Source of the DNA: Pseudomonadota bacterium
GTDB lineage: Bacteria > Pseudomonadota > Alphaproteobacteria > Sphingomonadales > Sphingomonadaceae
Reading direction: 5' to 3'
DNA: 64,000 nt
NCBI GenBank assembly: GCA_021849075.1
Contig: JAJZTH010000016.1
Span: 1,505-65,504, forward strand
Shown: in pieces, positions 1 to 64,000 of the stretch
How positions within the stretch are numbered: the first letter of the stretch is position 1
Layout: each line of letters begins with the position of its first letter
The notes under the pieces: model-generated
Databases searched by the model: none
Seen by the model: the letters and a program-made list of their open reading frames with translations, nothing else
Told to the model about the DNA's origin: nothing
Made by a program: the position numbers and the translations under genes

Positions 1-890
1 CGCACCACCTGTTCGATCTTGTCGGTCAGCGCCTTGGGCGCATCATCGAACAGCAGATGCGCCTCATCGAAGAAGAAGACCAGCTTGGGCTTGTCCGGGT
101 CGCCGACCTCGGGCAGCGTCTCGAACAATTCGCTCAGCAGCCACAGCAGGAAGGTCGCATAGAGTTTGGGCGACTGCATCAGCTTGTCGGCGGCCAGCAC
201 ATTCACATAGCCGCGCCCCTTGTCGTCCACCTGCAACATGTCGTGAATGTCGAGCGCGGGTTCGCCGAAGAAATGGTCGCCGCCCTGGCTTTCCAGTTGC
301 AGCAATTGCCGCTGGATCGCGCCGACGCTGGCCTTGGTGACATTGCCATAGCGCGCCGACAGCGTGTCGGCATTGTCCGCGCAATAGGCCAGCATCGCCT
401 GCAAATCGCCCAGGTCCAGCAGCAACAGCCCTTCTTCATCGGCATATTTGAACGCGATCGACAGCACGCCTTCCTGCGTTTCGTTGAGGCCCATCAGCCG
501 CGCCAGCAGCAGCGGTCCCATTTCGCTGACGGTGGTGCGGATCGGATGACCCTGTTCCCCATAGAGATCCCAGAAGATGGCCGGATTATCGGCATAGGCA
601 TAATCGGACATGCCGACTTCCGCGGCGCGCGCGACCAGCTTGTCGGCATTTTTCGCGGTGGGCGAACCGGCCATGGAGATGCCGGCCAGATCGCCCTTCA
701 CATCGGCCAGAAACACCGGCACGCCCAGCGCTGAAAAGCTTTCGGCAATGCCCTGCAACGTCACCGTCTTGCCCGTGCCGGTCGCCCCGGCGATCAGCCC
801 GTGCCGGTTGGCGCGGCGCAGGTTCAGCGTCTGGGGAACCCCGCCATCCTTGTCCGGTGCGCCAAGGCCGATGAAAATGCCGTCGCTCAT
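1..890 (-). CDS. HerA-like/DUF853 P-loop ATPase (YjgR family), N-terminal part; the gene continues past the window start
   Basis: Reverse translation from the ATG at 888-890 gives [46 protein letters not shown]... with Walker A GATGTGKT and later [13 protein letters not shown]. The frame is open to position 1, so it is absent from the ORF track. The 57-734 + ORF is its antisense shadow. Confidence 0.8.
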
Positions 891-912
891 TGCTGCAACT
901 CCGAAAAGAAAA

Positions 913-954
913 CCCGTTCGCCCTGAGCCTTGCGACAGGCTCAGCCCGAACGGG
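913..954. repeat. Imperfect 42-nt hairpin related to the CGTTCG(SSS)CTGAGC intergenic repeat family
   Basis: cccgttcgccctgagcc-ttgcgac-aggctcagcccgaacggg. The arms pair except for a ccc/ccc internal loop. It lies between the degP stop and the HerA-like gene start. Confidence 0.6.
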
Positions 955-1006
955 TCTGATAGGGCGTCCTCACTCTACCGGGTGAGGGCGTTTGGGCAAG
1001 CGTCGC

Positions 1007-2512
1007 TTATTTGTCGCGCAGGCGAACCGGCAGGAAGATCGCCGCCTGGCCACGGCGCAGCACCTGCAACAATACGGCGTTGCGGCCCTGCGCGGATACG
1101 GCCTTCACCTGCGCGTCAAGTTCCGCCTGGCTCGCGACCGGGCGATTGTTGGCGCTGATAATGACGTCGCCGCGACGCAGGCCCTTGGCCCCCGCATCGG
1201 TCGATCCGTCGACGGCGGTGATCACGATGCCGCGCGTGTCGGCGGCGACGCCCAGTTGGCGAATGATCCCCGGCGTCAACGGGATGGCGGAAATGCCCAG
1301 CGACTGTTCGGTCGCCTTGCCCGGATTTTGCGGCTGCTGGCTGAAATCCTCATCGCCCTGCTGCTGGGCGAAGTTGTTCAGCTCGTCTTCCGACGGGCGC
1401 TCGCCCACAACGGCGTTCACCGTCATGCGCTGACCGTTGCGAATAAGGACGATGGGCACGCGCGCGCCGATCGCCTGATTGGCGACGATCGAGGACAGGT
1501 TCTGGTCCACGGTCACTTCCTGCCCGGCGACGCTGACGATCACATCGCCGGCTTTGATTCCGGCCTTTTCCGCGCCCTTGCCCGGCTCGACGCCCTGGAT
1601 GAATTCGCCGCTATTCTTGGCCAGACCCAGCGAATCGGCCAAGTCTTCGCCCAGCGGGCTGATCTGCACGCCCAGATAGCCGCGCTTGATCGCCTGACCC
1701 TTGCGCAGCGTGTCCACGATCGGCGCCGCCTGTTCCGACGGAATGGCGAAACCGATGCCGACATTGCCGCCCGATGGCGACAGAATCTGGCTGTTGATGC
1801 CGATCACATTGCCGCGCATGTCGAACATCGGGCCGCCGGAGTTGCCCTGGTTGATCGATGCGTCGGTCTGGATGAACTTGTCATAGCTGCCGCCGGTGCC
1901 GCGATGCAGGGCGGAAATGATGCCCGCCGTCACCGTACCCGACAAGGCGAAGGGGTTGCCGATCGCGACCACCCAGTCGCCCACGCGCGACTTGGTGCTG
2001 TCGCCGAACTTCACGAAGGGCAGGGGGGTGGGCGATTCGATCTTCAGCACCGCCAGATCGGTCGCGGCGTCGCGGCCGACCAGCTTGGCGGGATATTCCT
2101 TCTTGTTGGTCAGCGTGACGGTGATCGAATCCACGCTGGCGCCTTCCGCGCCGGCCGACACCACATGATTGTTGGTGACGATATAGCCGTCGGCCGAAAT
2201 GATGAAGCCCGAACCCAGCGACTGGGCCTGACGGGTCTGGGGCTGGCCGCCCTGACCCTGGCCGAACAGGTCGCCAAAGGGAGTGCCGGCGAAGGGGTTC
2301 TGCACCTGCACGCGCTGCTTGGTCGAAATATTGACGACGGCGGGTTGCAGCTTTTCGACCATGTCGGCCAGGCTGGCGGGCGCGCCTGCCGGGGCTGCCG
2401 CCGTCAATCCTTCATTCTGCGCGACCTGCGCGCCGACATTGGAGCTGGTGGTGACGGCAATGGCGGTGCCGCCGAGCAGCAGGGCGCCGGTGATGGCATA
2501 AGCGTAACGCAC
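1007..2512 (-). CDS. degP: Do/DegP/HtrA-family periplasmic serine endoprotease with two PDZ-like C-terminal regions
   Basis: ORF 1007-2638 contains GNSGGPMF (catalytic Ser), HVV and D...LAVLKI motifs. I prefer the GTG at 2510-2512, which is preceded by AGAGGA and gives the signal-like N-terminus (M)RYAYAITGALLLGGTAIAVTT. The upstream ATGs at 2599 and 2638 lack an SD. Confidence 0.9.
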   Translation of the reverse strand: MRYAYAITGALLLGGTAIAVTTSSNVGAQVAQNEGLTAAAPAGAPASLADMVEKLQPAVVNISTKQRVQVQNPFAGTPFGDLFGQGQGGQPQTRQAQSLGSGFIISADGYIVTNNHVVSAGAEGASVDSITVTLTNKKEYPAKLVGRDAATDLAVLKIESPTPLPFVKFGDSTKSRVGDWVVAIGNPFALSGTVTAGIISALHRGTGGSYDKFIQTDASINQGNSGGPMFDMRGNVIGINSQILSPSGGNVGIGFAIPSEQAAPIVDTLRKGQAIKRGYLGVQISPLGEDLADSLGLAKNSGEFIQGVEPGKGAEKAGIKAGDVIVSVAGQEVTVDQNLSSIVANQAIGARVPIVLIRNGQRMTVNAVVGERPSEDELNNFAQQQGDEDFSQQPQNPGKATEQSLGISAIPLTPGIIRQLGVAADTRGIVITAVDGSTDAGAKGLRRGDVIISANNRPVASQAELDAQVKAVSAQGRNAVLLQVLRRGQAAIFLPVRLRDK

Positions 2513-2647
2513 TCGTGACGGTCCTCTTCGAAACTGCGGGATAGGGAAGGCGGGACTTGGGGGAAGCCCAGCCATGCGCCGCCTTGCCTTAACCCTCATT
2601 GAATGACGCTGGTTCCGTAATGATCCCGCAGGATACATGACGAAAGT

Positions 2648-3493
2648 TTAACGTCCTCCCTGAAACTGGCGCAGGAACTGGTTGTCCGGCGACAGGATGA
2701 TATTGGTCTGCCCGCTGCGTTCGGGCGAGAAGGTGTAGCGATAGCTCTGCATGGCCCGATAGAAATCGTAGAAACTCGGGTCCTTGCCATAGCTTTCGGC
2801 ATAGATGCGCGCGGCGTTGGCGTCCGCTTCGGCGCGGATGATCTGCGCCTGCTTGGCCCCCTGCGCCTCGATCGTCAGCGCTTCCTGCTTGCGCGCGGTG
2901 CTCATACGGGTGAAGGCGCTTTCCAGCGGCGTGCCGTCGGGCAGGTCGGCGCGCTTGATCCGCACGTCGACGATCTGCGCGCCATATTGGCGGGCGACCC
3001 GGTTCAGGCCGGCCTCGATATTGTCCATCACCTGACCGCGCTCGGGGCTGAGCAGCGCGGCGAAGGGCCGCTTGCCCAGTTCGTTGCGCAGCGCGGACCC
3101 CAGAATCGGGCGCAACGCATCCGACACCTTCTCCTCGCTGCCCGCCGTGATGTACATGCGCAGCGGATTGACGATGCGATAGCGGGCGAAGGCGTCGACC
3201 TGCAGGCGCAACTGGTCGGTCGACAGCACCTGCTGCCGCTCCATTTCGACCGAAAGGACGCGCTTGTCGATCCAGACGATCTGGTCGATGAAGGGCGCGC
3301 GCAGGATGATGCCCGCGCCCGTCTGGCCGAAATTCTCGTTAGGGCGATAGCGGTTGACGATGGCCTTTGGCTCGCCAAAGCGCACGATCACGCCTTGTCG
3401 GGTTTCCGGCACGATCGCGACCGTGCTGCCCAGCAGGATGAGGGCGACCAGCGCGATGATGGCAAGGCCGACGGGATGACGCAAAATGGACAT
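2648..3493 (-). CDS. hflC: Protease modulator HflC (SPFH/band-7)
   Basis: 281-aa ORF with an N-terminal TM segment and an SPFH domain pattern. Its start overlaps the hflK stop (TAATG). Confidence 0.9.
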   Translation of the reverse strand: MSILRHPVGLAIIALVALILLGSTVAIVPETRQGVIVRFGEPKAIVNRYRPNENFGQTGAGIILRAPFIDQIVWIDKRVLSVEMERQQVLSTDQLRLQVDAFARYRIVNPLRMYITAGSEEKVSDALRPILGSALRNELGKRPFAALLSPERGQVMDNIEAGLNRVARQYGAQIVDVRIKRADLPDGTPLESAFTRMSTARKQEALTIEAQGAKQAQIIRAEADANAARIYAESYGKDPSFYDFYRAMQSYRYTFSPERSGQTNIILSPDNQFLRQFQGGR

Positions 3494-4632
3494 TATTGGC
3501 CCTCCGTCGCGGTGGCGCTGCTCGCGCTTTGGGCCGGGGCCGCCTGCGCACGCTTCTTGAGTTCAGGCAACGGCAGATAGGGCGTCACATTATTGCCTTC
3601 GACGATGGTCTTGTCGACGTTGGACAATACGCCCTCCATGGTTTCATAATACATGCGCCGGCGCGTCACTTCGGGCGCCAGCTTATACTGCTCATACACC
3701 TTGTCGAACGCGGCGGCCTCGCCCTGCGCCTTGGCCGTCACCTGCTGCGCGGCGGCGCGCGCCTGATTGAGGTAGGTCTGGGCGGTCTGCTGAGCGGCGG
3801 ACACGGCCTTGAACGCATCGTTGACGGCGGTCGGCGGATCGGCCTGCTTGATCGCGACGCCCTGGATGCGGATGCCCGACTTATAGCTGTCCAGGATTTC
3901 CTGCATTTTCTGCTCGACCTGCTGCTCGATGCTGCTGCGGCCCGCGCCCAGCGCATCGTCCAGGCTGACGCTGGCCAGCACCGACCGCATGGCGCTTTCG
4001 GCGACCTCGCGCACGCTGGTGTCGGGATCGGACAGCTGGAACAGATACAGCTCCGGGTTGCGGATGTTCCAGCGCACCGAATAAGCGAGGTCGATGATGT
4101 TCTGGTCGCCGGTCAGCACCAGATTTTCGCTCTCCGCGCTCACCGATCCGATGTCGATGGTGCGGATTTCCTCGACATCCACGGTCGTCACCGCCTCGAA
4201 CGGGGCGGGCAGGGTCAGGCTGATGCCGGGGGAAAGGGTGCGGCTATATTTGCCAAGGAAGGTCACGACGCCGCGCTCCTGCGGGCCGACGCGGTGGAAA
4301 CTGGTCAATACCAGCCACAGGATGACGACGATGCTGACCGCAAAAGGCCACAGCGCCTTGCCGGCGCCACGCGGCGGCATGCCGCCAAAGCCGCCGCCAT
4401 TGCCGCCACCGCCGCCCTGGCCAAAGCTTTCACGGCCCCGGCGCAGCAATTCCTCGATCGCCGACGGCCCCTTGGGATTGCCGCCGGACGGCTTGCCCGG
4501 CTGGGTCCACGGATTGCGGGGGCCGCCGTCGCCACCCTTCTGTCCGTCCCCGTCAGGTCCGTCATTCTTGCCGCCCCATGGGCCTTGGACCATTGCTGCG
4601 ATCGCGGGCATCCACCCGAATTTTCTTCTCAT
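3493..4632 (-). CDS. hflK: Protease modulator HflK (SPFH/band-7) with a Gly-rich N-terminus
   Basis: 379-aa ORF with a PWGG..GGGGGNGGGFGG low-complexity head, a TM segment and an SPFH domain. The ATG at 4632 is preceded by GAAGG. Confidence 0.9.
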   Translation of the reverse strand: MRRKFGWMPAIAAMVQGPWGGKNDGPDGDGQKGGDGGPRNPWTQPGKPSGGNPKGPSAIEELLRRGRESFGQGGGGGNGGGFGGMPPRGAGKALWPFAVSIVVILWLVLTSFHRVGPQERGVVTFLGKYSRTLSPGISLTLPAPFEAVTTVDVEEIRTIDIGSVSAESENLVLTGDQNIIDLAYSVRWNIRNPELYLFQLSDPDTSVREVAESAMRSVLASVSLDDALGAGRSSIEQQVEQKMQEILDSYKSGIRIQGVAIKQADPPTAVNDAFKAVSAAQQTAQTYLNQARAAAQQVTAKAQGEAAAFDKVYEQYKLAPEVTRRRMYYETMEGVLSNVDKTIVEGNNVTPYLPLPELKKRAQAAPAQSASSATATEGQ

Positions 4633-4706
4633 GCTGCCTTCTATAGGAAGGCTCTTCTCCGAAAAACAGTGCCAATGGCTGCGAATATTGCCTACAGGGC
4701 GTCGCC

Positions 4707-5672
4707 ATGACCGATCTTGCCGATTTTGCCGCCCGTTTGACTGCCCTGACCGATGGCCGCGCCAGCACGCCGCGCGTCAAGGATGGGGTGATGACCCTTG
4801 CGCTCGACGTGGGCGGCCTCGCCCCGGATAAACGGGACGGGCTGGCCGCCGCCATTCGCGAAGGCGGCCTGACCGTGCCGGGCGTGAGTGATGTGCGCAT
4901 CGCCATGACGGCTGAAAAGAAGGTGCTGAAAATCCTCGCCGTCGCCTCGGGCAAGGGCGGGGTGGGCAAATCGACCCTGTCGGCCAATCTCGCCGTTGCG
5001 CTCCAGCGTCTGGGCATTCGGGTCGGGCTGGTCGACGCCGATATTTATGGTCCCTCGCAGGCCAAGCTGATGGGCAGCGAAGATCAAAAGCCCGTCGCCC
5101 GCGACAAGAAGCTGGTGCCCGTCACCGGCGTCGCCGGCATTCCGATGCTGTCGATGGCGCATCTGGTGGAGCCGGGCAAGGCGCTGGCCTGGCGCGGGCC
5201 GATGGTCGGCAATGCGCTCAGCCAGTTGATCGAGGCGGAATGGGGGGACACCGAACTGCTGGTGGTCGACATGCCGCCGGGCACCGGCGACATTCAGCTG
5301 ACCATGGTGCAAAAGCATAAGCCCGCCGGCGCCGTGATCGTCTCCACGCCGCAGGATCTGGCCCTGATCGACGCCACCCGCGCCGTCAGCCTGTTTGCGC
5401 AGGCCGGCGTGCCGATGGTCGGGCTGGTCGAAAATATGGCCGGCTATGCCTGTCCCCATTGCGGCGAAATCTCCGATCCCTTCGGGCAGGGCGGGGCCGA
5501 AGCCACGGCGGGCGATCTTGCCATGCCGTTTCTGGGCCGCATCCCGCTGGCGATCGACATCCGCCGCCGCTCCGACGCTGGCGATCCGCCTGCTGCCGGC
5601 GATGGTCCTTATGCCGACGCCTTCGCCGCGATCGCGCAAAAGGTGGCCGACTGGCTCAAGCAACCAGCCTGA
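4707..5672 (+). CDS. apbC: Mrp/NBP35/ApbC-family Fe-S cluster carrier ATPase
   Basis: KILAVASGKGGVGKST deviant Walker A and a CPHCG motif near the C-terminus. Confidence 0.9.
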   Translation: MTDLADFAARLTALTDGRASTPRVKDGVMTLALDVGGLAPDKRDGLAAAIREGGLTVPGVSDVRIAMTAEKKVLKILAVASGKGGVGKSTLSANLAVALQRLGIRVGLVDADIYGPSQAKLMGSEDQKPVARDKKLVPVTGVAGIPMLSMAHLVEPGKALAWRGPMVGNALSQLIEAEWGDTELLVVDMPPGTGDIQLTMVQKHKPAGAVIVSTPQDLALIDATRAVSLFAQAGVPMVGLVENMAGYACPHCGEISDPFGQGGAEATAGDLAMPFLGRIPLAIDIRRRSDAGDPPAAGDGPYADAFAAIAQKVADWLKQPA

Positions 5673-5854
5673 CGAAATAACGTCCCCTCCCGCGTGCGGG
5701 AGGGGCGGCGAGACTTAATGAGCGCAGCGAATTTAGTCGCAGCGGGGTGGGCAGCCGCCCGCTGTCCTACACCCCATTCGCCACCCATAATCGCGCCCTG
5801 CGCTTCCAGCGCCAAGCCGCGCCCACTTTTCGATAGGATCAGACCAGCGCAACA

Positions 5855-5890
5855 AAATGTCCGATTCTGCGGGAAATATGCGAAGTTAAG
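5855..5890 (+). repeat. Copy A of a 36-nt conserved intergenic element (AAATGTC-N6-TGCGGGAAATATGCGAAGTTAAG)
   Basis: 23/23 nt identical and 31/36 overall to the reverse complement of 17422-17457. It lies in a 235-bp spacer between the convergent apbC and GNAT genes. Confidence 0.7.
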
Positions 5891-5907
5891 CCTTGGGGCG
5901 GTCGCCG

Positions 5908-6378
5908 TTAAATCCGCAAATGCAGAAACTGGTTGAAGGCGCTCGCATGATATCCCCCGAACGCCTCGCCCTCCATGAAACCATGCGCGCGGTACAGCGC
6001 CAACGCCGGATCGAAGGCCGGCCCGCTCCCGGTTTCCAGGCTCAGCCGCGTCATCCCCCGATCCCGCGCCTGCCCAATGATATGCCGCAGCAATGCAGCC
6101 GCCACCCCGCGCCGCAAATGGTCGGGGTGGGTCCGCATCGACTTGATCTCGCCCCTGATCTCACAGTCATCGGCCACCAGCACCCTTAGCGCGCCGACCC
6201 CGGCAATGGCCGCCCCGTCCCATGCGGTCCACACCGCTATGTCGGGCCGTTGCAATCCCGACAGGTCCAGGGCGAACACGGCTTCGGCCGGGCTGTTCGC
6301 CTGCATGCCTGAAAGGTGCAGCGCCAGCAGCGCGCGGGTTTGCGGATCGGTCAGGTCGTCGGGGCGAATGTCGAACAT
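5908..6378 (-). CDS. GNAT-family N-acetyltransferase
   Basis: ORF 5908-6432 with a RRGVAAALLRHIIGQARDRG acetyl-CoA-binding-like motif. The start is either 6378 (MFDIRPDD) or 6432; neither has a strong SD. Confidence 0.75.
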   Translation of the reverse strand: MFDIRPDDLTDPQTRALLALHLSGMQANSPAEAVFALDLSGLQRPDIAVWTAWDGAAIAGVGALRVLVADDCEIRGEIKSMRTHPDHLRRGVAAALLRHIIGQARDRGMTRLSLETGSGPAFDPALALYRAHGFMEGEAFGGYHASAFNQFLHLRI

Positions 6379-6455
6379 GGGCCAAGCACTAACCGGCGCT
6401 CCGCGTCTTGCAAGCGGCCATATCCTCCCCATGTCCGTCGGGAAAGGAAACGCCC

Positions 6456-6890
6456 ATGCCGCTCACCGCCCCGCAGGATATCGCCGCATTGCTGGAAGGA
6501 ACCCGCACCATTGCGCTGGTCGGCATGTCCGACCGGCCCGACCGCGCCAGCTACAGCGTGATGGCCTTCCTCCAGAATCACGGCTATCGCGTCCTGCCGG
6601 TCAATCCGCAGATTGCGGGCGAACATGTTCACGGCGAATTTGTTTGGGGTCGCCTGCCCGACATCGGCGTGCCGATCGACATGGTCGATATTTTCCGCCG
6701 CAGCGAAGCGGCCGGCGATGTGGTGGACGAAGCGATTGCCGCCGGCGCAAAATCGGTCTGGATGCAGCTAGGCGTCGTCAACGAAGCCGCCGCCGCCCGT
6801 GCCGAGGCGGCCGGTCTTCAGGTCGTGATGGACCGTTGCCCCGCGATCGAGATCCCCCGTCTGGGCGTTGCGCCGATTTCCGCCGATTAA
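6456..6890 (+). CDS. CoA-binding domain protein (YccU/YneT-like)
   Basis: [35 protein letters not shown]...GYRVLPVNP is a typical CoA_binding_2 pattern. AGGAAA lies 7 nt upstream of the ATG at 6456. Confidence 0.8.
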
Positions 6891-6928
6891 CCCTAGGCAG
6901 CGCGCCAAGCCCCGACTATCAGGCAGGC

Positions 6929-9196
6929 ATGGCGCGCGCACCGCGGAAGCAATCGAACAAGAGCAAAGGCGTCAGCCGGCGGACCTTGCTGGTCGGCGGC
7001 GGCGCTGCGGCGGGCCTGCTGATCGCATGGGGCGCATGGCCGCGCAGCTACCGGCCCAATCTCAACGCCGGCCCGACCGAAACGATCGTCAACGCCTTCC
7101 TGAAGATCGACCGGTCCGGCCAGATCATCGTCGTCGTGCCGCAGACGGAGATGGGTCAGGGCGTCACCACCGTCCTGCCACAGATATTGGCGGATGAACT
7201 GGGCGCAGACTGGCGCACGGTCGCGGTCCAGAGCGCGCCGGTCAGCCCGCTCTACGCCAACACGCTGCTGGCGAGAGAATGGCTGGCGAGCGACTGGACC
7301 CGCGTGCTGGGCGATGCGGGCGACTGGGCGATCGGCCAATATGCGACCCGCAGCGCGCTGATGCTGACGGGCGGCGGCACATCGATCCCGATGTTCCATG
7401 ACGCCTATCGCGATGCCGGCGCGGCCGCGCGGGTGTTGTTGTGCAAAGCGGCGGCGGCGCGCTGGTCCATCCCCTGGGAAAGCTGCGACATTCAGGACGG
7501 CCTGATTTCCGATGGCGCCGAACGGCGGATGAAGATCGGCGACGTCGTCGGCGAAGCGGTGCAGTTCGACCTGCCAGATATCCTGCCCTATCGGCAGGGG
7601 CAGGACGGGCGCCTGTCCGGGCAGGATCTGCCACGCCTGGACACCCCGTCCAAGATTGACGGCAGCCATAATTTCGCCGCCGACATTCGCCTGCCCGACA
7701 TGGTCTATGCCTCGATCCGGCAGGGACCGATCGGCGACGCCGTTCTTGCAGGAACGGACGATCGCGCAGCTGGCGGCGTCACCGGCTTCCTCAAGCTGGT
7801 GAAGCAGGAGCGCTGGGTCGCCGCCGTCGCCAGCAACTGGTGGGCCGCCAACAAGGCGCTGGATCTGGCCGACCCGGCCTTCATGCTGCGCGGCAAGCCA
7901 GTCAGCAGCGGCGGCATCGACGAAGCGCTGGAAAACGCCTTCTCCTCATCCGCCGGTCGCCGCCTCTATGCGCAGGGCGACCTGCTGCCGGTGTTCGAAG
8001 GGGCGACGATCCTCGCCAGCGAATATCAGGTCGACGCCGGCCTGCATCTTGCCCTTGAACCCCTGTCCGCCACCGCCCGCATTACCGACGATGGCGCGGA
8101 AGTCTGGATGGCGACGCAGGCCCCCGGCCTGGCCCGCGCCGCGATCGCCGACGCGCTTGGCCTGTCCGCCGACGCGGTGACGCTCTATCCGCTCCATGCC
8201 GGCGGCTCCTTCGGGCGCAAGATGGACTGGGAAGCGGGCGTGCAGGCGGCGCTCATCGCCCGCGACATGGGGCGTCCGGTGCAGTTGCAATGGTCCCGGC
8301 TGGAAGATGTTGTGCAGGATCGGCCCAGCGCGCCGGCCCATGCCCGCATGGCCGCCAAGCTCGGCCGCAACGGCGCGATCGAAGGCTGGCTGGCCAAGGT
8401 CGCGACCCCCTGCGCCATGACGCAAACATGGGCGCGGATCGCCGATGGCAAGCTGCCCCATGAAGCAGCGGAGGATGCCGCCGACACGGCGACCCGCCTC
8501 GCCGTTGCGGGCATGGCGCCGCCCTACGCCATTCCCAATTGGGCGGTGGATCATTATCCGGCCAATGTCGGCCTGCCGCTTGGCTTTACCCGGGGGAATG
8601 CGCATCTGCACAGCGCCTTCTTCACCGAAAGCTTCCTCGATGAACTGGCGCATCTGGCGAATATGGAGGCCATGTCCTTCCGCATCCAGATGCTGGGTGG
8701 CAATCCGCGGCTGGCCCATTGCCTGTCGACGGCGGCGGCGATGGGCGGCTGGCAGGGCGGCGTGCCGGGCAGCGGGCAGGGGCTGGCTGCGCATATGATG
8801 AACGGCGCCTATGCCGCTATGATGGTGGAGGCCGAAATGAGCGGCGACCGGCTGAACGTCAGCCGTATCGTCGCGGCGGTCGATGCCGGGGATCAGGTCC
8901 ATCCCGATATTGCGCGGCAACAGATTGAAAGCGGTCTGGTCTATGGCCTTGCCTATGCCATGGGCGCGTCCGTCCCCTATGAAGCCGGCCTGCCGACCCG
9001 CGCAATATTGGGCCGGATGAACCTGCCGCGCCTTGCCGACATTGGCGAAGTGACGGTCGAGCTGATGCGCAGCACGGCCGATCCCGCCGGCGTCAGCGAT
9101 CTTGCCGCGCCGCTGGTCGCCCCCGCCATCGCCAACGCCCTGTACACATGGACAGGTCAGCGTTTGCGCAGCCTGCCATTAGTGGGTGCCGCATGA
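6929..9196 (+). CDS. Xanthine-dehydrogenase-family molybdopterin-binding subunit (IorB/aldehyde oxidoreductase beta-like) with a Tat signal
   Basis: This is the in-frame internal start of the 5975-9196 ORF: MARAPRKQSNKSKGVSRRTLLVGGGAAAG, then QTEMGQGVTTVLPQILADELG. The upstream 953 nt of the ORF overlap two other genes and are not coding. Confidence 0.85.
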   Translation: MARAPRKQSNKSKGVSRRTLLVGGGAAAGLLIAWGAWPRSYRPNLNAGPTETIVNAFLKIDRSGQIIVVVPQTEMGQGVTTVLPQILADELGADWRTVAVQSAPVSPLYANTLLAREWLASDWTRVLGDAGDWAIGQYATRSALMLTGGGTSIPMFHDAYRDAGAAARVLLCKAAAARWSIPWESCDIQDGLISDGAERRMKIGDVVGEAVQFDLPDILPYRQGQDGRLSGQDLPRLDTPSKIDGSHNFAADIRLPDMVYASIRQGPIGDAVLAGTDDRAAGGVTGFLKLVKQERWVAAVASNWWAANKALDLADPAFMLRGKPVSSGGIDEALENAFSSSAGRRLYAQGDLLPVFEGATILASEYQVDAGLHLALEPLSATARITDDGAEVWMATQAPGLARAAIADALGLSADAVTLYPLHAGGSFGRKMDWEAGVQAALIARDMGRPVQLQWSRLEDVVQDRPSAPAHARMAAKLGRNGAIEGWLAKVATPCAMTQTWARIADGKLPHEAAEDAADTATRLAVAGMAPPYAIPNWAVDHYPANVGLPLGFTRGNAHLHSAFFTESFLDELAHLANMEAMSFRIQMLGGNPRLAHCLSTAAAMGGWQGGVPGSGQGLAAHMMNGAYAAMMVEAEMSGDRLNVSRIVAAVDAGDQVHPDIARQQIESGLVYGLAYAMGASVPYEAGLPTRAILGRMNLPRLADIGEVTVELMRSTADPAGVSDLAAPLVAPAIANALYTWTGQRLRSLPLVGAA

Positions 9197-10191
9197 CTCT
9201 GCCCGCCGATCATCCCGCTATCCCCACGCCCAAAGTCGGCATCTTGCTGATCAATCTGGGAACGCCCGATGCGCCCGACGCAAAGTCGGTACGACGCTAT
9301 CTGGCGGAATTCCTGTCCGACCGCCGCGTCGTGGAAATCCCGAAACTGGTGTGGCAACCGATCCTGCACGGCGCGATCCTGACCACCCGGCCAAAAAAAT
9401 CGGCCCATGCCTATCAACAGGTGTGGACGGACGAAGGCTCGCCGCTTGCCGTGCATAGCCGCGATACCGCTCGCGCATTGCAACAGGCGATGCCGCAGGT
9501 GATGGTCGACTGGGCCATGCGCTATGGCAATCCATCCATTGCGGCTCGGCTGGCTGATTTGAAGGCGCAGGGATGCGACCGCATCCTGCTCGCCCCGCTC
9601 TACCCGCAATATAGCGCCGCGACGACTGCCACCGCCAATGACGCCGCTTTTGCCGCACTGAAGGCGATGCGCTGGCAACCCGCCATCCGCACCCTGCCGC
9701 CCTATCATGACGACCCCGCCTATATCGGCGCGCTTCAGGCGTCGATCGAGGCGCACATCGCGGCGCTCGCTTTCAAGCCCGACGCGCTGCTCGCCAGTTT
9801 CCACGGCATGCCGGAACGCACCCTGCATCTGGGCGATCCCTATCATTGCCAGTCGAAGAAGACGGTGCGCCTGCTGCGCGAAGCCCTGTCGCTGCCGGTT
9901 CATATGAGCTTTCAGTCGCGGTTCGGCCGCGCCAAATGGCTGGAACCTGAAACGGAAGCGACGCTTGCCAAACTGGTGCGGCAAGGTGTCCGAAATATTG
10001 CTGTCACAACACCAGGCTTTTCTGCGGACTGCCTTGAAACCCTTGAAGAAATCGCATTGCGCGCAAAAGAAGTTTTTTTGCGCGAGGGGGGCGAAAATTT
10101 CGCCTATCTACCTTGTTTAAATGCGTCGGCGGACGCTATCACTCTGTATCAGAGGCTGATGAGCCGCGAGCTTTCGGGTTGGATCGACTGA
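9193..10191 (+). CDS. hemH: Ferrochelatase
   Basis: MTLPADHPAIPTPKVGILLINLGTPD...LYPQYS...FSADCLETLEEI. ATGA overlap with the upstream stop. Confidence 0.92.
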   Translation: MTLPADHPAIPTPKVGILLINLGTPDAPDAKSVRRYLAEFLSDRRVVEIPKLVWQPILHGAILTTRPKKSAHAYQQVWTDEGSPLAVHSRDTARALQQAMPQVMVDWAMRYGNPSIAARLADLKAQGCDRILLAPLYPQYSAATTATANDAAFAALKAMRWQPAIRTLPPYHDDPAYIGALQASIEAHIAALAFKPDALLASFHGMPERTLHLGDPYHCQSKKTVRLLREALSLPVHMSFQSRFGRAKWLEPETEATLAKLVRQGVRNIAVTTPGFSADCLETLEEIALRAKEVFLREGGENFAYLPCLNASADAITLYQRLMSRELSGWID

Positions 10192-10215
10192 CCCCATTTG
10201 GAAGAGGACGCTTTT

Positions 10216-10938
10216 ATGTCGAGAGTGGCGATCGTGACGGGCGGAACGCGGGGTATCGGCGAGGCGATCAGTCTGGCGCTCAAGGAATTGGGCTATACCG
10301 TTGCCGCCAACTATGCCGGCAATGAGGAAAAGGCCAAGGCGTTCACAGACAAGACCGGCATCGCATCCTTCAAATGGGATGTCGGCGATCATCAGGCATG
10401 TCTCGACGGCTGCGCTGCCGTCACCGAAGCGCTTGGTCCCATCGATGTGGTCGTCAACAATGCGGGCATCACCCGTGACGGCGTGCTCGCCCGAATGAGC
10501 TTTGACGACTGGAACGAAGTGATGCGCATCAACCTTGGCGGCTGTTTCAACATGGCCAAGGCGACCTTTGGCGGCATGCGCGAACGCGGCTGGGGCCGCA
10601 TCGTCAACATCGGTTCGATCAATGGTCAGGCCGGTCAATATGGCCAGGTCAATTACGCGGCCGCCAAATCGGGCATCCATGGCTTCACCAAGGCGCTGGC
10701 GCAGGAAGGCGCCAAATATGGTGTGACCGTGAACGCCATCGCGCCCGGCTATATCGACACCGACATGGTGGCCGCGGTGCCCGCGCCGGTGCTGGAAAAG
10801 ATCGTAGCGAAAATCCCGGTCGGCCGTCTGGGTCAGGCCCATGAAATCGCGCGCGGCGTTGCTTTCCTGTGCTGCGAGGAAGGCGGCTTCGTGACCGGCA
10901 GCACGCTGTCGATCAACGGCGGCCAGCACATGTATTGA
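10216..10938 (+). CDS. phbB: Acetoacetyl-CoA reductase (SDR family, PhaB/PhbB type)
   Basis: MSRVAIVTGGTRGIGEAI...NNAGITRD...YAAAKSG. GAAGAGGA lies 7 nt upstream of the ATG. Confidence 0.88.
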   Translation: MSRVAIVTGGTRGIGEAISLALKELGYTVAANYAGNEEKAKAFTDKTGIASFKWDVGDHQACLDGCAAVTEALGPIDVVVNNAGITRDGVLARMSFDDWNEVMRINLGGCFNMAKATFGGMRERGWGRIVNIGSINGQAGQYGQVNYAAAKSGIHGFTKALAQEGAKYGVTVNAIAPGYIDTDMVAAVPAPVLEKIVAKIPVGRLGQAHEIARGVAFLCCEEGGFVTGSTLSINGGQHMY

Positions 10939-11207
10939 TGGATAGCGGCGGCCCCGACACGCCTTCGGGGCCGCCGACCTTCGCGCCGCCGGTCAAGCGG
11001 AGCGTCACCATCGCCGGCCATCAGACGGCGATCAGCCTTGAACCCATCTTCTGGATTGCGCTGCGCCATGCCGCTGCGCAGCAAAATGTGCCGATCAATG
11101 CCCTGATCGCGCGCATCGACGTTGCGCGTCTGGCTGCCGATCCCGCGCCCAATCTGGCGAGCGCAATACGTTGCTGGCTTTTTGCGCAAAATCAACAAAG
11201 TGAATAA
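10938..11207 (+). CDS. Small ribbon-helix-helix (RHH_4-like) domain protein
   Basis: RSVTIAGHQTAISLEPIFWIALRHAAAQQNVPINALIARID pattern. The start overlaps the phbB stop (TGATG). Confidence 0.65.
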   Translation: MDSGGPDTPSGPPTFAPPVKRSVTIAGHQTAISLEPIFWIALRHAAAQQNVPINALIARIDVARLAADPAPNLASAIRCWLFAQNQQSE

Positions 11208-11249
11208 GAGTTATTCGCATTAGCGTTGACAGTAAGAACGATTCGCAAT
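11203..11249 (+). promoter_or_regulatory. Two Fur-box-like 19-mers flanking/overlapping a TTGACA -35 element upstream of the TBDR gene
   Basis: AATAAGAGTTATTCGCATT (11203-11221) and AGTAAGAACGATTCGCAAT (11231-11249), with TTGACA at 11226-11231. Both share the core ATTCGCA(T/A)T with the site at 13828-13846. Confidence 0.55.
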
Positions 11250-11287
11250 AGCAGCCCTCCGTCTAAGACAGAGGGGAAACTGCTTTC

Positions 11288-13720
11288 ATGAGCAAGTCTG
11301 CATCACACACATCATTTCTGGCGCTAAGCTGTGTCGGCGCCATGGCCTTCGCCACCGCCGCGCACGCCCAGACTGCCGACCAGGGCCAAAAACTGGGCGG
11401 CATGACGGTCACGGACAGCGCGATTGACGAGTCCGACGTGAAGGTCGAGCGGGCGGAATCGCCCAAATATGTCCGGCCGCTGCTCGATACGCCGCAGACC
11501 ATCACCGTCATTGGCAAAGCGACCATCCAGCAGCAGAATTTGCTGACCCTGCGCGACGTTCTGTCGACGGTGCCGGGCATCACCTTCGGCGCGGGCGAAG
11601 GCGGCTTTGGCTATGGCGATCGCATCATTCTGCGCGGCCAGGACGCCAAGAGCGACGTCACCGTCGATGGCGTGCGGTCGCAGGGCTTTGGCAACCGCAA
11701 CGAAGTCTATAATATCGAACAGGTGGAAGTCACCAACGGCGCCAACTCCGTCATGAACGGCGGCGGCTCGGTCGCGGGCACCATCAATCTCGTCACCAAG
11801 CGCCCGCTGGCGGACGACCAGACCGTCCTGTCGGCCGGCATCGGCACCGACAATTATTATCGCGCCACGGTCGACACCAACCAGCGCGTCAATGATCTGA
11901 TCGCGGTGCGCCTGAACGCCGTCTATCATGAAAATGACGTGCCGGGCCGCAAGGTCGAGGATTATAAGCGCTGGGGCTTTGCGCCGGCCATCACCATCGG
12001 CATCGATGGGCCGACCAGCCTGACGTTGCAGGGCGAATATCTCGACGACAAGTCGATGCCGCAATATGGCCTGCGCTATTATGCCAATCTGGGCGGCTTC
12101 CTGGATGAGTTCGACCGCGAAGGCTATTATGGCTTTGCGAACCTCGACAAGCAGAACAGCAAGACGAAATCGCTCCAGGCGATCTTCTCCCATGAATTTT
12201 CGGACAAGGTGAAGATCCGCAATCTGACCCGCTACGAAAATATCAAGCAGGACACGATCACCAGCCAGCCCAACGGCACCTTCTGCCTGTCGTCGACCGG
12301 CTTGCAACCGCAGGCGCCCTTCATCGGCGGCACGGCGGCGGCCTGCACCACGACGGTCAACAATGCGCCTTTCACTGTGCCTGCCGGCTATTATCTGCCG
12401 ACTGGCGGCCGTGGCGTGGAGCGCCTTATTTCCAATACGACCGCCTATAACCAGCTCGACCTGAGCGCCGATTTCGACACTGGCGGCATCGGCCATACGA
12501 TGGTGCTGGGCGTGTCGGCCTTGTGGGAACGCTATTCGCAGAATCAGGGCACGCTGCCGCGCAATGCCGATGGTTCGACCCCGCTCTTCCCGCTGGTCAG
12601 CATCTCCAACCCGGGCGAAGTCGTGCAAGGTCCGGCTGGCTATAGCTACGGCAACAACACCTATACCGGCCCGATCAACTTCATCCGCACAAGTCAGGCA
12701 ATTGGCGAGCAGACCAGCTATGCGGCCTATCTGTTCGATGCGATGAAGATCACCGAATGGTTCGAGCTGAATGGCGGCGTCCGCTATGAAAAGGTGGAGG
12801 GCTTCAACCGCAACTTCTCCTATGTGACCACTGCCGGTTCGCCGCAGCTGGGCCAGCTCAATGGTGCGCCGACCTATTTCAAAATGCCCTCGGACGAACT
12901 CTTCTCCTACCGCATCGGTGCGGTGGTGAAGCCCACGCCGAACACCAGCATTTACGCCGCCTATGGCAATTCGACCCTGCCGTCCAAGGCGTCGGTCGAT
13001 CAGGCATGCTCCGCCACCACCTGCACCACCAGACCGGAAACGACGAAGAATTACGAAGTCGGTGTGAAGGCGGATCTGTTCGACAACAAACTGCTGCTGA
13101 CCGCGTCGGTCTTCCGCAATGATCGCAACCAGATCCGCGTCGCGGCCGGCGATTTCGCCGATTCCGAACAGCGTCTGGACGGTCATCAGCGGGTGGAGGG
13201 TATTTCCCTCGGCGCGTCGGGCAACATCACGTCCAACTGGACCATCTCGGCCAACTATATGTACCTCAAGTCCGAGATTAAGCAGGGCGTATCCGACTTC
13301 TGCCTTGCCAATCCGGGCACGGCGCAGTGCACCAGCAACAGCGTGGCCTTCCCCGATCCGACGGCAGGCTATGCGCTCACCAACACGCCCAAACATTCGG
13401 GCAGCCTGTTCACCACCTATCGTTTCGGCTTCGGTCTGGAGCTGGGCTATGGCCTGACCTATCAGGGCAAGTTCCTGCTCAATCAGCCGACCTTGGCGCA
13501 GCTCGCAGGCAATACTTACGTCGCTTATCATGTGCCGAGCTACACCATCCATCGCTTCATGGCTTCCTATCCGATCACGGAAAAGCTGAAGGCGCAGGTG
13601 AATGTGCAGAACTTCACCGACGAGAAATATGTGACGACGGTGCGTAACCAGGTTGCGGGCAGCTGGGCGCAGCCCGCGCCGACCCGTTCGGCCACTTTCA
13701 CGCTGAACTATCAGTTCTGA
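11288..13720 (+). CDS. TonB-dependent siderophore receptor (Fiu/PiuA catecholate type)
   Basis: Signal peptide, plug-region DTPQTITVI...LRDVLSTVPGITFGAGEGG, and a C-terminal ...TFTLNYQF beta-signal. Confidence 0.9.
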   Translation: MSKSASHTSFLALSCVGAMAFATAAHAQTADQGQKLGGMTVTDSAIDESDVKVERAESPKYVRPLLDTPQTITVIGKATIQQQNLLTLRDVLSTVPGITFGAGEGGFGYGDRIILRGQDAKSDVTVDGVRSQGFGNRNEVYNIEQVEVTNGANSVMNGGGSVAGTINLVTKRPLADDQTVLSAGIGTDNYYRATVDTNQRVNDLIAVRLNAVYHENDVPGRKVEDYKRWGFAPAITIGIDGPTSLTLQGEYLDDKSMPQYGLRYYANLGGFLDEFDREGYYGFANLDKQNSKTKSLQAIFSHEFSDKVKIRNLTRYENIKQDTITSQPNGTFCLSSTGLQPQAPFIGGTAAACTTTVNNAPFTVPAGYYLPTGGRGVERLISNTTAYNQLDLSADFDTGGIGHTMVLGVSALWERYSQNQGTLPRNADGSTPLFPLVSISNPGEVVQGPAGYSYGNNTYTGPINFIRTSQAIGEQTSYAAYLFDAMKITEWFELNGGVRYEKVEGFNRNFSYVTTAGSPQLGQLNGAPTYFKMPSDELFSYRIGAVVKPTPNTSIYAAYGNSTLPSKASVDQACSATTCTTRPETTKNYEVGVKADLFDNKLLLTASVFRNDRNQIRVAAGDFADSEQRLDGHQRVEGISLGASGNITSNWTISANYMYLKSEIKQGVSDFCLANPGTAQCTSNSVAFPDPTAGYALTNTPKHSGSLFTTYRFGFGLELGYGLTYQGKFLLNQPTLAQLAGNTYVAYHVPSYTIHRFMASYPITEKLKAQVNVQNFTDEKYVTTVRNQVAGSWAQPAPTRSATFTLNYQF

Positions 13721-13760
13721 TCCTGATTTCCCCCGGCACGTCCCGTCCGGGGGATAAGGG

Positions 13761-13812
13761 GCGGGCGGCGATACACTCCAACCTCCTCGGGTCGCCGCCC
13801 GTCCCAATCTTT
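13761..13812 (+). terminator. GC-rich hairpin followed by a T-rich tract downstream of the TBDR gene
   Basis: gcGGGCGGCGA-20 nt-TCGCCGCCCgt, then cccaatcttttct. Confidence 0.5.
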
Positions 13813-13827
13813 TCTGAACATTGCCAG

Positions 13828-13846
13828 ATCGCGATTGATTCGCATT
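13828..13846 (+). promoter_or_regulatory. Fur-box-like site upstream of tonB
   Basis: ATCGCGATTGATTCGCATT shares ATTCGCATTAG with the 11203 site. It lies 39 nt upstream of the tonB ATG. Confidence 0.5.
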
Positions 13847-13884
13847 AGTCTTCGCGTTATGGGCGCGGAGAGGGAGGCGCTTCC

Positions 13885-14664
13885 ATGTTGCAAGCCGCTA
13901 GCCAGCCGATCGATGACTATGGAGTTATGGCCGACCATCGGGACGCTATTGATGCGCCGGTTGTTTCGGCCGCCGTTACGCCGGCCATGCCGGCCATGCC
14001 GGCCGTCGCAGAGCGCTATCGCGCCCGCTCCCGTCCCAATCTTCCGGCCATCATTGCCATAGTGGCGATCCATGCCTTGGTGATCGGCGCTTTGATCCAG
14101 GTGCGCAACCATGTGCAGCGCATGGAGGCGACGAAGCTGACGGTGGTCAATCTGACCCGGCCTCCGCCGCCGCCCGCTGCTGAAACGCCGCCGCCGCCAC
14201 CCTCCCAGCCGCAGGTCGTGGCTCCCCCGCCGATCGTGCAGACGCCCGCGCCTCCGGTGCCGGTGCAGACCACGCCCGATCCTGTGCCGGTTCCCAGTCC
14301 CGTGCCCGTCGCTGTCGTTGCGCCGTCGCCTTCCCCCGCGCCGGCCGCGCCGCCGGCCCCGCCCAGCATCGTGCAGGGCGGTGATCTTGGCACCCAGATG
14401 GTCGCCGGCAAACCGCCTCGCTATCCGGTCGAAAGCCGCCGCAAGCATGAACAGGGGACGGTCGTCCTGACCCTGATCCTGGGGCTGGACGGCGCCGTCG
14501 AGACGGTCAGCGTGTCACAGAGCAGCGGATCGTCTCGCCTCGACAACGCGGCGCGCGACGCGGTGAAGGGATGGCGCTGGAAGCCGACCATTCGTGGCGG
14601 CCAACCGGTCCGGGTGAAGGGTGTCGTTGAAATCCCGTTCGTTCTTCGTGTCGACGCTGCCTGA
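13885..14664 (+). CDS. tonB: Energy transducer TonB
   Basis: TM anchor, a long Pro-rich spacer (PPPPPAAETPPPPPSQPQVVAPPPIVQTPAPPVPV...) and a C-terminal TonB domain (YPVESRRKHEQGTVVL...). GAGAGGGAGG SD. Confidence 0.9.
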   Translation: MLQAASQPIDDYGVMADHRDAIDAPVVSAAVTPAMPAMPAVAERYRARSRPNLPAIIAIVAIHALVIGALIQVRNHVQRMEATKLTVVNLTRPPPPPAAETPPPPPSQPQVVAPPPIVQTPAPPVPVQTTPDPVPVPSPVPVAVVAPSPSPAPAAPPAPPSIVQGGDLGTQMVAGKPPRYPVESRRKHEQGTVVLTLILGLDGAVETVSVSQSSGSSRLDNAARDAVKGWRWKPTIRGGQPVRVKGVVEIPFVLRVDAA

Positions 14665-14670
14665 GTTTTT

Positions 14671-15354
14671 ATGCTGATTGCCATTCCCGACCTGATCGAC
14701 GCCGATGGCGTCGCGTCCATCCGCGCCCTGATCGATGCCGCCGACTGGGTGGATGGCAACATCACCTCCGGCCACCAATCCGCACTGGCCAAGCGCAACC
14801 TGCAATTGCCCGAGGATAGCGACGCGGCCAAGCGGGCGGGGCAGATGGTGCTGGACGCGCTGGGGCGATCGCCCTTGTTCATTGCCGCCGCGCTGCCGCT
14901 GAAGATTTTTCCGCCCTTGTTCAACAGCTATGCCGGCGGCCAGAATTTCGGCGTGCATGTCGACAATGCCGTGCGCATTCAGGCGGGAACGGGCTTTCGC
15001 GTGCGATCCGACCTGTCGATCACGGTCTTTCTGGAAGAACCGGACGCCTATGATGGCGGCGAACTGACGATCGAAACCAATTTTGGCGTGCAGCAGGTCA
15101 AGCTGCCCGCCGGCCATGCGGTGCTATATCCGTCCTCATCGCTTCATCGGGTCGAACCCGTGACGCGGGGGCGGCGGGTGGCCAGCTTCTTCTGGCTACA
15201 GTCGATGATCAGGGACGATGGCGCGCGCCAGATGCTGTTCGATCTCGACCGCAGCGTACAGGGGGTTGCGACCGCGCTGGGGCAGGATCATGGCGAAGTG
15301 ATCCGCCTGACCGGCGTCTATCATAATCTGTTGCGCCGCTGGGCCGACGCCTGA
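14671..15354 (+). CDS. piuC: Fe(II)/2-oxoglutarate-dependent PKHD-type hydroxylase (PiuC/YbiX family)
   Basis: [14 protein letters not shown]...[16 protein letters not shown]...HVDNA...[16 protein letters not shown]. Confidence 0.88.
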
Positions 15355-15364
15355 AGCGCAGGTG

Positions 15365-15395
15365 ATTGGCGGCAACCGGCCCGGCTGCCGCCAAT
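15365..15395. terminator. Perfect 10-bp-stem hairpin between convergent piuC and ilvD
   Basis: ATTGGCGGCA-11 nt-TGCCGCCAAT. There is no U-tract, so its function as a terminator is uncertain. Confidence 0.4.
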
Positions 15396-15401
15396 GCAGG
15401 A

Positions 15402-17252
15402 TCAGCGTTCGATCTGGCTGACGTCGCGCACCGCGCCCTTGGCGGCGTTGGTGGTCATCGCGGCATAGGCGCGCAGGGCGGGGGACACTTCGCGCTTGCG
15501 GCCGAAGGGTTTCCACGCCTTGGCGCCGCGGGCTTCCATTTCGGCGCGGCGGGCGTCGAGAATGGCGTCGTCCAGATCGACCTTGATCACGCGGGCCGGA
15601 ATGTCGATGACGATCGGGTCGCCCGTTTCGACCAGCGCGATCAGGCCGCCTTCGGCCGCTTCGGGCGAGACATGGCCGATCGACAGACCCGATGTGCCGC
15701 CCGAAAAGCGTCCGTCGGTGATGAGCGCGCAGGCTTTGCCCAGGCCCTTCGACTTCAGATAGCTGGTCGGATAGAGCATTTCCTGCATGCCTGGCCCGCC
15801 CTTTGGCCCTTCATAGCGAATGATGACGACGTCGTTCGCTTTCACTTCATTGCCCAAAATGCCGGCGACCGCCGCATCCTGGCTTTCATAGACGCGCGCG
15901 GTGCCGTGGAAGACGAGGATGCTTTCATCCACGCCGGCGGTCTTCACGATGCAGCCTTCAGGCGCAAGGTTGCCGGAGAGGACGGCGATGCCGCCATCCT
16001 TGGAAAAGGCATGCTCGACCGAACGGATCACGCCATGTTCGCGGTCGGTGTCCAGTTCCTCCCAGCGGGCCGACTGGCTGAAGGCCACCTGCGTCGGCAC
16101 GCCGCCGGGGGCCGCGCGATAGAAGTTGCGGACGTCCTCGCTATTGGTGCGGCCAATGTCCCAGCGGGCCAGCGCATCGGCCATGGTGCGGCTGTGGACG
16201 GTGCGCAGCGATGCATCGATCAGGCCGCCACGCTCCAGTTCGCCCAGGATCGCCATGATGCCGCCGGCGCGGTGAACGTCCTCCATATGGACGTCATTCT
16301 TGGCGGGGGCGACCTTGCACAGGCAGGGGACGCGGCGCGACAGCCGGTCGATGTCGGCCATGGTGAAGTCGATGCCGCCTTCGAAGGCGGCAGCCAGCAG
16401 ATGCAGCACGGTGTTGGACGAACCGCCCATGGCGATGTCCAGGCTCATCGCATTTTCGAACGCGGCGAAATTGGCGATGCTGCGCGGCAGGACGCTGGCG
16501 TCATCCTGCTCATAATAGCGCTTGGTGATGTCGACGATCAGATGGCCGGCTTCGCGGAACAGGCGCTCGCGATCGGCATGGGTGGCGAGCGTCGATCCAT
16601 TGCCGGGCAGCGACAGGCCCAAAGCCTCGGTCAGGCAATTCATCGAATTGGCGGTGAACATGCCCGAACAGCTGCCGCAGGTGGGGCAGGCGGACCGTTC
16701 GATCGTCTGGACTTCTTCGTCCGTATAGCTTTCGTCGGCGGCGACGACCATGGCGTCGACCAGGTCGAGCGCGACCTTCTTGCCGCGCACGACGGTCTTG
16801 CCGGCTTCCATCGGTCCGCCGGAGACGAAGACGACGGGAATGTTGAGGCGCATGGCGGCCATCAGCATGCCGGGCGTGATCTTGTCGCAGTTGGAGATGC
16901 AGACGATCGCGTCGGCGCAATGGGCGTTGACCATATATTCGACGCTGTCGGCGATCAGATCGCGGCTGGGCAGCGAATAGAGCATGCCACCATGGCCCAT
17001 GGCGATGCCGTCATCGACCGCGATGGTGTTGAATTCCTTGGCGACGCCGCCGGCCGCCTCAATCTCGCGCGCGACCAGCTGGCCAAGGTCCTTCAAATGG
17101 ACATGGCCGGGCACGAACTGGGTGAAGCTATTGGCAATGGCGATGATCGGCTTGCCAAAATCCTCGTCCTTCATCCCCGTCGCGCGCCACAGGCCGCGCG
17201 CGCCGGCCATGTTGCGGCCGTGGGTGGTGGTGCGGGAACGATAGGCAGGCAT
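15402..17252 (-). CDS. ilvD: Dihydroxy-acid dehydratase
   Basis: [27 protein letters not shown]...CDKITPGM...[11 protein letters not shown]-like motifs. GAAGGA SD before the ATG at 17252. The ORF-track start at 17369 is an upstream extension. Confidence 0.93.
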
Positions 17253-17421
17253 GACTCGGGTCCTTCGGGTAAAATATCGCGGTCCCTCTACAGGTTGGGA
17301 CCGGTCTGTGAAACATATTATTCCTTTTATGGAGCCGTTGCGCCATTTTCTTGCGCCAGATGCAGACATCTTTGAGGCGCGCCGGGCGCCGTCGTACCGC
17401 GGATGATCCCATGATCATGCC

Positions 17422-17457
17422 CTTAACTTCGCATATTTCCCGCAAGTTTTGACATTT
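17422..17457 (-). repeat. Copy B of the 36-nt conserved intergenic element
   Basis: The reverse complement reads AAATGTC-aaaact-TGCGGGAAATATGCGAAGTTAAG. It lies about 170-205 nt upstream of the ilvD start and is oriented toward ilvD. Confidence 0.7.
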
Positions 17458-17645
17458 CATGTCAGGATCGTGAAATTATCTTATCTGACTGTTGCGCCAA
17501 TATAGGTAGTACGGGGCCTTGCAGGACAGGTGCAGGACGGGGCGTGGCCCCAACGGCATCTCGCCGTCGGCGGGGGCGATGTGATTGTCCCAGGGCGGGA
17601 CCGGCCGGGCAGGGCGCGCAAAGCGGACTGGCGCTGCGGAAAATC

Positions 17646-18338
17646 ATGGTTAAGAAAAGCTTTATGCCTTTTCTGCGGCTTTCCTTTCCACGCCTGATGG
17701 CCCCTGTTGTCTGCCTTGTCGCCTGCCTTGTTGCAGCCGACGCCGTGCCCGCCCAGTCGTTGACGGATGCGCCGCTGGCCGCGGGTGGCTATCGCTGGCT
17801 GGAGGATGGGGCGGGGGACGGCCCGCTCTATATGATCGTCAGCATCGAACGGCAGCGGGTGCATGTCTATAGCGGCGACCGGCTGATCGGCGTCGCCAGC
17901 GTATCTACCGGCATGAAGGGGCATCGCACCCCAACCGGCGCCTATCCGATCCTGCAAAAGCGGCAATGGCACCGCTCCAACCTCTACAGCAACGCGCCCA
18001 TGCCCTTCATGCAGCGGCTGACATGGGACGGCATAGCGCTGCATGCCGGGCATAATCCGGGCTATCCCGCCAGCCATGGCTGTATTCGCCTGCCCTATGC
18101 CTTTGCGCAAAAGCTGTTCGCGATGACGCGGATCGGAACGCTGGTGGAGGTGACGCAGGCGCGGCTCAACGCAGCACTGCGGCTCGATCCGCTGGTGGTG
18201 AGCGATCCGGGCAGCACGGTGGTCAGCTTTGGATCGGGCAAGGGCGCAGCCATGGCCCTGCCGCCGGCGGAGGCGGGGGATGATGGCGTGCCGATGCTGG
18301 AGATTGATCCGGCGATTTTCGGCGTGCGGCGGCGATAG
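17646..18338 (+). CDS. L,D-transpeptidase (YkuD-fold) family protein
   Basis: HRTPTGAYPI...IALHAGHNPGYPASHGCIRLP active-site motif. Signal-like N-terminus MVKKSFMPFLRLSFPRLMAPVVCLVACLVAADA. Confidence 0.85.
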   Translation: MVKKSFMPFLRLSFPRLMAPVVCLVACLVAADAVPAQSLTDAPLAAGGYRWLEDGAGDGPLYMIVSIERQRVHVYSGDRLIGVASVSTGMKGHRTPTGAYPILQKRQWHRSNLYSNAPMPFMQRLTWDGIALHAGHNPGYPASHGCIRLPYAFAQKLFAMTRIGTLVEVTQARLNAALRLDPLVVSDPGSTVVSFGSGKGAAMALPPAEAGDDGVPMLEIDPAIFGVRRR

Positions 18339-18465
18339 GGTGAAATTGCCTGCGACGCATCCGATCCGGATAGCATCACGAAGAAATATTCATTTCGGTT
18401 ACAGATCAAATTTACGATAAACTATGATTCGTCCAACATTGTGTTGCGCAGATCATAGGTGGATC

Positions 18466-19845
18466 ATGATCAAAGTAATTTTACGAACGCTTATGATGAC
18501 TTGCTGTCTTTCTGCCTGTGCAGAGACGACCAGCGTTTATCATAATCGCGCCATCGATACCGCAACGCCGCGCGCCATCACCATGGATGCCTATCAGCGG
18601 AGCGTGTTTTTCAACAAATTTGGTGAAAACGATCTGCGGATTTGCGCGGAGGCTGCGCCCGACGCTTTTTCCGCGCTCAGCGCCAGCCTGGCTGCCGAAG
18701 CGGATGTGGTCAAGAAAAGCGGCAGTCTGGCTGCCGCCCTGTCGCAATCGGGCGCGACGATCGAACGCACCCAGACCATCAACATGCTACGCGAATCCAT
18801 GTACCGGACGTGTGAACGCTATTTGTCCGGCGGTATCAGCCGTGAAACATTGATTGTCCAGGCGGCGCGCGATCAGCGCAACATGGTGGACATTCTGGCG
18901 ATCGAACAATTGACCCGCACCGCCCGGCTGCCATCGGTCATCATCGCCGGCGGTGCAACGTCCGCCAGCGTACCCAATCGCGCGCTGATCGATATGGTGA
19001 CGGGCTTCAAGACGGAGAGGGATACGGCGACCAAGGCACGGGATGCGGCCAAGGCGGCGTTCGATGCGGCTGATGGATCGGGCAAATGCAGCAGTGTCGC
19101 GACCCAGCCCGCCGATGATAGCGGGACGCCCACCAAGACGGCATGGGACGCCTGCAAGGCGCAGCAGTCGACTCTGGCGGAGCGAGAGGATGATCTGAAA
19201 ACGGCGCAGACCCGACTGGATCAGGCGCTGGCGCTTGGTGGGAATGCGGCCGGAGAGGGAGCGGTGTCCGCAGCGACGCAGGTGGGACAGCAGAGCAACG
19301 GTGCTGGCGGAACTGCGCTGAGCGATACGGCGATCAGCGCCATCGCCAGCGCAGTTCGCGACATTGCGAACAAGCCGGGTATCGACGAAGCCATGATGTT
19401 CTGCATCGCTTATGTCGGGACCAAGCCGGATAAGGTGCCGGCAGTTGTCGCCGCGACTCTTGATCCAGACATCAAGAAATTGTGCATCGATACGATCGCC
19501 AAGCGGGCGGCGCAGGATGAGCAAATCCGTGCAGAAGAATATCGATTGCAAAGCGGCGGCGCGGATATTTCGATCCGGGACTATCATAACGCTGATCAGG
19601 TCGCCGCGCAGAACAGAAGCATATTGCTGCGCTACCTCACCGCCGCAGATGCAAAGGAACGTCAGCGGCGGCTGGCGCTTGTTGGCCGGGAGGTCGTGGG
19701 TATGGGTTATTCCGCCGCACCGCAGGATATTTTCGATCTGGTTACGATGGGAAATGTCGCGCTGACGACTAACTTGTTGCGTGCCGTGCGGATCGCGGAA
19801 CAGAATCCAGCCGGACAGGCGGCGCTCGCAAATCCATCCAACTGA
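18466..19845 (+). CDS. Orphan lipoprotein, no recognisable domain
   Basis: AGGTGG SD, then MIKVILRTLMMTCCLSAC|AETT (lipobox LSAC, Ala at +2). The mature part has six Cys, a coiled-coil-like middle and an Ala/Gly-rich linker. GC is lower than in the flanks. Confidence 0.7.
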   Translation: MIKVILRTLMMTCCLSACAETTSVYHNRAIDTATPRAITMDAYQRSVFFNKFGENDLRICAEAAPDAFSALSASLAAEADVVKKSGSLAAALSQSGATIERTQTINMLRESMYRTCERYLSGGISRETLIVQAARDQRNMVDILAIEQLTRTARLPSVIIAGGATSASVPNRALIDMVTGFKTERDTATKARDAAKAAFDAADGSGKCSSVATQPADDSGTPTKTAWDACKAQQSTLAEREDDLKTAQTRLDQALALGGNAAGEGAVSAATQVGQQSNGAGGTALSDTAISAIASAVRDIANKPGIDEAMMFCIAYVGTKPDKVPAVVAATLDPDIKKLCIDTIAKRAAQDEQIRAEEYRLQSGGADISIRDYHNADQVAAQNRSILLRYLTAADAKERQRRLALVGREVVGMGYSAAPQDIFDLVTMGNVALTTNLLRAVRIAEQNPAGQAALANPSN

Positions 19846-19858
19846 AAGGGGATAGACC

Positions 19859-20059
19859 ATGGCCATTCGCATCCTTCGCAATGTTCCGGCCAACGAAGTC
19901 GCCGCCGTAACCCAGCTTGCGCTTGATACCGGTGCGACCAGTGTCACGCCGTCACCGGAGACGGACGGTGAATTTACGCTGATGATCGTCTATCCCGATC
20001 AGGAGAGTTTCGCGAAAATGCGTGCGCGGGTTGCCGGCCCGGTGCCGCCCGTCGCGTAA
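19859..20059 (+). CDS. 66-aa hypothetical protein co-oriented with the lipoprotein gene
   Basis: AAAGGGGA SD 6 nt upstream and a 13-nt gap after the lipoprotein stop. No signal peptide and no recognisable motif. Confidence 0.5.
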   Translation: MAIRILRNVPANEVAAVTQLALDTGATSVTPSPETDGEFTLMIVYPDQESFAKMRARVAGPVPPVA

Positions 20060-20127
20060 CAGAATAGCGCGGCCGACAGGTCTTCCTGCCGACTGCGCCA
20101 TGTGCTGTTACAAAACCAGGCGTTCGA

Positions 20128-21723
20128 TCAGGCCGCTTGCGCCGCCTCTTCGCTGGCGGGCAGGCGGATGAGGTAGTCGAAGGCGGACAGCGCCGCCGTC
20201 GATCCTGCGCCCATGGCGATCACGATCTGCTTGTAGGGGACAGTCGTGCAGTCGCCCGCCGCGAAGATGCCTGGCTGGCTGGTTTCGCCGCGTGCGTCGA
20301 TCTCGATCTCGCCGCGGGGCGACAGGGCGATCGCGTCCTTCAGCCATTCGGTGTTGGGAACCAGGCCGATCTGGACGAAAATGCCCTCCAGTTCGACATC
20401 ATGTTCGGTGCCATGATTGCGATCCTTGTAGGACAGGCCCGTCACCCGCTCGCCATTGCCATCGACCTTGGTGGTCAGCGCTGATGTGATGATCTTCACG
20501 TTCGGCAGGCTGGCGAGCTTGCGCTGCAACACCGCGTCGGCGCGCAGCTGGCTATCATATTCGATCAGCGTCACATGGGCGACGATGCCGGCCAGATCGA
20601 TGGCCGCTTCGACGCCGCTATTGCCGCCGCCGATCACGGCCACGCGCTTGCCCTTGAACAGCGGACCATCGCAATGCGGGCAGTAAGCCACGCCCTTGTT
20701 GCGATATTCGTCTTCGCCGGGCACGCCCATCTGCCGCCAGCGCGCGCCGGTGGAAAGGATGATGGTGCGACCTTTCAGCGATGCGCCATTTGCCAGCACA
20801 ACCTCATGATAGCCGCCTTCGGCCTTGGCCGGGATCAGTTTCGCCGCCTTTTGCAGGTTCATGATCTCGACATCATAATCCTTTACATGGGCTTCCAGCG
20901 CGGAGGCGAGCTTTGGCCCTTCGGTGCGCGATACGGAGATGAAATTTTCGATATCCATGGTGTCGAGCACCTGACCGCCGAAGCGTTCGGCCGCGACACC
21001 GGTGCGGATGCCCTTGCGCGCCGAATAGATGGCGGCCGCCGCGCCGGCGGGACCACCGCCGATCACCAGCACTTCGAACGGGTCCTGCGCCTTGATCTTC
21101 TCGGCTGCGCGGGCTTCGGCGCCGCTGTCAATCTTGGCGACGATCTGTTCCAGCTCCATCCGGCCCTGGCCGAACGGTTCGCCGTTCAGGAACACGGTCG
21201 GCACCGCCATGATCTTGCGCGCGTCGACTTCATCCTTGAACAGGCCACCGTCGATGGCGACATGGCTGATCCGGGGGTTCAAGACGCTCATCAGGTTGAG
21301 CGCCTGCACCACGTCCGGGCAATTCTGGCAGGATAGCGAGAAATAGGTTTCGAACGCGAAGTCGCCGTCCAGATCCTTGACTTGGCTGATCAGATCTTGG
21401 GCCGCCTTCGACGGGTGGCCGCCGACCTGCAGCAGCGCCAGCACCAGCGAGGTGAATTCATGGCCCATCGGCAGGCCGGCGAAGGTCACGCCGATATCCG
21501 TGCCGACACGGCGGATCATGAAGCTGGGCTTGCGCTTGTCCGCGCCGGTCACGACCGAAACCTTGTCGGAAAGTGCCGCGATTTCAGTCAGCAATTCGTT
21601 CATTTCGCGCGACTTCGCGCCATCGTCCAGCGACGCCACCAGCTCGATGGGCTGCGTGATGTTCGCCATATAGGTCTTGAGCTGACCCTTGAGATTTGCG
21701 TCCAACATCTTGTGCTTCTCCAT
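20128..21723 (-). CDS. ahpF: Alkyl hydroperoxide reductase subunit F
   Basis: 531 aa with CQNCP and CPHCDG redox motifs and GGGPAG/GGGNSG dinucleotide folds. Confidence 0.95.
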
Positions 21724-21820
21724 GGGGTTGGCGCGCCGCAGCGGGGCACGCGACTATTTTGTCGCCGGACATGGTGCGACCCGAAGGCCCGGCGTCAAAG
21801 ATAGCGATGAATTTCGGTAT

Positions 21821-21841
21821 AAAAACCCCGCCGGGCCGGGG
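21821..21841 (-). terminator. Weak hairpin plus U5 between ahpC and ahpF (possible attenuator)
   Basis: The minus strand reads CCCCG-gcccgg-CGGGG-TTTTT, 48 nt after the ahpC stop. Confidence 0.4.
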
Positions 21842-21888
21842 AGCGTCTGGCTCGACCCGGTCCGGCAGGCGCCTTTGCAGGTCTTTAC

Positions 21889-22452
21889 TTAGATCTTGCC
21901 GACCAGGTCGAGCGAAGGCGCCAGGGTGGCTTCGCCTTCTTCCCACTTGGCGGGGCAGACTTCGCCCGGGTGGCTGGCCCAGTACTGAAGCGCCTTCACC
22001 TTGCGGAGCAGTTCGGCTGCGTTGCGGCCCACGCCCTCGGGGGTGATTTCAACCAGCTGGATTACGCCTTCGGGATCGAGGACGAAGGTGCCACGGTCGG
22101 CCAGACCAACGCCTTCGCGCAGAACGCCGAACTGGTTGGAAATGTCGTGGTTCTGGTCGCCCAGCATATAATAGTTGATCTTGCCGATGGCCGGCGAGGT
22201 GTCGTGCCAAGCCTTGTGGCAGAAATGGGTGTCGGTCGACACCGAATAGACTTCCACATCCATGCCCTGCAGGGTCGGGTAGATGTCGGCCAGATCTTCC
22301 AGCTCGGTCGGGCAGACGAAGGTGAAGTCGGCCGGGTAGAAGAAGAAGACGGCCCACTTGCCCTTCACGTCGGCATCGGTGACGTCGACGAACTTGCCTT
22401 CCTTGTACGCGGTGGCCTTGAAAGGCTTGAGGGGGGTATTGATAAGAGCCAT
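21889..22452 (-). CDS. ahpC: Peroxiredoxin AhpC (typical 2-Cys)
   Basis: FFFYPADFTFVCPTEL peroxidatic Cys motif and a C-terminal EVCPAKW resolving Cys. Confidence 0.96.
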   Translation of the reverse strand: MALINTPLKPFKATAYKEGKFVDVTDADVKGKWAVFFFYPADFTFVCPTELEDLADIYPTLQGMDVEVYSVSTDTHFCHKAWHDTSPAIGKINYYMLGDQNHDISNQFGVLREGVGLADRGTFVLDPEGVIQLVEITPEGVGRNAAELLRKVKALQYWASHPGEVCPAKWEEGEATLAPSLDLVGKI

Positions 22453-22557
22453 GGGCTGTCCAGTTCCTTGCTTAAGGGGTTGCTGTTGCCCGACCCATGT
22501 AGGGAAGCGATCGATTCGGGGGAAATTGGTTTTCTCGGACGTGTTAAGTGAGAAAAA

Positions 22558-22582
22558 CGATCAATGGCCACCCGATTGATCG
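22558..22582. promoter_or_regulatory. Perfect 8-bp inverted repeat (CGATCAAT-N9-ATTGATCG) upstream of ahpC
   Basis: Read directly from the sequence. It lies 106-130 nt upstream of the ahpC ATG, and a related half-site GCGATCGATTC is at 22507-22517. Confidence 0.45.
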
Positions 22583-22593
22583 ACCGCCTTATC

Positions 22594-23232
22594 CTATGTC
22601 TCCAGCGCCTGATGCATTGCCTTGTCCACCATCGCCTGTGCTTCTTCGGGCGAAAAGGCGGATCGGTCGAGGCATAGTTCCAGCCACAGACCATCGACCA
22701 ATGCGGTCAGGCTGATCGCGGCGATGCGGGCCTGCGCATCGGTCATGGCCGGGGCGGCGGCGCGCAGCAGCGCTTCGAGCTGGGCGCGCGATCCGCCATA
22801 AACGTCGGCATGAATGGCGGCGATCTGCAGATCGGACTTCACCAGGCTCCAGAAGGCGATCCAGGTGGCGAGCAGACCTGGATCGAGCACTGGTGGCGCA
22901 AAATTGGCGAGAAGGCAGGCGCGAAGCCGGTTGCGAGGATCATCGCCCGCCGCTTCCACAGCAGCGTCCAGCGCCGCCGACACCCGCGCGCCGACATCAT
23001 GATAGGTCGCCAGGATCAGCGCATCGACGCCGTCGAAATAATGGGTGAGCAGTCCGGAGGAGACGCCCGCACGGGCGCAGATGGCGCGTACCGATGTGCC
23101 GCCAACCCCCTTTTCCGCCAGGCACAATGCCGTCGCATCGATGAGCGCCTGTCGCCGCACATCGGCACTTTCCCTTACGAAACGCGCGCGTTCGCGTGGT
23201 CCGTTCACGCGACTCTCCAACTTCTGCTTCAT
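22594..23232 (-). CDS. TetR/AcrR-family transcriptional regulator
   Basis: N-terminal HTH RRQALIDATALCLAEKGVGGTSVRAICARAGVSSGLLTHYF. Confidence 0.85.
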   Translation of the reverse strand: MKQKLESRVNGPRERARFVRESADVRRQALIDATALCLAEKGVGGTSVRAICARAGVSSGLLTHYFDGVDALILATYHDVGARVSAALDAAVEAAGDDPRNRLRACLLANFAPPVLDPGLLATWIAFWSLVKSDLQIAAIHADVYGGSRAQLEALLRAAAPAMTDAQARIAAISLTALVDGLWLELCLDRSAFSPEEAQAMVDKAMHQALET

Positions 23233-23352
23233 GTTCAGTCCCCCTGCTTCCCTTTGGGCGCAGTCGCGGCGGCTGGCAAGAGAGGCTATTATGGGGATCG
23301 AACCGGCGGGCTGGCGGGTTGTGGTGGGGACTGTTACCGGATCAAGGAGAAT

Positions 23353-23817
23353 ATGGCGATGTTGCGTGCGATCGTGATGTCACTGGCTTTGCCGGCGTTG
23401 CTGGCCGGCTGCGCCAAGAGCGCCGACAATCAGGCTGCGGCCAATAACAGCGCGCAGCCGCCCGTTATCGAAAATGTCGATGACGCCGATTCCGCGCCGG
23501 TCCCCAATGCGGCGGCGGATGCGCGCCTGCCCACCGACGACTGGGTCGGGCGCTGGACCGGGCCGGAGGGGCTGTTTCTGGACATTCAACCCGCACCCGA
23601 TGGTCAGCGCGGCCATTATGCGCTGACCAACAAGGATAATCTGGATCGGCAGGGCGATTATCAGGGTGTTGCCGACGGGACGACGATCCGCTTCGTACGC
23701 GATGGCAAGGATTTGGCCATCCGTCCCGGCAAGGGGGCGGATACGGGCTTTAAATATCTGACCGACAAGCAGGATTGCCTGATCGTCGTGCCGGGGCAGG
23801 AAGGCTATTGCCGCTGA
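23353..23817 (+). CDS. Small lipoprotein, hypothetical
   Basis: Internal start of ORF 22810-23817: GGAGAAT SD, then MAMLRAIVMSLALPALLAGC|AKS lipobox. It is divergent from the TetR gene. Confidence 0.65.
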   Translation: MAMLRAIVMSLALPALLAGCAKSADNQAAANNSAQPPVIENVDDADSAPVPNAAADARLPTDDWVGRWTGPEGLFLDIQPAPDGQRGHYALTNKDNLDRQGDYQGVADGTTIRFVRDGKDLAIRPGKGADTGFKYLTDKQDCLIVVPGQEGYCR

Positions 23818-23841
23818 TCCCTGCCCCGGTCACACGCGGGA

Positions 23842-25938
23842 TCACAGGGCGATGCCGGTTTCGATCAGTTGATCGGACGCGCCGCCGACGAACAGCCGGT
23901 AATCGCCATGCTCCAGCTGCCATGCATGGCGATCCGGGTTGCGCCAGCGCAGCGTGTCGATATCGACCGACAGCCGCACGATTCGCGCTTCGCCCGGCTC
24001 CAGCGCGACCCGATCGAAGGCGCGCAGCAGCTTGACCGGGCGTTCCGCTTCGCGACCGGGGCAGCCGATATAGAGTTGAACGACCTCCTGCGCGGCGACG
24101 TCGCCCTCATTCGTCACCGTCACCGCGACATCTATGGCATTACCGTTGCGATGCGCCTTGAGCGCGCGATAGCCAAACCGGCTGTAGGACAGGCCATGAC
24201 CAAAGGCATAGCGCGGGGTCAGCTCTTCGCGATCCAGCTTGGTGTAGCCATGCCAATAGCCATAATCGATCTGCGTCGCATCCCGATCAAAAAAGGGATA
24301 ATCGGCGGTGTCGCGCGCGACGGTGAAGGGCAGTTTGCCTGACGGGCTGACCGCGCCGAACAGCAATTTGGCGAAGGCGGTGCCGCCTTCCATCCCGGCA
24401 TAAAAGCCCATCAGAATCGCATTGGCGCGATCCCGCCAGCTTTCGACCATCACCGCCGATCCGGCGACGATGACGACCACGACCGGCTTGCCGCTGACGG
24501 CCGCAGCATGGATCAGCGCAATCTGATCGTCGGGCAGGTCGAGCGACACGCGATCGCCGCCGATCGGCGTGGGCGACAGGCTGGGCCGGGGGGAGGGGCC
24601 GCGATTCTGGTCGGCGCCAAGGGCGATGTCGCCCATGATATATTCGCCTTCCTCCTTGGCGGTGTAGCCGACCACCACGACCACAGCGTCAGCCTGCTCC
24701 GCCGCCCGCCGTGCGGCGTCCAGATCGCTTTCGTCGGCGTGCAGCACGGCGTCTTCGCCCAGCGCCCGGCGCAATCCTTCCAGATGGGTGACGACATAGG
24801 GCGGGCGCACCCGGCTGGAGCCATTGTCGCCGGTATTTTCCATCGCGGCGATCCGGCCCAGCAGGGCGATGCGCTTCACCCGGTCGGACGAGAAAGGCAG
24901 AACGCCGTCATTTTCCAGTAGCACGGCGCATTTTTCGGCCGCCTCCAGCGCCAGTGCGCGGTGATCGGCGCAGGCGATAAGGTCGGCGGGATAGGCGGGC
25001 AGCGGATCCTGCATGCGGGCGAAACGGATCTGCGTGCTCAGGATGCGGCGGCAGGCGCGATCCACCACATAGGGTTCGACCAGCCCGTCCTCGACCGCTG
25101 TCACCAGCTTTTCGCCCAATATCAGCGGTTCGGGATTTTCGATGTCGAGACCGGCCGACACGCCATAGACTTTGTACACGCCGCGCACCCAGTCGGAATG
25201 GACGAAGCCGTCAAATGTCCATTCGTCGCGCAATATGTCGGTCAGCAGCACGCGATCCTGCCCGCAATATTCGCCATTCACCTTGTTATAGGCGGTCATG
25301 ACCGATGCGATGCCGGCGTCCAGGCAATATTTGAAATGGGGCAGATAGACTTCGTGCAGCGTCCGTTCATCCGCCCGAACATCGACCTTGAACCGGGCAT
25401 TTTCCATGGAATTGAGGGCGAAATGCTTGACCGTGGCGATGATGTTGTGGGTCTGGATGCCGGTGCCCATCGCCGCGCCCATGACGCCCAGATGCCAGGG
25501 GTCTTCGCCATAGGTTTCCTGCGCGCGGCCCCAGGCGGGATGGCGCAACAGGTTGATGCAGACCGCGCCAGAGAAGTTGCAGCCCTGCGCGCGCGCCTCA
25601 ATCCCCATCGCTTCGCCGACGCGCAATTCCAGGTCGGCGTCGAAGGTTGCGCCGCGCGCCATGGTGCAGGGGAAACAGGTGGAGCCGGTGCGGGTGACGC
25701 CGCGCGGCCCATCGGTAAACAATAAAGGCGGGATGCCCAGCCGATCATTGCCGCTGCCCGCGCGATAGGGGCGGGCGCCCCAGACCCGGTCATCTTCCGC
25801 CAGCGCATCGAAGAAGCCATGGCCCGACATCATGTCGACCTTTTCCGCCAGCGTCAGTGCGTTCAGCAGGCTGTCGACATCGGCGTCTGCAAAGGCTGCG
25901 TTGGGAAGGGAAGCTATGTTGTCACTGGATTCGGCCAC
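23842..25938 (-). CDS. Glycoside hydrolase family 3 beta-glucosidase-like enzyme (cytoplasmic, no signal peptide)
   Basis: GH3 motifs FTDGPRG, KHFALNS, GFVHSDW. I prefer the GTG at 25938, preceded by AGAGGA with 6-nt spacing. The ATG at 26034 would place an operator-like palindrome inside the gene. Confidence 0.85.
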   Translation of the reverse strand: MAESSDNIASLPNAAFADADVDSLLNALTLAEKVDMMSGHGFFDALAEDDRVWGARPYRAGSGNDRLGIPPLLFTDGPRGVTRTGSTCFPCTMARGATFDADLELRVGEAMGIEARAQGCNFSGAVCINLLRHPAWGRAQETYGEDPWHLGVMGAAMGTGIQTHNIIATVKHFALNSMENARFKVDVRADERTLHEVYLPHFKYCLDAGIASVMTAYNKVNGEYCGQDRVLLTDILRDEWTFDGFVHSDWVRGVYKVYGVSAGLDIENPEPLILGEKLVTAVEDGLVEPYVVDRACRRILSTQIRFARMQDPLPAYPADLIACADHRALALEAAEKCAVLLENDGVLPFSSDRVKRIALLGRIAAMENTGDNGSSRVRPPYVVTHLEGLRRALGEDAVLHADESDLDAARRAAEQADAVVVVVGYTAKEEGEYIMGDIALGADQNRGPSPRPSLSPTPIGGDRVSLDLPDDQIALIHAAAVSGKPVVVVIVAGSAVMVESWRDRANAILMGFYAGMEGGTAFAKLLFGAVSPSGKLPFTVARDTADYPFFDRDATQIDYGYWHGYTKLDREELTPRYAFGHGLSYSRFGYRALKAHRNGNAIDVAVTVTNEGDVAAQEVVQLYIGCPGREAERPVKLLRAFDRVALEPGEARIVRLSVDIDTLRWRNPDRHAWQLEHGDYRLFVGGASDQLIETGIAL

Positions 25939-25966
25939 GGGATATCCTCTGCCTCTACGGTTTCGG

Positions 25967-25976
25967 TTAGCGCTAA
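25967..25976. promoter_or_regulatory. Perfect 10-bp palindrome TTAGCGCTAA (LacI-family-operator-like core)
   Basis: Embedded in ggTTAGCGCTAAacc, 29 nt upstream of the preferred GH3 start. Confidence 0.5.
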
Positions 25977-26102
25977 ACCAAATGCGCTTCCTTGTCGAGT
26001 GGATTGCTGTTTCCTTTGCGCAACAAGGAGACAATATTCTTCATCGTGCAAAAGATTCCGCAATTGACAAATTGTCTGGAGGGTCTAACAAGAGTGCAGA
26101 AG

Positions 26103-26114
26103 TTTAGCGCTATT
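26103..26114. promoter_or_regulatory. Second copy of the GTTTAGCGCTA motif (core palindrome TAGCGCTA)
   Basis: aGTTTAGCGCTATTc, 80 nt upstream of the TBDR ATG at 26194. Confidence 0.5.
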
Positions 26115-26193
26115 CCAGCGACTGGACCGGGGAGAGGAGAGGCTGTAGAGCCATATCTTCCCTCGCTTCTGCGCTGGCTGGGAGGAGGAAAAA

Positions 26194-28632
26194 ATGAACA
26201 AGATCCAAAATTACCGCCGTATCGCGACGGCCAGTGCGATGGTGAGCGCGGTCGCCATGATCGCCGCCACATCCGGGGCATGGGCGCAGGACGCCGCCGC
26301 TGTTGCCGATGCCGGCGTGCAGGCCGCGCCGCAGGAAACCGACGCAGCGGTTCCGGGCGAGATCGTCGTCACCGCACAGAAGCGCGCCGAACGTCTGGTT
26401 CAGGTGCCGCTGGCCGTGACCGCCGTGACCGGGGAATCGCTGGTCAACAATCAGATCAACGACACCAACAGCCTGACCCGCGCGGTTCCCTCGCTCACCT
26501 TTCAGGCGGGCAATAACCCCGGCAATAACGGCTTCCGCATCCGTGGCGTCGGGACCCAACTGTTCAGTTTCGGCGTGGAATCGGCCGTTTCGGTCGTGGT
26601 CGATGGCGTTGTCGCGCCGCGTCAGGCGCAGGGCTTTTCCGACCTTGCCGATCTGGAGAGGGTCGAAGTGCTGCGCGGCCCGCAGGGCACGTTGTTCGGC
26701 AAGAATTCGACCGCCGGCGTTATCAACATCGTTACGCAGCGCCCGTCCGACACGTTTGAAGGCCGGATCGAAGGCACAGTGGCCGAACAGGACGAATATC
26801 GCGTAAAGGGCACCGTTTCCGGCCCGATCAGCGACACGCTCAAGGCGCGCGTCAGCGGCTATTATAATGATGTCGGCGGCTATCTGAACAATGTCGCCAC
26901 CGGCAACGACACCAATGGCTACAAGAGCTGGGGCATCCGCGGCAAGCTGGACTGGGATGCGACGCCCAACCTCAACCTGCTGCTGACCGGCGACTATCGC
27001 GAAAATGACGCGAAATGCTGTTCGCGCGTGCCGGTCAAGATCGTGACCCCCGCGATGCAGACCTTGCTGGGTCCCGATGTCGTCGCGACGCCGGAAAACC
27101 GCAACGTCTCCAACGATGATATGAGCTTCTTCAAGACGAAGACGACGATCGTGTCGTTGCAGGCGGACTGGGATCTGGGTCCTGCGACCGTCACCTCCAT
27201 CACCGCCTTCCAGCGCTATGACCAGCGCGATCGTTTCGAGCCGGATCAGATCGCGTCCGACCCGCTGCGTTATGTCGGCGCCTTCCCCTATTCGCAGTGG
27301 AACGACAACGGATCACACGTCAGCTACAATAATTATTCCGAAGAGTTGCGGATCGGGTCCAACGGCAATCAGGATCTGACCTATGTCGCGGGCGTCTTCT
27401 ATTCGCACCTCGACCTTGACCGCAGCTATAATCGCCGTCGCCTGCGCTGTGGCAGCGGCACGATCGGCGCGACCTGCGCTGTCACGCCGACGGCCGATTC
27501 CTCGGGCTTCGACGGCAATTTCAAGAGCGACAATGTCTCCGTCTTCGGCCAGGTCGACTGGCGCGTGGCCGGCGGGCTGCATGTCATCGGCGGCCTGCGC
27601 AACAGCTATGAAAAGCAGACCGTTACCGGCTCTGTGGTCGGCCCGCTGGTCGCCGGCGACAATCTGTTCCCCGGCACCGTCCTCAACGCCGGCACCCGCT
27701 CGCGCAGCGACTGGGCGCTGACCGGCAAGGGCGGCCTGCGCTATGAATTCAACCGCAACCTTCAGGTTTACGGGTCCTACACCCGCGGTTATAAAGCGTT
27801 CGCGCTCGACATCGACGTGTCCACCAACTTCGCGACCCAGAACGGCATCGCGCCCGAACATGTCAACGCCTATGAACTGGGCGCCAAGTGGCAGGCGCCC
27901 GGCGGCGTGTTCGACATCAGCGCCGCGCTGTTCCGGTCGGACTTCCGCAATCTTCAGGTCCAGTCGCTCGTCACCGACGTCGCATTGGGCACCTTCATCA
28001 CGGTGCTGGGCAATGCCGGCAAGTCGCGCTCGCAGGGTTTCGAGGTGGAAGCCAATATCCGTCCGTCGCGTGAATTCTCGGTCGCGGCCAACTTCACCCT
28101 GATCGATGCGAATATCGACGTGCCGGGTCAGAGCTGCCCGATCCAGTTGCAGACCGGCGTCGCCGCCTACAGCAGCAATTTCCCGGTCAACCAATGCTAT
28201 ATCCGTAGCACTACGGTGAATGGCGTCACCACCAACAGCAGCCCGATCATCGATGTGACCGGTGGTCAGTTGCCCGCCACGCCGCGCTATCGGGTGGGTG
28301 TGACGCCGCGGTACGAGCGGGAATTCGGCAATCTGGCTGGCTTCGTGCAGGTCGCGCTCAACTATCAGAGCGACACCAGCTTCGCGCTCAACCAGGACCC
28401 CATGCTCAAGCAGGACGGCTATGCCATCGTCGACGCCAGCGTGGGCATTCGCGATGCGGACAGCCGCTGGAACCTGACCCTGTTCGTGCGCAACCTGTTC
28501 GACCAGAATTACTATACCCAGCTCAACCACGGCACGATCCTGGCGAACACCACCAACGCCTATGATCTGTGGGCCAATGTCAACAAGGATGCCGACCGTT
28601 ACTTCGGTGCGACCTTCGGGGTTCGCTTTTAA
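26194..28632 (+). CDS. TonB-dependent receptor (non-siderophore, carbohydrate-type context)
   Basis: Signal peptide, EIVVTAQKRAERLVQVP TonB-box/plug region, and a C-terminal YFGATFGVRF beta-signal. Confidence 0.9.
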   Translation: MNKIQNYRRIATASAMVSAVAMIAATSGAWAQDAAAVADAGVQAAPQETDAAVPGEIVVTAQKRAERLVQVPLAVTAVTGESLVNNQINDTNSLTRAVPSLTFQAGNNPGNNGFRIRGVGTQLFSFGVESAVSVVVDGVVAPRQAQGFSDLADLERVEVLRGPQGTLFGKNSTAGVINIVTQRPSDTFEGRIEGTVAEQDEYRVKGTVSGPISDTLKARVSGYYNDVGGYLNNVATGNDTNGYKSWGIRGKLDWDATPNLNLLLTGDYRENDAKCCSRVPVKIVTPAMQTLLGPDVVATPENRNVSNDDMSFFKTKTTIVSLQADWDLGPATVTSITAFQRYDQRDRFEPDQIASDPLRYVGAFPYSQWNDNGSHVSYNNYSEELRIGSNGNQDLTYVAGVFYSHLDLDRSYNRRRLRCGSGTIGATCAVTPTADSSGFDGNFKSDNVSVFGQVDWRVAGGLHVIGGLRNSYEKQTVTGSVVGPLVAGDNLFPGTVLNAGTRSRSDWALTGKGGLRYEFNRNLQVYGSYTRGYKAFALDIDVSTNFATQNGIAPEHVNAYELGAKWQAPGGVFDISAALFRSDFRNLQVQSLVTDVALGTFITVLGNAGKSRSQGFEVEANIRPSREFSVAANFTLIDANIDVPGQSCPIQLQTGVAAYSSNFPVNQCYIRSTTVNGVTTNSSPIIDVTGGQLPATPRYRVGVTPRYEREFGNLAGFVQVALNYQSDTSFALNQDPMLKQDGYAIVDASVGIRDADSRWNLTLFVRNLFDQNYYTQLNHGTILANTTNAYDLWANVNKDADRYFGATFGVRF

Positions 28633-28712
28633 AATCGCACCGACCCATCCCCCCGGCCGCCATGCCCTGTGGCCGGGGGGATCGCCTTTTCTGATCGTTT
28701 GAAAGGATCCGC

Positions 28713-30430
28713 ATGACCGTAAAGCGCCTTTTTTCCCTGCTCGCAGGCATGACGGCGCTGGCGGGCTTCAATTCTGCGGCGCTGGCGAAGCCCGCATCCC
28801 ATCCGCAGCCCAATATCGTGCTGATCGTGATGGACGATACCGGCTATTCGGATTTTGGCGCGTTCGGATCGGAAATCCGCACCCCTAATATCGATGCGCT
28901 GGCGGCCGGCGGGTTGCGCTACACCCGGTTCGAAAGCCGGGCCATATGTTCGCCCACGCGCGCATCTCTGCTGACCGGGCGCAACAATCACAGCATCGGC
29001 ATGGCGGACCTGACCGCTACGAAGCTGAGCGGTGGCGGGACCGGCAAGGATTCGGGCATATTGGCCGCCAATGCGCAGACTTTGCCGCAGGCATTGCGCG
29101 CCAAGGGATACGCCACCTACGCCATCGGCAAATGGCATCTGGCCCCCGATACGGAGGATGGCGCGGCCGGTAATAACGGCAACTGGCCGTTGCAGCGCGG
29201 CTTCGACTATTTTTACGGCTTCCTGCCCGGCTGGGACGATCAATATCAGCCCACGCTGGCGGAAGATAATCGGGTGATCGGCAAGCCGACCGATCCGGCC
29301 TATCATTTCTCCCGCGCGATCGTGGACAAGGCGGTGGAAAAGCTGAACGGCAGCGGCGACAAGCCGGCCTTTCTCTATCTCGCCTTTGGCGCGACCCATG
29401 CGCCGATTCAGGTGCCGGCCGCCTATATTGATCGTTATGCCGGCATTTATGAACAGGGCTGGGATGCGATCCGCGCCGAACGGCTGGCGCGGCAGAAGCG
29501 GCTGGGCATCGTGCCCGCCGACACCATGCTGCCGCCCGCCAATCCGGGCGATCGCGCCTGGGCCAGCCTGAACCCGGTCGAAAAGCAGGTCTATGCCCGT
29601 TATATGGCGACCTATGCCGGTTTTCTGGAGCATGCCGACGAACAGATTGGCCGCCTGATCCAGAGCCTGAAGGCCAGTGGCCGATACGACAATACGCTGT
29701 TCATCCTGCTGTCGGACAATGGCGCCGGGTCGGAAGGCGGGGCGCTTTTGGCAAACTTTATCCGCCCAATCATCCCGATCCCGCCGGTCTGGTCGACAAG
29801 CTGCCGCAATTCGGTAAGGCGCTGATCGAATATCAGCGCCCCTGGGCGATGGCGAGCGTGTCGCCGCTGCGCCGGTACAAGGCATGGCCCTATGCCGGCG
29901 GCATTCGCACACCGATGATCGTCAGCTGGCCGGGCCATATCGCCGATCCGGGCGGCATTCGACGCCAGTTTGTCGACGCGATCGACATTGCGCCGACGCT
30001 GGCGCAGGCGGCCGGCGCGTCCTTCGCAACGCAGGTGGATGGCCAGCGCCAGATCCCGGTTGCGGGGCGCAGCTTTGCCGGCACCATCGCTTCTGCCGCA
30101 GCGCCCGATCCGCGCGCCGTGCAATATTTCGAACTGCGCGGCAATCGCGCGATCCGGCAGGGCCGTTGGCGCGCCGTGTCGGTCCATAAGCTTGGCCAGT
30201 CCTTCGACGCGGACACATGGTCGCTGTTCGACACCGATCGCGATTTTGCCGAAGCTGATGATGTCGCCGCGCAGCACCCGGCGGTCGTCGCGCGCCTGAA
30301 GGCGCTGTGGCAGCAGGAGGCCGCCCGTTATGGCGCCTTGCCGCTCAGCGAAGGACCGGACTATGTTCGCAAGCTTGATCGCTATCGCGACGAATTTCTC
30401 GCTGCCGGTGACGATGGAAACGGCAATTGA
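28713..30430 (+). pseudogene. Arylsulfatase (type I, formylglycine-dependent) interrupted by a -1 frameshift
   Basis: ORF 28713-29825 has a signal peptide plus IVMDDTGYSDFG and CSPTRASLLTGR. ORF 29849-30430 has WPYAGGIRTPMIVSWPG. The downstream frame reads back without a stop (...GAFGKLYPPNHPDPAGLVDKLPQFGKALIEYQRPWAMASVSPL) to about 29745. The frames switch near the G4/T4 runs at 29739-29749. Confidence 0.8.
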
Positions 30431-31812
30431 TGGGGATGATGCGTTACCTGTTCGGTTTGCTGGGCGTCGTGGCCGCGCTCGCCACGCCGGTTGCGCTCGC
30501 AGCGCCGGCCAAGCCGCGCGTCATCGTCCTCACCGACATCGGCAATGAACCCGACGACAGCGAAAGCTTGGTCCGCTTCCTGCTCTATGCGAATGAATTT
30601 GACGTAGAGGGGCTGGTCGCCACCACCTCAACCTGGCAGCGGGACAAGGTTCGCACCGACCTCATCACCCAGCGGATCGACGCTTATGAGACAGTGCGCC
30701 CCAATCTGATCCGTCATGCGCCGGGCTATCCCACGGCGGCGGCGCTGCGTGGCGTGGTGCGCGCGGGTGCGGCGCACTATGGCATGGCGGGCGTGGGCGA
30801 TGGCAAGGATAGCGATGCGTCCCGCCTGATCATCGCCGCAGTAGATCGGGCTGACGACCGGCCGGTCTGGGTGCTGGCCTGGGGCGGGGTGGTCGATCTG
30901 GCGCAGGCGCTCTGGTCGGTGCGCGCCACCCGCACGCCCGAACAGCTGGCCGCCTTCCTCGCCAAGCTGCGCGTCTATTCCATTTCCGATCAGGATAATG
31001 CCGGGCCATGGGCGCGGCATGAATTTCCGGGGCTATTCTGGATCGCCAGCATTCATGGCTGGGGCCAGTACAACATGGCGACATGGAGCGGGATTTCGAG
31101 CGACCGGCGTAATGCCGATCGCTGGCCCGATCGGGACATGGTGCTCGACCCCTGGCTGGAGGCGAACATAAGGCGCGGGCCGCTGGGCCAGCTGTATCCG
31201 CTACCCGAATTCATCATGGAAGGGGATACGCCCGCCTTCCTTCACCTGATCCCCAATGGCCTTGGCGATCCCGAACGGCCCGACTGGGGCGGTTGGGGCG
31301 GGCGTTATATGCGCGCCGCGCCCGATATGGGGCTGTTCACCGACGTAAAGGACAGTTTCGAACGGGACGGGACCGTGTGGAACGGCAACCAGGCGTCGGT
31401 CTATCGCTGGCGCGCCGCCTTCCAGAATGATTTCGCCGCGCGCATGGCATGGACCTTGTCCCCCCGTTATCGCGACGCCAATCATGCGCCTACGGTTATG
31501 GTTCAGGGGCAGGGCGGTCTGGACCCCATCCATATCACTGCGCGCGCCGGCGCGGTGCTGACGCTGGACGCCGCCGGCACGCGCGATCCCGACGGCAACG
31601 CCGTACAACTCCGCTGGTGGCAATATCGCGAAGTGGGCGGCATTCCGCCCCAGCCGCCCGTCACCATTGAAAGCCCCGATGCGCTGCGCACCCGCATCAC
31701 CCTGCCGCAGGTCGCCGCGCCCCGCACCATCCATCTGATCGCGCAGGCGCGTGACGATGGCGCCCCCGCCTTGACCGGCTATCGCCGGATCATCATCGAT
31801 ATTCAGCCCTGA
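30430..31812 (+). CDS. DUF1593-family (nucleoside-hydrolase-like N-domain) secreted protein
   Basis: Signal peptide, then PRVIVLTDIGNEPDDSESLVRFLLYANEFDVEGLVATTS. The start overlaps the sulfatase stop (TGATG). Confidence 0.75.
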   Translation: MGMMRYLFGLLGVVAALATPVALAAPAKPRVIVLTDIGNEPDDSESLVRFLLYANEFDVEGLVATTSTWQRDKVRTDLITQRIDAYETVRPNLIRHAPGYPTAAALRGVVRAGAAHYGMAGVGDGKDSDASRLIIAAVDRADDRPVWVLAWGGVVDLAQALWSVRATRTPEQLAAFLAKLRVYSISDQDNAGPWARHEFPGLFWIASIHGWGQYNMATWSGISSDRRNADRWPDRDMVLDPWLEANIRRGPLGQLYPLPEFIMEGDTPAFLHLIPNGLGDPERPDWGGWGGRYMRAAPDMGLFTDVKDSFERDGTVWNGNQASVYRWRAAFQNDFAARMAWTLSPRYRDANHAPTVMVQGQGGLDPIHITARAGAVLTLDAAGTRDPDGNAVQLRWWQYREVGGIPPQPPVTIESPDALRTRITLPQVAAPRTIHLIAQARDDGAPALTGYRRIIIDIQP

Positions 31813-31829
31813 ACAGCACGGGAAGACAG

Positions 31830-33179
31830 ATGTCGCAAACAGCCACCGACCAGACGCCATGGCCCTCCGCAGGGCGGGCCTGGTCTATCGCCATCATCCT
31901 GATGCTCGCCAACACGTTGGCCTTTGTCGATCGGCAGGCGCTGGCCCTGCTGGTGCAGCCGATCAAGCAGGATCTGCATATTTCGGACACCGCGATCAGC
32001 CTGCTCTATGGGCTTAGCTTCACGCTTTTCTATGTCGCCGTCGGCCTGCCGATTGCGCGCATCGCCGACCGTTCCAATCGCCGCAACATCGTGGCCGGCG
32101 CGATTTTCGTGTGGAGCGTGGCGACCAGCCTGTGCGGACTGGCGCGCAGCTTCACCACCCTGTTCATGGCCCGCGTGGGCGTGGGCGCAGGGGAGGGCGG
32201 GCTGACCCCGGCCGCCTATTCGCTATTGTCCGACACCTTCCCCAAGGAAAGGCTGGCGCTGGCGATGGGCGTCTATCAGATGGGGCTGTATCTGGGCAGC
32301 GCGGCGGCGCTGGTGATTGGCGGCCTTATCTCCACCGTCATTCCGCCCAGTTCCACCGTGATCCTGCCGGTGCTGGGCGCGATGAAGGGGTGGCAGCTGG
32401 TCTTCTTCCTGCTCGGCATTCCCGGCATCGCCCTCGCCGCGCTGACGCTCACCATCCGCGAACCGCTGCGCCGGGGCGTTGCGCCCACGCAGGCCAGCGT
32501 GCCGCTGAGCCAGTTCTTCGCCCACGTCGGCGCGCATCGCAAAGCCTATATCGGCATCATGCTGGGCTTTGCCCTGATGATCCTGGTCGGCAACGGGACG
32601 GCGGTGTGGATTCCCGCCTTCTTCGAACGGCGCTTTGGCTGGACCACGGCGGAAGTGGGCAAGCTTTATGGCCCGGTCGTCTTCTTCTGCGGCATGAGCG
32701 GCGCGCTGGCGGGCGGCCTGTTCGCCTCCTGGCTGCGCAAGCGCGGGGCGGCGCACGCCAATTTGCAGGCGTCGCTTGCCGGCTTCATCATCCTGATCCC
32801 GATCACCATCGCCTTCCCGCTGATGCCCACGCCTGCGCTGGCGCTGACGCTGATCGGCCTGATGAACTTTTTTGCCGGCTTCAATTTCGGCGGCGGGCTG
32901 GCGGCGTTGCAGGAAATGACGCCCAATCGGATGCGCGCGCTGATGTCGGCCGCCTATATGCTGACCATTAACCTGATCGGCGCGGCATTGGGACCAACGG
33001 CGATCGCGCTCGTCACCGATTACTGGTTCCACAATCCCAACGATCTGCATCTGGCGATTTCGCTGGTCTGCGCCGTCGCCTCGCCGCTGTCGGTGGTGAT
33101 GCTGTGGATCGGCCTGAAAGCGTATCGCGACATGGGTCGCGCCGCCGTCAATCCGGTTGCCAGCCCAGTTGCAGGCTGA
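31830..33179 (+). CDS. MFS transporter (spinster-like/sugar-acid type)
   Basis: 12-TM-like hydrophobic pattern with motifs ADRSNRRN and GVGAGEGG. Confidence 0.85.
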   Translation: MSQTATDQTPWPSAGRAWSIAIILMLANTLAFVDRQALALLVQPIKQDLHISDTAISLLYGLSFTLFYVAVGLPIARIADRSNRRNIVAGAIFVWSVATSLCGLARSFTTLFMARVGVGAGEGGLTPAAYSLLSDTFPKERLALAMGVYQMGLYLGSAAALVIGGLISTVIPPSSTVILPVLGAMKGWQLVFFLLGIPGIALAALTLTIREPLRRGVAPTQASVPLSQFFAHVGAHRKAYIGIMLGFALMILVGNGTAVWIPAFFERRFGWTTAEVGKLYGPVVFFCGMSGALAGGLFASWLRKRGAAHANLQASLAGFIILIPITIAFPLMPTPALALTLIGLMNFFAGFNFGGGLAALQEMTPNRMRALMSAAYMLTINLIGAALGPTAIALVTDYWFHNPNDLHLAISLVCAVASPLSVVMLWIGLKAYRDMGRAAVNPVASPVAG

Positions 33180-33936
33180 GGTCATGGCATAGCTGGCCCA
33201 GCTCTTCCGCCATGGCTTCGTTTCTGGCGGCGGGGCTGGTGCCGGGGAACAGCGCTGTCGCCGACAGGATTGCCCGGTTTTGCAGGTCAAAAATCGGGAA
33301 GGCGATGGCGCGCAGGCCGGGGATCATCGTCCCTTCCACCCGCGCGCGTCCTTCGGCGGTCACACGGCCGCGGATGGCGTCCACATCGTCCTTCGTCAGC
33401 GTGGTCGCCCCCAGTTCGGCCGCAACCAGATGATCGATATAGGCGGGCGGCGAGAAGCTGAGGAAAATATGCCCGGTCGCCGACGTCAGCATCGGCAGCA
33501 CCGATCCGACGTTGAAGGATGTCATCACCGGCGGGCGACCCATCAGCCAGCGGATGATGGTGGGGCCTAATGGACCCAAGGCTGCGACCTGCACCGTCTG
33601 GCCGGTGCGTTCGGCAAAGGCGCTGATCGCTTCATTGGTGATGCGAAAGGCGTCGATCCGCGCCAACGCGCCCAGGCCCAGTTGCAGGGCGGCGGGGCCA
33701 AGATCATAGCGGCCGGTCTGTTCATTCTGCTGCGCCATGCCGCTCGCGATCAGGCTGGCGAGATAGCGATGCGCCTGCGACGGGGAAATGTCGGACGCCT
33801 GAGCGATGGCCCCTAGCGTCGATGCGCTGCCCAGCGAGGCGAGCGCCTGTAACACATGCATGCCGATTTCGACCGACTGGATGCCCCGGCGGCGGCCGGC
33901 ATTTATGTCTTCCGCCTTCTTGTCTTCTTTTTGCAT
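33148..33936 (-). CDS. IclR-family transcriptional regulator
   Basis: N-terminal wHTH GIQSVEIGMHVLQALASLGSASTLGAIAQASDISPSQAHRYL plus an IclR effector domain. The 3' end overlaps the MFS 3' end by 32 nt. Confidence 0.85.
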   Translation of the reverse strand: MQKEDKKAEDINAGRRRGIQSVEIGMHVLQALASLGSASTLGAIAQASDISPSQAHRYLASLIASGMAQQNEQTGRYDLGPAALQLGLGALARIDAFRITNEAISAFAERTGQTVQVAALGPLGPTIIRWLMGRPPVMTSFNVGSVLPMLTSATGHIFLSFSPPAYIDHLVAAELGATTLTKDDVDAIRGRVTAEGRARVEGTMIPGLRAIAFPIFDLQNRAILSATALFPGTSPAARNEAMAEELGQLCHDLSLQLGWQPD

Positions 33937-33937
33937 T

Positions 33938-34969
33938 TCAGGTCGATTCCCGTTCGATCACCGTAAAGCCCATCTGTTCCGACAGGGGCTGGTCTGGTCG
34001 GCCGCCTTCGCGATGGCGTGCGACCATGATTTCGGTCGCACGTTCGGCCATATGGTCGATTTCCTGTCGCACGGTCGTCAGCGGTGGCCAGATTTTGACG
34101 GCGATGGGCGCATCGTCGAAACCCGCGACGGCCAGATCCTGCGGGATGCGCAGGCCCCGCTGGTGCGCGATCAGGCTGACGGCGGCGGCCATGTCGTCAT
34201 TGCTGGCGAAGATGGCGGTGGGCGGTTCGGGCAGATCGAGCAGCGCGGCTGCCGCCGCAAGGCCGGATTCGAAACTGAAATCGCCCGGCTGCACCAACGC
34301 AGGGTCGGCATCGATGCCATGGGCGGCGAGGGCCTGTCTGTAGCCAACAAGTCGGCGGGCGGCGGCGCTGTGCGTGCTCGCCCCAGTGACAAAGCCGATG
34401 CGCCGATGACGACGCCCGATCAGATGCTCGGTCATGGCGCGCGCCGCCGCCATTTCGTCCACGCTGATGCTGTCCATGTCAGGCAGCACGCCGCCATGGG
34501 CGATGGCGGCGATCGGCACCTGCAGTCCAGCGCAAAAGGCCGTGCCGGTCAGCACTTCGCTATAGGGCGGGGCGAGCAATATCGCGTTGGCGCCGCTGCG
34601 CAGCAGGGAAGAAACGGCTTCGGTCGCATCTTCGGGCAGGAAGCTGTCGCATTTACGGATGATGACCTGCGCACCCAGTCGCGTGGCTGCATTCAGCGTG
34701 CCAACCAGCATCGCGCTCAGAAAGGCGTTTTGCGCGTTGCGATAAACGATGCCGATGCGCGTCGCTTGCGCCGAAGCCAGCGCGCGCGCCGCGACATTGG
34801 GCACATAGCCCAGCGCCTCGATCGCTGCGAGCACGGCGTCGCGGGTTTCCTCGCGCAGCTTCTTGGTGCCGTTGATGACGTGCGATACCGTCATGGCGGA
34901 CACGCCAGCGCGATCGGCCACCGCCTGCATCGTCACTGCCTGACCGGATTTTCTGGGTGTGCGCGCCAT
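33938..34969 (-). CDS. LacI-family transcriptional regulator
   Basis: VTMQAVADRAGVSAMTVSHVINGTKKLREETR HTH plus a periplasmic-binding-fold domain. 1-nt gap to the downstream iclR-type gene. Confidence 0.88.
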   Translation of the reverse strand: MARTPRKSGQAVTMQAVADRAGVSAMTVSHVINGTKKLREETRDAVLAAIEALGYVPNVAARALASAQATRIGIVYRNAQNAFLSAMLVGTLNAATRLGAQVIIRKCDSFLPEDATEAVSSLLRSGANAILLAPPYSEVLTGTAFCAGLQVPIAAIAHGGVLPDMDSISVDEMAAARAMTEHLIGRRHRRIGFVTGASTHSAAARRLVGYRQALAAHGIDADPALVQPGDFSFESGLAAAAALLDLPEPPTAIFASNDDMAAAVSLIAHQRGLRIPQDLAVAGFDDAPIAVKIWPPLTTVRQEIDHMAERATEIMVARHREGGRPDQPLSEQMGFTVIEREST

Positions 34970-35046
34970 GATTCCCCAATGTCGTCTGGCGATCCCGTTG
35001 CGGGGCCAGCCATAAATCCCCGTCATAAGCGAAGAAAACCACTTTG

Positions 35047-35103
35047 GCCAACAATTGGCTATTGCGTAAGCAATTTCTCTTTGGCAAAAAGTTTAGCGGT
35101 AAC
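35047..35103. promoter_or_regulatory. Cluster of three dyads upstream of the gentisate operon
   Basis: GCCAA-caa-TTGGC (35047-35059), ATTGC-gtaa-GCAAT (35061-35074) and GTTTAGCGGTAAC (35091-35103). The last matches the GTTTAGCGCTA motif at 25967 and 26103. Confidence 0.45.
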
Positions 35104-35120
35104 TCAATGGGAGAGGGTTC

Positions 35121-36167
35121 ATGGCCTTGGCCAACGACCAAAGGTCGCAACTGGAATCATTATATGCGCAGATGGCGCCCGATCATCTGACGCCCTTGTG
35201 GGAATCGCTGGCGCAGCTTGTGCGGCCGCAGCCCAAATCGCCCGCCCATGTCCATCGCTGGTCCTATGATGGCGCGCGCGCCTATCTGATGCGCGCGGGC
35301 GACCTGATCAGCGCGGAACAGGCCGAACGGCGCGTGCTGATCCTGGAAAATCCGGGGCTTGAAGGGCAATCGGCGATCACCCCCAGCCTTTATGCCGGGT
35401 TGCAGTTGATCCTGCCGGGGGAGGTCGCGCCCAGCCACCGTCATAGCCAGTGCGCGCTGCGCTTCGTGCTGGAAGGCGACGGCGCCTTCACCGCGCTGGA
35501 TGGGGAAAAGGCGATCATGCGCCCGTTCGATCTGGTGCTGACGCCGGGCGGCCAGTGGCACGACCATGGCAACCCGACCGATCAGCCGATGATCTGGCTC
35601 GATGGTCTGGATATTCCCACCGTACGCCATTTCGACGCCAGCTTCGCCGAGCATCTGGACGAAAAGGCGCATCGGGAGACGGTGCCGCCGGGCGACACGC
35701 TGGCGCGCTATGGCCATAATATGCGGCCGATGAAGGGGTCGCTGGCCGATCGCCGGCCCGCGCATCAGCCTTTGTTCCATTATCCCTATGCGCAGTGGCG
35801 GCCCGCGCTGGACGCGATGGCGGCATCGGCGCAGATCGACCCGCATCTGGGCCATGCGCTGGAATTTCTGAACCCGGCCGATGGCGGATCGGTGATGCCC
35901 ACCATTTCCGCGCATGTCCGCCTGATCCCCGCCGGTTTTGAAACGCAGCCGCGCCGTTCGACCGACGGCACCATCTTCGTGGTGGTGGAAGGGCGGGGCA
36001 CGGCGCTGGTCGAAGGACAGGAAATAGCCCTTCAACCGCGCGATATTTTCGTCATACCCTCCTGGCACGAACTGCGTCTGAAGGCGGACAGCGACCTGGT
36101 CCTGTTTGGCTATTCGGACAAGGCGGCTCAGGAAAAACTCTATCTCTACAAGGAGTTGAATGCGTGA
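35121..36167 (+). CDS. Gentisate 1,2-dioxygenase (bicupin)
   Basis: APSHRHSQCALRFVLEGDGAFTALDGEK...TPGGQWHDHGN cupin motif. Length 348 aa. Confidence 0.88.
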   Translation: MALANDQRSQLESLYAQMAPDHLTPLWESLAQLVRPQPKSPAHVHRWSYDGARAYLMRAGDLISAEQAERRVLILENPGLEGQSAITPSLYAGLQLILPGEVAPSHRHSQCALRFVLEGDGAFTALDGEKAIMRPFDLVLTPGGQWHDHGNPTDQPMIWLDGLDIPTVRHFDASFAEHLDEKAHRETVPPGDTLARYGHNMRPMKGSLADRRPAHQPLFHYPYAQWRPALDAMAASAQIDPHLGHALEFLNPADGGSVMPTISAHVRLIPAGFETQPRRSTDGTIFVVVEGRGTALVEGQEIALQPRDIFVIPSWHELRLKADSDLVLFGYSDKAAQEKLYLYKELNA

Positions 36168-36862
36168 CCACCCTGTTCGAGCCGCAAGCGCCCGTGATCG
36201 CCGCCACCAGCGAGGGCAAGGGCTTTCCCGTCCGTCGCCTGTTCTGCATCGGCCGCAACTATGCCGCCCATGCCCGTGAAATGGGCAAGGACCCGGACCG
36301 TGAAGCGCCCTTCTTCTTCACCAAATGGGCCGAAACGGTCGTGCCGTCGGGCGCGACCATCGCCTATCCGCCGGAATCGGCGAACTTCCATTATGAGGCC
36401 GAACTGGTCGTCGCCGTCGCGAAGGGCGGCCGCAACATTGCGGAGGCCGACGCGCTGGACCATGTCTATGGCTATGCCACCGGCCTGGACATGACGCGCC
36501 GCGACCTTCAGTTCGAAGCGCGCGACAAGGGCCGCCCCTGGGACACCGGCAAGAATGTCGAACAATCCTCGCCGCTGGGCTTGATCCACGCCGCCAGCGA
36601 AATCGGCCATCCTGCGACCGGGCGCATCGCGCTGACCGTCAATGGGGATGTGAAGCAGGATGCCGATCTGGCTGACCTGATCTGGAGCGTGCCCGAAGTC
36701 ATCGCCTATGTCTCGCGCTTCTACCGGCTGGAACAGGGTGACCTCATCTACACCGGCACGCCGGCCGGCGTCGGCGCGGTGGTGACGGGCGACGCGATCG
36801 TCGTCAGCATCGATGGCCTGTCCGACTGCGTCGTCACCGTTGGGCCGAAGGCCGATGACTGA
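36164..36862 (+). CDS. Fumarylpyruvate hydrolase (FAH family)
   Basis: FCIGRNYAAHAREMG...HYEAELVVAV...GDLIYTGTPAGVG. GTGA overlap with the upstream stop. Confidence 0.85.
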   Translation: MTTLFEPQAPVIAATSEGKGFPVRRLFCIGRNYAAHAREMGKDPDREAPFFFTKWAETVVPSGATIAYPPESANFHYEAELVVAVAKGGRNIAEADALDHVYGYATGLDMTRRDLQFEARDKGRPWDTGKNVEQSSPLGLIHAASEIGHPATGRIALTVNGDVKQDADLADLIWSVPEVIAYVSRFYRLEQGDLIYTGTPAGVGAVVTGDAIVVSIDGLSDCVVTVGPKADD

Positions 36863-37490
36863 TCCGGTCCTTCACGGCTATTTCCGCTCGACCGCATCCT
36901 ATCGGGTGCGGATCGTGCTGAACCTGAAAGGCGTCGCCTATGCCGACGCCTTTCACCACCTGCGCAAGGGGGAACAGCGCGCGCCGGCCTATCTGGCGCT
37001 CAACCCGCAGGGGCTGTTGCCCGCACTCGAAATCGACGGCGCGGTGCTGACGCAGAGTCTCGCCATCTGCGAATATCTGGATGAAACGGTCGCCGGGCCG
37101 GCGCTGCTTCCTGTCGATCCGATCCGCCGGGCCAAAGTGCGGGCGGCGGCACAGGCCATCGCCTGCGACATTCATCCGATCCAGAATCTCAAAATTCTCG
37201 GCCGACTGCGCGGGCTGGGCCTGAATGACGATCAGGTGAATGGCTGGGCCGCGCAGGTGATCGATGAAGGGCTGGACGCCTTCGACCGGCTGATAGCCGG
37301 TGAAGAAGGGCCGTTCTGCTTCGGGGATCAGGTGACGCTGGCCGACATCTGTCTGGTGGCGCAACTGGTCAATGCCCGGCGTTTCGGCGTGGACCTGCGC
37401 TGGCCGCGTCTGGTGGCGGTGGAGCAAGCCTGCCTCGCGCTCGACGCCTTCAGCAAGGCCGCGCCGCAGAATCAGCCGGACGCCGAGTAA
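36855..37490 (+). CDS. Maleylpyruvate/maleylacetoacetate isomerase (zeta-class GST)
   Basis: LHGYFRSTASYRVRIVLNLKG...NPQGLLPALEIDG. 8-nt overlap with the upstream gene. Confidence 0.85.
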   Translation: MTDPVLHGYFRSTASYRVRIVLNLKGVAYADAFHHLRKGEQRAPAYLALNPQGLLPALEIDGAVLTQSLAICEYLDETVAGPALLPVDPIRRAKVRAAAQAIACDIHPIQNLKILGRLRGLGLNDDQVNGWAAQVIDEGLDAFDRLIAGEEGPFCFGDQVTLADICLVAQLVNARRFGVDLRWPRLVAVEQACLALDAFSKAAPQNQPDAE

Positions 37491-37514
37491 GAACAGGAAA
37501 AGAGAGGAGCCGCG

Positions 37515-39092
37515 ATGACCAGCCTTTCCCGTCGCAATCTGATGGGCGCCGCCGGCGCCGCCATGTTCTCGCAACTGTTCGCGCGCGGGGCATGGGGGCA
37601 AAGCGGGGGATCGCGGCCCAACCTCATCCTCTTCTATCCCGATGAAATGCGCGCGGATGCGCTGGCCTGCTATGGCAATCCGGTCACGCGCACGCCCAAT
37701 TTCGACCGGCTGGCGCGCAGCGGCACGCTGTTCCGCAACGCCCATGTCCAATATCCGGTCTGCGCGGCGTCGCGGTGCAGCCTGCTCACCGGCCTGCCTA
37801 CCAGCGCCACCGGCCATCGCGGCTTTTCCTATCTGATCCAGCCCAACGAACCCAATATGCTGGGGATGCTGCGGCAGGCGGGCTATGACACTTTCTTCTT
37901 CGGCAAGAATGACGTTCTCTCGCCCGAAGCCTTCGCCACCAGCCTGACCGGCTGGGCCGATCCGCCCGCGCCCGGCGCAGCGCCCGGCGATCATGCGCCC
38001 GGCGCGCGGCGTGGGGCCACTGGCGGTCCCGTCACCATGTTGCTGCCCGCCACTGGTGATCGGCGCGCGACCAGCGACTATGGCATCATCCAGCGCGCGA
38101 GGGAGATCATATCCCGAAAGGAAAGCGATCGGCCCTTCTGCCTGTTTCTGCCGATCTTTCAGCCGCATCCGCCCTATCGCGCGCCTGAGGGCTTTCATGA
38201 CATGTACAAGGCGGCCGACCTGCCGCCGCTGATTCCGCCGGGGTTGAAGGACAAGCCTGCCTTTCATGACGCGATCCGGCGCAAATATGGGCTGGATCAG
38301 GTCGATGACGCTGTGCTGCGTCAGGTGCGCGCCGTCTATTATGGGCAGGTGTCCTATGCCGACTGGCTGCTGGGCGAACTGATGGAGGCGCTGGAGAAAG
38401 CGGGGCGGGACAAGGATACCGCTTTGTTCGTCAGTTCCGACCATGGCGATTATGCCGGCGACTATGGCCTTGTCGAAAAATGGCATGGCGGTCTGGAAAG
38501 CTGCCTGACCCATGTGCCGTTGATCGGCAGGGTGCCGGGCGGCACGCCGGGCGTGGTGGCGCAGGACATGGTGGAGGCGTTCGACATCATGCCGACCTTT
38601 TTGTCGCTGGGCGGCGCCAGCGCGGCCCACACTCATTTCGCGCGCAGCCTGATGCCGCAATTGCACGGCCAGCCGGGCGATCCCGACCGCGCCGCCTTTA
38701 CCGAAGCGGGGATCAACATTTACGAACCGCAGGCGTTCGATACGCCATCGGGCGGTGTCTATCGCGCCAAGTCAGAACTGGCGGCGGAGCAGCCCGTGCT
38801 GGTCGGCCGGGCGGCGTCGGTGCGCACGCGGCGCTACACCTTCATCTCCCGTCCGCAGGGCCTGAGCGAACTTTATGATCGTCAGGCCGATCCGGGCGAA
38901 ACCCGCAACCTGTTCGGCGCGCGCAGCGTGGCGAAGGTGCAGGGGGACATGGAGCAGCGGCTGCTCAACTGGTATATCAACACGACCGGCGTGCCGCTCG
39001 ACACCCGCAACAGCCGCGACGTCCCCAATTTCACCGCGCCGCAAGCACCCCGGCCCGACAGCGCTGCGGCGGCGCGGGTGCTGGATTTATAG
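37515..39092 (+). CDS. Tat-exported sulfatase-family protein with a non-canonical C-A-A-S-R active-site motif
   Basis: MTSLSRRNLMGAAGAAMF Tat signal, LILFYPDEMRAD, then PVCAASRCSLLTGL where CxPxR is expected, and later SSDHGDY. Confidence 0.8.
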   Translation: MTSLSRRNLMGAAGAAMFSQLFARGAWGQSGGSRPNLILFYPDEMRADALACYGNPVTRTPNFDRLARSGTLFRNAHVQYPVCAASRCSLLTGLPTSATGHRGFSYLIQPNEPNMLGMLRQAGYDTFFFGKNDVLSPEAFATSLTGWADPPAPGAAPGDHAPGARRGATGGPVTMLLPATGDRRATSDYGIIQRAREIISRKESDRPFCLFLPIFQPHPPYRAPEGFHDMYKAADLPPLIPPGLKDKPAFHDAIRRKYGLDQVDDAVLRQVRAVYYGQVSYADWLLGELMEALEKAGRDKDTALFVSSDHGDYAGDYGLVEKWHGGLESCLTHVPLIGRVPGGTPGVVAQDMVEAFDIMPTFLSLGGASAAHTHFARSLMPQLHGQPGDPDRAAFTEAGINIYEPQAFDTPSGGVYRAKSELAAEQPVLVGRAASVRTRRYTFISRPQGLSELYDRQADPGETRNLFGARSVAKVQGDMEQRLLNWYINTTGVPLDTRNSRDVPNFTAPQAPRPDSAAAARVLDL

Positions 39093-39107
39093 AAGACTAG
39101 CTAACTT

Positions 39108-39196
39108 CCGTTCGGGCTGAGCCTGTCGAAGCCCTGCTCTTTTTTCAGGGCATTGAGCGGAGAAGTACAGCCCTTCGACAAGCTCAGGGCGAACGG
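39108..39196. repeat. Composite inverted pair of the CCGTTCG(SSS)CTGAGC(Y)TGTCGAAG(SSS) repeat
   Basis: Left arm ccgttcgggctgagcctgtcgaagccctg (39108-39136). The right arm reverse-complements to ccgttcgccctgagcttgtcgaagggctg (39168-39196). Confidence 0.8.
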
Positions 39197-39220
39197 AGTT
39201 TGAGTAATTCCGATTTTGGG

Positions 39221-39260
39221 AAAGGGGGCAGGCGTCGGATTGATGCCTGCCCCCCTTTTT
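39221..39260. terminator. Bidirectional intrinsic terminator between the convergent sulfatase and glpQ-like genes
   Basis: aaaGGGGGCAGGC-11 nt-GCCTGCCCCCcttttt, a perfect 10-bp stem. Confidence 0.8.
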
Positions 39261-39262
39261 CA

Positions 39263-40408
39263 TCAGGCCATCTGACCGATCGCCTGCTTGCCCAGCCCCG
39301 GATCGTCGGTGAAGAAGGCGTCCAGTCCGGCATCGAGATAGCGCCGCATTTCCGCGATGCTGCCGGCCGGATTGCGCGCCGCGTCGCCCTTGTCATCGCG
39401 GAAGTCGGCGGCGAGGAAGTGATTTTCCGGGCGGAACGTCCACACGCTGACCAGCAGGCCCGCCTTGTGTGCGGCCTCGACCAGACCCGTCGGCTGGGCC
39501 AGCCGCCCGTCCGCTCCCAACGGGATGATCATGCGCACCGGCGGCGCGAGCCATGTCGCATAGTCCGCCATCTCGGTCAGGCCCGCCGGGGTGAGCAGGT
39601 CGCCATAGCGGCGCGCAATGCCCTGCGCGGTGAAATCGGGCGGCGACTGGCGCGGATCGCCGACCAGCTGCATCAACTGCACATTGGCGCCGATCTTGGG
39701 CTTCAGAGCCTTTAAATTGCTGACCTCGAACGACTGGATGATCAACGGCGCGCGGGAGAGATAGGCGCTCCTGCCGATGCGGTCGATCAGCCGGCCTTCC
39801 TGCGGCAGGCCGATGCCGGCAAAATAGGTCGAATGCTTGATTTCAGGGATCAGGCCGATGGTGCGGCCGCGCGCCGCCGCTTCGGCGGCCACGAAATCGG
39901 CAATCTCCTCCAGCGACACGATCTGGAACTGACCGTCATAGCCGGCGCTCTCGGGGCGCATCGCGCCCAGTCTTTCCTTCGCCCGCAGCGTCTTCAACTC
40001 GGCAAAGGTGAAATCCTCGGTGAACCAGCCGGTCTGGCGCTCGCCATCGATCGTCTTTTCCGCCTTACGCGCGGCAAATTCCGGGCGCGCGGCGACGTCG
40101 GTGGTTTCGCTGATATTATTTTCGTGCCGGGCCACCAGCACGCCGTCCTTCGTCGCGACCAGATCCGGTTCAACGAAATCAGCGCCATCCTCGATCGCCT
40201 TGGCATAGGCGGCCAGCGTATGTTCGGGGCGCAGAGCGGAACTGCCGCGATGCGCGATCAGCAGCGGGCGCTTGCGCGCGCCGCCGGCCGGCTTGGTCGG
40301 AGCGGGGGCGGCCTCAGCCACCCCCGTCATACCCATGGTTGCGCCCAGCAGCGCAGCCGATCCCGTCATGCGGAGCAGGCTCCGCCGCGTGTGGGGCGCC
40401 TGCGTCAT
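39263..40408 (-). CDS. glpQ: Glycerophosphodiester phosphodiesterase (GlpQ-like), Tat signal
   Basis: MTQAPHTRRSLLRMTGSAALLGA, then LLIAHRGSSALRPEHTLAAY...FVEPDLVATKDGVLVARHEN. The ATG overlaps the upstream TBDR stop (TGATG). Confidence 0.85.
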   Translation of the reverse strand: MTQAPHTRRSLLRMTGSAALLGATMGMTGVAEAAPAPTKPAGGARKRPLLIAHRGSSALRPEHTLAAYAKAIEDGADFVEPDLVATKDGVLVARHENNISETTDVAARPEFAARKAEKTIDGERQTGWFTEDFTFAELKTLRAKERLGAMRPESAGYDGQFQIVSLEEIADFVAAEAAARGRTIGLIPEIKHSTYFAGIGLPQEGRLIDRIGRSAYLSRAPLIIQSFEVSNLKALKPKIGANVQLMQLVGDPRQSPPDFTAQGIARRYGDLLTPAGLTEMADYATWLAPPVRMIIPLGADGRLAQPTGLVEAAHKAGLLVSVWTFRPENHFLAADFRDDKGDAARNPAGSIAEMRRYLDAGLDAFFTDDPGLGKQAIGQMA

Positions 40409-42864
40409 CAGTAGATCACCGACAGGGTGGCGAACCACTGACGCGGGGCGATCGGATAGACATTGTAATTGTTCGTGTTGGCGCTGGCCTGCACGGTCGA
40501 TGCGCCCTTTTCATCGAACAGGTTGGTGACGTTCAGGCTGATCTCCGCCTTTTGCAGGCCGATCAGTTCGGGGGGCAGGCGATAGGCGATCCGCGCGCTT
40601 CCCAGGAAATAGGATTTGACCGAAGCGTCGTTGGTGAAAGTGGTGAAGCGGCGGCCGGCATAGTCGCCGATGAACTGGGCGTCGAAATCGCCGATGGTCA
40701 GCGTCGCGACGGTCTTGTTCATCCATTTCGGGCTGACCGGGATATTCTTTCCACCGGTCGGCACCACGCCGTCGACGGTCGCGATGCCGCCGATTCGCGT
40801 GCCGGTCGCTTCGCCGGTGCGGGTGCTGTAATCGCTGTCATAGATGGAGTTGTTGTAGGATAGCGCATTGTAGAGCGAGAAGGTCTTGCCAAAGCGCAGC
40901 GTCACCGCCGCGTCGACGCCATCGGTCTTCACGCCGCCCACGTTGAACACCGCCGGCGTGCCGCCGGAAATGCCGCCGCCGCCAATACCGCCGATCGCGC
41001 CGGCGGGCGTGATGCCCAGCAGGCGGTCGCTGAAGTCGACATGATAATAGTTTATCTGCGCGTCGATGCCGGTCAGGAAGCCGGTGTCGATCGGGCGGCT
41101 GGTGCGGAACCCGACTTCATAGGTCCATGCCGATTCCGGGCGGCCATTGTTCTTGAGGTTATCGAACGCCGCCTGGCTGCCGCTGCTCCACGGCGTCACG
41201 CCGCCGCCGCCATAGGGCTGGAACTGGCGCATATTCTTCTGGACGTTGACGTAGAGCTGTTCCTTGTCGGTCACGTTCCACTTGGCGCCGATCGCGGGCA
41301 GGAACCAGCGCTTGGTGTTGATCTCGCCCTCGGGCAGCGCGCTCGACGAACCGGGCAGCGATCCGATGATCGGCTGCACGGGGAAGGTGCCGCTGGCGAA
41401 TTGCAGGCTGGACTTGAAACCGCCCTGGATCAGCAGGCTGGGGGTCAGCTGCCAGGCGTCCTGCACATGGAATTGCACGACGTCGGTGCGCATCTCGCTG
41501 CCATATTGGGTGAACATGGGGTCGTGCGGCGGCAGTTCATAGGGGCTGTAATCGTTCGGCCGGGTGACGTCGAGCGCATACCAGTTCCGGTAGGCGGCCG
41601 AGCTGTTATGTTCGAACCAGAAACCGGCCTGGATCGTATGATCGCCGACCTGGGCATCCAGCGTAGAAATCACCCCGCCGCGATCGATGCGATATTCGGT
41701 GGTGCGGATCGCATAGCCCGAATTGCCGGTCGCTTCCTTCAGATTCTGGCCTGGGAAGTAGAGCGAGAACAAGGTGGGCAGGCCCGCCACGGTGATCGGC
41801 CCGGCGACAATGCCCGCACCCTTGTTATGATGATAATAGCCCTGGGTCGACCAATCGATCTTGTCGGTCAGATGCGCCTGATATTTGATATAGCCGAGGT
41901 AATCGGTGCGGATCGCCGCGCTATAGAAATTGCGGTAATTCTGTGCTTCTGCGGCCGGAACATTGCCGTTGGCGTCCAGATAGCCGATCGCCGCGTCGAA
42001 ATCGGGGTAGAGGAACGGGCGGGTATAGGGCTGATAGGCTTGCGCCGCATTGGTCGGGTTCTTGAAGACGGTGGTCGCGTCTTCATTCGGCTCCTGCTTG
42101 TCCGAATAGGCGAAATAGGCGGTCAGCTTGCCGTTGCTGTCGTCATGGACGAACTTGCCATTGGCCTGCCACCCCTTCTGGATGCCGCGGAAATCCCAGG
42201 CGCGGGCGCGCTGGCGCAGCACCGATACATAGCCGCTGTTGCCGCCGCCAAATTCGCCGCTGTCCAGGCGGACGAAGGTGCGCGACGTATCATAGCTGCC
42301 GATCGTCTGGTTTATCTGTGCGCCCATTTGCGCGCGCGGGTCGCTGGAGAAATTCTCGATCGCGCCGCCCAGATTGCTGGTCGATGCGATGCCCAGTTCC
42401 GCCGCGCCGGTGGCGACGACGACGCTGCCGACATTTTCGGAGATGATCGCGCGCTGCGGCGACAGGCCGTTGAAATTGCCATAGCTCTGGTCGCCCAGCG
42501 GTACGCCGTCCAGCGTGTGGCCCAGCTGCTGCGCGCTGAATCCGTGGATGAACAGCGATGCATTCTGTTCGTTATTGCCCCACGGATCGGCGGTCACATA
42601 CATGACGCCCGGCAGGGTCTGGATCGCCTTGAACGGCGCGACGCCCGGCAGGATTTTCTGGATTTCGGTGGTGGTGATGGCGGTGGCGGAACGGGTCGCC
42701 TTCACGCCGGTCACGATGATTTCGGAATTGCCGTTGACGGGCGCATCGATCTGCGCCGCAGCCTCTTCAGCAGGCGCCTGCGCCAGTGCAGGCGCGGCGA
42801 GGAAGACGGACAGGAGTGCGGCGCCGGCAAGCAGGCGGCCCCGCGAAAACGGGTGAGCGGTCAT
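40408..42864 (-). CDS. TonB-dependent receptor
   Basis: Signal peptide, EIIVTGVKATRSA plug region, and a C-terminal WFATLSVIY beta-signal. Confidence 0.9.
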   Translation of the reverse strand: MTAHPFSRGRLLAGAALLSVFLAAPALAQAPAEEAAAQIDAPVNGNSEIIVTGVKATRSATAITTTEIQKILPGVAPFKAIQTLPGVMYVTADPWGNNEQNASLFIHGFSAQQLGHTLDGVPLGDQSYGNFNGLSPQRAIISENVGSVVVATGAAELGIASTSNLGGAIENFSSDPRAQMGAQINQTIGSYDTSRTFVRLDSGEFGGGNSGYVSVLRQRARAWDFRGIQKGWQANGKFVHDDSNGKLTAYFAYSDKQEPNEDATTVFKNPTNAAQAYQPYTRPFLYPDFDAAIGYLDANGNVPAAEAQNYRNFYSAAIRTDYLGYIKYQAHLTDKIDWSTQGYYHHNKGAGIVAGPITVAGLPTLFSLYFPGQNLKEATGNSGYAIRTTEYRIDRGGVISTLDAQVGDHTIQAGFWFEHNSSAAYRNWYALDVTRPNDYSPYELPPHDPMFTQYGSEMRTDVVQFHVQDAWQLTPSLLIQGGFKSSLQFASGTFPVQPIIGSLPGSSSALPEGEINTKRWFLPAIGAKWNVTDKEQLYVNVQKNMRQFQPYGGGGVTPWSSGSQAAFDNLKNNGRPESAWTYEVGFRTSRPIDTGFLTGIDAQINYYHVDFSDRLLGITPAGAIGGIGGGGISGGTPAVFNVGGVKTDGVDAAVTLRFGKTFSLYNALSYNNSIYDSDYSTRTGEATGTRIGGIATVDGVVPTGGKNIPVSPKWMNKTVATLTIGDFDAQFIGDYAGRRFTTFTNDASVKSYFLGSARIAYRLPPELIGLQKAEISLNVTNLFDEKGASTVQASANTNNYNVYPIAPRQWFATLSVIY

Positions 42865-42948
42865 TATGATTTCCCCTAAATGGCGCGCTGGCTTGCGCGT
42901 TCGGGGCGACGCCTAGGCCGGTGTCGTGACGCTTTGTTGGCGCGACGC

Positions 42949-42965
42949 GGACAGTGTGATGACGG
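42949..42965 (-). promoter_or_regulatory. Pho-box-like direct repeat upstream of the TBDR-glpQ operon
   Basis: The minus strand reads CCGTCAT-CACA-CTGTCCG (7+4+7, 11-bp phasing), 85 nt upstream of the TBDR ATG and followed by an AT-rich stretch. Confidence 0.6.
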
Positions 42966-43067
42966 TAATATTTCCTATTTATTGCATATATTCAAAGGGG
43001 TTCGGCGCATGCAAAATCGCGTCTCGCAGCGCAGTCGCGAAACCTGGGGGCATGGCGATAGAGAGGT

Positions 43068-43144
43068 TGGCGACCCCGGCAGGATTCGAACCTGCGACCA
43101 TTCGCTTAGAAGGCGAATGCTCTATCCAACTGAGCTACGGGGCC
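43068..43144 (-). tRNA. tRNA-Arg (anticodon UCU)
   Basis: The reverse complement is GGCCCCGTAGCTCAGTTGGATAGAGCATTCGCCTTCTAAGCGAATGGTCGCAGGTTCGAATCCTGCCGGGGTCGCCA. It has a 7-bp acceptor stem (one G-U), an anticodon stem TTCGC/GCGAA with loop CTTCTAA, a GGTTCGAATCC T-arm and an encoded CCA. Confidence 0.93.
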
Positions 43145-43213
43145 GTGCGGGTGCCGCGATAGCGGGCGTTGCGGCTGCTTGCAATCGTCTGACCGCACGA
43201 TAAGCAGGATGAT

Positions 43214-43933
43214 ATGAGCGAAACGGGGCTGCACAGGATCGATGCGGGGGCGCTGGGGACGCGGCCACTGCGCTATTATGATTTCTTCATGGCGGCCTTT
43301 GTCGCCATATTGCTGCTGTCCAACCTGATCGGCGCGGCCAAGCTGGCGACATTGGGCGGCTTCACCTTTGGCGCGGGCATCCTCTTCTTTCCGCTCGGCT
43401 ATGTGCTGGGCGACGTGCTGACCGAAGTCTATGGCTATGCGCGCGCGCGCCGCTGCGTCTGGGTCGGCTTTGCCGCGATGCTGTTCATGGCGGTGATGAG
43501 CTGGGTCGTGGTCGCACTGCCCCCGGCGGACGGCTGGCCCGACCAGAAAGCCTATGAAGCCGTGTTCGGCAGCACCTGGCGCATCGTTTTCGCGTCGGTC
43601 TGCGCCTTCTGGGCCGGGGAGTTCGCCAACAGTTTCGTCCTCGCCAAGATGAAGCTGTGGACGCAGGGGCGGCATCTGTGGATGCGCACCATCGGGTCGA
43701 CGGTGGTGGGGCAGGGCGTCGACAGCCTGCTCTTCTACCCGCTCGCCTTCTACGGCAACTGGACCGATGCGCAGGTGCTGACGGTGATGGTCACGAACTG
43801 GGCGATGAAGGTCGGCTGGGAAGCGCTGTTGACGCCTGTCACCTATGCCATGGTCGCGTTCGTCAAGCGGCGCGAAGGGCTGGACATTTACGACGAAGCG
43901 ACGAATTTTACGCCGTTCAAGACCAGCCTTTAA
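43214..43933 (+). CDS. yhhQ: Queuosine-precursor transporter (YhhQ/VUT, DUF165)
   Basis: FPLGYVLGDVLTEVYGYARARR...FANSFVLAKMK... multi-TM pattern. Confidence 0.82.
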   Translation: MSETGLHRIDAGALGTRPLRYYDFFMAAFVAILLLSNLIGAAKLATLGGFTFGAGILFFPLGYVLGDVLTEVYGYARARRCVWVGFAAMLFMAVMSWVVVALPPADGWPDQKAYEAVFGSTWRIVFASVCAFWAGEFANSFVLAKMKLWTQGRHLWMRTIGSTVVGQGVDSLLFYPLAFYGNWTDAQVLTVMVTNWAMKVGWEALLTPVTYAMVAFVKRREGLDIYDEATNFTPFKTSL

Positions 43934-43996
43934 GAAATTTCGCGGTCGCAGGGTCGCGGTAAACCCCTGTTTACCATTGCCAAGCCATGTGGGGGC

Positions 43997-44959
43997 ATGA
44001 GCAGGCATTTGCATCGGCAATTTCTTCCATCCGCACAATGCGATACGCCTGCTACGGCGGGCAATGTCGTCGCACTGGATGGCACGATGGCGGCGGCCCT
44101 TTCGCTGGCGCAGCGCCGGTTCGAGGCGACCTTCCTGCATGCGCCAATCGGCATCGCCCATGTCGGACTGGACGGGGCGTTTCTGCTGGTCAATCCGCGT
44201 TTCTGCGCGATCAGCGGCTATGATGCCGACACGCTGATCCGCACCGGTTTTCAGCAGATCACCCATCCCGACGATCTCAATGCCGACGAAGCGCTGCTCG
44301 CGCGCCTCAACATGGGGGAGATACCGCGCTACTCCATGGAGAAGCGCTATATCCGGGCGGATGGCACGATCATCTGGGTCAAGCTGACGGTGGCGATGGT
44401 CCGGGATGATGGCGACCAGCCCGAATTCTACGTCGCCGTGGTCGAGGATCTGTCCGACCTGCGGCAGGCCAGTTTCGAAGCGGTGCATGATCCGTTGACC
44501 GGCCTGCTTAACCGTCGCGGCTTTGCCTGCCGGGCAAAGGATATGTTGGTCGACACCGCCCGCGCCGGGCGCAGCGCCAGCCTGTTGTTCCTCGATCTCG
44601 ACGGGTTCAAGCAACTGAATGACGGCATGGGCCATGCTGCGGGTGATGCCTGCCTGTCCGACGTCGCGCATTTGCTGAAGGATCAGACCCATCCCGGCGA
44701 CATCGTCGCGCGCATCGGCGGCGACGAATTTCTGCTCCTGATATCGGAGCGCGACGATCAGTCCGCCGCGGCGGTGGCGGAGGTGGTTCGCGAAAATCTG
44801 GCCGCCTATGGCATGGGCATCAGCGGCAGCTTTGGGCTGGTCACGGCCGACACGCCCGATCCGGCTGACCTCGACCGGCTGATCGCCTGCGCCGACGATG
44901 CGATGCGCGCGGCCAAGCGCGCCGGCAAGAATCAGGTCTGCGCCGCCGCCTTCATCTGA
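43997..44959 (+). CDS. PAS-domain diguanylate cyclase (GGDEF)
   Basis: PAS region ([20 protein letters not shown]...HPDD), then [12 protein letters not shown]...[15 protein letters not shown]...[10 protein letters not shown]. Confidence 0.88.
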
Positions 44960-45707
44960 TCCCCTCGTCGGGATAGGTCGCCCGCACGAAGTATAGCCCA
45001 TCGGGCGGCGCATTGAGGCCCAGCGCCGCGCGGTCTTTCGCCTCCAGCGCCGCGCGCAGATCATCCGCGCTCCATCGCCCCATGCCGACCAATGCAAGGC
45101 ATCCGACCATCGACCGCACCTGATGATGCAGGAAGGATCGCGCCGCCGCATGGATAGCGATGCGGTCGCCGTCCCGCTCCACATCCAGCCGGTCGAGCGA
45201 TTTCAACGGGCTTTGCGCCTGACAATGGGCCGATCGGAAGGTGGTGAAATCATGCCGCCCGACCAGTATCTGCGCCGCATCCTGCATCGCCTGCGCATCC
45301 AGTGGCTGTCCTACGCGCCACGCCAGCCCGTTTTCGAAGCTCAGCGGCGCGCGACGATTGGCGATGCGGTAGACATAGGATCGCCCGATGCAGGAAAAGC
45401 GGGCGTGCCAATCATCGGGCATCACTTCGCACGCCACTATGGCGACCGGATCGGGCCGCATCTTCGCGTTCAGCGCCTCCATCAGGCGGAAAGGCGCGAT
45501 GGCCTTTGCGATGTCCGCATGCGCGCGCATGCCAAGGCCATGGACCCCCGCGTCGGTGCGTCCGGCAGCGTGGATCACGGCGCGCTCACCCGTGACGGCG
45601 AAGATCGCGTCCTCGATTCTCTGCTGCACGCTTGGCCCATGGGCCTGCCGCTGCCACCCCATGAAGGGACGGCCGTCAAATTCGACGGTGAAGGCGAACC
45701 GGGTCAT
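44952..45707 (-). CDS. truA: tRNA pseudouridine(38-40) synthase
   Basis: [21 protein letters not shown]...[10 protein letters not shown] catalytic Asp motif. Confidence 0.9.
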
Positions 45708-45711
45708 CGGG

Positions 45712-46620
45712 TCAGGCGTCCACCCGGCTCCCGGCCGGCATGTCATAGCCGCGCAGCAATTCGCCCGGCGTCATCGCGCCCTTGCCCGCGCGCTGGATCA
45801 GTGTCGGGCGGATCGCGCCATGGCCGCATCCGATCAGCAGGCTGTCGTCCAGCATCTCGCCCGCCGGCCCGGCATGATGTTCGACATGGCCCGCCAATAT
45901 GCGGAACCGCTCGCCGCGATATTCGAAGAAAGCGCCGGGGAAGGGATTGAAGGCGCGAACCTGCCGTTCGACCTGATGCGCGTCCTTGGCAAAATCGATC
46001 CGCGATTCCGCCTTGTCGATCTTGGCGGCATAGGTCACGCCCTCTTCGGGCTGGGCCATGGGGGGATGCTGCGCGATATCGTCCAGCACCTCGACCATCA
46101 GCTCCGCGCCGGCCTGCGCCAGTTCGGCGGTCAGCGCGCCTGCCGTCTTGCTCTCGACCGGGGTGACATGCTTGGCGCGCATCGGCCCGGTGTCCAGGCC
46201 CGCCTCCATATCCATGATCGTCACGCCCGTCACATTGTCGCCCGACAAGATCGCCCGCTGGATCGGCGCCGCCCCGCGCCAGCGCGGCAGCAGCGAAGCG
46301 TGGATGTTCATGCAGCCATGGCGCGGCATCGCCAGCACGGCGCGCGGCAGGATCAGCCCATAGGCGGCGACCACCGCGACATCGGCGTCTAGCGCGGCGA
46401 AGGCGGCCTGCACATCGGCATCCTTCAGCGATGCCGGCGTGCGCACGTCTATCCCCAGTTCGTCGGCGCGCTGGTGGACGGGCGAGGATCGCAGACCCTT
46501 GCCGCGACCGGCGGGGCGGGGCGGCTGGCTATAGACCGCGACGATATCGTGACCCGCCTTCACCAGCGCGTCGAGCGCGGGAACGGCGAAATCGGGGGTG
46601 CCCATATAGATAATACGCAT
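45712..46620 (-). CDS. fmt: Methionyl-tRNA formyltransferase
   Basis: [16 protein letters not shown]...[20 protein letters not shown]. Confidence 0.93.
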
Positions 46621-46673
46621 GGCGGATGCTCAAACCCCTTGTCTCTCCCAGTTGCAACCCCTTATCTCACGAT

Positions 46674-47270
46674 ATGGCCTCTCCCGAAATCGAAGCATTG
46701 ACCCAGGCGCTGTCCCGCCTGCCCGGACTTGGCCCCCGATCGGCGCGGCGCGCGGTGCTGCATCTGCTCAAACGCCGTGAGGGCGCGATGGAGCCGCTGC
46801 TGCGCGCGCTGGAGGCGGTGAACGACCGGCTCGTCACCTGCGCCATCTGCGGCAATGTCGACACCGTCGATCCCTGCGGCATCTGCGCCGATCCGCGCCG
46901 TGATCCGCGCGCGCTGTGCGTAGTGGAGGATGTGTCGGATCTCTGGGCGCTCGACAAATCGCGCCTCTTCCCCGGCCGCTTCCATGTGCTGGGCGGCCGC
47001 CTGTCCGCGCTGGAGGGCGTGCGGCCGGAGGATCTGACCATCGACGCGCTGGTCGCCCGGCTGGAACAGGGCGGCATCGATGAAGTAGTGCTGGCGATGA
47101 ACGCCACGCTGGAGGGGCAGACCACCGCCCATTATCTGGCCGAACGGCTGGAGCGTTTCCCGATCCGCCTGACCCAGCTGGCCCATGGCGTGCCGGTTGG
47201 CGGCGAACTCGATTATCTGGATGAAGGGACGCTGGCGCAGGCGCTGCGCGCACGGCGGCCGGTGGGGTAG
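46674..47270 (+). CDS. recR: Recombination protein RecR
   Basis: [14 protein letters not shown] helix-hairpin-helix, CxxCx..CxxC zinc finger ([16 protein letters not shown]) and a Toprim region. Confidence 0.92.
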
Positions 47271-47295
47271 TCGCCCCTGTGCTGCGCCGCTCCGC

Positions 47296-47324
47296 TTGAT
47301 ATTATCCGCCGTTCCGCCTATGTT
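47296..47324 (+). promoter_or_regulatory. Sigma-70-like promoter TTGATA-N17-TATGTT placed for a leaderless def transcript
   Basis: -35 at 47296-47301 and -10 at 47319-47324. The A of the def ATG (47331) is 7 nt after the -10, and no SD lies in between. Confidence 0.45.
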
Positions 47325-47330
47325 CGGCGC

Positions 47331-47861
47331 ATGGCAATCCGTCCCATCCTTGAAGCGCCCGATCCGCGGCTGCGCACCATTTCGACCCCTGTCGAGGCGA
47401 TCGACGACGATCTTCAGACGCTGATCGACGATATGTTCGACACCATGTATGACGCGCCGGGCATCGGTCTGGCCGCGATTCAGGTGGGCGTGCCCAAGCG
47501 CGTTCTGGTGATTGATCTTCAGGAACCGGAATCGGATGCGGAAGACGCGCCGCCGGTCAAGAAGCCGCTGGTCTTCATCAACCCGGAAATCCTTAAAGGC
47601 TCCGAAGAACTGTCGGTCTATAATGAAGGCTGCCTGTCGGTCCCCGACCAGTTTGCCGAAGTGGAGCGCCCCGCCGCGATCCGCGCCAGCTGGATGGACC
47701 GGGAAGGCCGCATTCATGAAGAACAGCTCGAAGGGCTGCTCGCCACCTGCCTGCAGCATGAAATGGACCATCTGGAAGGCGTGTTGTTCATCGACCATCT
47801 GTCCCGCCTGAAGCGCGACATGCTGCTCAAGAAGCTGAACAAGGCCCGCCGCGCCGCCTGA
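47331..47861 (+). CDS. def: Peptide deformylase
   Basis: [15 protein letters not shown] and QHEMDHL metal-binding motifs. Confidence 0.95.
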
Positions 47862-47884
47862 TCGGCGCGATGCTGCGAACGAAT

Positions 47885-47914
47885 ACGCCCTGACCTTATG
47901 GTCGGGGCGTTTTT
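47885..47914 (+). terminator. Intrinsic terminator after def
   Basis: ACGCCCTGACC-ttat-GGTCGGGGCGT followed by TTTT (one mismatch in the stem). Confidence 0.7.
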
Positions 47915-47976
47915 CGTTGGAGGAGGGCGCAGTCCCAATGCGTCGCCATCCTATATTCCATGCTTCTAAACATAGT

Positions 47977-48010
47977 CCGTTCGCCCTGAGCTTGTCGAAG
48001 GGCCGAACGG
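47977..48010. repeat. Single copy of the CCGTTCG..CTGAGC..GTCGAAG repeat
   Basis: ccgttcgccctgagcttgtcgaagggccgaacgg. The termini ccgttcg/cgaacgg and the inner gccct/agggc can pair. Confidence 0.75.
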
Positions 48011-48098
48011 AAGTTGGGATGACCTCTATCCAGCGGAGGACATGCTCACCGCAAGCACGGGATCGACGCTGCGCCTTTGACTCGCTAGGAGCGACTCC

Positions 48099-49136
48099 AT
48101 GACCGCACAGATCACCATCCGCCGCCCCGACGACTGGCATGTCCATCTCCGCGATGGCGAGATGCTGGCCATGGTCGCCAATTACACCGCGCGCCAGTTC
48201 GCGCGCGCCATCGTCATGCCCAACCTGTCGCCGCCGGTCGTCACCGTCGCCGCGGCGCAGGCCTATCGTGACCGGATCATCGCCGCGTTGCCGGCCGGGG
48301 CCGACTTCACGCCGCTGATGGTCTGTTATCTGACCGATGGCGCCGATCCGATGGAAATCGCGCGCGGCTATGCGCAGAGCGTGTTCGCCGCCTGCAAACT
48401 CTATCCCGCCCATGCCACGACCAATTCGTCCCACGGCGTCACCGATATCCGCAAACTGACCGGCCTGCTGGAAACCATGCAGAGCATCGGCATGCCGCTG
48501 CTGATCCATGGCGAAGTCACCGACCGCGACGTCGATATTTTCGATCGCGAAGCGGTGTTCATCGATCGCATCCTGACGCCGCTGGTGCGCGATTTCCCCG
48601 AACTCAAGATCGTGCTGGAACATATCACCACCGCCGAAGCGGTCGATTTCGTCAACGCCAGCGGGCCGAAGATCGGCGCGACGATCACGCCCCAGCATAT
48701 CATCATCAACCGCAACGCCATTTTCGACGGCGGCATCCGCCCGCACGCTTATTGCCTGCCGGTCGCCAAGCGGGAACAGCATCGCCTGGCCGTGCGCAAG
48801 GCGGCCGTGTCGGGATCGCCCAAATTCTTCCTGGGCACCGACAGCGCGCCGCACAGCATCGACCGCAAGGAATCCGCCTGTGGCTGCGCCGGCCTGTTCA
48901 ATGCGCCCTATGCGCTGGAAAGCTATGCGCAGGTGTTCGAAGAAGAAGGCGTGCTGGACCGTCTGGAGGGCTTCGCGTCCGAACATGGTCCCAATTTTTA
49001 CGGCCTGCCGCTCAACGAAGGCACGGTGACGCTGGTGCGCGAAGATGTGGTCGTGCCCGCCGCGATCGGCGAGGGCGCGTTGAGCGTCGTCCCCTTCCAC
49101 GCCGGCGAAACCATGCGCTGGCGCATGGTCGACTGA
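48099..49136 (+). CDS. pyrC: Dihydroorotase (homodimeric PyrC type)
   Basis: [16 protein letters not shown]...AIVMPNL...[12 protein letters not shown]...HGE... Confidence 0.92.
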
Positions 49137-49164
49137 CCCGCTGCCGCCATTTGCCGATGCCAAG

Positions 49165-49201
49165 AAAAAGCCTCTCCGGGGCAGACCCGGAGAGGCTTTT
49201 T
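49165..49201. terminator. Bidirectional intrinsic terminator between pyrC and phoB
   Basis: aaaaAGCCTCTCCGG-ggcagac-CCGGAGAGGCTtttt, a perfect 11-bp stem. Confidence 0.85.
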
Positions 49202-49229
49202 ATTGTCCGCAACAAGCAGCCCGTTCGGG

Positions 49230-49931
49230 TCAGCCCATCCCCTCGGTGTCCAGCGCATAGCCGGCTGACCGCACGGTGCGGATGATGTCCTGATACTGGC
49301 CATCGCCGTTGATCGCCTTGCGCAGGCGGCGGATATGGACGTCCACCGTGCGCAGTTCGATGTCGCTGTCCTGACCCCATACGCTGTCGAGCAGCCGCTC
49401 GCGCGAGAAGACCCAGCCTGGATGCTCCAGGAAATGCTTGAGCAGGCGGAACTCGGTCGGCCCAAGCGGGATCACCTGACCGCCGCGCCGCACCTTATGC
49501 CCCACCGTGTCCATCTCCACGTCGGAAAATGTCAGCGTTTCGCCGGCCAGCGCCGGGCGCACGCGGCGCAGCACCGCGCCCACCCGCGCCACCAGTTCGC
49601 GTGGGGAGAAGGGCTTGGTCACATAATCGTCCGCGCCCGTCTCCAGACCGCGCACCCGATCCTCTTCCTCGCCGCGCGCGGTCAGCATGATGATCGGGAT
49701 ATTGGCGGTGCCGTTCATGCGGCGCAGCCGGCGGCACACCTCGATCCCGGACAGGCTTTCGACCATCCAGTCGAGCAGCACGATGTCGGGCGTGTTTTCC
49801 TGCGCCATCAACAGCGCTTCTTCCCCATCGACCGTATGGGCGACGTCGAAATCCTCGCGCTTGAAATGCCAGATCAGCAGTTCGGCGAGCGCCGCGTCAT
49901 CCTCGACCAGCAGCATCTTGGCTCGGGCCAT
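49230..49931 (-). CDS. phoB: Phosphate regulon response regulator PhoB (OmpR family)
   Basis: Receiver domain (LLVEDD...DIVLLDWM...) plus a winged-helix domain (LRTVDVHIRRLRKAI). Confidence 0.93.
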   Translation of the reverse strand: MARAKMLLVEDDAALAELLIWHFKREDFDVAHTVDGEEALLMAQENTPDIVLLDWMVESLSGIEVCRRLRRMNGTANIPIIMLTARGEEEDRVRGLETGADDYVTKPFSPRELVARVGAVLRRVRPALAGETLTFSDVEMDTVGHKVRRGGQVIPLGPTEFRLLKHFLEHPGWVFSRERLLDSVWGQDSDIELRTVDVHIRRLRKAINGDGQYQDIIRTVRSAGYALDTEGMG

Positions 49932-49934
49932 GGA

Positions 49935-50630
49935 TCAGTCCTCCGCTTGCAGGTCGGCGCCGCGTTCGCGCTCGGGCAGGGTCTGGCCGGTGGCGGCATA
50001 ATAAACCATTTCCGCGACATTGGTCGCATGGTCGCCGATCCGCTCGATATTCTTGGCGATGAACAGCAGATGCGCGCATTCGCTGATCGTCTTGGGATTT
50101 TCGACCATGAAGGTGACGAGCGTACGGAACACGCTGTTGTAAAAATCATCGACCACCGTGTCGCGTTCGATGACCGCCAGCGCCAGATCGGCGTCGCGCG
50201 CGGCAAAGGCGTTCAGCGCATCATGCACCATTTCGCCCGCGACCTGCCCCATGGACGGCAGCAGGGAAATCGGTTCCAGCGTGCGGGTGTTGCTGGCCAC
50301 CAGCGGTACGCGCTTGGCGATATTCTTGGCATAGTCGCCGATGCGCTCCACGACGCTGACGATCTTCAGCGCGGCGATCACATCGCGCAGGTCGTTTGCC
50401 ATCGGCGCGCGGAGCGCAATCACCTGAATGACCAGCTTTTCGACTTCCGCCTCGATTGCGTCGATGCGCTTGTCGTCGGCCACGACCTGCGCGGCCAGCG
50501 CCTTGTCCTGCCGTTGCAGCGCCAGCATCGCATTTTCGATTGCCGCTTCGGCGCGCCCGCCCATTTCGGCGATCAGCCCGCGCAGCCGGTCGATTTCCTC
50601 GTCAAATGCCTTGATCGTATGTTCAGCCAT
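49935..50630 (-). CDS. phoU: Phosphate signalling complex protein PhoU
   Basis: 231 aa with a duplicated ERIGDxAxNIA motif. Confidence 0.93.
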   Translation of the reverse strand: MAEHTIKAFDEEIDRLRGLIAEMGGRAEAAIENAMLALQRQDKALAAQVVADDKRIDAIEAEVEKLVIQVIALRAPMANDLRDVIAALKIVSVVERIGDYAKNIAKRVPLVASNTRTLEPISLLPSMGQVAGEMVHDALNAFAARDADLALAVIERDTVVDDFYNSVFRTLVTFMVENPKTISECAHLLFIAKNIERIGDHATNVAEMVYYAATGQTLPERERGADLQAED

Positions 50631-50660
50631 GTTTCGTCTCTCCGGCGATCAGTGCCTAAA

Positions 50661-51464
50661 TCAGCCGTAACGGCCGGTGATATAATCCTTCGTCCGTTCC
50701 TGACGCGGATTGGTGAAGATGTCGCTCGTCACGCCATATTCGACCAGTTCGCCCAGGTGGAAGAAGGCGGTCCGCTGCGATACGCGGGCGGCCTGCTGCA
50801 TATTATGGGTCACGATGACGATGCCGTACCGGCCGCGCAGTTCGTGGATCAGTTCCTCGATCTTCGCCGTGGCGATCGGGTCCAGCGCCGAACAGGGTTC
50901 GTCCATCAGGATGACTTCGGGTTCGACCGCGATCGCGCGGCCGATGCACAGCCGCTGCTGCTGGCCGCCTGAAAGCGCGGTGCCGCTGTCATGCAGCCGG
51001 TCCTTCACCTCGTCCCACAGGCCGGCGCGGCGCAGCGACTTTTCGACGATCACGTCCATGTCCGCCTTGCCTGCGGCCAGACCGTGGATGCGCGGCCCAT
51101 AAGCGATATTTTCATAGATGGACTTGGGGAAGGGATTGGGCTTCTGGAACACCATGCCCACCCGTGCGCGCAGCTGCACCACGTCCATCGACGGGGCATA
51201 GATATCCTCGCCATCCAGCGTGATCGTGCCTTCTACCCGCGCCGAAGCCACGGTGTCGTTCATGCGGTTCAGCGTCCGCAGGAAGGTCGATTTGCCGCAG
51301 CCCGACGGGCCGATGAAGGCGGTGACATGGTCCATGTCGACATCGATCGACACGCCCTTGATCGCCTGTTTGGGGCCATAGAAAACCTTGACGTCACGGG
51401 CCGACATCTTGGGATTGGCGATGGTCAGGTCGGTTTGTTCTTGCATCATGGGGTCGATTACCAC
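50661..51464 (-). CDS. pstB: Phosphate ABC transporter ATP-binding protein
   Basis: GPSGCGKST Walker [15 protein letters not shown] signature, ILMDEP Walker B. Confidence 0.95.
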
Positions 51465-52705
51465 CGTGTTTCAAACTTGTTGCGCAGGTAGATGGCGAGG
51501 CCGTTCATCGCGAGCAGGAAGACCAGCAATACGATGATCGCGGCGGATGTCTTTTCGACAAAGCCCTTGGAGACTTCGTCCGACCAGAGGAAAATCTGCA
51601 CCGGCAGCACGGTCGCAGGATCGGTGATCCCACCCGGCGGCGTGGCGATGAAGGCGCGCATGCCGATCATCAGCAGCGGCGCCGTTTCGCCCAGCGCGCG
51701 GGCCATGCCGATGATGGTGCCGGTCAGGATGCCGGGCAGGGCCAGCGGCAGCACATGCTGGAACACCACCTGTACCGGCGAAGCGCCGATGCCCAGCGCT
51801 GCGTCGCGGATGCTGGGCGGCACCGCCTTGATGGCGTTGCGCCCGGCGATGACGATGACCGGCATCGTCATCAGCGCCAGCGTCATGCCGCCGATCAGCG
51901 CGGCCGACCGGGGCAGATGCAGGAAGTTGAGGAAGATTGACAGGCCCAGCAGACCAAAGATGATCGAGGGGACGGCGGCCAGATTGTTGATCGACACTTC
52001 GATAATGTCGGTCCACCACGCCTTGGGCGCATATTCCTCCAAATAGAGGGCCGTGGCCACGCCGACCGGGAAGCTGAGCAGCAGCGTCACCAGCATCGTC
52101 AGCAACGACCCCTTGAACGCGCCCCAGATGCCGACCTGCGTCGGATCGGTGCCGTCGCTGGCGATCAGGAAATTCCAGTTGATGCCAGTCGACAGTACGC
52201 CCTGTTGCTTCAGCCGCGCGACTTCCGCCTCGGCCTCCGGCGATCCCTTGCTCTTGGCGGCCAGGTCGATCGCGGTCGATGCGGGGACGCTGATCGTTTC
52301 GGTGCGGCCCAAAATCTTGGGATCGGCCTTGATCGCGTCGCGAATGCTGATCCAGGCGGTGGGCGACAGCAGCACATCGGCGTCGCCACCCAGCGCCTTC
52401 TTCGCCACTTCGCCCGTCACCATCGGCAGATTGGCGTTCGCCAGTGCCTCATCGGTGATCGCATTGGGATCGAGCAGCAGCGGAGAGGCCGGGAAGTCGA
52501 CCTGCAACGCAATCTCGGTCCGGGTAAAGCCGCGCAGGCCATTGCCCATCATGGTGAAGAGCAGGAAGGCGAGGAAGGCGGCGGACAAAGCGACGGCGGC
52601 CAGACCGGCCAGCTTGAAGCGGCGCTCGGCGGCATAGCGCCGGGCGATCCGCTTGCGCATCGCATCCGACTTCCAATCGGTGGGGAGACGTTGAGCGGTA
52701 CTCAT
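51458..52705 (-). CDS. pstA: Phosphate ABC transporter permease PstA
   Basis: Multi-TM protein with the permease motif ...[11 protein letters not shown]... Confidence 0.9.
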
Positions 52706-54096
52706 TCGTAAGCCTCGCGATATTTCTTCACGACCCGCAGGGCCACGATGTTGAGCAGCAGGGTGACGATGAACAGCACCAGCCCCAGCGCGAAGGCGGC
52801 CAGCGTCTTGGCGCTGTCAAATTCCTGATCGCCGGTCAGCAACTGGACGATCTGGGTCGTCACCGTGGTCACGCTGGCGAAGGGATTGGCAGTCATGTTG
52901 GCGGCCAGACCAGCCGCCATCACCACGATCATGGTTTCGCCGATCGCGCGGCTGACAGCCAGCAGCACGCCGCCGACAACGCCGGGCAGCGCGGCGGGAA
53001 TAAGGACGCGGGTGATCGTCTCGCTGGTCGTCGCGCCCATCGCCAGGCTGCCGTCGCGCATCGATTGCGGCACGGCGGCGATGCTGTCGTCGGCCATGGA
53101 GGACACGAACGGGATGATCATCACGCCCATCACCAGGCCGGCCGCCAGCGCGCTTTCCGAAGACGCGCCATGGATGCCGACCGACACGGCCAGATCGCGC
53201 AGCGCCGGGGCCACGGTCAGCGCGGCGAAATAACCGTAGACGACCGTGGGAACGCCCGCGAGGACTTCCAGGATCGGCTTCATCCATTTGCGCACGGTCG
53301 CACTGGCATATTGGGTCAGATAGACCGCGCTCATCAGGCCCAGCGGGATCGCCACGATCATGGCGATGATCGCGCCGATGAAGATGGTGCCCCAGAAGAG
53401 CGGCACCGCGCCGAACGCATCGTCATTGCCATATCCCATGGCGGCCGACTGCGGCGACCATTTCAGGCCGAACAGGAAGTCGACGGGGTTCACCATGGAG
53501 AAGAAGCGGAAGCTTTCCCACAGCAGCGACGCGACGATGCCCAGCGTGGTGACGATGGCCAGCAGCGATGCGACCAGCAGGGTCGCCATCACCAGCCGTT
53601 CGACCCGCGTGCGCGCCCGGAAATCGGGGCGGACGCGGGTGAAGGCGTAAGCGCCGCCGGCAAAGGCCAGGATCAGCGCCAGCGCCGCGCCGGCCACGCC
53701 ATAGCTGTTGAGCGCCGCGCGATAGGGTTCGACCAGCGCCTGAGAGGCCGGGTTGAAGGCCCCGGCCTGCAATCCCGTCGCGATCGCCCGCGCCTCGCCA
53801 AGGATGGCGGAGCGGGAGAAGGCGTCGGCGGGCAGGGCCTGCGCCGCCGGATCGGCGAGCACGGCCTGCGTCACCAGCCCGGGCGACACATTGGCCCACA
53901 CGGCCAGAAACAGGCCGGCGGGGATCAGCGTCCACAGCGCGACATACCAGCCATGATAGCCGGGCAGCGAGTGGACGGCGTCGCGACGCCCGGTTTCGCG
54001 CGCGGCGGTCTGTAACCGCAGCGCGCGGGCGCGAGCGCTGACCCAGGCGATGGCGCCCAGGCCCGCGAGCAGCAGGAAGATTGCAGGTCCGGTCAT
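52702..54096 (-). CDS. pstC: Phosphate ABC transporter permease PstC
   Basis: Multi-TM protein with the motif SRAIGETMIVVMAAG. 4-nt overlap with pstA. Confidence 0.9.
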   Translation of the reverse strand: MTGPAIFLLLAGLGAIAWVSARARALRLQTAARETGRRDAVHSLPGYHGWYVALWTLIPAGLFLAVWANVSPGLVTQAVLADPAAQALPADAFSRSAILGEARAIATGLQAGAFNPASQALVEPYRAALNSYGVAGAALALILAFAGGAYAFTRVRPDFRARTRVERLVMATLLVASLLAIVTTLGIVASLLWESFRFFSMVNPVDFLFGLKWSPQSAAMGYGNDDAFGAVPLFWGTIFIGAIIAMIVAIPLGLMSAVYLTQYASATVRKWMKPILEVLAGVPTVVYGYFAALTVAPALRDLAVSVGIHGASSESALAAGLVMGVMIIPFVSSMADDSIAAVPQSMRDGSLAMGATTSETITRVLIPAALPGVVGGVLLAVSRAIGETMIVVMAAGLAANMTANPFASVTTVTTQIVQLLTGDQEFDSAKTLAAFALGLVLFIVTLLLNIVALRVVKKYREAYE

Positions 54097-54107
54097 TACA
54101 CCTTCGC

Positions 54108-55172
54108 TTATTTGAGGTCGGAACCGTCGAGCACGGTCAGCGACTTGACCGTTTCGGCGCTTTTCTTGCGCACATCTTCCGGGGCCGCGACCATGCCGCG
54201 CTTGGTCAGCGCGCCGTCGGGACTCCAGTTGGCGGCGAAGCTGTTGAGGTACGCCTGAAGGCCCGGAATGGCCGTCATATGCGCCTTCTTCACATAGATG
54301 TAGAGCGGGCGCGCGCCGGGATATTGGCCCGTCGACACCGTTTCATAGGTCGCCTGAATGCCGTTGATCGGCACGTCGTTCAGCGTGTCCTTATTTTCCT
54401 CCAGGAAGCTGTAGCCGAACACGCCGACGGCGTTGGGATTGGCGTTCAGCTTCTGGACGATCAGATTGTCATTTTCGCCCGAATCCACATATTTGCCGTC
54501 TTCACGGATGCGGGTGCAGGTCGCCTTATATTCGTCTTCGCTCTTTTCCTTCAGCGCCTTCATCGCTTCGTCCGACTGGCATCCCTTTTCCAGGATCAGT
54601 TCGGCAAGCGAATCGCGCGTGCCGCTGGTCGATGGCGGGCCGAAGACGGAAATGGCGATCGCCGGCAGGCTGGGGTCCACATCCTTCCAGGTCTGGGCCT
54701 TGTTCGGACCCTTGCCATAGGGATTGGCGGCCAGCGCTTCATAAACGATCTTGGGGGTCAGCTTCAGGCCCGGACCCTTTTTCGATTCGGCAAAGGCCAG
54801 GCCGTCGACGCCGATCTGGATTTCGATGATGTCCTTGACGCCATTGGCCTGGCACTGTTCGAATTCCGACTTCTTGATGCGGCGCGATGCGTCTTCAATG
54901 TCGGGATGCTGGGCGCCCACGCCCGCGCAGAACAGCTTCATGCCGCCGCCGGTGCCGGTCGATTCGACGATCGGCGACTTCATGCCGGCATTGCCCTGCA
55001 CGAACAGTTCGGCGACCGCCGTGGCGAAGGGGTAGACGGTCGAGGAGCCGACCGCGCGGATCTGATCGCGGGTCGCGCCGGCGCCGCCGGTCTGGTCGCC
55101 GCATGCGGCAAGGCTGAAAACACTCGCGGTCGTGGCGGCGAGCAGGGCGAACTTCTTCACGGGAACCTCCAT
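54108..55172 (-). CDS. pstS: Phosphate ABC transporter substrate-binding lipoprotein (PstS family)
   Basis: Lipobox SLAAC, then AVGSSTVYPF. Positioned first in the pst operon. Confidence 0.88.
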   Translation of the reverse strand: MEVPVKKFALLAATTASVFSLAACGDQTGGAGATRDQIRAVGSSTVYPFATAVAELFVQGNAGMKSPIVESTGTGGGMKLFCAGVGAQHPDIEDASRRIKKSEFEQCQANGVKDIIEIQIGVDGLAFAESKKGPGLKLTPKIVYEALAANPYGKGPNKAQTWKDVDPSLPAIAISVFGPPSTSGTRDSLAELILEKGCQSDEAMKALKEKSEDEYKATCTRIREDGKYVDSGENDNLIVQKLNANPNAVGVFGYSFLEENKDTLNDVPINGIQATYETVSTGQYPGARPLYIYVKKAHMTAIPGLQAYLNSFAANWSPDGALTKRGMVAAPEDVRKKSAETVKSLTVLDGSDLK

Positions 55173-55243
55173 ACATCAAGGCCGCGATTCGCAAGTCGCC
55201 GCCCCCCTGTGGAAGCGCCCTAGTCGCGGACCATCGCGCCTTT

Positions 55244-55272
55244 GTGACAGTCAGGTTTCCTTTTTATGACAC
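55244..55272 (-). promoter_or_regulatory. Pho box upstream of pstS, overlapping the phoR stop codon
   Basis: The minus strand reads GTGTCAT-aaaa-AGGAAAC-ctga-CTGTCAC (three 7-mers in 11-bp phase; the outer two match the CTGTCAT core), 72-100 nt upstream of the pstS ATG. Confidence 0.65.
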
Positions 55273-56553
55273 TGTCCCGGAAAGCGCGGAAGGACGCTTT
55301 TTCTCGTCGATTTTTCCCTGCTGCTCTTCCACCGGGGGGGGCAGCAATACGGTGATGGTCGTGCCCTTGCCCAATGTGCTGGCGATGTCGAAACGGCCGC
55401 GATGCCGTTCCACAATATGTTTGACGATGGCCAGGCCCAGGCCGGTGCCGCCCATCGCACGGCTGCGGCCCGAATCGACGCGATAGAAACGCTCGGTCAG
55501 GCGGGGCAGATGATCGGGACCAATGCCTTCGCCTTCATCCGCCACGGTCAGCCGGGTCATGCCGCTCGGCCCCTCGTTCAGCGTCACGCGGATCGGCGTG
55601 CCGGGGCGGCCATATTTCACCGAATTGCCGATCAGATTGTGCAGCAGTTGCGACAATTGCGCGCGGTCGCCCTGTACGCCGGGCAGGCGCGGCGCGATGT
55701 CCATCTCCACCTCGCGGCCCCGGTCGCCATGGCTGGACCGGAACACGCCGACGACCTCGGCCGTCAGCTCGGACAGGTCGACCCGCGCGTCGGGCAGGCG
55801 ATATTTTTCCGATTCGATCCGGCTCAGCGAAATCAGATCGTCGATCAGGCGCTGCATCCGCCGCGCTTCCCGATCCATGATCGTCAGGAAGCGCTGGCGC
55901 GTTTCATCTTCCTTGCCCAATTCGGGGTCGGCCAGCGTTTCGATAAAGCCCAATATCCCGGCCAGCGGCGTGCGCAGTTCATGACTGGCGTTGGCGACGA
56001 AATCGACCCGCATCCGCTCGGCCGCATGGGTGCCGCTATGATCGACCAGATGGACCAGCCGGCGCATGTCATCGACCGCGCCGACCGGAGCGACGCGCAT
56101 CTGCCAGCGCTGGTCGCGCGCGCCCAGGCCCACCAGTTCGATCATGATCGGTTCGGCCAGCGGCGCCAGGCTGGCCAGCCGTTCGGCGGCGGCGGGGTGG
56201 CGGATCGCGATGCGCGCATCCTCGCCCTCTATATGTGCGCCGAGCAGGCGTTGCGCCGCCAGGTTCGCGCGCGCGATCCGGCCCTTTTCCACCAGCATCA
56301 GCGGATCGGAAATGCCCTCCAGCAGGCTGGCGAAATCGGGATGGGCGATCAGGTCGGGCTGATCTTGTATGACGGCGATTTCTTGCGCAGGGCGCAGGCC
56401 CGCGTCGCCTGATGTAATGATCAGCACCAGCACGCCCGCCAGCACCGGCAGGGCGATGCCGATCGGATTCGCGCCCAGCATCAGGGCGCCGCCGGTGCCC
56501 AGCATCAACATGGCGAGCGAGGCGGTAATCTGGGAAATACTAAGGCGATTCAT
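55264..56553 (-). CDS. phoR: Phosphate regulon sensor histidine kinase PhoR
   Basis: Two N-terminal TM segments, a PAS-like region, the H-box FVANASHELRTPL and N/G boxes (GTGLGLAIVKH). The start is 56553 or 56562. The ORF-track start at 56664 would overlap the divergent gene. Confidence 0.9.
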   Translation of the reverse strand: MNRLSISQITASLAMLMLGTGGALMLGANPIGIALPVLAGVLVLIITSGDAGLRPAQEIAVIQDQPDLIAHPDFASLLEGISDPLMLVEKGRIARANLAAQRLLGAHIEGEDARIAIRHPAAAERLASLAPLAEPIMIELVGLGARDQRWQMRVAPVGAVDDMRRLVHLVDHSGTHAAERMRVDFVANASHELRTPLAGILGFIETLADPELGKEDETRQRFLTIMDREARRMQRLIDDLISLSRIESEKYRLPDARVDLSELTAEVVGVFRSSHGDRGREVEMDIAPRLPGVQGDRAQLSQLLHNLIGNSVKYGRPGTPIRVTLNEGPSGMTRLTVADEGEGIGPDHLPRLTERFYRVDSGRSRAMGGTGLGLAIVKHIVERHRGRFDIASTLGKGTTITVLLPPPVEEQQGKIDEKKRPSALSGTVS

Positions 56554-56653
56554 AGTTACCATGCTGGATTTGTCGGCGATTAGCTGCGATATACGCCCCC
56601 AATAGCGTGCAATCTTTACGCTTTGGCAAGCGCAGGATGCGAAACGGGAAAAG

Positions 56654-57106
56654 ATGAGCGACACGACGCCCGAACAGGATGGTGCCGGCCCCCGCGATGA
56701 AGCGGGTCGCGCCGACGCGCCTTCGTTGACGCCGTCTTCGCTGACGCCATCGCGGCGTCAGTTGCTGATGGGCGGTGCGGTCGCGGCCTCGGCGATCGTG
56801 TCGATCCGTCCGGCGCTGGCCAATACGGCCGCTTCCGTGCTCAACTGCACCATTCCTGTGCCCGATCAGGGGCGTTCGGGTAATTATATCGCGCCCAACG
56901 GTCAACTAGTCCCCGCCGGTACGCCCGGCGCCTTCTCCGGCACCGGTCGCAGCTTCACTGGCGAACAGGTGAAGCAGGCGATTCGCGGTCGTCCGTTGCC
57001 CGGCACCAGCTACGACCAGAACCAAGCCTATTTGAACTATATCCGCCGGCTTCAGCGGGGGACGAGCGGCTTTACCTGCTACGCCTCGCTCCAGATGCCG
57101 CGCTAA
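56654..57106 (+). CDS. 150-aa Tat-signal secreted protein of unknown function
   Basis: PSRRQLLMGGAVAASAIVSIRPALA|NTAAS. The mature part is about 95 aa with two Cys (LNCTIP, FTCYAS). Divergent from phoR. GC3-rich frame. Confidence 0.6.
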   Translation: MSDTTPEQDGAGPRDEAGRADAPSLTPSSLTPSRRQLLMGGAVAASAIVSIRPALANTAASVLNCTIPVPDQGRSGNYIAPNGQLVPAGTPGAFSGTGRSFTGEQVKQAIRGRPLPGTSYDQNQAYLNYIRRLQRGTSGFTCYASLQMPR

Positions 57107-57120
57107 GAGTCCGTTTGGGA

Positions 57121-57137
57121 ATGCGCATCTGGCGCAT
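57121..57137. promoter_or_regulatory. Palindrome ATGCGC-N5-GCGCAT
   Basis: Read directly from the sequence, 15 nt after the stop at 57106. No U-tract. Confidence 0.4.
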
Positions 57138-57178
57138 CCGCACCGGCCCATTCAAACGAGGCACGTGACTCGCTTGAA

Positions 57179-57225
57179 CCCACCCGACCGCCCAGTGATG
57201 GTATCCTGATGGGTGGTCGGGTGGG
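57179..57225. other. Long hairpin (16-bp stem with one G-U, 15-nt loop)
   Basis: CCCACCCGACCGCCCA-gtgatggtatcctga-TGGGTGGTCGGGTGGG. Confidence 0.6.
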
Positions 57226-57246
57226 GGCGTGGGCCGGTGCCGCCAC

Positions 57247-57272
57247 GAAAATGCGCTCTGTCGCGCATTTTC
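57247..57272. promoter_or_regulatory. Perfect 10-bp palindrome GAAAATGCGC-N6-GCGCATTTTC
   Basis: Shares the ATGCGC/GCGCAT core with 57121-57137. It lies 113 nt upstream of the GT4 ATG. Confidence 0.45.
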
Positions 57273-57384
57273 CAAATACCGCGCTAAACCGTTCATCTGT
57301 CGCGTAACGAATTGAACGCATACGGAATGTCTGCGTTGACGTCGTCCAAGCTGCAACGATCGCAGGTTGAGACAAGGGTTACGC

Positions 57385-58533
57385 ATGGTCCAGTTCGGGC
57401 GCGCATTTTCGGTGGCGGTCTATCTCTATCGTCCGGGGGACGGGGGGCTTGATCGGGTTGCGATCCTGCTCGCCAATCATCTGTTGCGGCGCGGCGTGCC
57501 GGTCGAACTGTGGATGGCGCATCTCGATGGCCCGGCCGAGCATCTGATCGATCCCGCGCTGACGGTGCGCCGTGTGGCCTGTCCGGGTGGAGAGCGTCGC
57601 CTGTCGATGATCGGGCAGTTTCCCGCGCTGGCCGCCATGGTGCGGCGGCACCGGCCCGACATTCTCTATTCCGCCGGCAATCAGAGCAATATGCTGGTGG
57701 CGCTGGCCGCATTGGGCAGTGGCACCCGCGCGGTCGGCCGCATTTCCAACCCGATCGTGCGGCCCGGCCAGCAGGGCATGGGGGCTTGGGCGCGGCTCGC
57801 CAAATTCCGCACGATCGCGCGCCTGAGCGCTCTCACCATCGTCATGGGCGAGCATGATCGGGCGCTGCTGGCGGACAGTGGGAATGCGCGCCTGCTGCCG
57901 CGCCCGACCGTCACCGCTGCGATGGAGCAGGCGCAGGCCGCGCGGCCCGCCCGTACCGGCAACCGGCCGCATCATCTGCTGATGGTCGGGCGGCTGGCCG
58001 CGCAAAAGGATCAGGCGACGGCGCTGGCCGCGCTCGCGCGTCTGCCGCATCTCGACTGGCGGCTGACCATCGCCGGGCAGGGACCGTTGCTGGGCGCGCT
58101 GCGGGGCCGGTGCGACGCGCTGGGCATTGCCGACCGGGTCGATTTCGTCGGCTATGTCGGCTGCCCGGATGCGCTGGCGGGGCTGATGGGCGCGGCGGAC
58201 CTGCTGATCCAGCCGTCCCGCTGGGAGGGGTTGTGCGCCACATTGATCGAGGCGCTGGCCTGCGGCGCGCAGGTGGTGGCGACCGATTCAACCCCCAATA
58301 TCCGTTCGATCCTGTCCGACGCCGGCCAGCATCCGCCAGTGCCGGTGGGCGATGCGGCTGCACTCGCCCGCGCGATCGAGCGCAGCCTGGCCCAGCCAGT
58401 CCCCGCCGTCCGCCTGGTCGAAGCAGTGCGCGACCACGGCGTCGACCGCGCGCTCGACCGTTACCTGCGTGCATTCGAATCGCTGGCCGGCACGCCCGCC
58501 AAGCAGGGACGGCCATCGCCAGCCTTGTCCTGA
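57385..58533 (+). CDS. GT4-family (GT-B fold) glycosyltransferase
   Basis: GGLDRVAILLANHL N-domain and C-domain ...LLMVGRLAAQKD...VDFVGYV...ADLLIQPSRWEGLCATLIEALACGAQVVATD (EX7E-type motif). Confidence 0.8.
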   Translation: MVQFGRAFSVAVYLYRPGDGGLDRVAILLANHLLRRGVPVELWMAHLDGPAEHLIDPALTVRRVACPGGERRLSMIGQFPALAAMVRRHRPDILYSAGNQSNMLVALAALGSGTRAVGRISNPIVRPGQQGMGAWARLAKFRTIARLSALTIVMGEHDRALLADSGNARLLPRPTVTAAMEQAQAARPARTGNRPHHLLMVGRLAAQKDQATALAALARLPHLDWRLTIAGQGPLLGALRGRCDALGIADRVDFVGYVGCPDALAGLMGAADLLIQPSRWEGLCATLIEALACGAQVVATDSTPNIRSILSDAGQHPPVPVGDAAALARAIERSLAQPVPAVRLVEAVRDHGVDRALDRYLRAFESLAGTPAKQGRPSPALS

Positions 58534-58601
58534 TGCGTTAGGGACTTGGCTACGACTTTCCCCGATAGAGCGAAGGGAGCAGTCGAAGGAAGGCCCCGGA
58601 T

Positions 58602-58889
58602 TTGGACGCGACACCCCGTTATCGCCGGGACTCATCGGATGCAGTGGCGTCCTGCACGCTCGACGATCTCGTCCTTCTCTATCATCGCCGCTCGGGCCAG
58701 ACCCATATGGTGATCAGCCCGGTGCCGGAGATATTGGCGCAAATGGCCGATGGCGCGGCGCTCAGCGCGGGCGATGTGCATGACCGGCTGGCCCGCGATT
58801 TCGATCTCGGTCCGCAGGATGAAGCCATGGTGGAGATCGCCGCGCATCTCGATGCGCTGGTCGCGCTGGGGCTGGTGCGCCGGACATGA
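58602..58889 (+). CDS. PqqD-like small protein (HPr-rel-A-system type peptide chaperone/RRE)
   Basis: 95 aa from TTG (GGAAGG SD 8 nt upstream) with ...LDDLVLLYHRRSGQTHMVISPVPEIL...IAAHLDALVALGLV. An alternative GTG start is at 58644. ATGA overlap with the next gene. Confidence 0.65.
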   Translation: MDATPRYRRDSSDAVASCTLDDLVLLYHRRSGQTHMVISPVPEILAQMADGAALSAGDVHDRLARDFDLGPQDEAMVEIAAHLDALVALGLVRRT

Positions 58890-59749
58890 GGCACGCCATC
58901 ACCCTGCGCATCGGCCCTGCGACCTTCCGCATCGGGTCCGCCTGGTCCCAGCCGATCGCACAGCTGCGCCGGCTCTACGCCGCCTATCCCGATGTCGACG
59001 GCGCGATCGCCGATTTCACCGTTCGGCTTCAGCCGACCAGCCTGCTGCGCCGTTTCCTGCGCCCCTCCATCTTCATCACCGGCGATCATGGCCTGGCCGA
59101 CGCCGCGCCGATGAGCCTGGCCCATGGGCTGCTGGCGGCGGAAATGGGGATGAATCTGCAAATGGCGCTGGGCTGGCGTCGGCACCTGCTGCTCCATGCG
59201 TCGAGCGTGGAGAAGAACGGCCGCGTGCTGGTGATGACCGGCGAATCGGGATCGGGCAAATCCACGCTGGCGGCCTTGCTGGGGGAGCGGGGATGGCGCT
59301 TCATGGGCGATGAATTTGCCCTGCTCGATCTGCAAAGTGGCGCGATCCTGCCCTTTCCGCGCCTCGTCAGCCTCAAAAATCAGGCGATCGGCGTCGTCGC
59401 GGATGCCGTAGGGGATGCGCGGATGGGACCGCTGCTCGCCGCCACGGCGAAGGGCGACATTCGCCACATGATGCCGCGCGCGGACGCCGTCGCCCGCATG
59501 GATCAGGGCGGCATGCCCGCTTTGCTGCTCTTCCCCCGTTTCGGTCATGAGGCAGCGGTGCGCGAACTGGGGCAGGGCGAAATCTTCATGCGCCTGACGC
59601 AGGCGTCGACCAACTATGTCACGTTGGGCGAGCCGGCCTTTGCGGGCCTGACTCGTTTCGTCACCGCCGTTCCCGCCCGCGCCATCGACTTTCCCTCGGG
59701 CGAAGCAGCCTTCGCCATGGTCGATCGCCTGTGGGAGGAACTGGCATGA
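58886..59749 (+). CDS. HprK-related kinase (HPr kinase C-terminal-domain-like P-loop protein, 'kinase A' type)
   Basis: LLLHASSVEKNGRVLVMTGESGSGKSTLAALL...GDEFALLD. The P-loop placement resembles the HPr kinase/phosphorylase catalytic domain, but there is no N-terminal HprK domain. Confidence 0.7.
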   Translation: MRHAITLRIGPATFRIGSAWSQPIAQLRRLYAAYPDVDGAIADFTVRLQPTSLLRRFLRPSIFITGDHGLADAAPMSLAHGLLAAEMGMNLQMALGWRRHLLLHASSVEKNGRVLVMTGESGSGKSTLAALLGERGWRFMGDEFALLDLQSGAILPFPRLVSLKNQAIGVVADAVGDARMGPLLAATAKGDIRHMMPRADAVARMDQGGMPALLLFPRFGHEAAVRELGQGEIFMRLTQASTNYVTLGEPAFAGLTRFVTAVPARAIDFPSGEAAFAMVDRLWEELA

Positions 59750-60735
59750 GCGCCGCGTTGCTGGTCCGGGCGCTGCGCGATCCCGCCTGCGTCGCCGGGC
59801 TGGATGCGTCGGGGTGGAACGGCTTGATCGCGGCTGCGCGGGCCGAACGGCTGATCGCCACGCTTGCCCATCGGCTGGACTCGGCCCATATCCCGGCGTC
59901 GGTGCGCCCGATCCTGACCGATGCGAAGGCCGACGCCGCGCGCGAAGCGCAACAGGCCCTGTGGGAGGCGGATCGCGCCGCGCTGGCGTTGGACGGCCTT
60001 GATGTGCGCGTGGTGTTGCTCAAGGGCACGGCCTATGTCGCGGGCGCGCTGGCGGCGGGGCAGGGGCGCTTCATTGGCGATCTCGACATTCTGGTGCCGC
60101 GCGACGCGATGCCGGCGGTGGAAAAGGCGCTGATCGCGGCCGGCTGGGAATGGGTGAAGGAAGACGCCTATGACGACGCCTATTATCGCCAATGGATGCA
60201 TGAACTGCCGCCGATGATCCATGTCGATCGCGACCGGATGATCGATGTGCATCACACCGTCCTGCCGTTGACCGCACGCCAGACGCCGGACGCCGCCGCG
60301 ATGATCGCCGACGCCATTCCCATGGCCAATGGGTTATATATATTGTCGGCCGAAGACCGCATCGTCCATTCGGTCGCCCATATGCTGGCCGATGGCGACA
60401 TGCAGGGCGGCCTGCGCAATCTGTGGGACATATACTGCCTGCTGCCCGACGCCGATCCCGCCGCATTGGCGGCGCGCGCGCAGCGCCACGGTCTGGCGCA
60501 TCATGTCGCACAGGCGCGCCGGCTGGCTACCGCCCTCTATGGCGATGGCGCAGCGCTGACCCTGTGGGACCGGCTGGTGCGCATGCGGCTGCTGGCGCGT
60601 GACGGCTGGGGCCGGGAAACGCGCAAAGCGCTGGTCTTCGCTTTCTATGTCCGCTCCCACTGGCTGCGCATGCCGCCGCTGATGCTGGCCCGCCATCTGT
60701 GGACCAAATGGCGCAAGGGGCATCGCCCGCAGTGA
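59746..60735 (+). CDS. Uncharacterised nucleotidyltransferase-fold protein (PF14907-like)
   Basis: VVLLKGTAYV...RFIGDLDILVPRDAMPAVEKALIAAGW...IDVHHTVLP. ATGA overlap with the kinase gene. Confidence 0.65.
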   Translation: MSAALLVRALRDPACVAGLDASGWNGLIAAARAERLIATLAHRLDSAHIPASVRPILTDAKADAAREAQQALWEADRAALALDGLDVRVVLLKGTAYVAGALAAGQGRFIGDLDILVPRDAMPAVEKALIAAGWEWVKEDAYDDAYYRQWMHELPPMIHVDRDRMIDVHHTVLPLTARQTPDAAAMIADAIPMANGLYILSAEDRIVHSVAHMLADGDMQGGLRNLWDIYCLLPDADPAALAARAQRHGLAHHVAQARRLATALYGDGAALTLWDRLVRMRLLARDGWGRETRKALVFAFYVRSHWLRMPPLMLARHLWTKWRKGHRPQ

Positions 60736-60857
60736 AAGTTACACGATAGCGTCGCTTCCATGACTCGCACTGACTTCCAACCTTAACCGCGCCGCCACGG
60801 CCGCGACATGGGGCTGACCCACGACCGGGCTAATAAGCGGGGCGGGGGTCTGAAATC

Positions 60858-61946
60858 ATGTCGAAATCCGTGCGCGCCTTGTTGTTTGCGAGCCTGACGG
60901 TCCTGCTGGCCGCCAGTTCTCCCAGCGCCAGCTCATCGCAGGATGGTTTTGCGCCAGCCATGGCCGCACTTGCCGATGATCTGCCGCTGTCGGTCATGAC
61001 CTATAATGTCATGGGCCTGCCCTGGCCGGTCGCCTTTGGCCGGGATGAAGCGCTGGCGCGCATCGCCGACCGGCTGGCCGGGCTGCGTGCGCAGGGGCGG
61101 CAGCCCCATATCCTGCTGTTGCAGGAAGCCTTCATTGTCGATCCGGCGGCCTTTGCGCGCCGCGCTGGCTACGCTTATGTCGCCGCCGGTCCGGGCGTGG
61201 AGGACCTGGGCGACGCTGCCCCCACGCCTGCCGATCGCGCCTATCTGCGCGCCGCCCGCTGGGATCGGGGGGAGGGGATGGGCAAGCAATTGGGCAGCGG
61301 CCTGCTGATCCTGTCCGACTGGCCGATCGCGGCGGTCGATCGCATGGCCTATCCGGCCTTCGCCTGCGCCGGGTTCGACTGTTTGGCGAACAAGGGCATT
61401 CTGATCGCCCATTTGCGCGTGCCGGGTATGGCGCGCCCGGTGGCGGTGGTGAACACGCACCTCAATGCGCGCAAGGCGGCAGGCGTGCCGATCGCGCGCT
61501 CACAGACGGCTTTTGGTCGGCAGGCGGGCCTGCTGGTCGATTTCGTCCGGGCACATGCGCCTGCGGATCGTGCCATCGTCATCGGCGGCGATTTCAACAT
61601 CGGGCGCGATCCCCGGCGGATCGACGCCTTTTTCGGGCGCTGGGCGCGCGTACGCATGGGCTTCGTCTCGGCGGCGATGGGCGGCGGCCCGCGCGCCTTG
61701 CAGGAAACGGCCCTTGCCGATCCGGCGCAGCGCCGCGATCTGGCCGAAGCGGTGGGGCGCGGCAAGGACTGGCTCTTCGCGCGCGGCGAAAGCGGCGCGC
61801 CCCTGCCGGTCGTCCAGGCCCGCACCCCCTTTGGCGGCGCGCCGGCTGATCGGCTGTCCGACCATGTCGGCTATGCGCTCAGCTACGGACCGCCATCCCG
61901 GCCGTTGCAACTGGCGCAGGCCGATATGCCTGCGGGCGGCCGCTGA
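60858..61946 (+). CDS. Secreted endonuclease/exonuclease/phosphatase (EEP) family protein (sphingomyelinase/phosphodiesterase-like)
   Basis: Signal peptide, then LSVMTYNVMGLPWP...ILLLQEAF...ANKGILIAHL...VNTHLNA...GGDFNI...LSDHVGY. Confidence 0.75.
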   Translation: MSKSVRALLFASLTVLLAASSPSASSSQDGFAPAMAALADDLPLSVMTYNVMGLPWPVAFGRDEALARIADRLAGLRAQGRQPHILLLQEAFIVDPAAFARRAGYAYVAAGPGVEDLGDAAPTPADRAYLRAARWDRGEGMGKQLGSGLLILSDWPIAAVDRMAYPAFACAGFDCLANKGILIAHLRVPGMARPVAVVNTHLNARKAAGVPIARSQTAFGRQAGLLVDFVRAHAPADRAIVIGGDFNIGRDPRRIDAFFGRWARVRMGFVSAAMGGGPRALQETALADPAQRRDLAEAVGRGKDWLFARGESGAPLPVVQARTPFGGAPADRLSDHVGYALSYGPPSRPLQLAQADMPAGGR

Positions 61947-63082
61947 TGCGCGCCGCTTCCCTGATCGCAGCCATGCTTGTCGCGACGCCCGCGCTGGCGC
62001 AGGCAGAGGATTTCCGCCCTGTCGCTGCCGATTTCGCCCTACGGCCCCGGATCGCCTTCGCCATCCGCCCCGCGCCCGCCGTCGCGTCGGCGCAGCGCCC
62101 GGCGCGCATCTACGCCATCGACCTTGCGCCGTCGCCCGCGCAGCCGGCCGACCTGCACCTCGCCATCCAGCGCCGCCGCCAGCGTTTCGCCCCGCCAGGC
62201 GCCGTCCGTACCGACACCCAGCCACGCAGCAGCTTGCGCATCGCCGCCATGCTCTTCGATCTGCCGCAGATGGACGATCGCCTGTCCGCGACGATCGGCT
62301 GGCAGGCGGTCAAGCTGTCGAACAAGGCGGTCAATGCGACATCGCCCTACAGCCGCGACGATCTGCGCGTGCGCGACGATTTCCTGCCATCGGCCGATAT
62401 GCGCTTTGCTGCGACCCCTCGGCTGATGCTCAGCGCCGATTATCGGGAAGGCATTCGCGCTTATGGCGACAGCGGCCGGATCGGCGCGCTGGGCCTCGAC
62501 CAGTCGGCCTTTCGCGCGCTGCGCCTTAGTCTGCGGCCCGAACGCAATAGCCGCGCCCGCATCGGCTTGCGCTGGATGGCGCGCGACGCGCTGCGGCTGG
62601 AGGCCGCCGCCTATGACGGCCATGTGCGCGATTCGCTGGCCTTTGCCGATGATGGCCTGTTGCCCCATAATCTGGGGTCCGCCCATGTGCGTGGGCTGAT
62701 GATGGCGGCGGCGCAGCGCCTGTCGCCGACGCTCGACCTGCGCCTGCGCTATGATCGGGCGCGCGCCGATCTGAACGATGGCGGCGCGCGCACCGAAACG
62801 CGGCTGGCGGCGCAGGGCGAATGGCGGCACGGTCCCTGGCGCGCCGGGCTGACTCTGGCTCGTTCCGGCGCGGATATGTGGCGGCAACAGGCGGCCGCGC
62901 TGCGTGTCGAATGCGGCGTCGACTATGCGCCTGCCGATGCGCACGCGCTGCGTATCGGCCTGCACCTGACCGATCCTGACCGGTTGACTGGCGATCGGCT
63001 GGCCGGGTCGCTGCCGTCCGGGCCGATGCGCGCCGTGGATCAGGCGCGCGCCCTGATGCTGAACGCCGCCCTGCGTTGGTAA
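61946..63082 (+). CDS. Predicted outer-membrane beta-barrel protein, unclassified
   Basis: Signal peptide MRAASLIAAMLVATPALA|QA, alternating amphipathic segments, and a C-terminal ...ALMLNAALRW (aromatic terminal residue). 1-nt TGATG overlap with the EEP gene. The frame has the strongest GC3 of the competing ORFs. Confidence 0.55.
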   Translation: MRAASLIAAMLVATPALAQAEDFRPVAADFALRPRIAFAIRPAPAVASAQRPARIYAIDLAPSPAQPADLHLAIQRRRQRFAPPGAVRTDTQPRSSLRIAAMLFDLPQMDDRLSATIGWQAVKLSNKAVNATSPYSRDDLRVRDDFLPSADMRFAATPRLMLSADYREGIRAYGDSGRIGALGLDQSAFRALRLSLRPERNSRARIGLRWMARDALRLEAAAYDGHVRDSLAFADDGLLPHNLGSAHVRGLMMAAAQRLSPTLDLRLRYDRARADLNDGGARTETRLAAQGEWRHGPWRAGLTLARSGADMWRQQAAALRVECGVDYAPADAHALRIGLHLTDPDRLTGDRLAGSLPSGPMRAVDQARALMLNAALRW

Positions 63083-63134
63083 TCGCCCTGTAGCATTGTC
63101 ATCCTATGCGCGCCGCTTCTGCAAAAGGGAGCGG

Positions 63135-63950
63135 ATGATGCGGCGTAAGATGGTGATGCTGGCGATGCTGGGCGCGGCGAGCGCCGCCATGGCGCAGGAG
63201 GCCGACGCGCCATCCCCGCCACCATCGCCCGTCACGCTGCGTCTACCCGCGCCCGAAGCGCGACAGGGCGTCGCGTCCGACGGCGTTCATGTCTATGCGA
63301 TCGACAATGACCGGATCGGCAAATATGTCATCGCCACCGGCCAGCGTATCGCCCAATGGCAGGGGGAGCGCCGCCTGTTCCCGCATATGAACAGTTGCAC
63401 CGTGGCGGGGCGCGAACTGGTCTGCGCCGCGTCCAACTATCCCGCCGTGCCCCAGACCAGCGCGATCGAGATTTTCGATACGAAGACGCTGCGCCACCTG
63501 CGCACCGTCAGCCTGGGTTTCGGCCCCGGATCGCTGACCGTGCTGGATCGCCATGCCGGCAAATGGTGGGCGGTCTACGCCAATTATGCCGGCAAGGGCG
63601 GGGAGCCGAACCGCGACTATCGCTACACTTTGCTGGTGCGCATGGACGACGCCTTCCGGCAGGAGGCCGCATGGACCTTCCCGCAACCGGTGCTGGCCCG
63701 CTTTGCCCCCTATAGCTGTTCGGGCGCCAGTTGGAGCGCGGATGGCCGCCTCTATGTTGCAGGCCATGATCGCCCGGAAATCTATGAACTGGCGCTGCCG
63801 CAGGCGGGATCGGCGCTGGAATGGAAACGCACCATCGGCATCGCGTCGCCCGGGCAGGCGATCGACTGGGACCCCAAGATCGCAAACCGCCTCTGGTCCG
63901 TCGACCGCAAGGCAACGGCATTGGTCGCCAGCCAGATTCCCCTGCCATAA
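63135..63950 (+). CDS. Secreted hypothetical protein (beta-propeller-like repeats?)
   Basis: AAAAGGGAG SD, then MMRRKMVMLAMLGAASAAMA|QEA. No catalytic motif recognised. Confidence 0.55.
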   Translation: MMRRKMVMLAMLGAASAAMAQEADAPSPPPSPVTLRLPAPEARQGVASDGVHVYAIDNDRIGKYVIATGQRIAQWQGERRLFPHMNSCTVAGRELVCAASNYPAVPQTSAIEIFDTKTLRHLRTVSLGFGPGSLTVLDRHAGKWWAVYANYAGKGGEPNRDYRYTLLVRMDDAFRQEAAWTFPQPVLARFAPYSCSGASWSADGRLYVAGHDRPEIYELALPQAGSALEWKRTIGIASPGQAIDWDPKIANRLWSVDRKATALVASQIPLP

Positions 63951-63966
63951 CAACAGTTATCTAATT

Positions 63967-64000
63967 CCGTTCGGGCTGAGCCTGTCGAAGCCCTGTTCTT
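63967..64000. repeat. Further copy of the CCGTTCGGGCTGAGCCTGTCGAAGCCCTG repeat, cut by the window end
   Basis: 29/29 identical to 39108-39136. Both are preceded by ctaa(c)ttc and followed by (c/t)tctt. Confidence 0.8.

Follow-up and report, generated by a model that had tools for sequence, protein, structure and literature searches.

The characterized system closest to the gene cassette described here is the LPP (linear polyphosphorylated peptide) pathway of Bacillota, which comprises LppA, the RRE protein LppB, the HprK-like kinase LppK and the NTP-transferase LppN, together with the SipW-like peptidase LppS and the exporter LppD (PMC13381572, 2026). LPP precursors are 35–200 aa long with a conserved N-terminus and a variable C-terminus; Ser3 of the LPP core is polyphosphorylated by LppK and the leader is cut by a signal-peptidase-like enzyme. 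The clusters often sit inside polysaccharide or glycosyltransferase loci, and activity of LppN was not demonstrated in that study (PMC13381572). The kinase and nucleotidyltransferase chemistry of lasso peptides has been reviewed (PMC8498205): in paeninodin and pseudomycoidin tailoring (PadeK/ThcoK, PsmN) a Ser in the ribosomally made precursor is phosphorylated by an HprK-like kinase and its phosphate then receives a hexose from a PF14907-type enzyme, an RRE also being present. RiPP precursors can also use general secretion signals, as in the bufferins, where the signal peptide is dispensable for modification (PMC11626156). For years the only description of HprK-related kinase A and its PqqD partner has been in co-occurrence catalogues, and the literature searched contained no paper naming the HPr-rel-A system or TIGR04352 and nothing relevant on PqqD with twin-arginine or HPr kinase with exosortase.

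A cassette of this type was analyzed within a 64,000-nucleotide stretch of DNA from a Sphingobium (the window; features in Table 1). An earlier sequence-only reading of the window had described four co-directional genes at 57385–60735, and their coordinates, the ATGA overlaps of the PqqD-like and kinase genes (58886–58889) and of the kinase and nucleotidyltransferase genes (59746–59749), and the 68 nt between the GT4 stop codon and the TTG start of the PqqD-like gene were all found, as were the quoted motifs VLVMTGESGSGKST in the kinase and GDLDILVPRD in the nucleotidyltransferase. An 81-aa version of the PqqD-like ORF was favoured by one gene caller.

Table 1. Coordinates of the cassette and its upstream gene, given as positions in the window
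Feature	Positions	Strand	Remarks
Candidate substrate/precursor, 150 aa	56654-57106	+	Homologue immediately precedes the PqqD gene in most relatives
Predicted signal/leader, residues 1-56	56654-56821	+	Predicted signal-peptidase site after A-L-A56
Ser61 codon	56834-56836	+	Predicted (poly)phosphorylation site, fifth residue past the predicted cleavage
Intergenic spacer	57107-57384	+	Structured; palindrome with 16-bp stem (about 57177-57226) and a second hairpin
GT4 glycosyltransferase	57385-58533	+	382 aa counted from ATG
PqqD-like protein	58602-58889	+	95 aa, TTG start, Shine-Dalgarno GAAGGAAGG in front
HprK-related kinase A	58886-59749	+	287 aa
PF14907 nucleotidyltransferase-fold enzyme	59746-60735	+	329 aa, GDLDILV motif

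Assignments were made using the curated family cut-offs of the Pfam and NCBIfam models, and these upheld the proposed HPr-rel-A identity: the PqqD-like protein scored 67.6 bits against TIGR04353 (HPr-rel-A PqqD; cut-off 35), the kinase 221.4 bits against TIGR04352 (HprK-related kinase A; cut-off 200) and the 329-aa protein 164.3 bits against PF14907 (NTP_transf_5; E 5e-48, cut-off 31.2). The genes also co-occur in relatives as anticipated, the nucleotidyltransferase gene adjoining the kinase gene in 108/115 loci and the PqqD gene being found by tblastn in 117/132. With family scores above threshold and a gene order kept in relatives, the trio is not a chance grouping. Natural kinase-nucleotidyltransferase fusions (P0174 and P0240) and PqqD-kinase fusions were observed, and HprK-related kinase A and its PqqD partner are abundant (>7000 clusters at 90% identity). 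PADLOC gave no defence-system membership for the cassette, with a lone match to the P-loop only (E 7e-4).

The 95-aa protein is a stand-alone RiPP recognition element, predicted from profile matches to bind peptides. By itself it falls below the threshold of the Pfam PqqD model, and among natural proteins in the PDB the TIGR04353 family profile matches TfuB1 best (6jx3_B, E 2.9e-4), a protein that binds lasso leaders, with further matches to TbiB1 and the CteB RRE. The kinase resembles HprK/P in its PEP-carboxykinase-like P-loop fold and in the conserved LH(A/G), GxSGxGKS and D(D/E) motifs: the P-loop spans G119-T127, residues H104, D142 and E143 are invariant, the sequence matches HprK/P structures with the HprK catalytic residues kept, and an AF2 model (pLDDT 91.7) matches PEP-carboxykinase and HprK/P folds. 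It differs from HprK/P in its N-terminal domain, in lying in an operon without HPr and in its proposed substrate. Hpr_kinase_C was not matched above threshold, the kinase reaching 17.8 bits against PF07475, below the Pfam cut-off of 33.3; against TIGR00679 it reached 18.1 bits, below the cut-off of 240. The nucleotidyltransferase keeps the GDxD carboxylates, and no relative of it was found by sequence among solved structures.

The sequence-only reading saw no substrate gene and listed a Tat-secreted protein as a mere neighbour. Neither point was supported when gene neighbourhoods were compared for a co-conserved small ORF as it had suggested, the gene for this RR-signal protein being the only one found to be co-conserved with the trio. 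Among HprK_rel_A loci with >1300 nt of upstream sequence, counted with family HMMs, an RR-signal gene lies immediately upstream on the same strand in 92/103, with three more in which only the GT4 gene intervenes (about 95/103). In 44/48 other Sphingomonadales loci the PqqD gene is directly preceded by a gene for a homologue of the 150-aa protein, while an unrelated RR-signal protein occupies that slot in 49/52 loci of beta- and gammaproteobacteria; the alpha-type (43+3 loci) and beta-type (49 loci) occupants have unrelated mature domains, and locus L054 carries a third, short type. Because an RR-signal gene occupies the upstream slot in both alpha and beta/gamma loci, the conserved unit consists of four genes. 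The locus has an RRE/PqqD-fold protein and an adjacent, co-directional and co-conserved candidate precursor gene, two traits of an RRE-dependent RiPP pathway. Adjacency in Sphingomonadales could in large part be synteny inherited with phoR. Linkage is kept in L010 and L012, in which the locus is without phoR/pstS, and the unit is found in a PEP-CTERM locus in Janthinobacterium and next to hemA-prfA in Sulfurirhabdus; its downstream flank is not conserved. In four Sphingopyxis-type loci the trio follows a MarR gene and no RR gene occurs within 10 kb, and L088 and L091 have neither a PqqD nor an RR gene. A crude regular expression (RR followed by an uncharged stretch) matched in 94/108 loci but also in 17% of unrelated putative genes, and this count was dropped as evidence in favour of the HMM-based family counts.

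In the 150-aa protein an n-region that varies is followed by a twin-arginine signal (S33-R34-R35-Q-L-L, then the h-region and I-R-P-A-L-A56) and a 94-aa mature domain in which S61, C65, T141, C142 and S145 are invariant, Ser61 being so across 38 aligned sequences. Conservation is higher in the RR..AxA signal segment than in the mature domain (majority fraction 0.78 versus 0.72, entropy 0.84 versus 1.18), and the n-region scores 0.21 in the same comparison. No Pfam or NCBIfam family was found for the protein, and its relatives (about 3108 database clusters) are named ‘hypothetical protein’ in every case; a model built from close homologues only (pLDDT 58) matched no fold in the PDB (best E 0.45). 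By inspection the alpha-type signal SRRQLLMGGAVAASAIVSIRPALA fits the pattern of S/T-R-R-x-F/L-L/x-K/x, mildly hydrophobic h-region, basic c-region residue and AxA site, and the beta-type signal SRRRFTKAGLG..SRPVLG is near the Tat consensus. Among Tat-signal profiles TIGR02811 gave a weak match below significance (E 0.034) and PF10518 none, so that the signal is predicted to be Tat-type from motif inspection and this one weak match. In each RR family a near-invariant Ser lies within some 5–12 residues of the predicted cleavage site.

The GT4 protein is well supported as a glycosyltransferase (Glycos_transf_1 99.9 bits, cut-off 26.4; Glyco_transf_4 also matches). Its gene had been counted as a member of the cassette, a view that did not survive comparison since it is wedged between the RR and PqqD genes only in the present organism and in L005–L007 (3/48 other Sphingomonadales loci). 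The insertion between these two genes is lineage-specific, and the GT4 product is a possible accessory tailoring enzyme. Similarly, the EEP and outer-membrane barrel genes, previously offered as functional hints, are shared, like the 284-aa gene, with one relative only. The 10 kb on either side hold a pst/pho operon and TetR, SDR and pyrC/pyrB genes. The claimed absence of a lasso cyclase and of radical-SAM enzymes was confirmed both across the window, where no ORF has an SGGxDS or CxxxCxxC motif, and around the cassette, as the genes called within 10 kb either side include no lasso or radical-SAM machinery, no Asn_synthase gene for a macrolactam cyclase and no transglutaminase-like B2 leader peptidase. 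The spacer at 57107–57384 has an RNA fold z-score of -5.27 and 0 matches in Rfam; its palindrome is probably a REP-like element because related palindromes lie at other positions in L005 and L011. No sigma-70 promoters or intrinsic terminators exceeded shuffle expectation. Pho regulation was unsupported by a search with the E. coli-type consensus only, Pho boxes of this type having no consistent occurrence upstream of the RR gene.

These data suggest that the RR-signal protein is most likely what the trio modifies before export, and we consider the chances about even that precursor, RRE, kinase and PF14907 transferase together form a proteobacterial counterpart of the LPP pathway in which modification precedes Tat export. 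The four Sphingopyxis-type loci, carrying the trio without an adjacent RR gene, are a point against such a counterpart. From the observed families, co-conservation and sequence features we infer that the 150-aa protein would be made in the cytoplasm, where the PqqD-like protein would bind its N-terminal leader (residues 1–56 being the proposed binding site) through the conserved h/c-region of the Tat-type signal (..S-I-R-P-A-L-A) and offer the N-terminal end of the mature domain to the kinase. The kinase would then phosphorylate a nearby Ser once or several times, the invariant Ser61 being the predicted site by analogy with Ser3 of the LPP core, and the PF14907 enzyme may add a sugar or a nucleotide-derived group to the phosphate, a decoration that in this Sphingobium subclade may be lengthened by the inserted GT4. 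The modified, folded protein would exit via Tat and the leader would be taken off by a housekeeping signal peptidase. With a Tat-type signal serving as leader, no dedicated protease or pump would be needed in the cassette.

Comparison with LPP, made by family and description, shows an RRE, an HprK-like kinase and an NTP-transferase in both, and a Ser near the start of the core (here Ser61 at core +5, with phosphorylation predicted). The cassette differs in being proteobacterial with a kinase belonging to its own equivalog (TIGR04352), in having no peptidase family, SipW-like included, within 10 kb and in having no MsbA-like exporter, the nearby ABC genes being pstSCAB only and on the opposite strand. 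Its leader, RR-x-L-L-...-S-I-R-P-A-L-A, shares only ‘P-x-L’ with the LPP motif YxxPxVLxHQxIxFETxxS and lacks the Y/WxxPxL found in leaders of lasso peptides and LPP. Unlike the paeninodin and pseudomycoidin clusters it has no cyclase, B2 protease or short lasso precursor, and the Ser it probably targets lies towards the N-terminus of the core, whereas theirs is the C-terminal residue. Bufferins resemble it in having a small folded precursor, an RRE-like partner and an N-terminal secretion signal in place of a dedicated protease and exporter, but their signal is of the Sec type and their chemistry is conversion of Cys to thiooxazole by MNIO enzymes. The earlier description of the cassette as a stand-alone phosphorylation and NTP-transfer module gains from an analogous Bacillota system shown experimentally (PMC13381572); its description as an orphan is not supported.

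Were the trio instead to modify a peptide or protein encoded elsewhere, the RR-signal protein would be either a bystander under the same regulation or a partner of the product in the periplasm. This is unlikely, though it would account for the Sphingopyxis-type loci, which hold PqqD, kinase and nucleotidyltransferase genes without a neighbouring RR gene, and modification of the RR protein is itself a prediction. Against it stand the two to three unrelated RR families found in the same slot and strand, the persistence of that slot across two proteobacterial classes and differing flanks, and the lack of any other co-conserved small ORF in the compared loci. Less probable still is that the enzymes act on an envelope component other than protein, for example an exopolysaccharide, a lipid or a glycan precursor, with the PqqD-like protein only as scaffold and the RR protein as a secreted factor. 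The GT4 gene inside this Sphingobium operon would fit such a role, but 45/48 relatives are without it; the Janthinobacterium locus lies within a PEP-CTERM/exosortase EPS region and several metagenome loci have an upstream Wza-like export gene, but this context is not conserved, being hemA-prfA in Sulfurirhabdus and pho/pst in sphingomonads. PF14907 is also found beside phosphonate genes, yet the characterized HprK-like and PF14907 homologues have peptide substrates (PMC8498205, PMC13381572), RRE domains bind peptides and the nearest solved relatives of TIGR04353 bind leader peptides.

The conservation of the signal peptide beyond the needs of export, and the small, stand-alone nature of the PqqD-like protein, would also suit a proofreading or holding chaperone for a Tat substrate, as with TorD or NapD, in which the ATPase and nucleotidyltransferase would be regulatory and not decorating. 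The cassette shares with TorD/DmsD and NapD a small cytoplasmic protein, here proposed to hold a twin-arginine signal until maturation is done, but those chaperones are of unrelated folds and families and supervise cofactor insertion, not covalent phosphorylation. Such a role is very improbable here given that the kinase keeps all HprK catalytic residues and the nucleotidyltransferase its GDxD carboxylates, that homologous pairs perform covalent chemistry (PMC8498205, PMC13381572) and that no TorD/DmsD or NapD family match was obtained in the Pfam search. It is scarcely credible that the set provides trans-acting tailoring enzymes for a lasso cluster at another genomic site: a lasso cluster is predicted in Sphingobium yanoikuyae (PMC8498205) and Novosphingobium L073 has one with a B2 protease, HprK-like kinase, sulfotransferase and Asn-synthase-type cyclase, but the L073 kinase falls outside TIGR04352 and is only distantly paralogous (33% identity across some 120 residues), no lasso genes lie within 10 kb of the cassette, and the trio has its own RRE and a fixed chromosomal site throughout Sphingomonadales.

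Returning to the RR-signal protein as substrate, we put forward only tentatively, and as somewhat less probable than the LPP parallel, that the Tat-type signal doubles as the RRE-bound leader and that thousands of Alpha-, Beta- and Gammaproteobacteria phosphorylate small folded proteins in their cytoplasm, decorate them further and, with no protease or pump set aside for the purpose, export them via Tat; what is recognized could lie outside the signal, because the bufferin signal peptide is dispensable for modification (PMC11626156). If true, Tat-exported phospho- or phosphoglyco-proteins would form a class, widespread and so far undescribed, in which interchangeable cargo domains follow one conserved leader. 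Were the signal peptide the recognition element, it would be the first Tat signal used as a RiPP-type leader, and this would explain the export of bulky cytoplasmic modifications. The co-conserved candidate substrate makes a system labelled ‘function unknown’ experimentally accessible and ties it to the LPP pathway.

The sequence-only reading had placed four co-directional genes between 57385 and 60735, and ORF calling bore this out; the two ATGA overlaps and 68-nt gap, as well as the P-loop and GDLDILV motifs that it had quoted, were likewise found in the sequence. The family memberships proposed for the last three genes held in profile searches, with the PqqD-like protein scoring 67.6 bits against TIGR04353 (curated cut-off 35), the HprK-related kinase 221.4 bits against TIGR04352 (curated cut-off 200) and the nucleotidyltransferase (NTase) 164.3 bits against PF14907 (curated cut-off 31.2). 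Nearest homologues were Sphingobium proteins in every case. The kinase fell under the cut-off of the Pfam Hpr_kinase_C model, indicating a relative of HprK/P rather than HprK/P itself. It could be aligned to HprK/P across LHx..V..G.GVLI.G.SG.GKS, and the invariant features of its family include H104, the P-loop, D142-E143 and K164. Its AF2 model (pLDDT 91.7) matched PEP carboxykinases and HprK/P, in agreement with the known PEPCK-like fold of HprK. The PqqD-like family profile had the fusilassin leader-binding protein TfuB1 as its top natural PDB match (E 2.9e-4, near full length) and also matched TbiB1 and the CteB RRE, whilst sequence searches with the NTase found no relative of solved structure. 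No paper naming HprK-related kinase A or HPr-rel-A, or tying PqqD to twin-arginine signals, was found in the literature searched. As the cassette belongs to an already catalogued, uncharacterised family, its presence is not in itself new.

Features of the cassette and its flanks
Feature	Coordinates	Strand	Remarks
phoB-phoU-pstBACS-phoR block	49230-56562	-	divergent from the adjoining RR-protein gene
phoR/RR-gene intergenic region	56563-56653		
RR-protein gene (candidate substrate, 150 aa)	56654-57106	+	predicted phosphorylation site Ser61, codon 56834-56836
Palindromic element	57150-57290 (stem ~57177-57226)		16-bp stem; region z-score -5.3; between candidate substrate gene and GT4
GT4 glycosyltransferase	57385-58533	+	GT4 family profiles match
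PqqD-like ORF, 95 aa	58602-58889	+	TTG start behind GAAGGAAGG; 81-aa version preferred by one gene caller
HprK-related kinase ORF, 287 aa	58886-59749	+	TIGR04352
NTase ORF, 329 aa	59746-60735	+	PF14907
EEP, barrel and 284-aa protein block	60858-63950		EEP sphingomyelinase-like, with signal peptide

Related loci were gathered via the kinase, 80 from genomes and 80 from metagenomes. The NTase gene was adjacent in 108 of 115 loci and a PqqD gene was detected in 117 of 132; PqqD-kinase and kinase-NTase gene fusions also occur in nature. Besides this organism, only three loci (L005-L007, all Sphingobium) had the GT4 gene, which is wedged between the upstream RR-protein ORF and the PqqD gene. A Sphingopyxis-type cassette without an adjacent RR-protein gene (L039) carries an ORF of approximately 393 aa between its kinase and NTase genes (10876-12057, minus strand) that by eye resembles an IS110-type transposase.

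The sequence-only reading had further inferred that no substrate gene is visible, and this is contradicted by a co-conserved gene upstream of the trio encoding a protein with a putative twin-arginine signal (RR protein). Directly upstream of the PqqD gene and on the same strand, a homologue of 56654-57106 was present in 44 of 48 other Sphingomonadales loci, and it was kept in two of these (L010 and L012) though phoR and pstS are absent from the locus. In Janthinobacterium, where the cassette lies inside a PEP-CTERM/exosortase locus, and in Sulfurirhabdus, where it adjoins hemA-prfA-prmC, the gene preceding PqqD codes for a 191-231-aa protein whose mature part is unrelated to that of the Sphingomonadales (alpha-type) family but which has at its N-terminus a twin-arginine signal close to the consensus, SRR(R/H)FTK..h-region..S(R/K)PVLG. 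Using one HMM for each upstream family (alpha-type and beta-type), which gave no cross-hits, an adjacent RR gene was counted in 92 of the 103 HprK_rel_A loci having more than 1300 nt upstream (43 alpha-type, 49 beta-type), and in 3 further loci it was separated from PqqD by the GT4 gene only. The loci without the usual upstream RR gene are four of Sphingopyxis type (MarR upstream, glmU/glmS downstream), one with a third kind of RR-signal ORF of 104 aa (L054), two in which the PqqD gene is missing too (L088 and L091) and one too short for the upstream position to be covered (L003). None of the upstream proteins matches a Pfam or NCBIfam family, and all of the approximately 3108 alpha-type database clusters are labelled 'hypothetical protein'. 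One locus (L164) has an extra beta-type RR-signal gene downstream of the NTase (2824-3504) besides the upstream copy, which suggests that some cassettes may serve more than one precursor.

By motif inspection the alpha-type signal appears to be of Tat type; among Tat-signal profile models the only match was a weak one to TIGR02811 (E 0.034). In an alignment of 38 alpha-type sequences the region before the RR pair was unconserved (majority fraction 0.21), whilst the segment from RR to AxA was more conserved than the mature domain (majority fraction 0.78 versus 0.72; entropy 0.84 versus 1.18). Signal peptides do not usually show such a pattern, which suggests that the segment is under a second constraint. 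A c-region motif, (S/T)-Φ-(R/K)-P-x-(L/M)-(A/G), is present in alpha-type and beta-type proteins alike. Invariant residues of the alpha-type mature domain are S61, C65, P68, G83, Y129, L133, G136, G139, F140, T141, C142 and S145, of which S61 is residue 5 past the predicted cleavage site; beta-type proteins have, a few residues past theirs, a Ser at least 95% conserved within C-x-S-P-S-G. The AF2 model of the mature domain was of moderate confidence only and had no match among solved folds. A distant alpha-type homologue (L052:9139-9684) has long poly-Gly insertions (GGGGGGGG) straight after the signal and within the mature domain, and retains the C..IP and SGFTC motifs.

On the same contig as found in public assemblies, phoR, pstSCAB, phoU and phoB lie within 10 kb upstream, and adjacency of the phoR block to the RR gene is retained in most Sphingomonadales loci; a search for Pho boxes of the E. 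coli consensus gave no consistent hit ahead of the RR gene. The palindromic element folds strongly and is probably a REP-like mobile element, related copies occurring at other positions in two further loci (L005:9535-9647 and L011:12648-12725), and it could act as an attenuator of read-through; in several other loci the stretch between the RR and PqqD genes contains unrelated GC-rich hairpins. Within 10 kb downstream are EEP, a barrel protein, a 271-aa protein, TetR, SDR, pyrC and pyrB. Only Sphingobium sp. YR768 (L005) shares the EEP, barrel and 284-aa genes with this organism, and the remaining downstream flank shows no conservation among relatives. The EEP stop and barrel start overlap at base 61946; the barrel protein (378 aa, TonB-receptor type) matches the barrel part alone of the Pfam model, with no Plug hit, and the 284-aa protein is secreted and without a family. 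Beta-type cassettes often lie in exopolysaccharide or PEP-CTERM/exosortase surroundings (L084, Janthinobacterium, 5702-19010; upstream regions of L120, L161 and L162), with PEP-CTERM proteins, a PrsK/PrsR-like sensor-regulator pair, Bac_transf, a Wza-like exporter and an SLT transglycosylase. In Novosphingobium subterraneum (L073:7646-13653) a canonical sphingomonad lasso cluster with unusual tailoring combines an Asn-synthase-type cyclase and a transglutaminase-like B2 protease, the latter fused to an ATP-grasp, with a sulfotransferase and an HprK-like kinase that is no more than distantly paralogous to the cassette kinase.

In lasso precursors a Ser is phosphorylated by HprK-like kinases, and in pseudomycoidin a PF14907-type enzyme places a hexose on that phosphate (PMC8498205). 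A more relevant comparison than lasso tailoring is a 2026 study of the 'linear polyphosphorylated peptides' (LPP) of Bacillota (PMC13381572). LPP precursors range from 35 to 200 aa and are conserved at the N-terminus but variable at the C-terminus, core Ser3 is polyphosphorylated by the kinase, the leader is removed by a signal-peptidase-like enzyme with RRE assistance, and the product of the transferase was not identified (PMC13381572). The clusters are frequently within polysaccharide or glycosyltransferase loci, and neither Proteobacteria nor signal peptides are mentioned (PMC13381572). The surroundings of beta-type cassettes echo this capsular-locus embedding. With the Y/WxxPxL motif of lasso and LPP leaders the RR-protein c-region has just 'PxL' in common. 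Bufferins are RiPP-type precursors able to use a general secretion signal without a dedicated protease and pump, and their authors consider Sec ill-suited to bulky modifications (PMC11626156).

The most likely mechanism, to which we give an even chance, is that the system corresponds in Proteobacteria to the LPP pathway, with the leader role taken by a Tat-type signal peptide; every biochemical step of this scheme is inferred. The PqqD-like protein would bind the conserved h/c-region of the signal, the kinase would phosphorylate a Ser just past the cleavage site (here, as predicted, Ser61) and the PF14907 enzyme would elaborate the phosphate. Ser-rich adhesins are glycosylated ahead of export by cytoplasmic GT4 enzymes, GtfA being one, and the GT4 inserted in this Sphingobium subclade may lengthen the decoration. 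The folded, decorated protein would then be exported via Tat and its leader removed by the housekeeping signal peptidase. Such a mechanism would explain why protease and exporter are missing and why the cargo domains are interchangeable.

Among the rival readings, a target encoded elsewhere is unlikely and an envelope substrate of non-protein nature less likely still. We regard a non-covalent role as Tat chaperone as very improbable, and lasso tailoring in trans is the most doubtful. The earlier statement that lasso/RiPP core machinery is lacking stands for the 10 kb on each side, and among ORFs of 150 aa or more in the whole 64-kb window, none has a PP-loop SGGxDS or CxxxCxxC motif. What is new for this family is a specific, testable substrate assignment, together with a link to the just-characterised LPP pathway in which a Tat signal may possibly serve as the leader.
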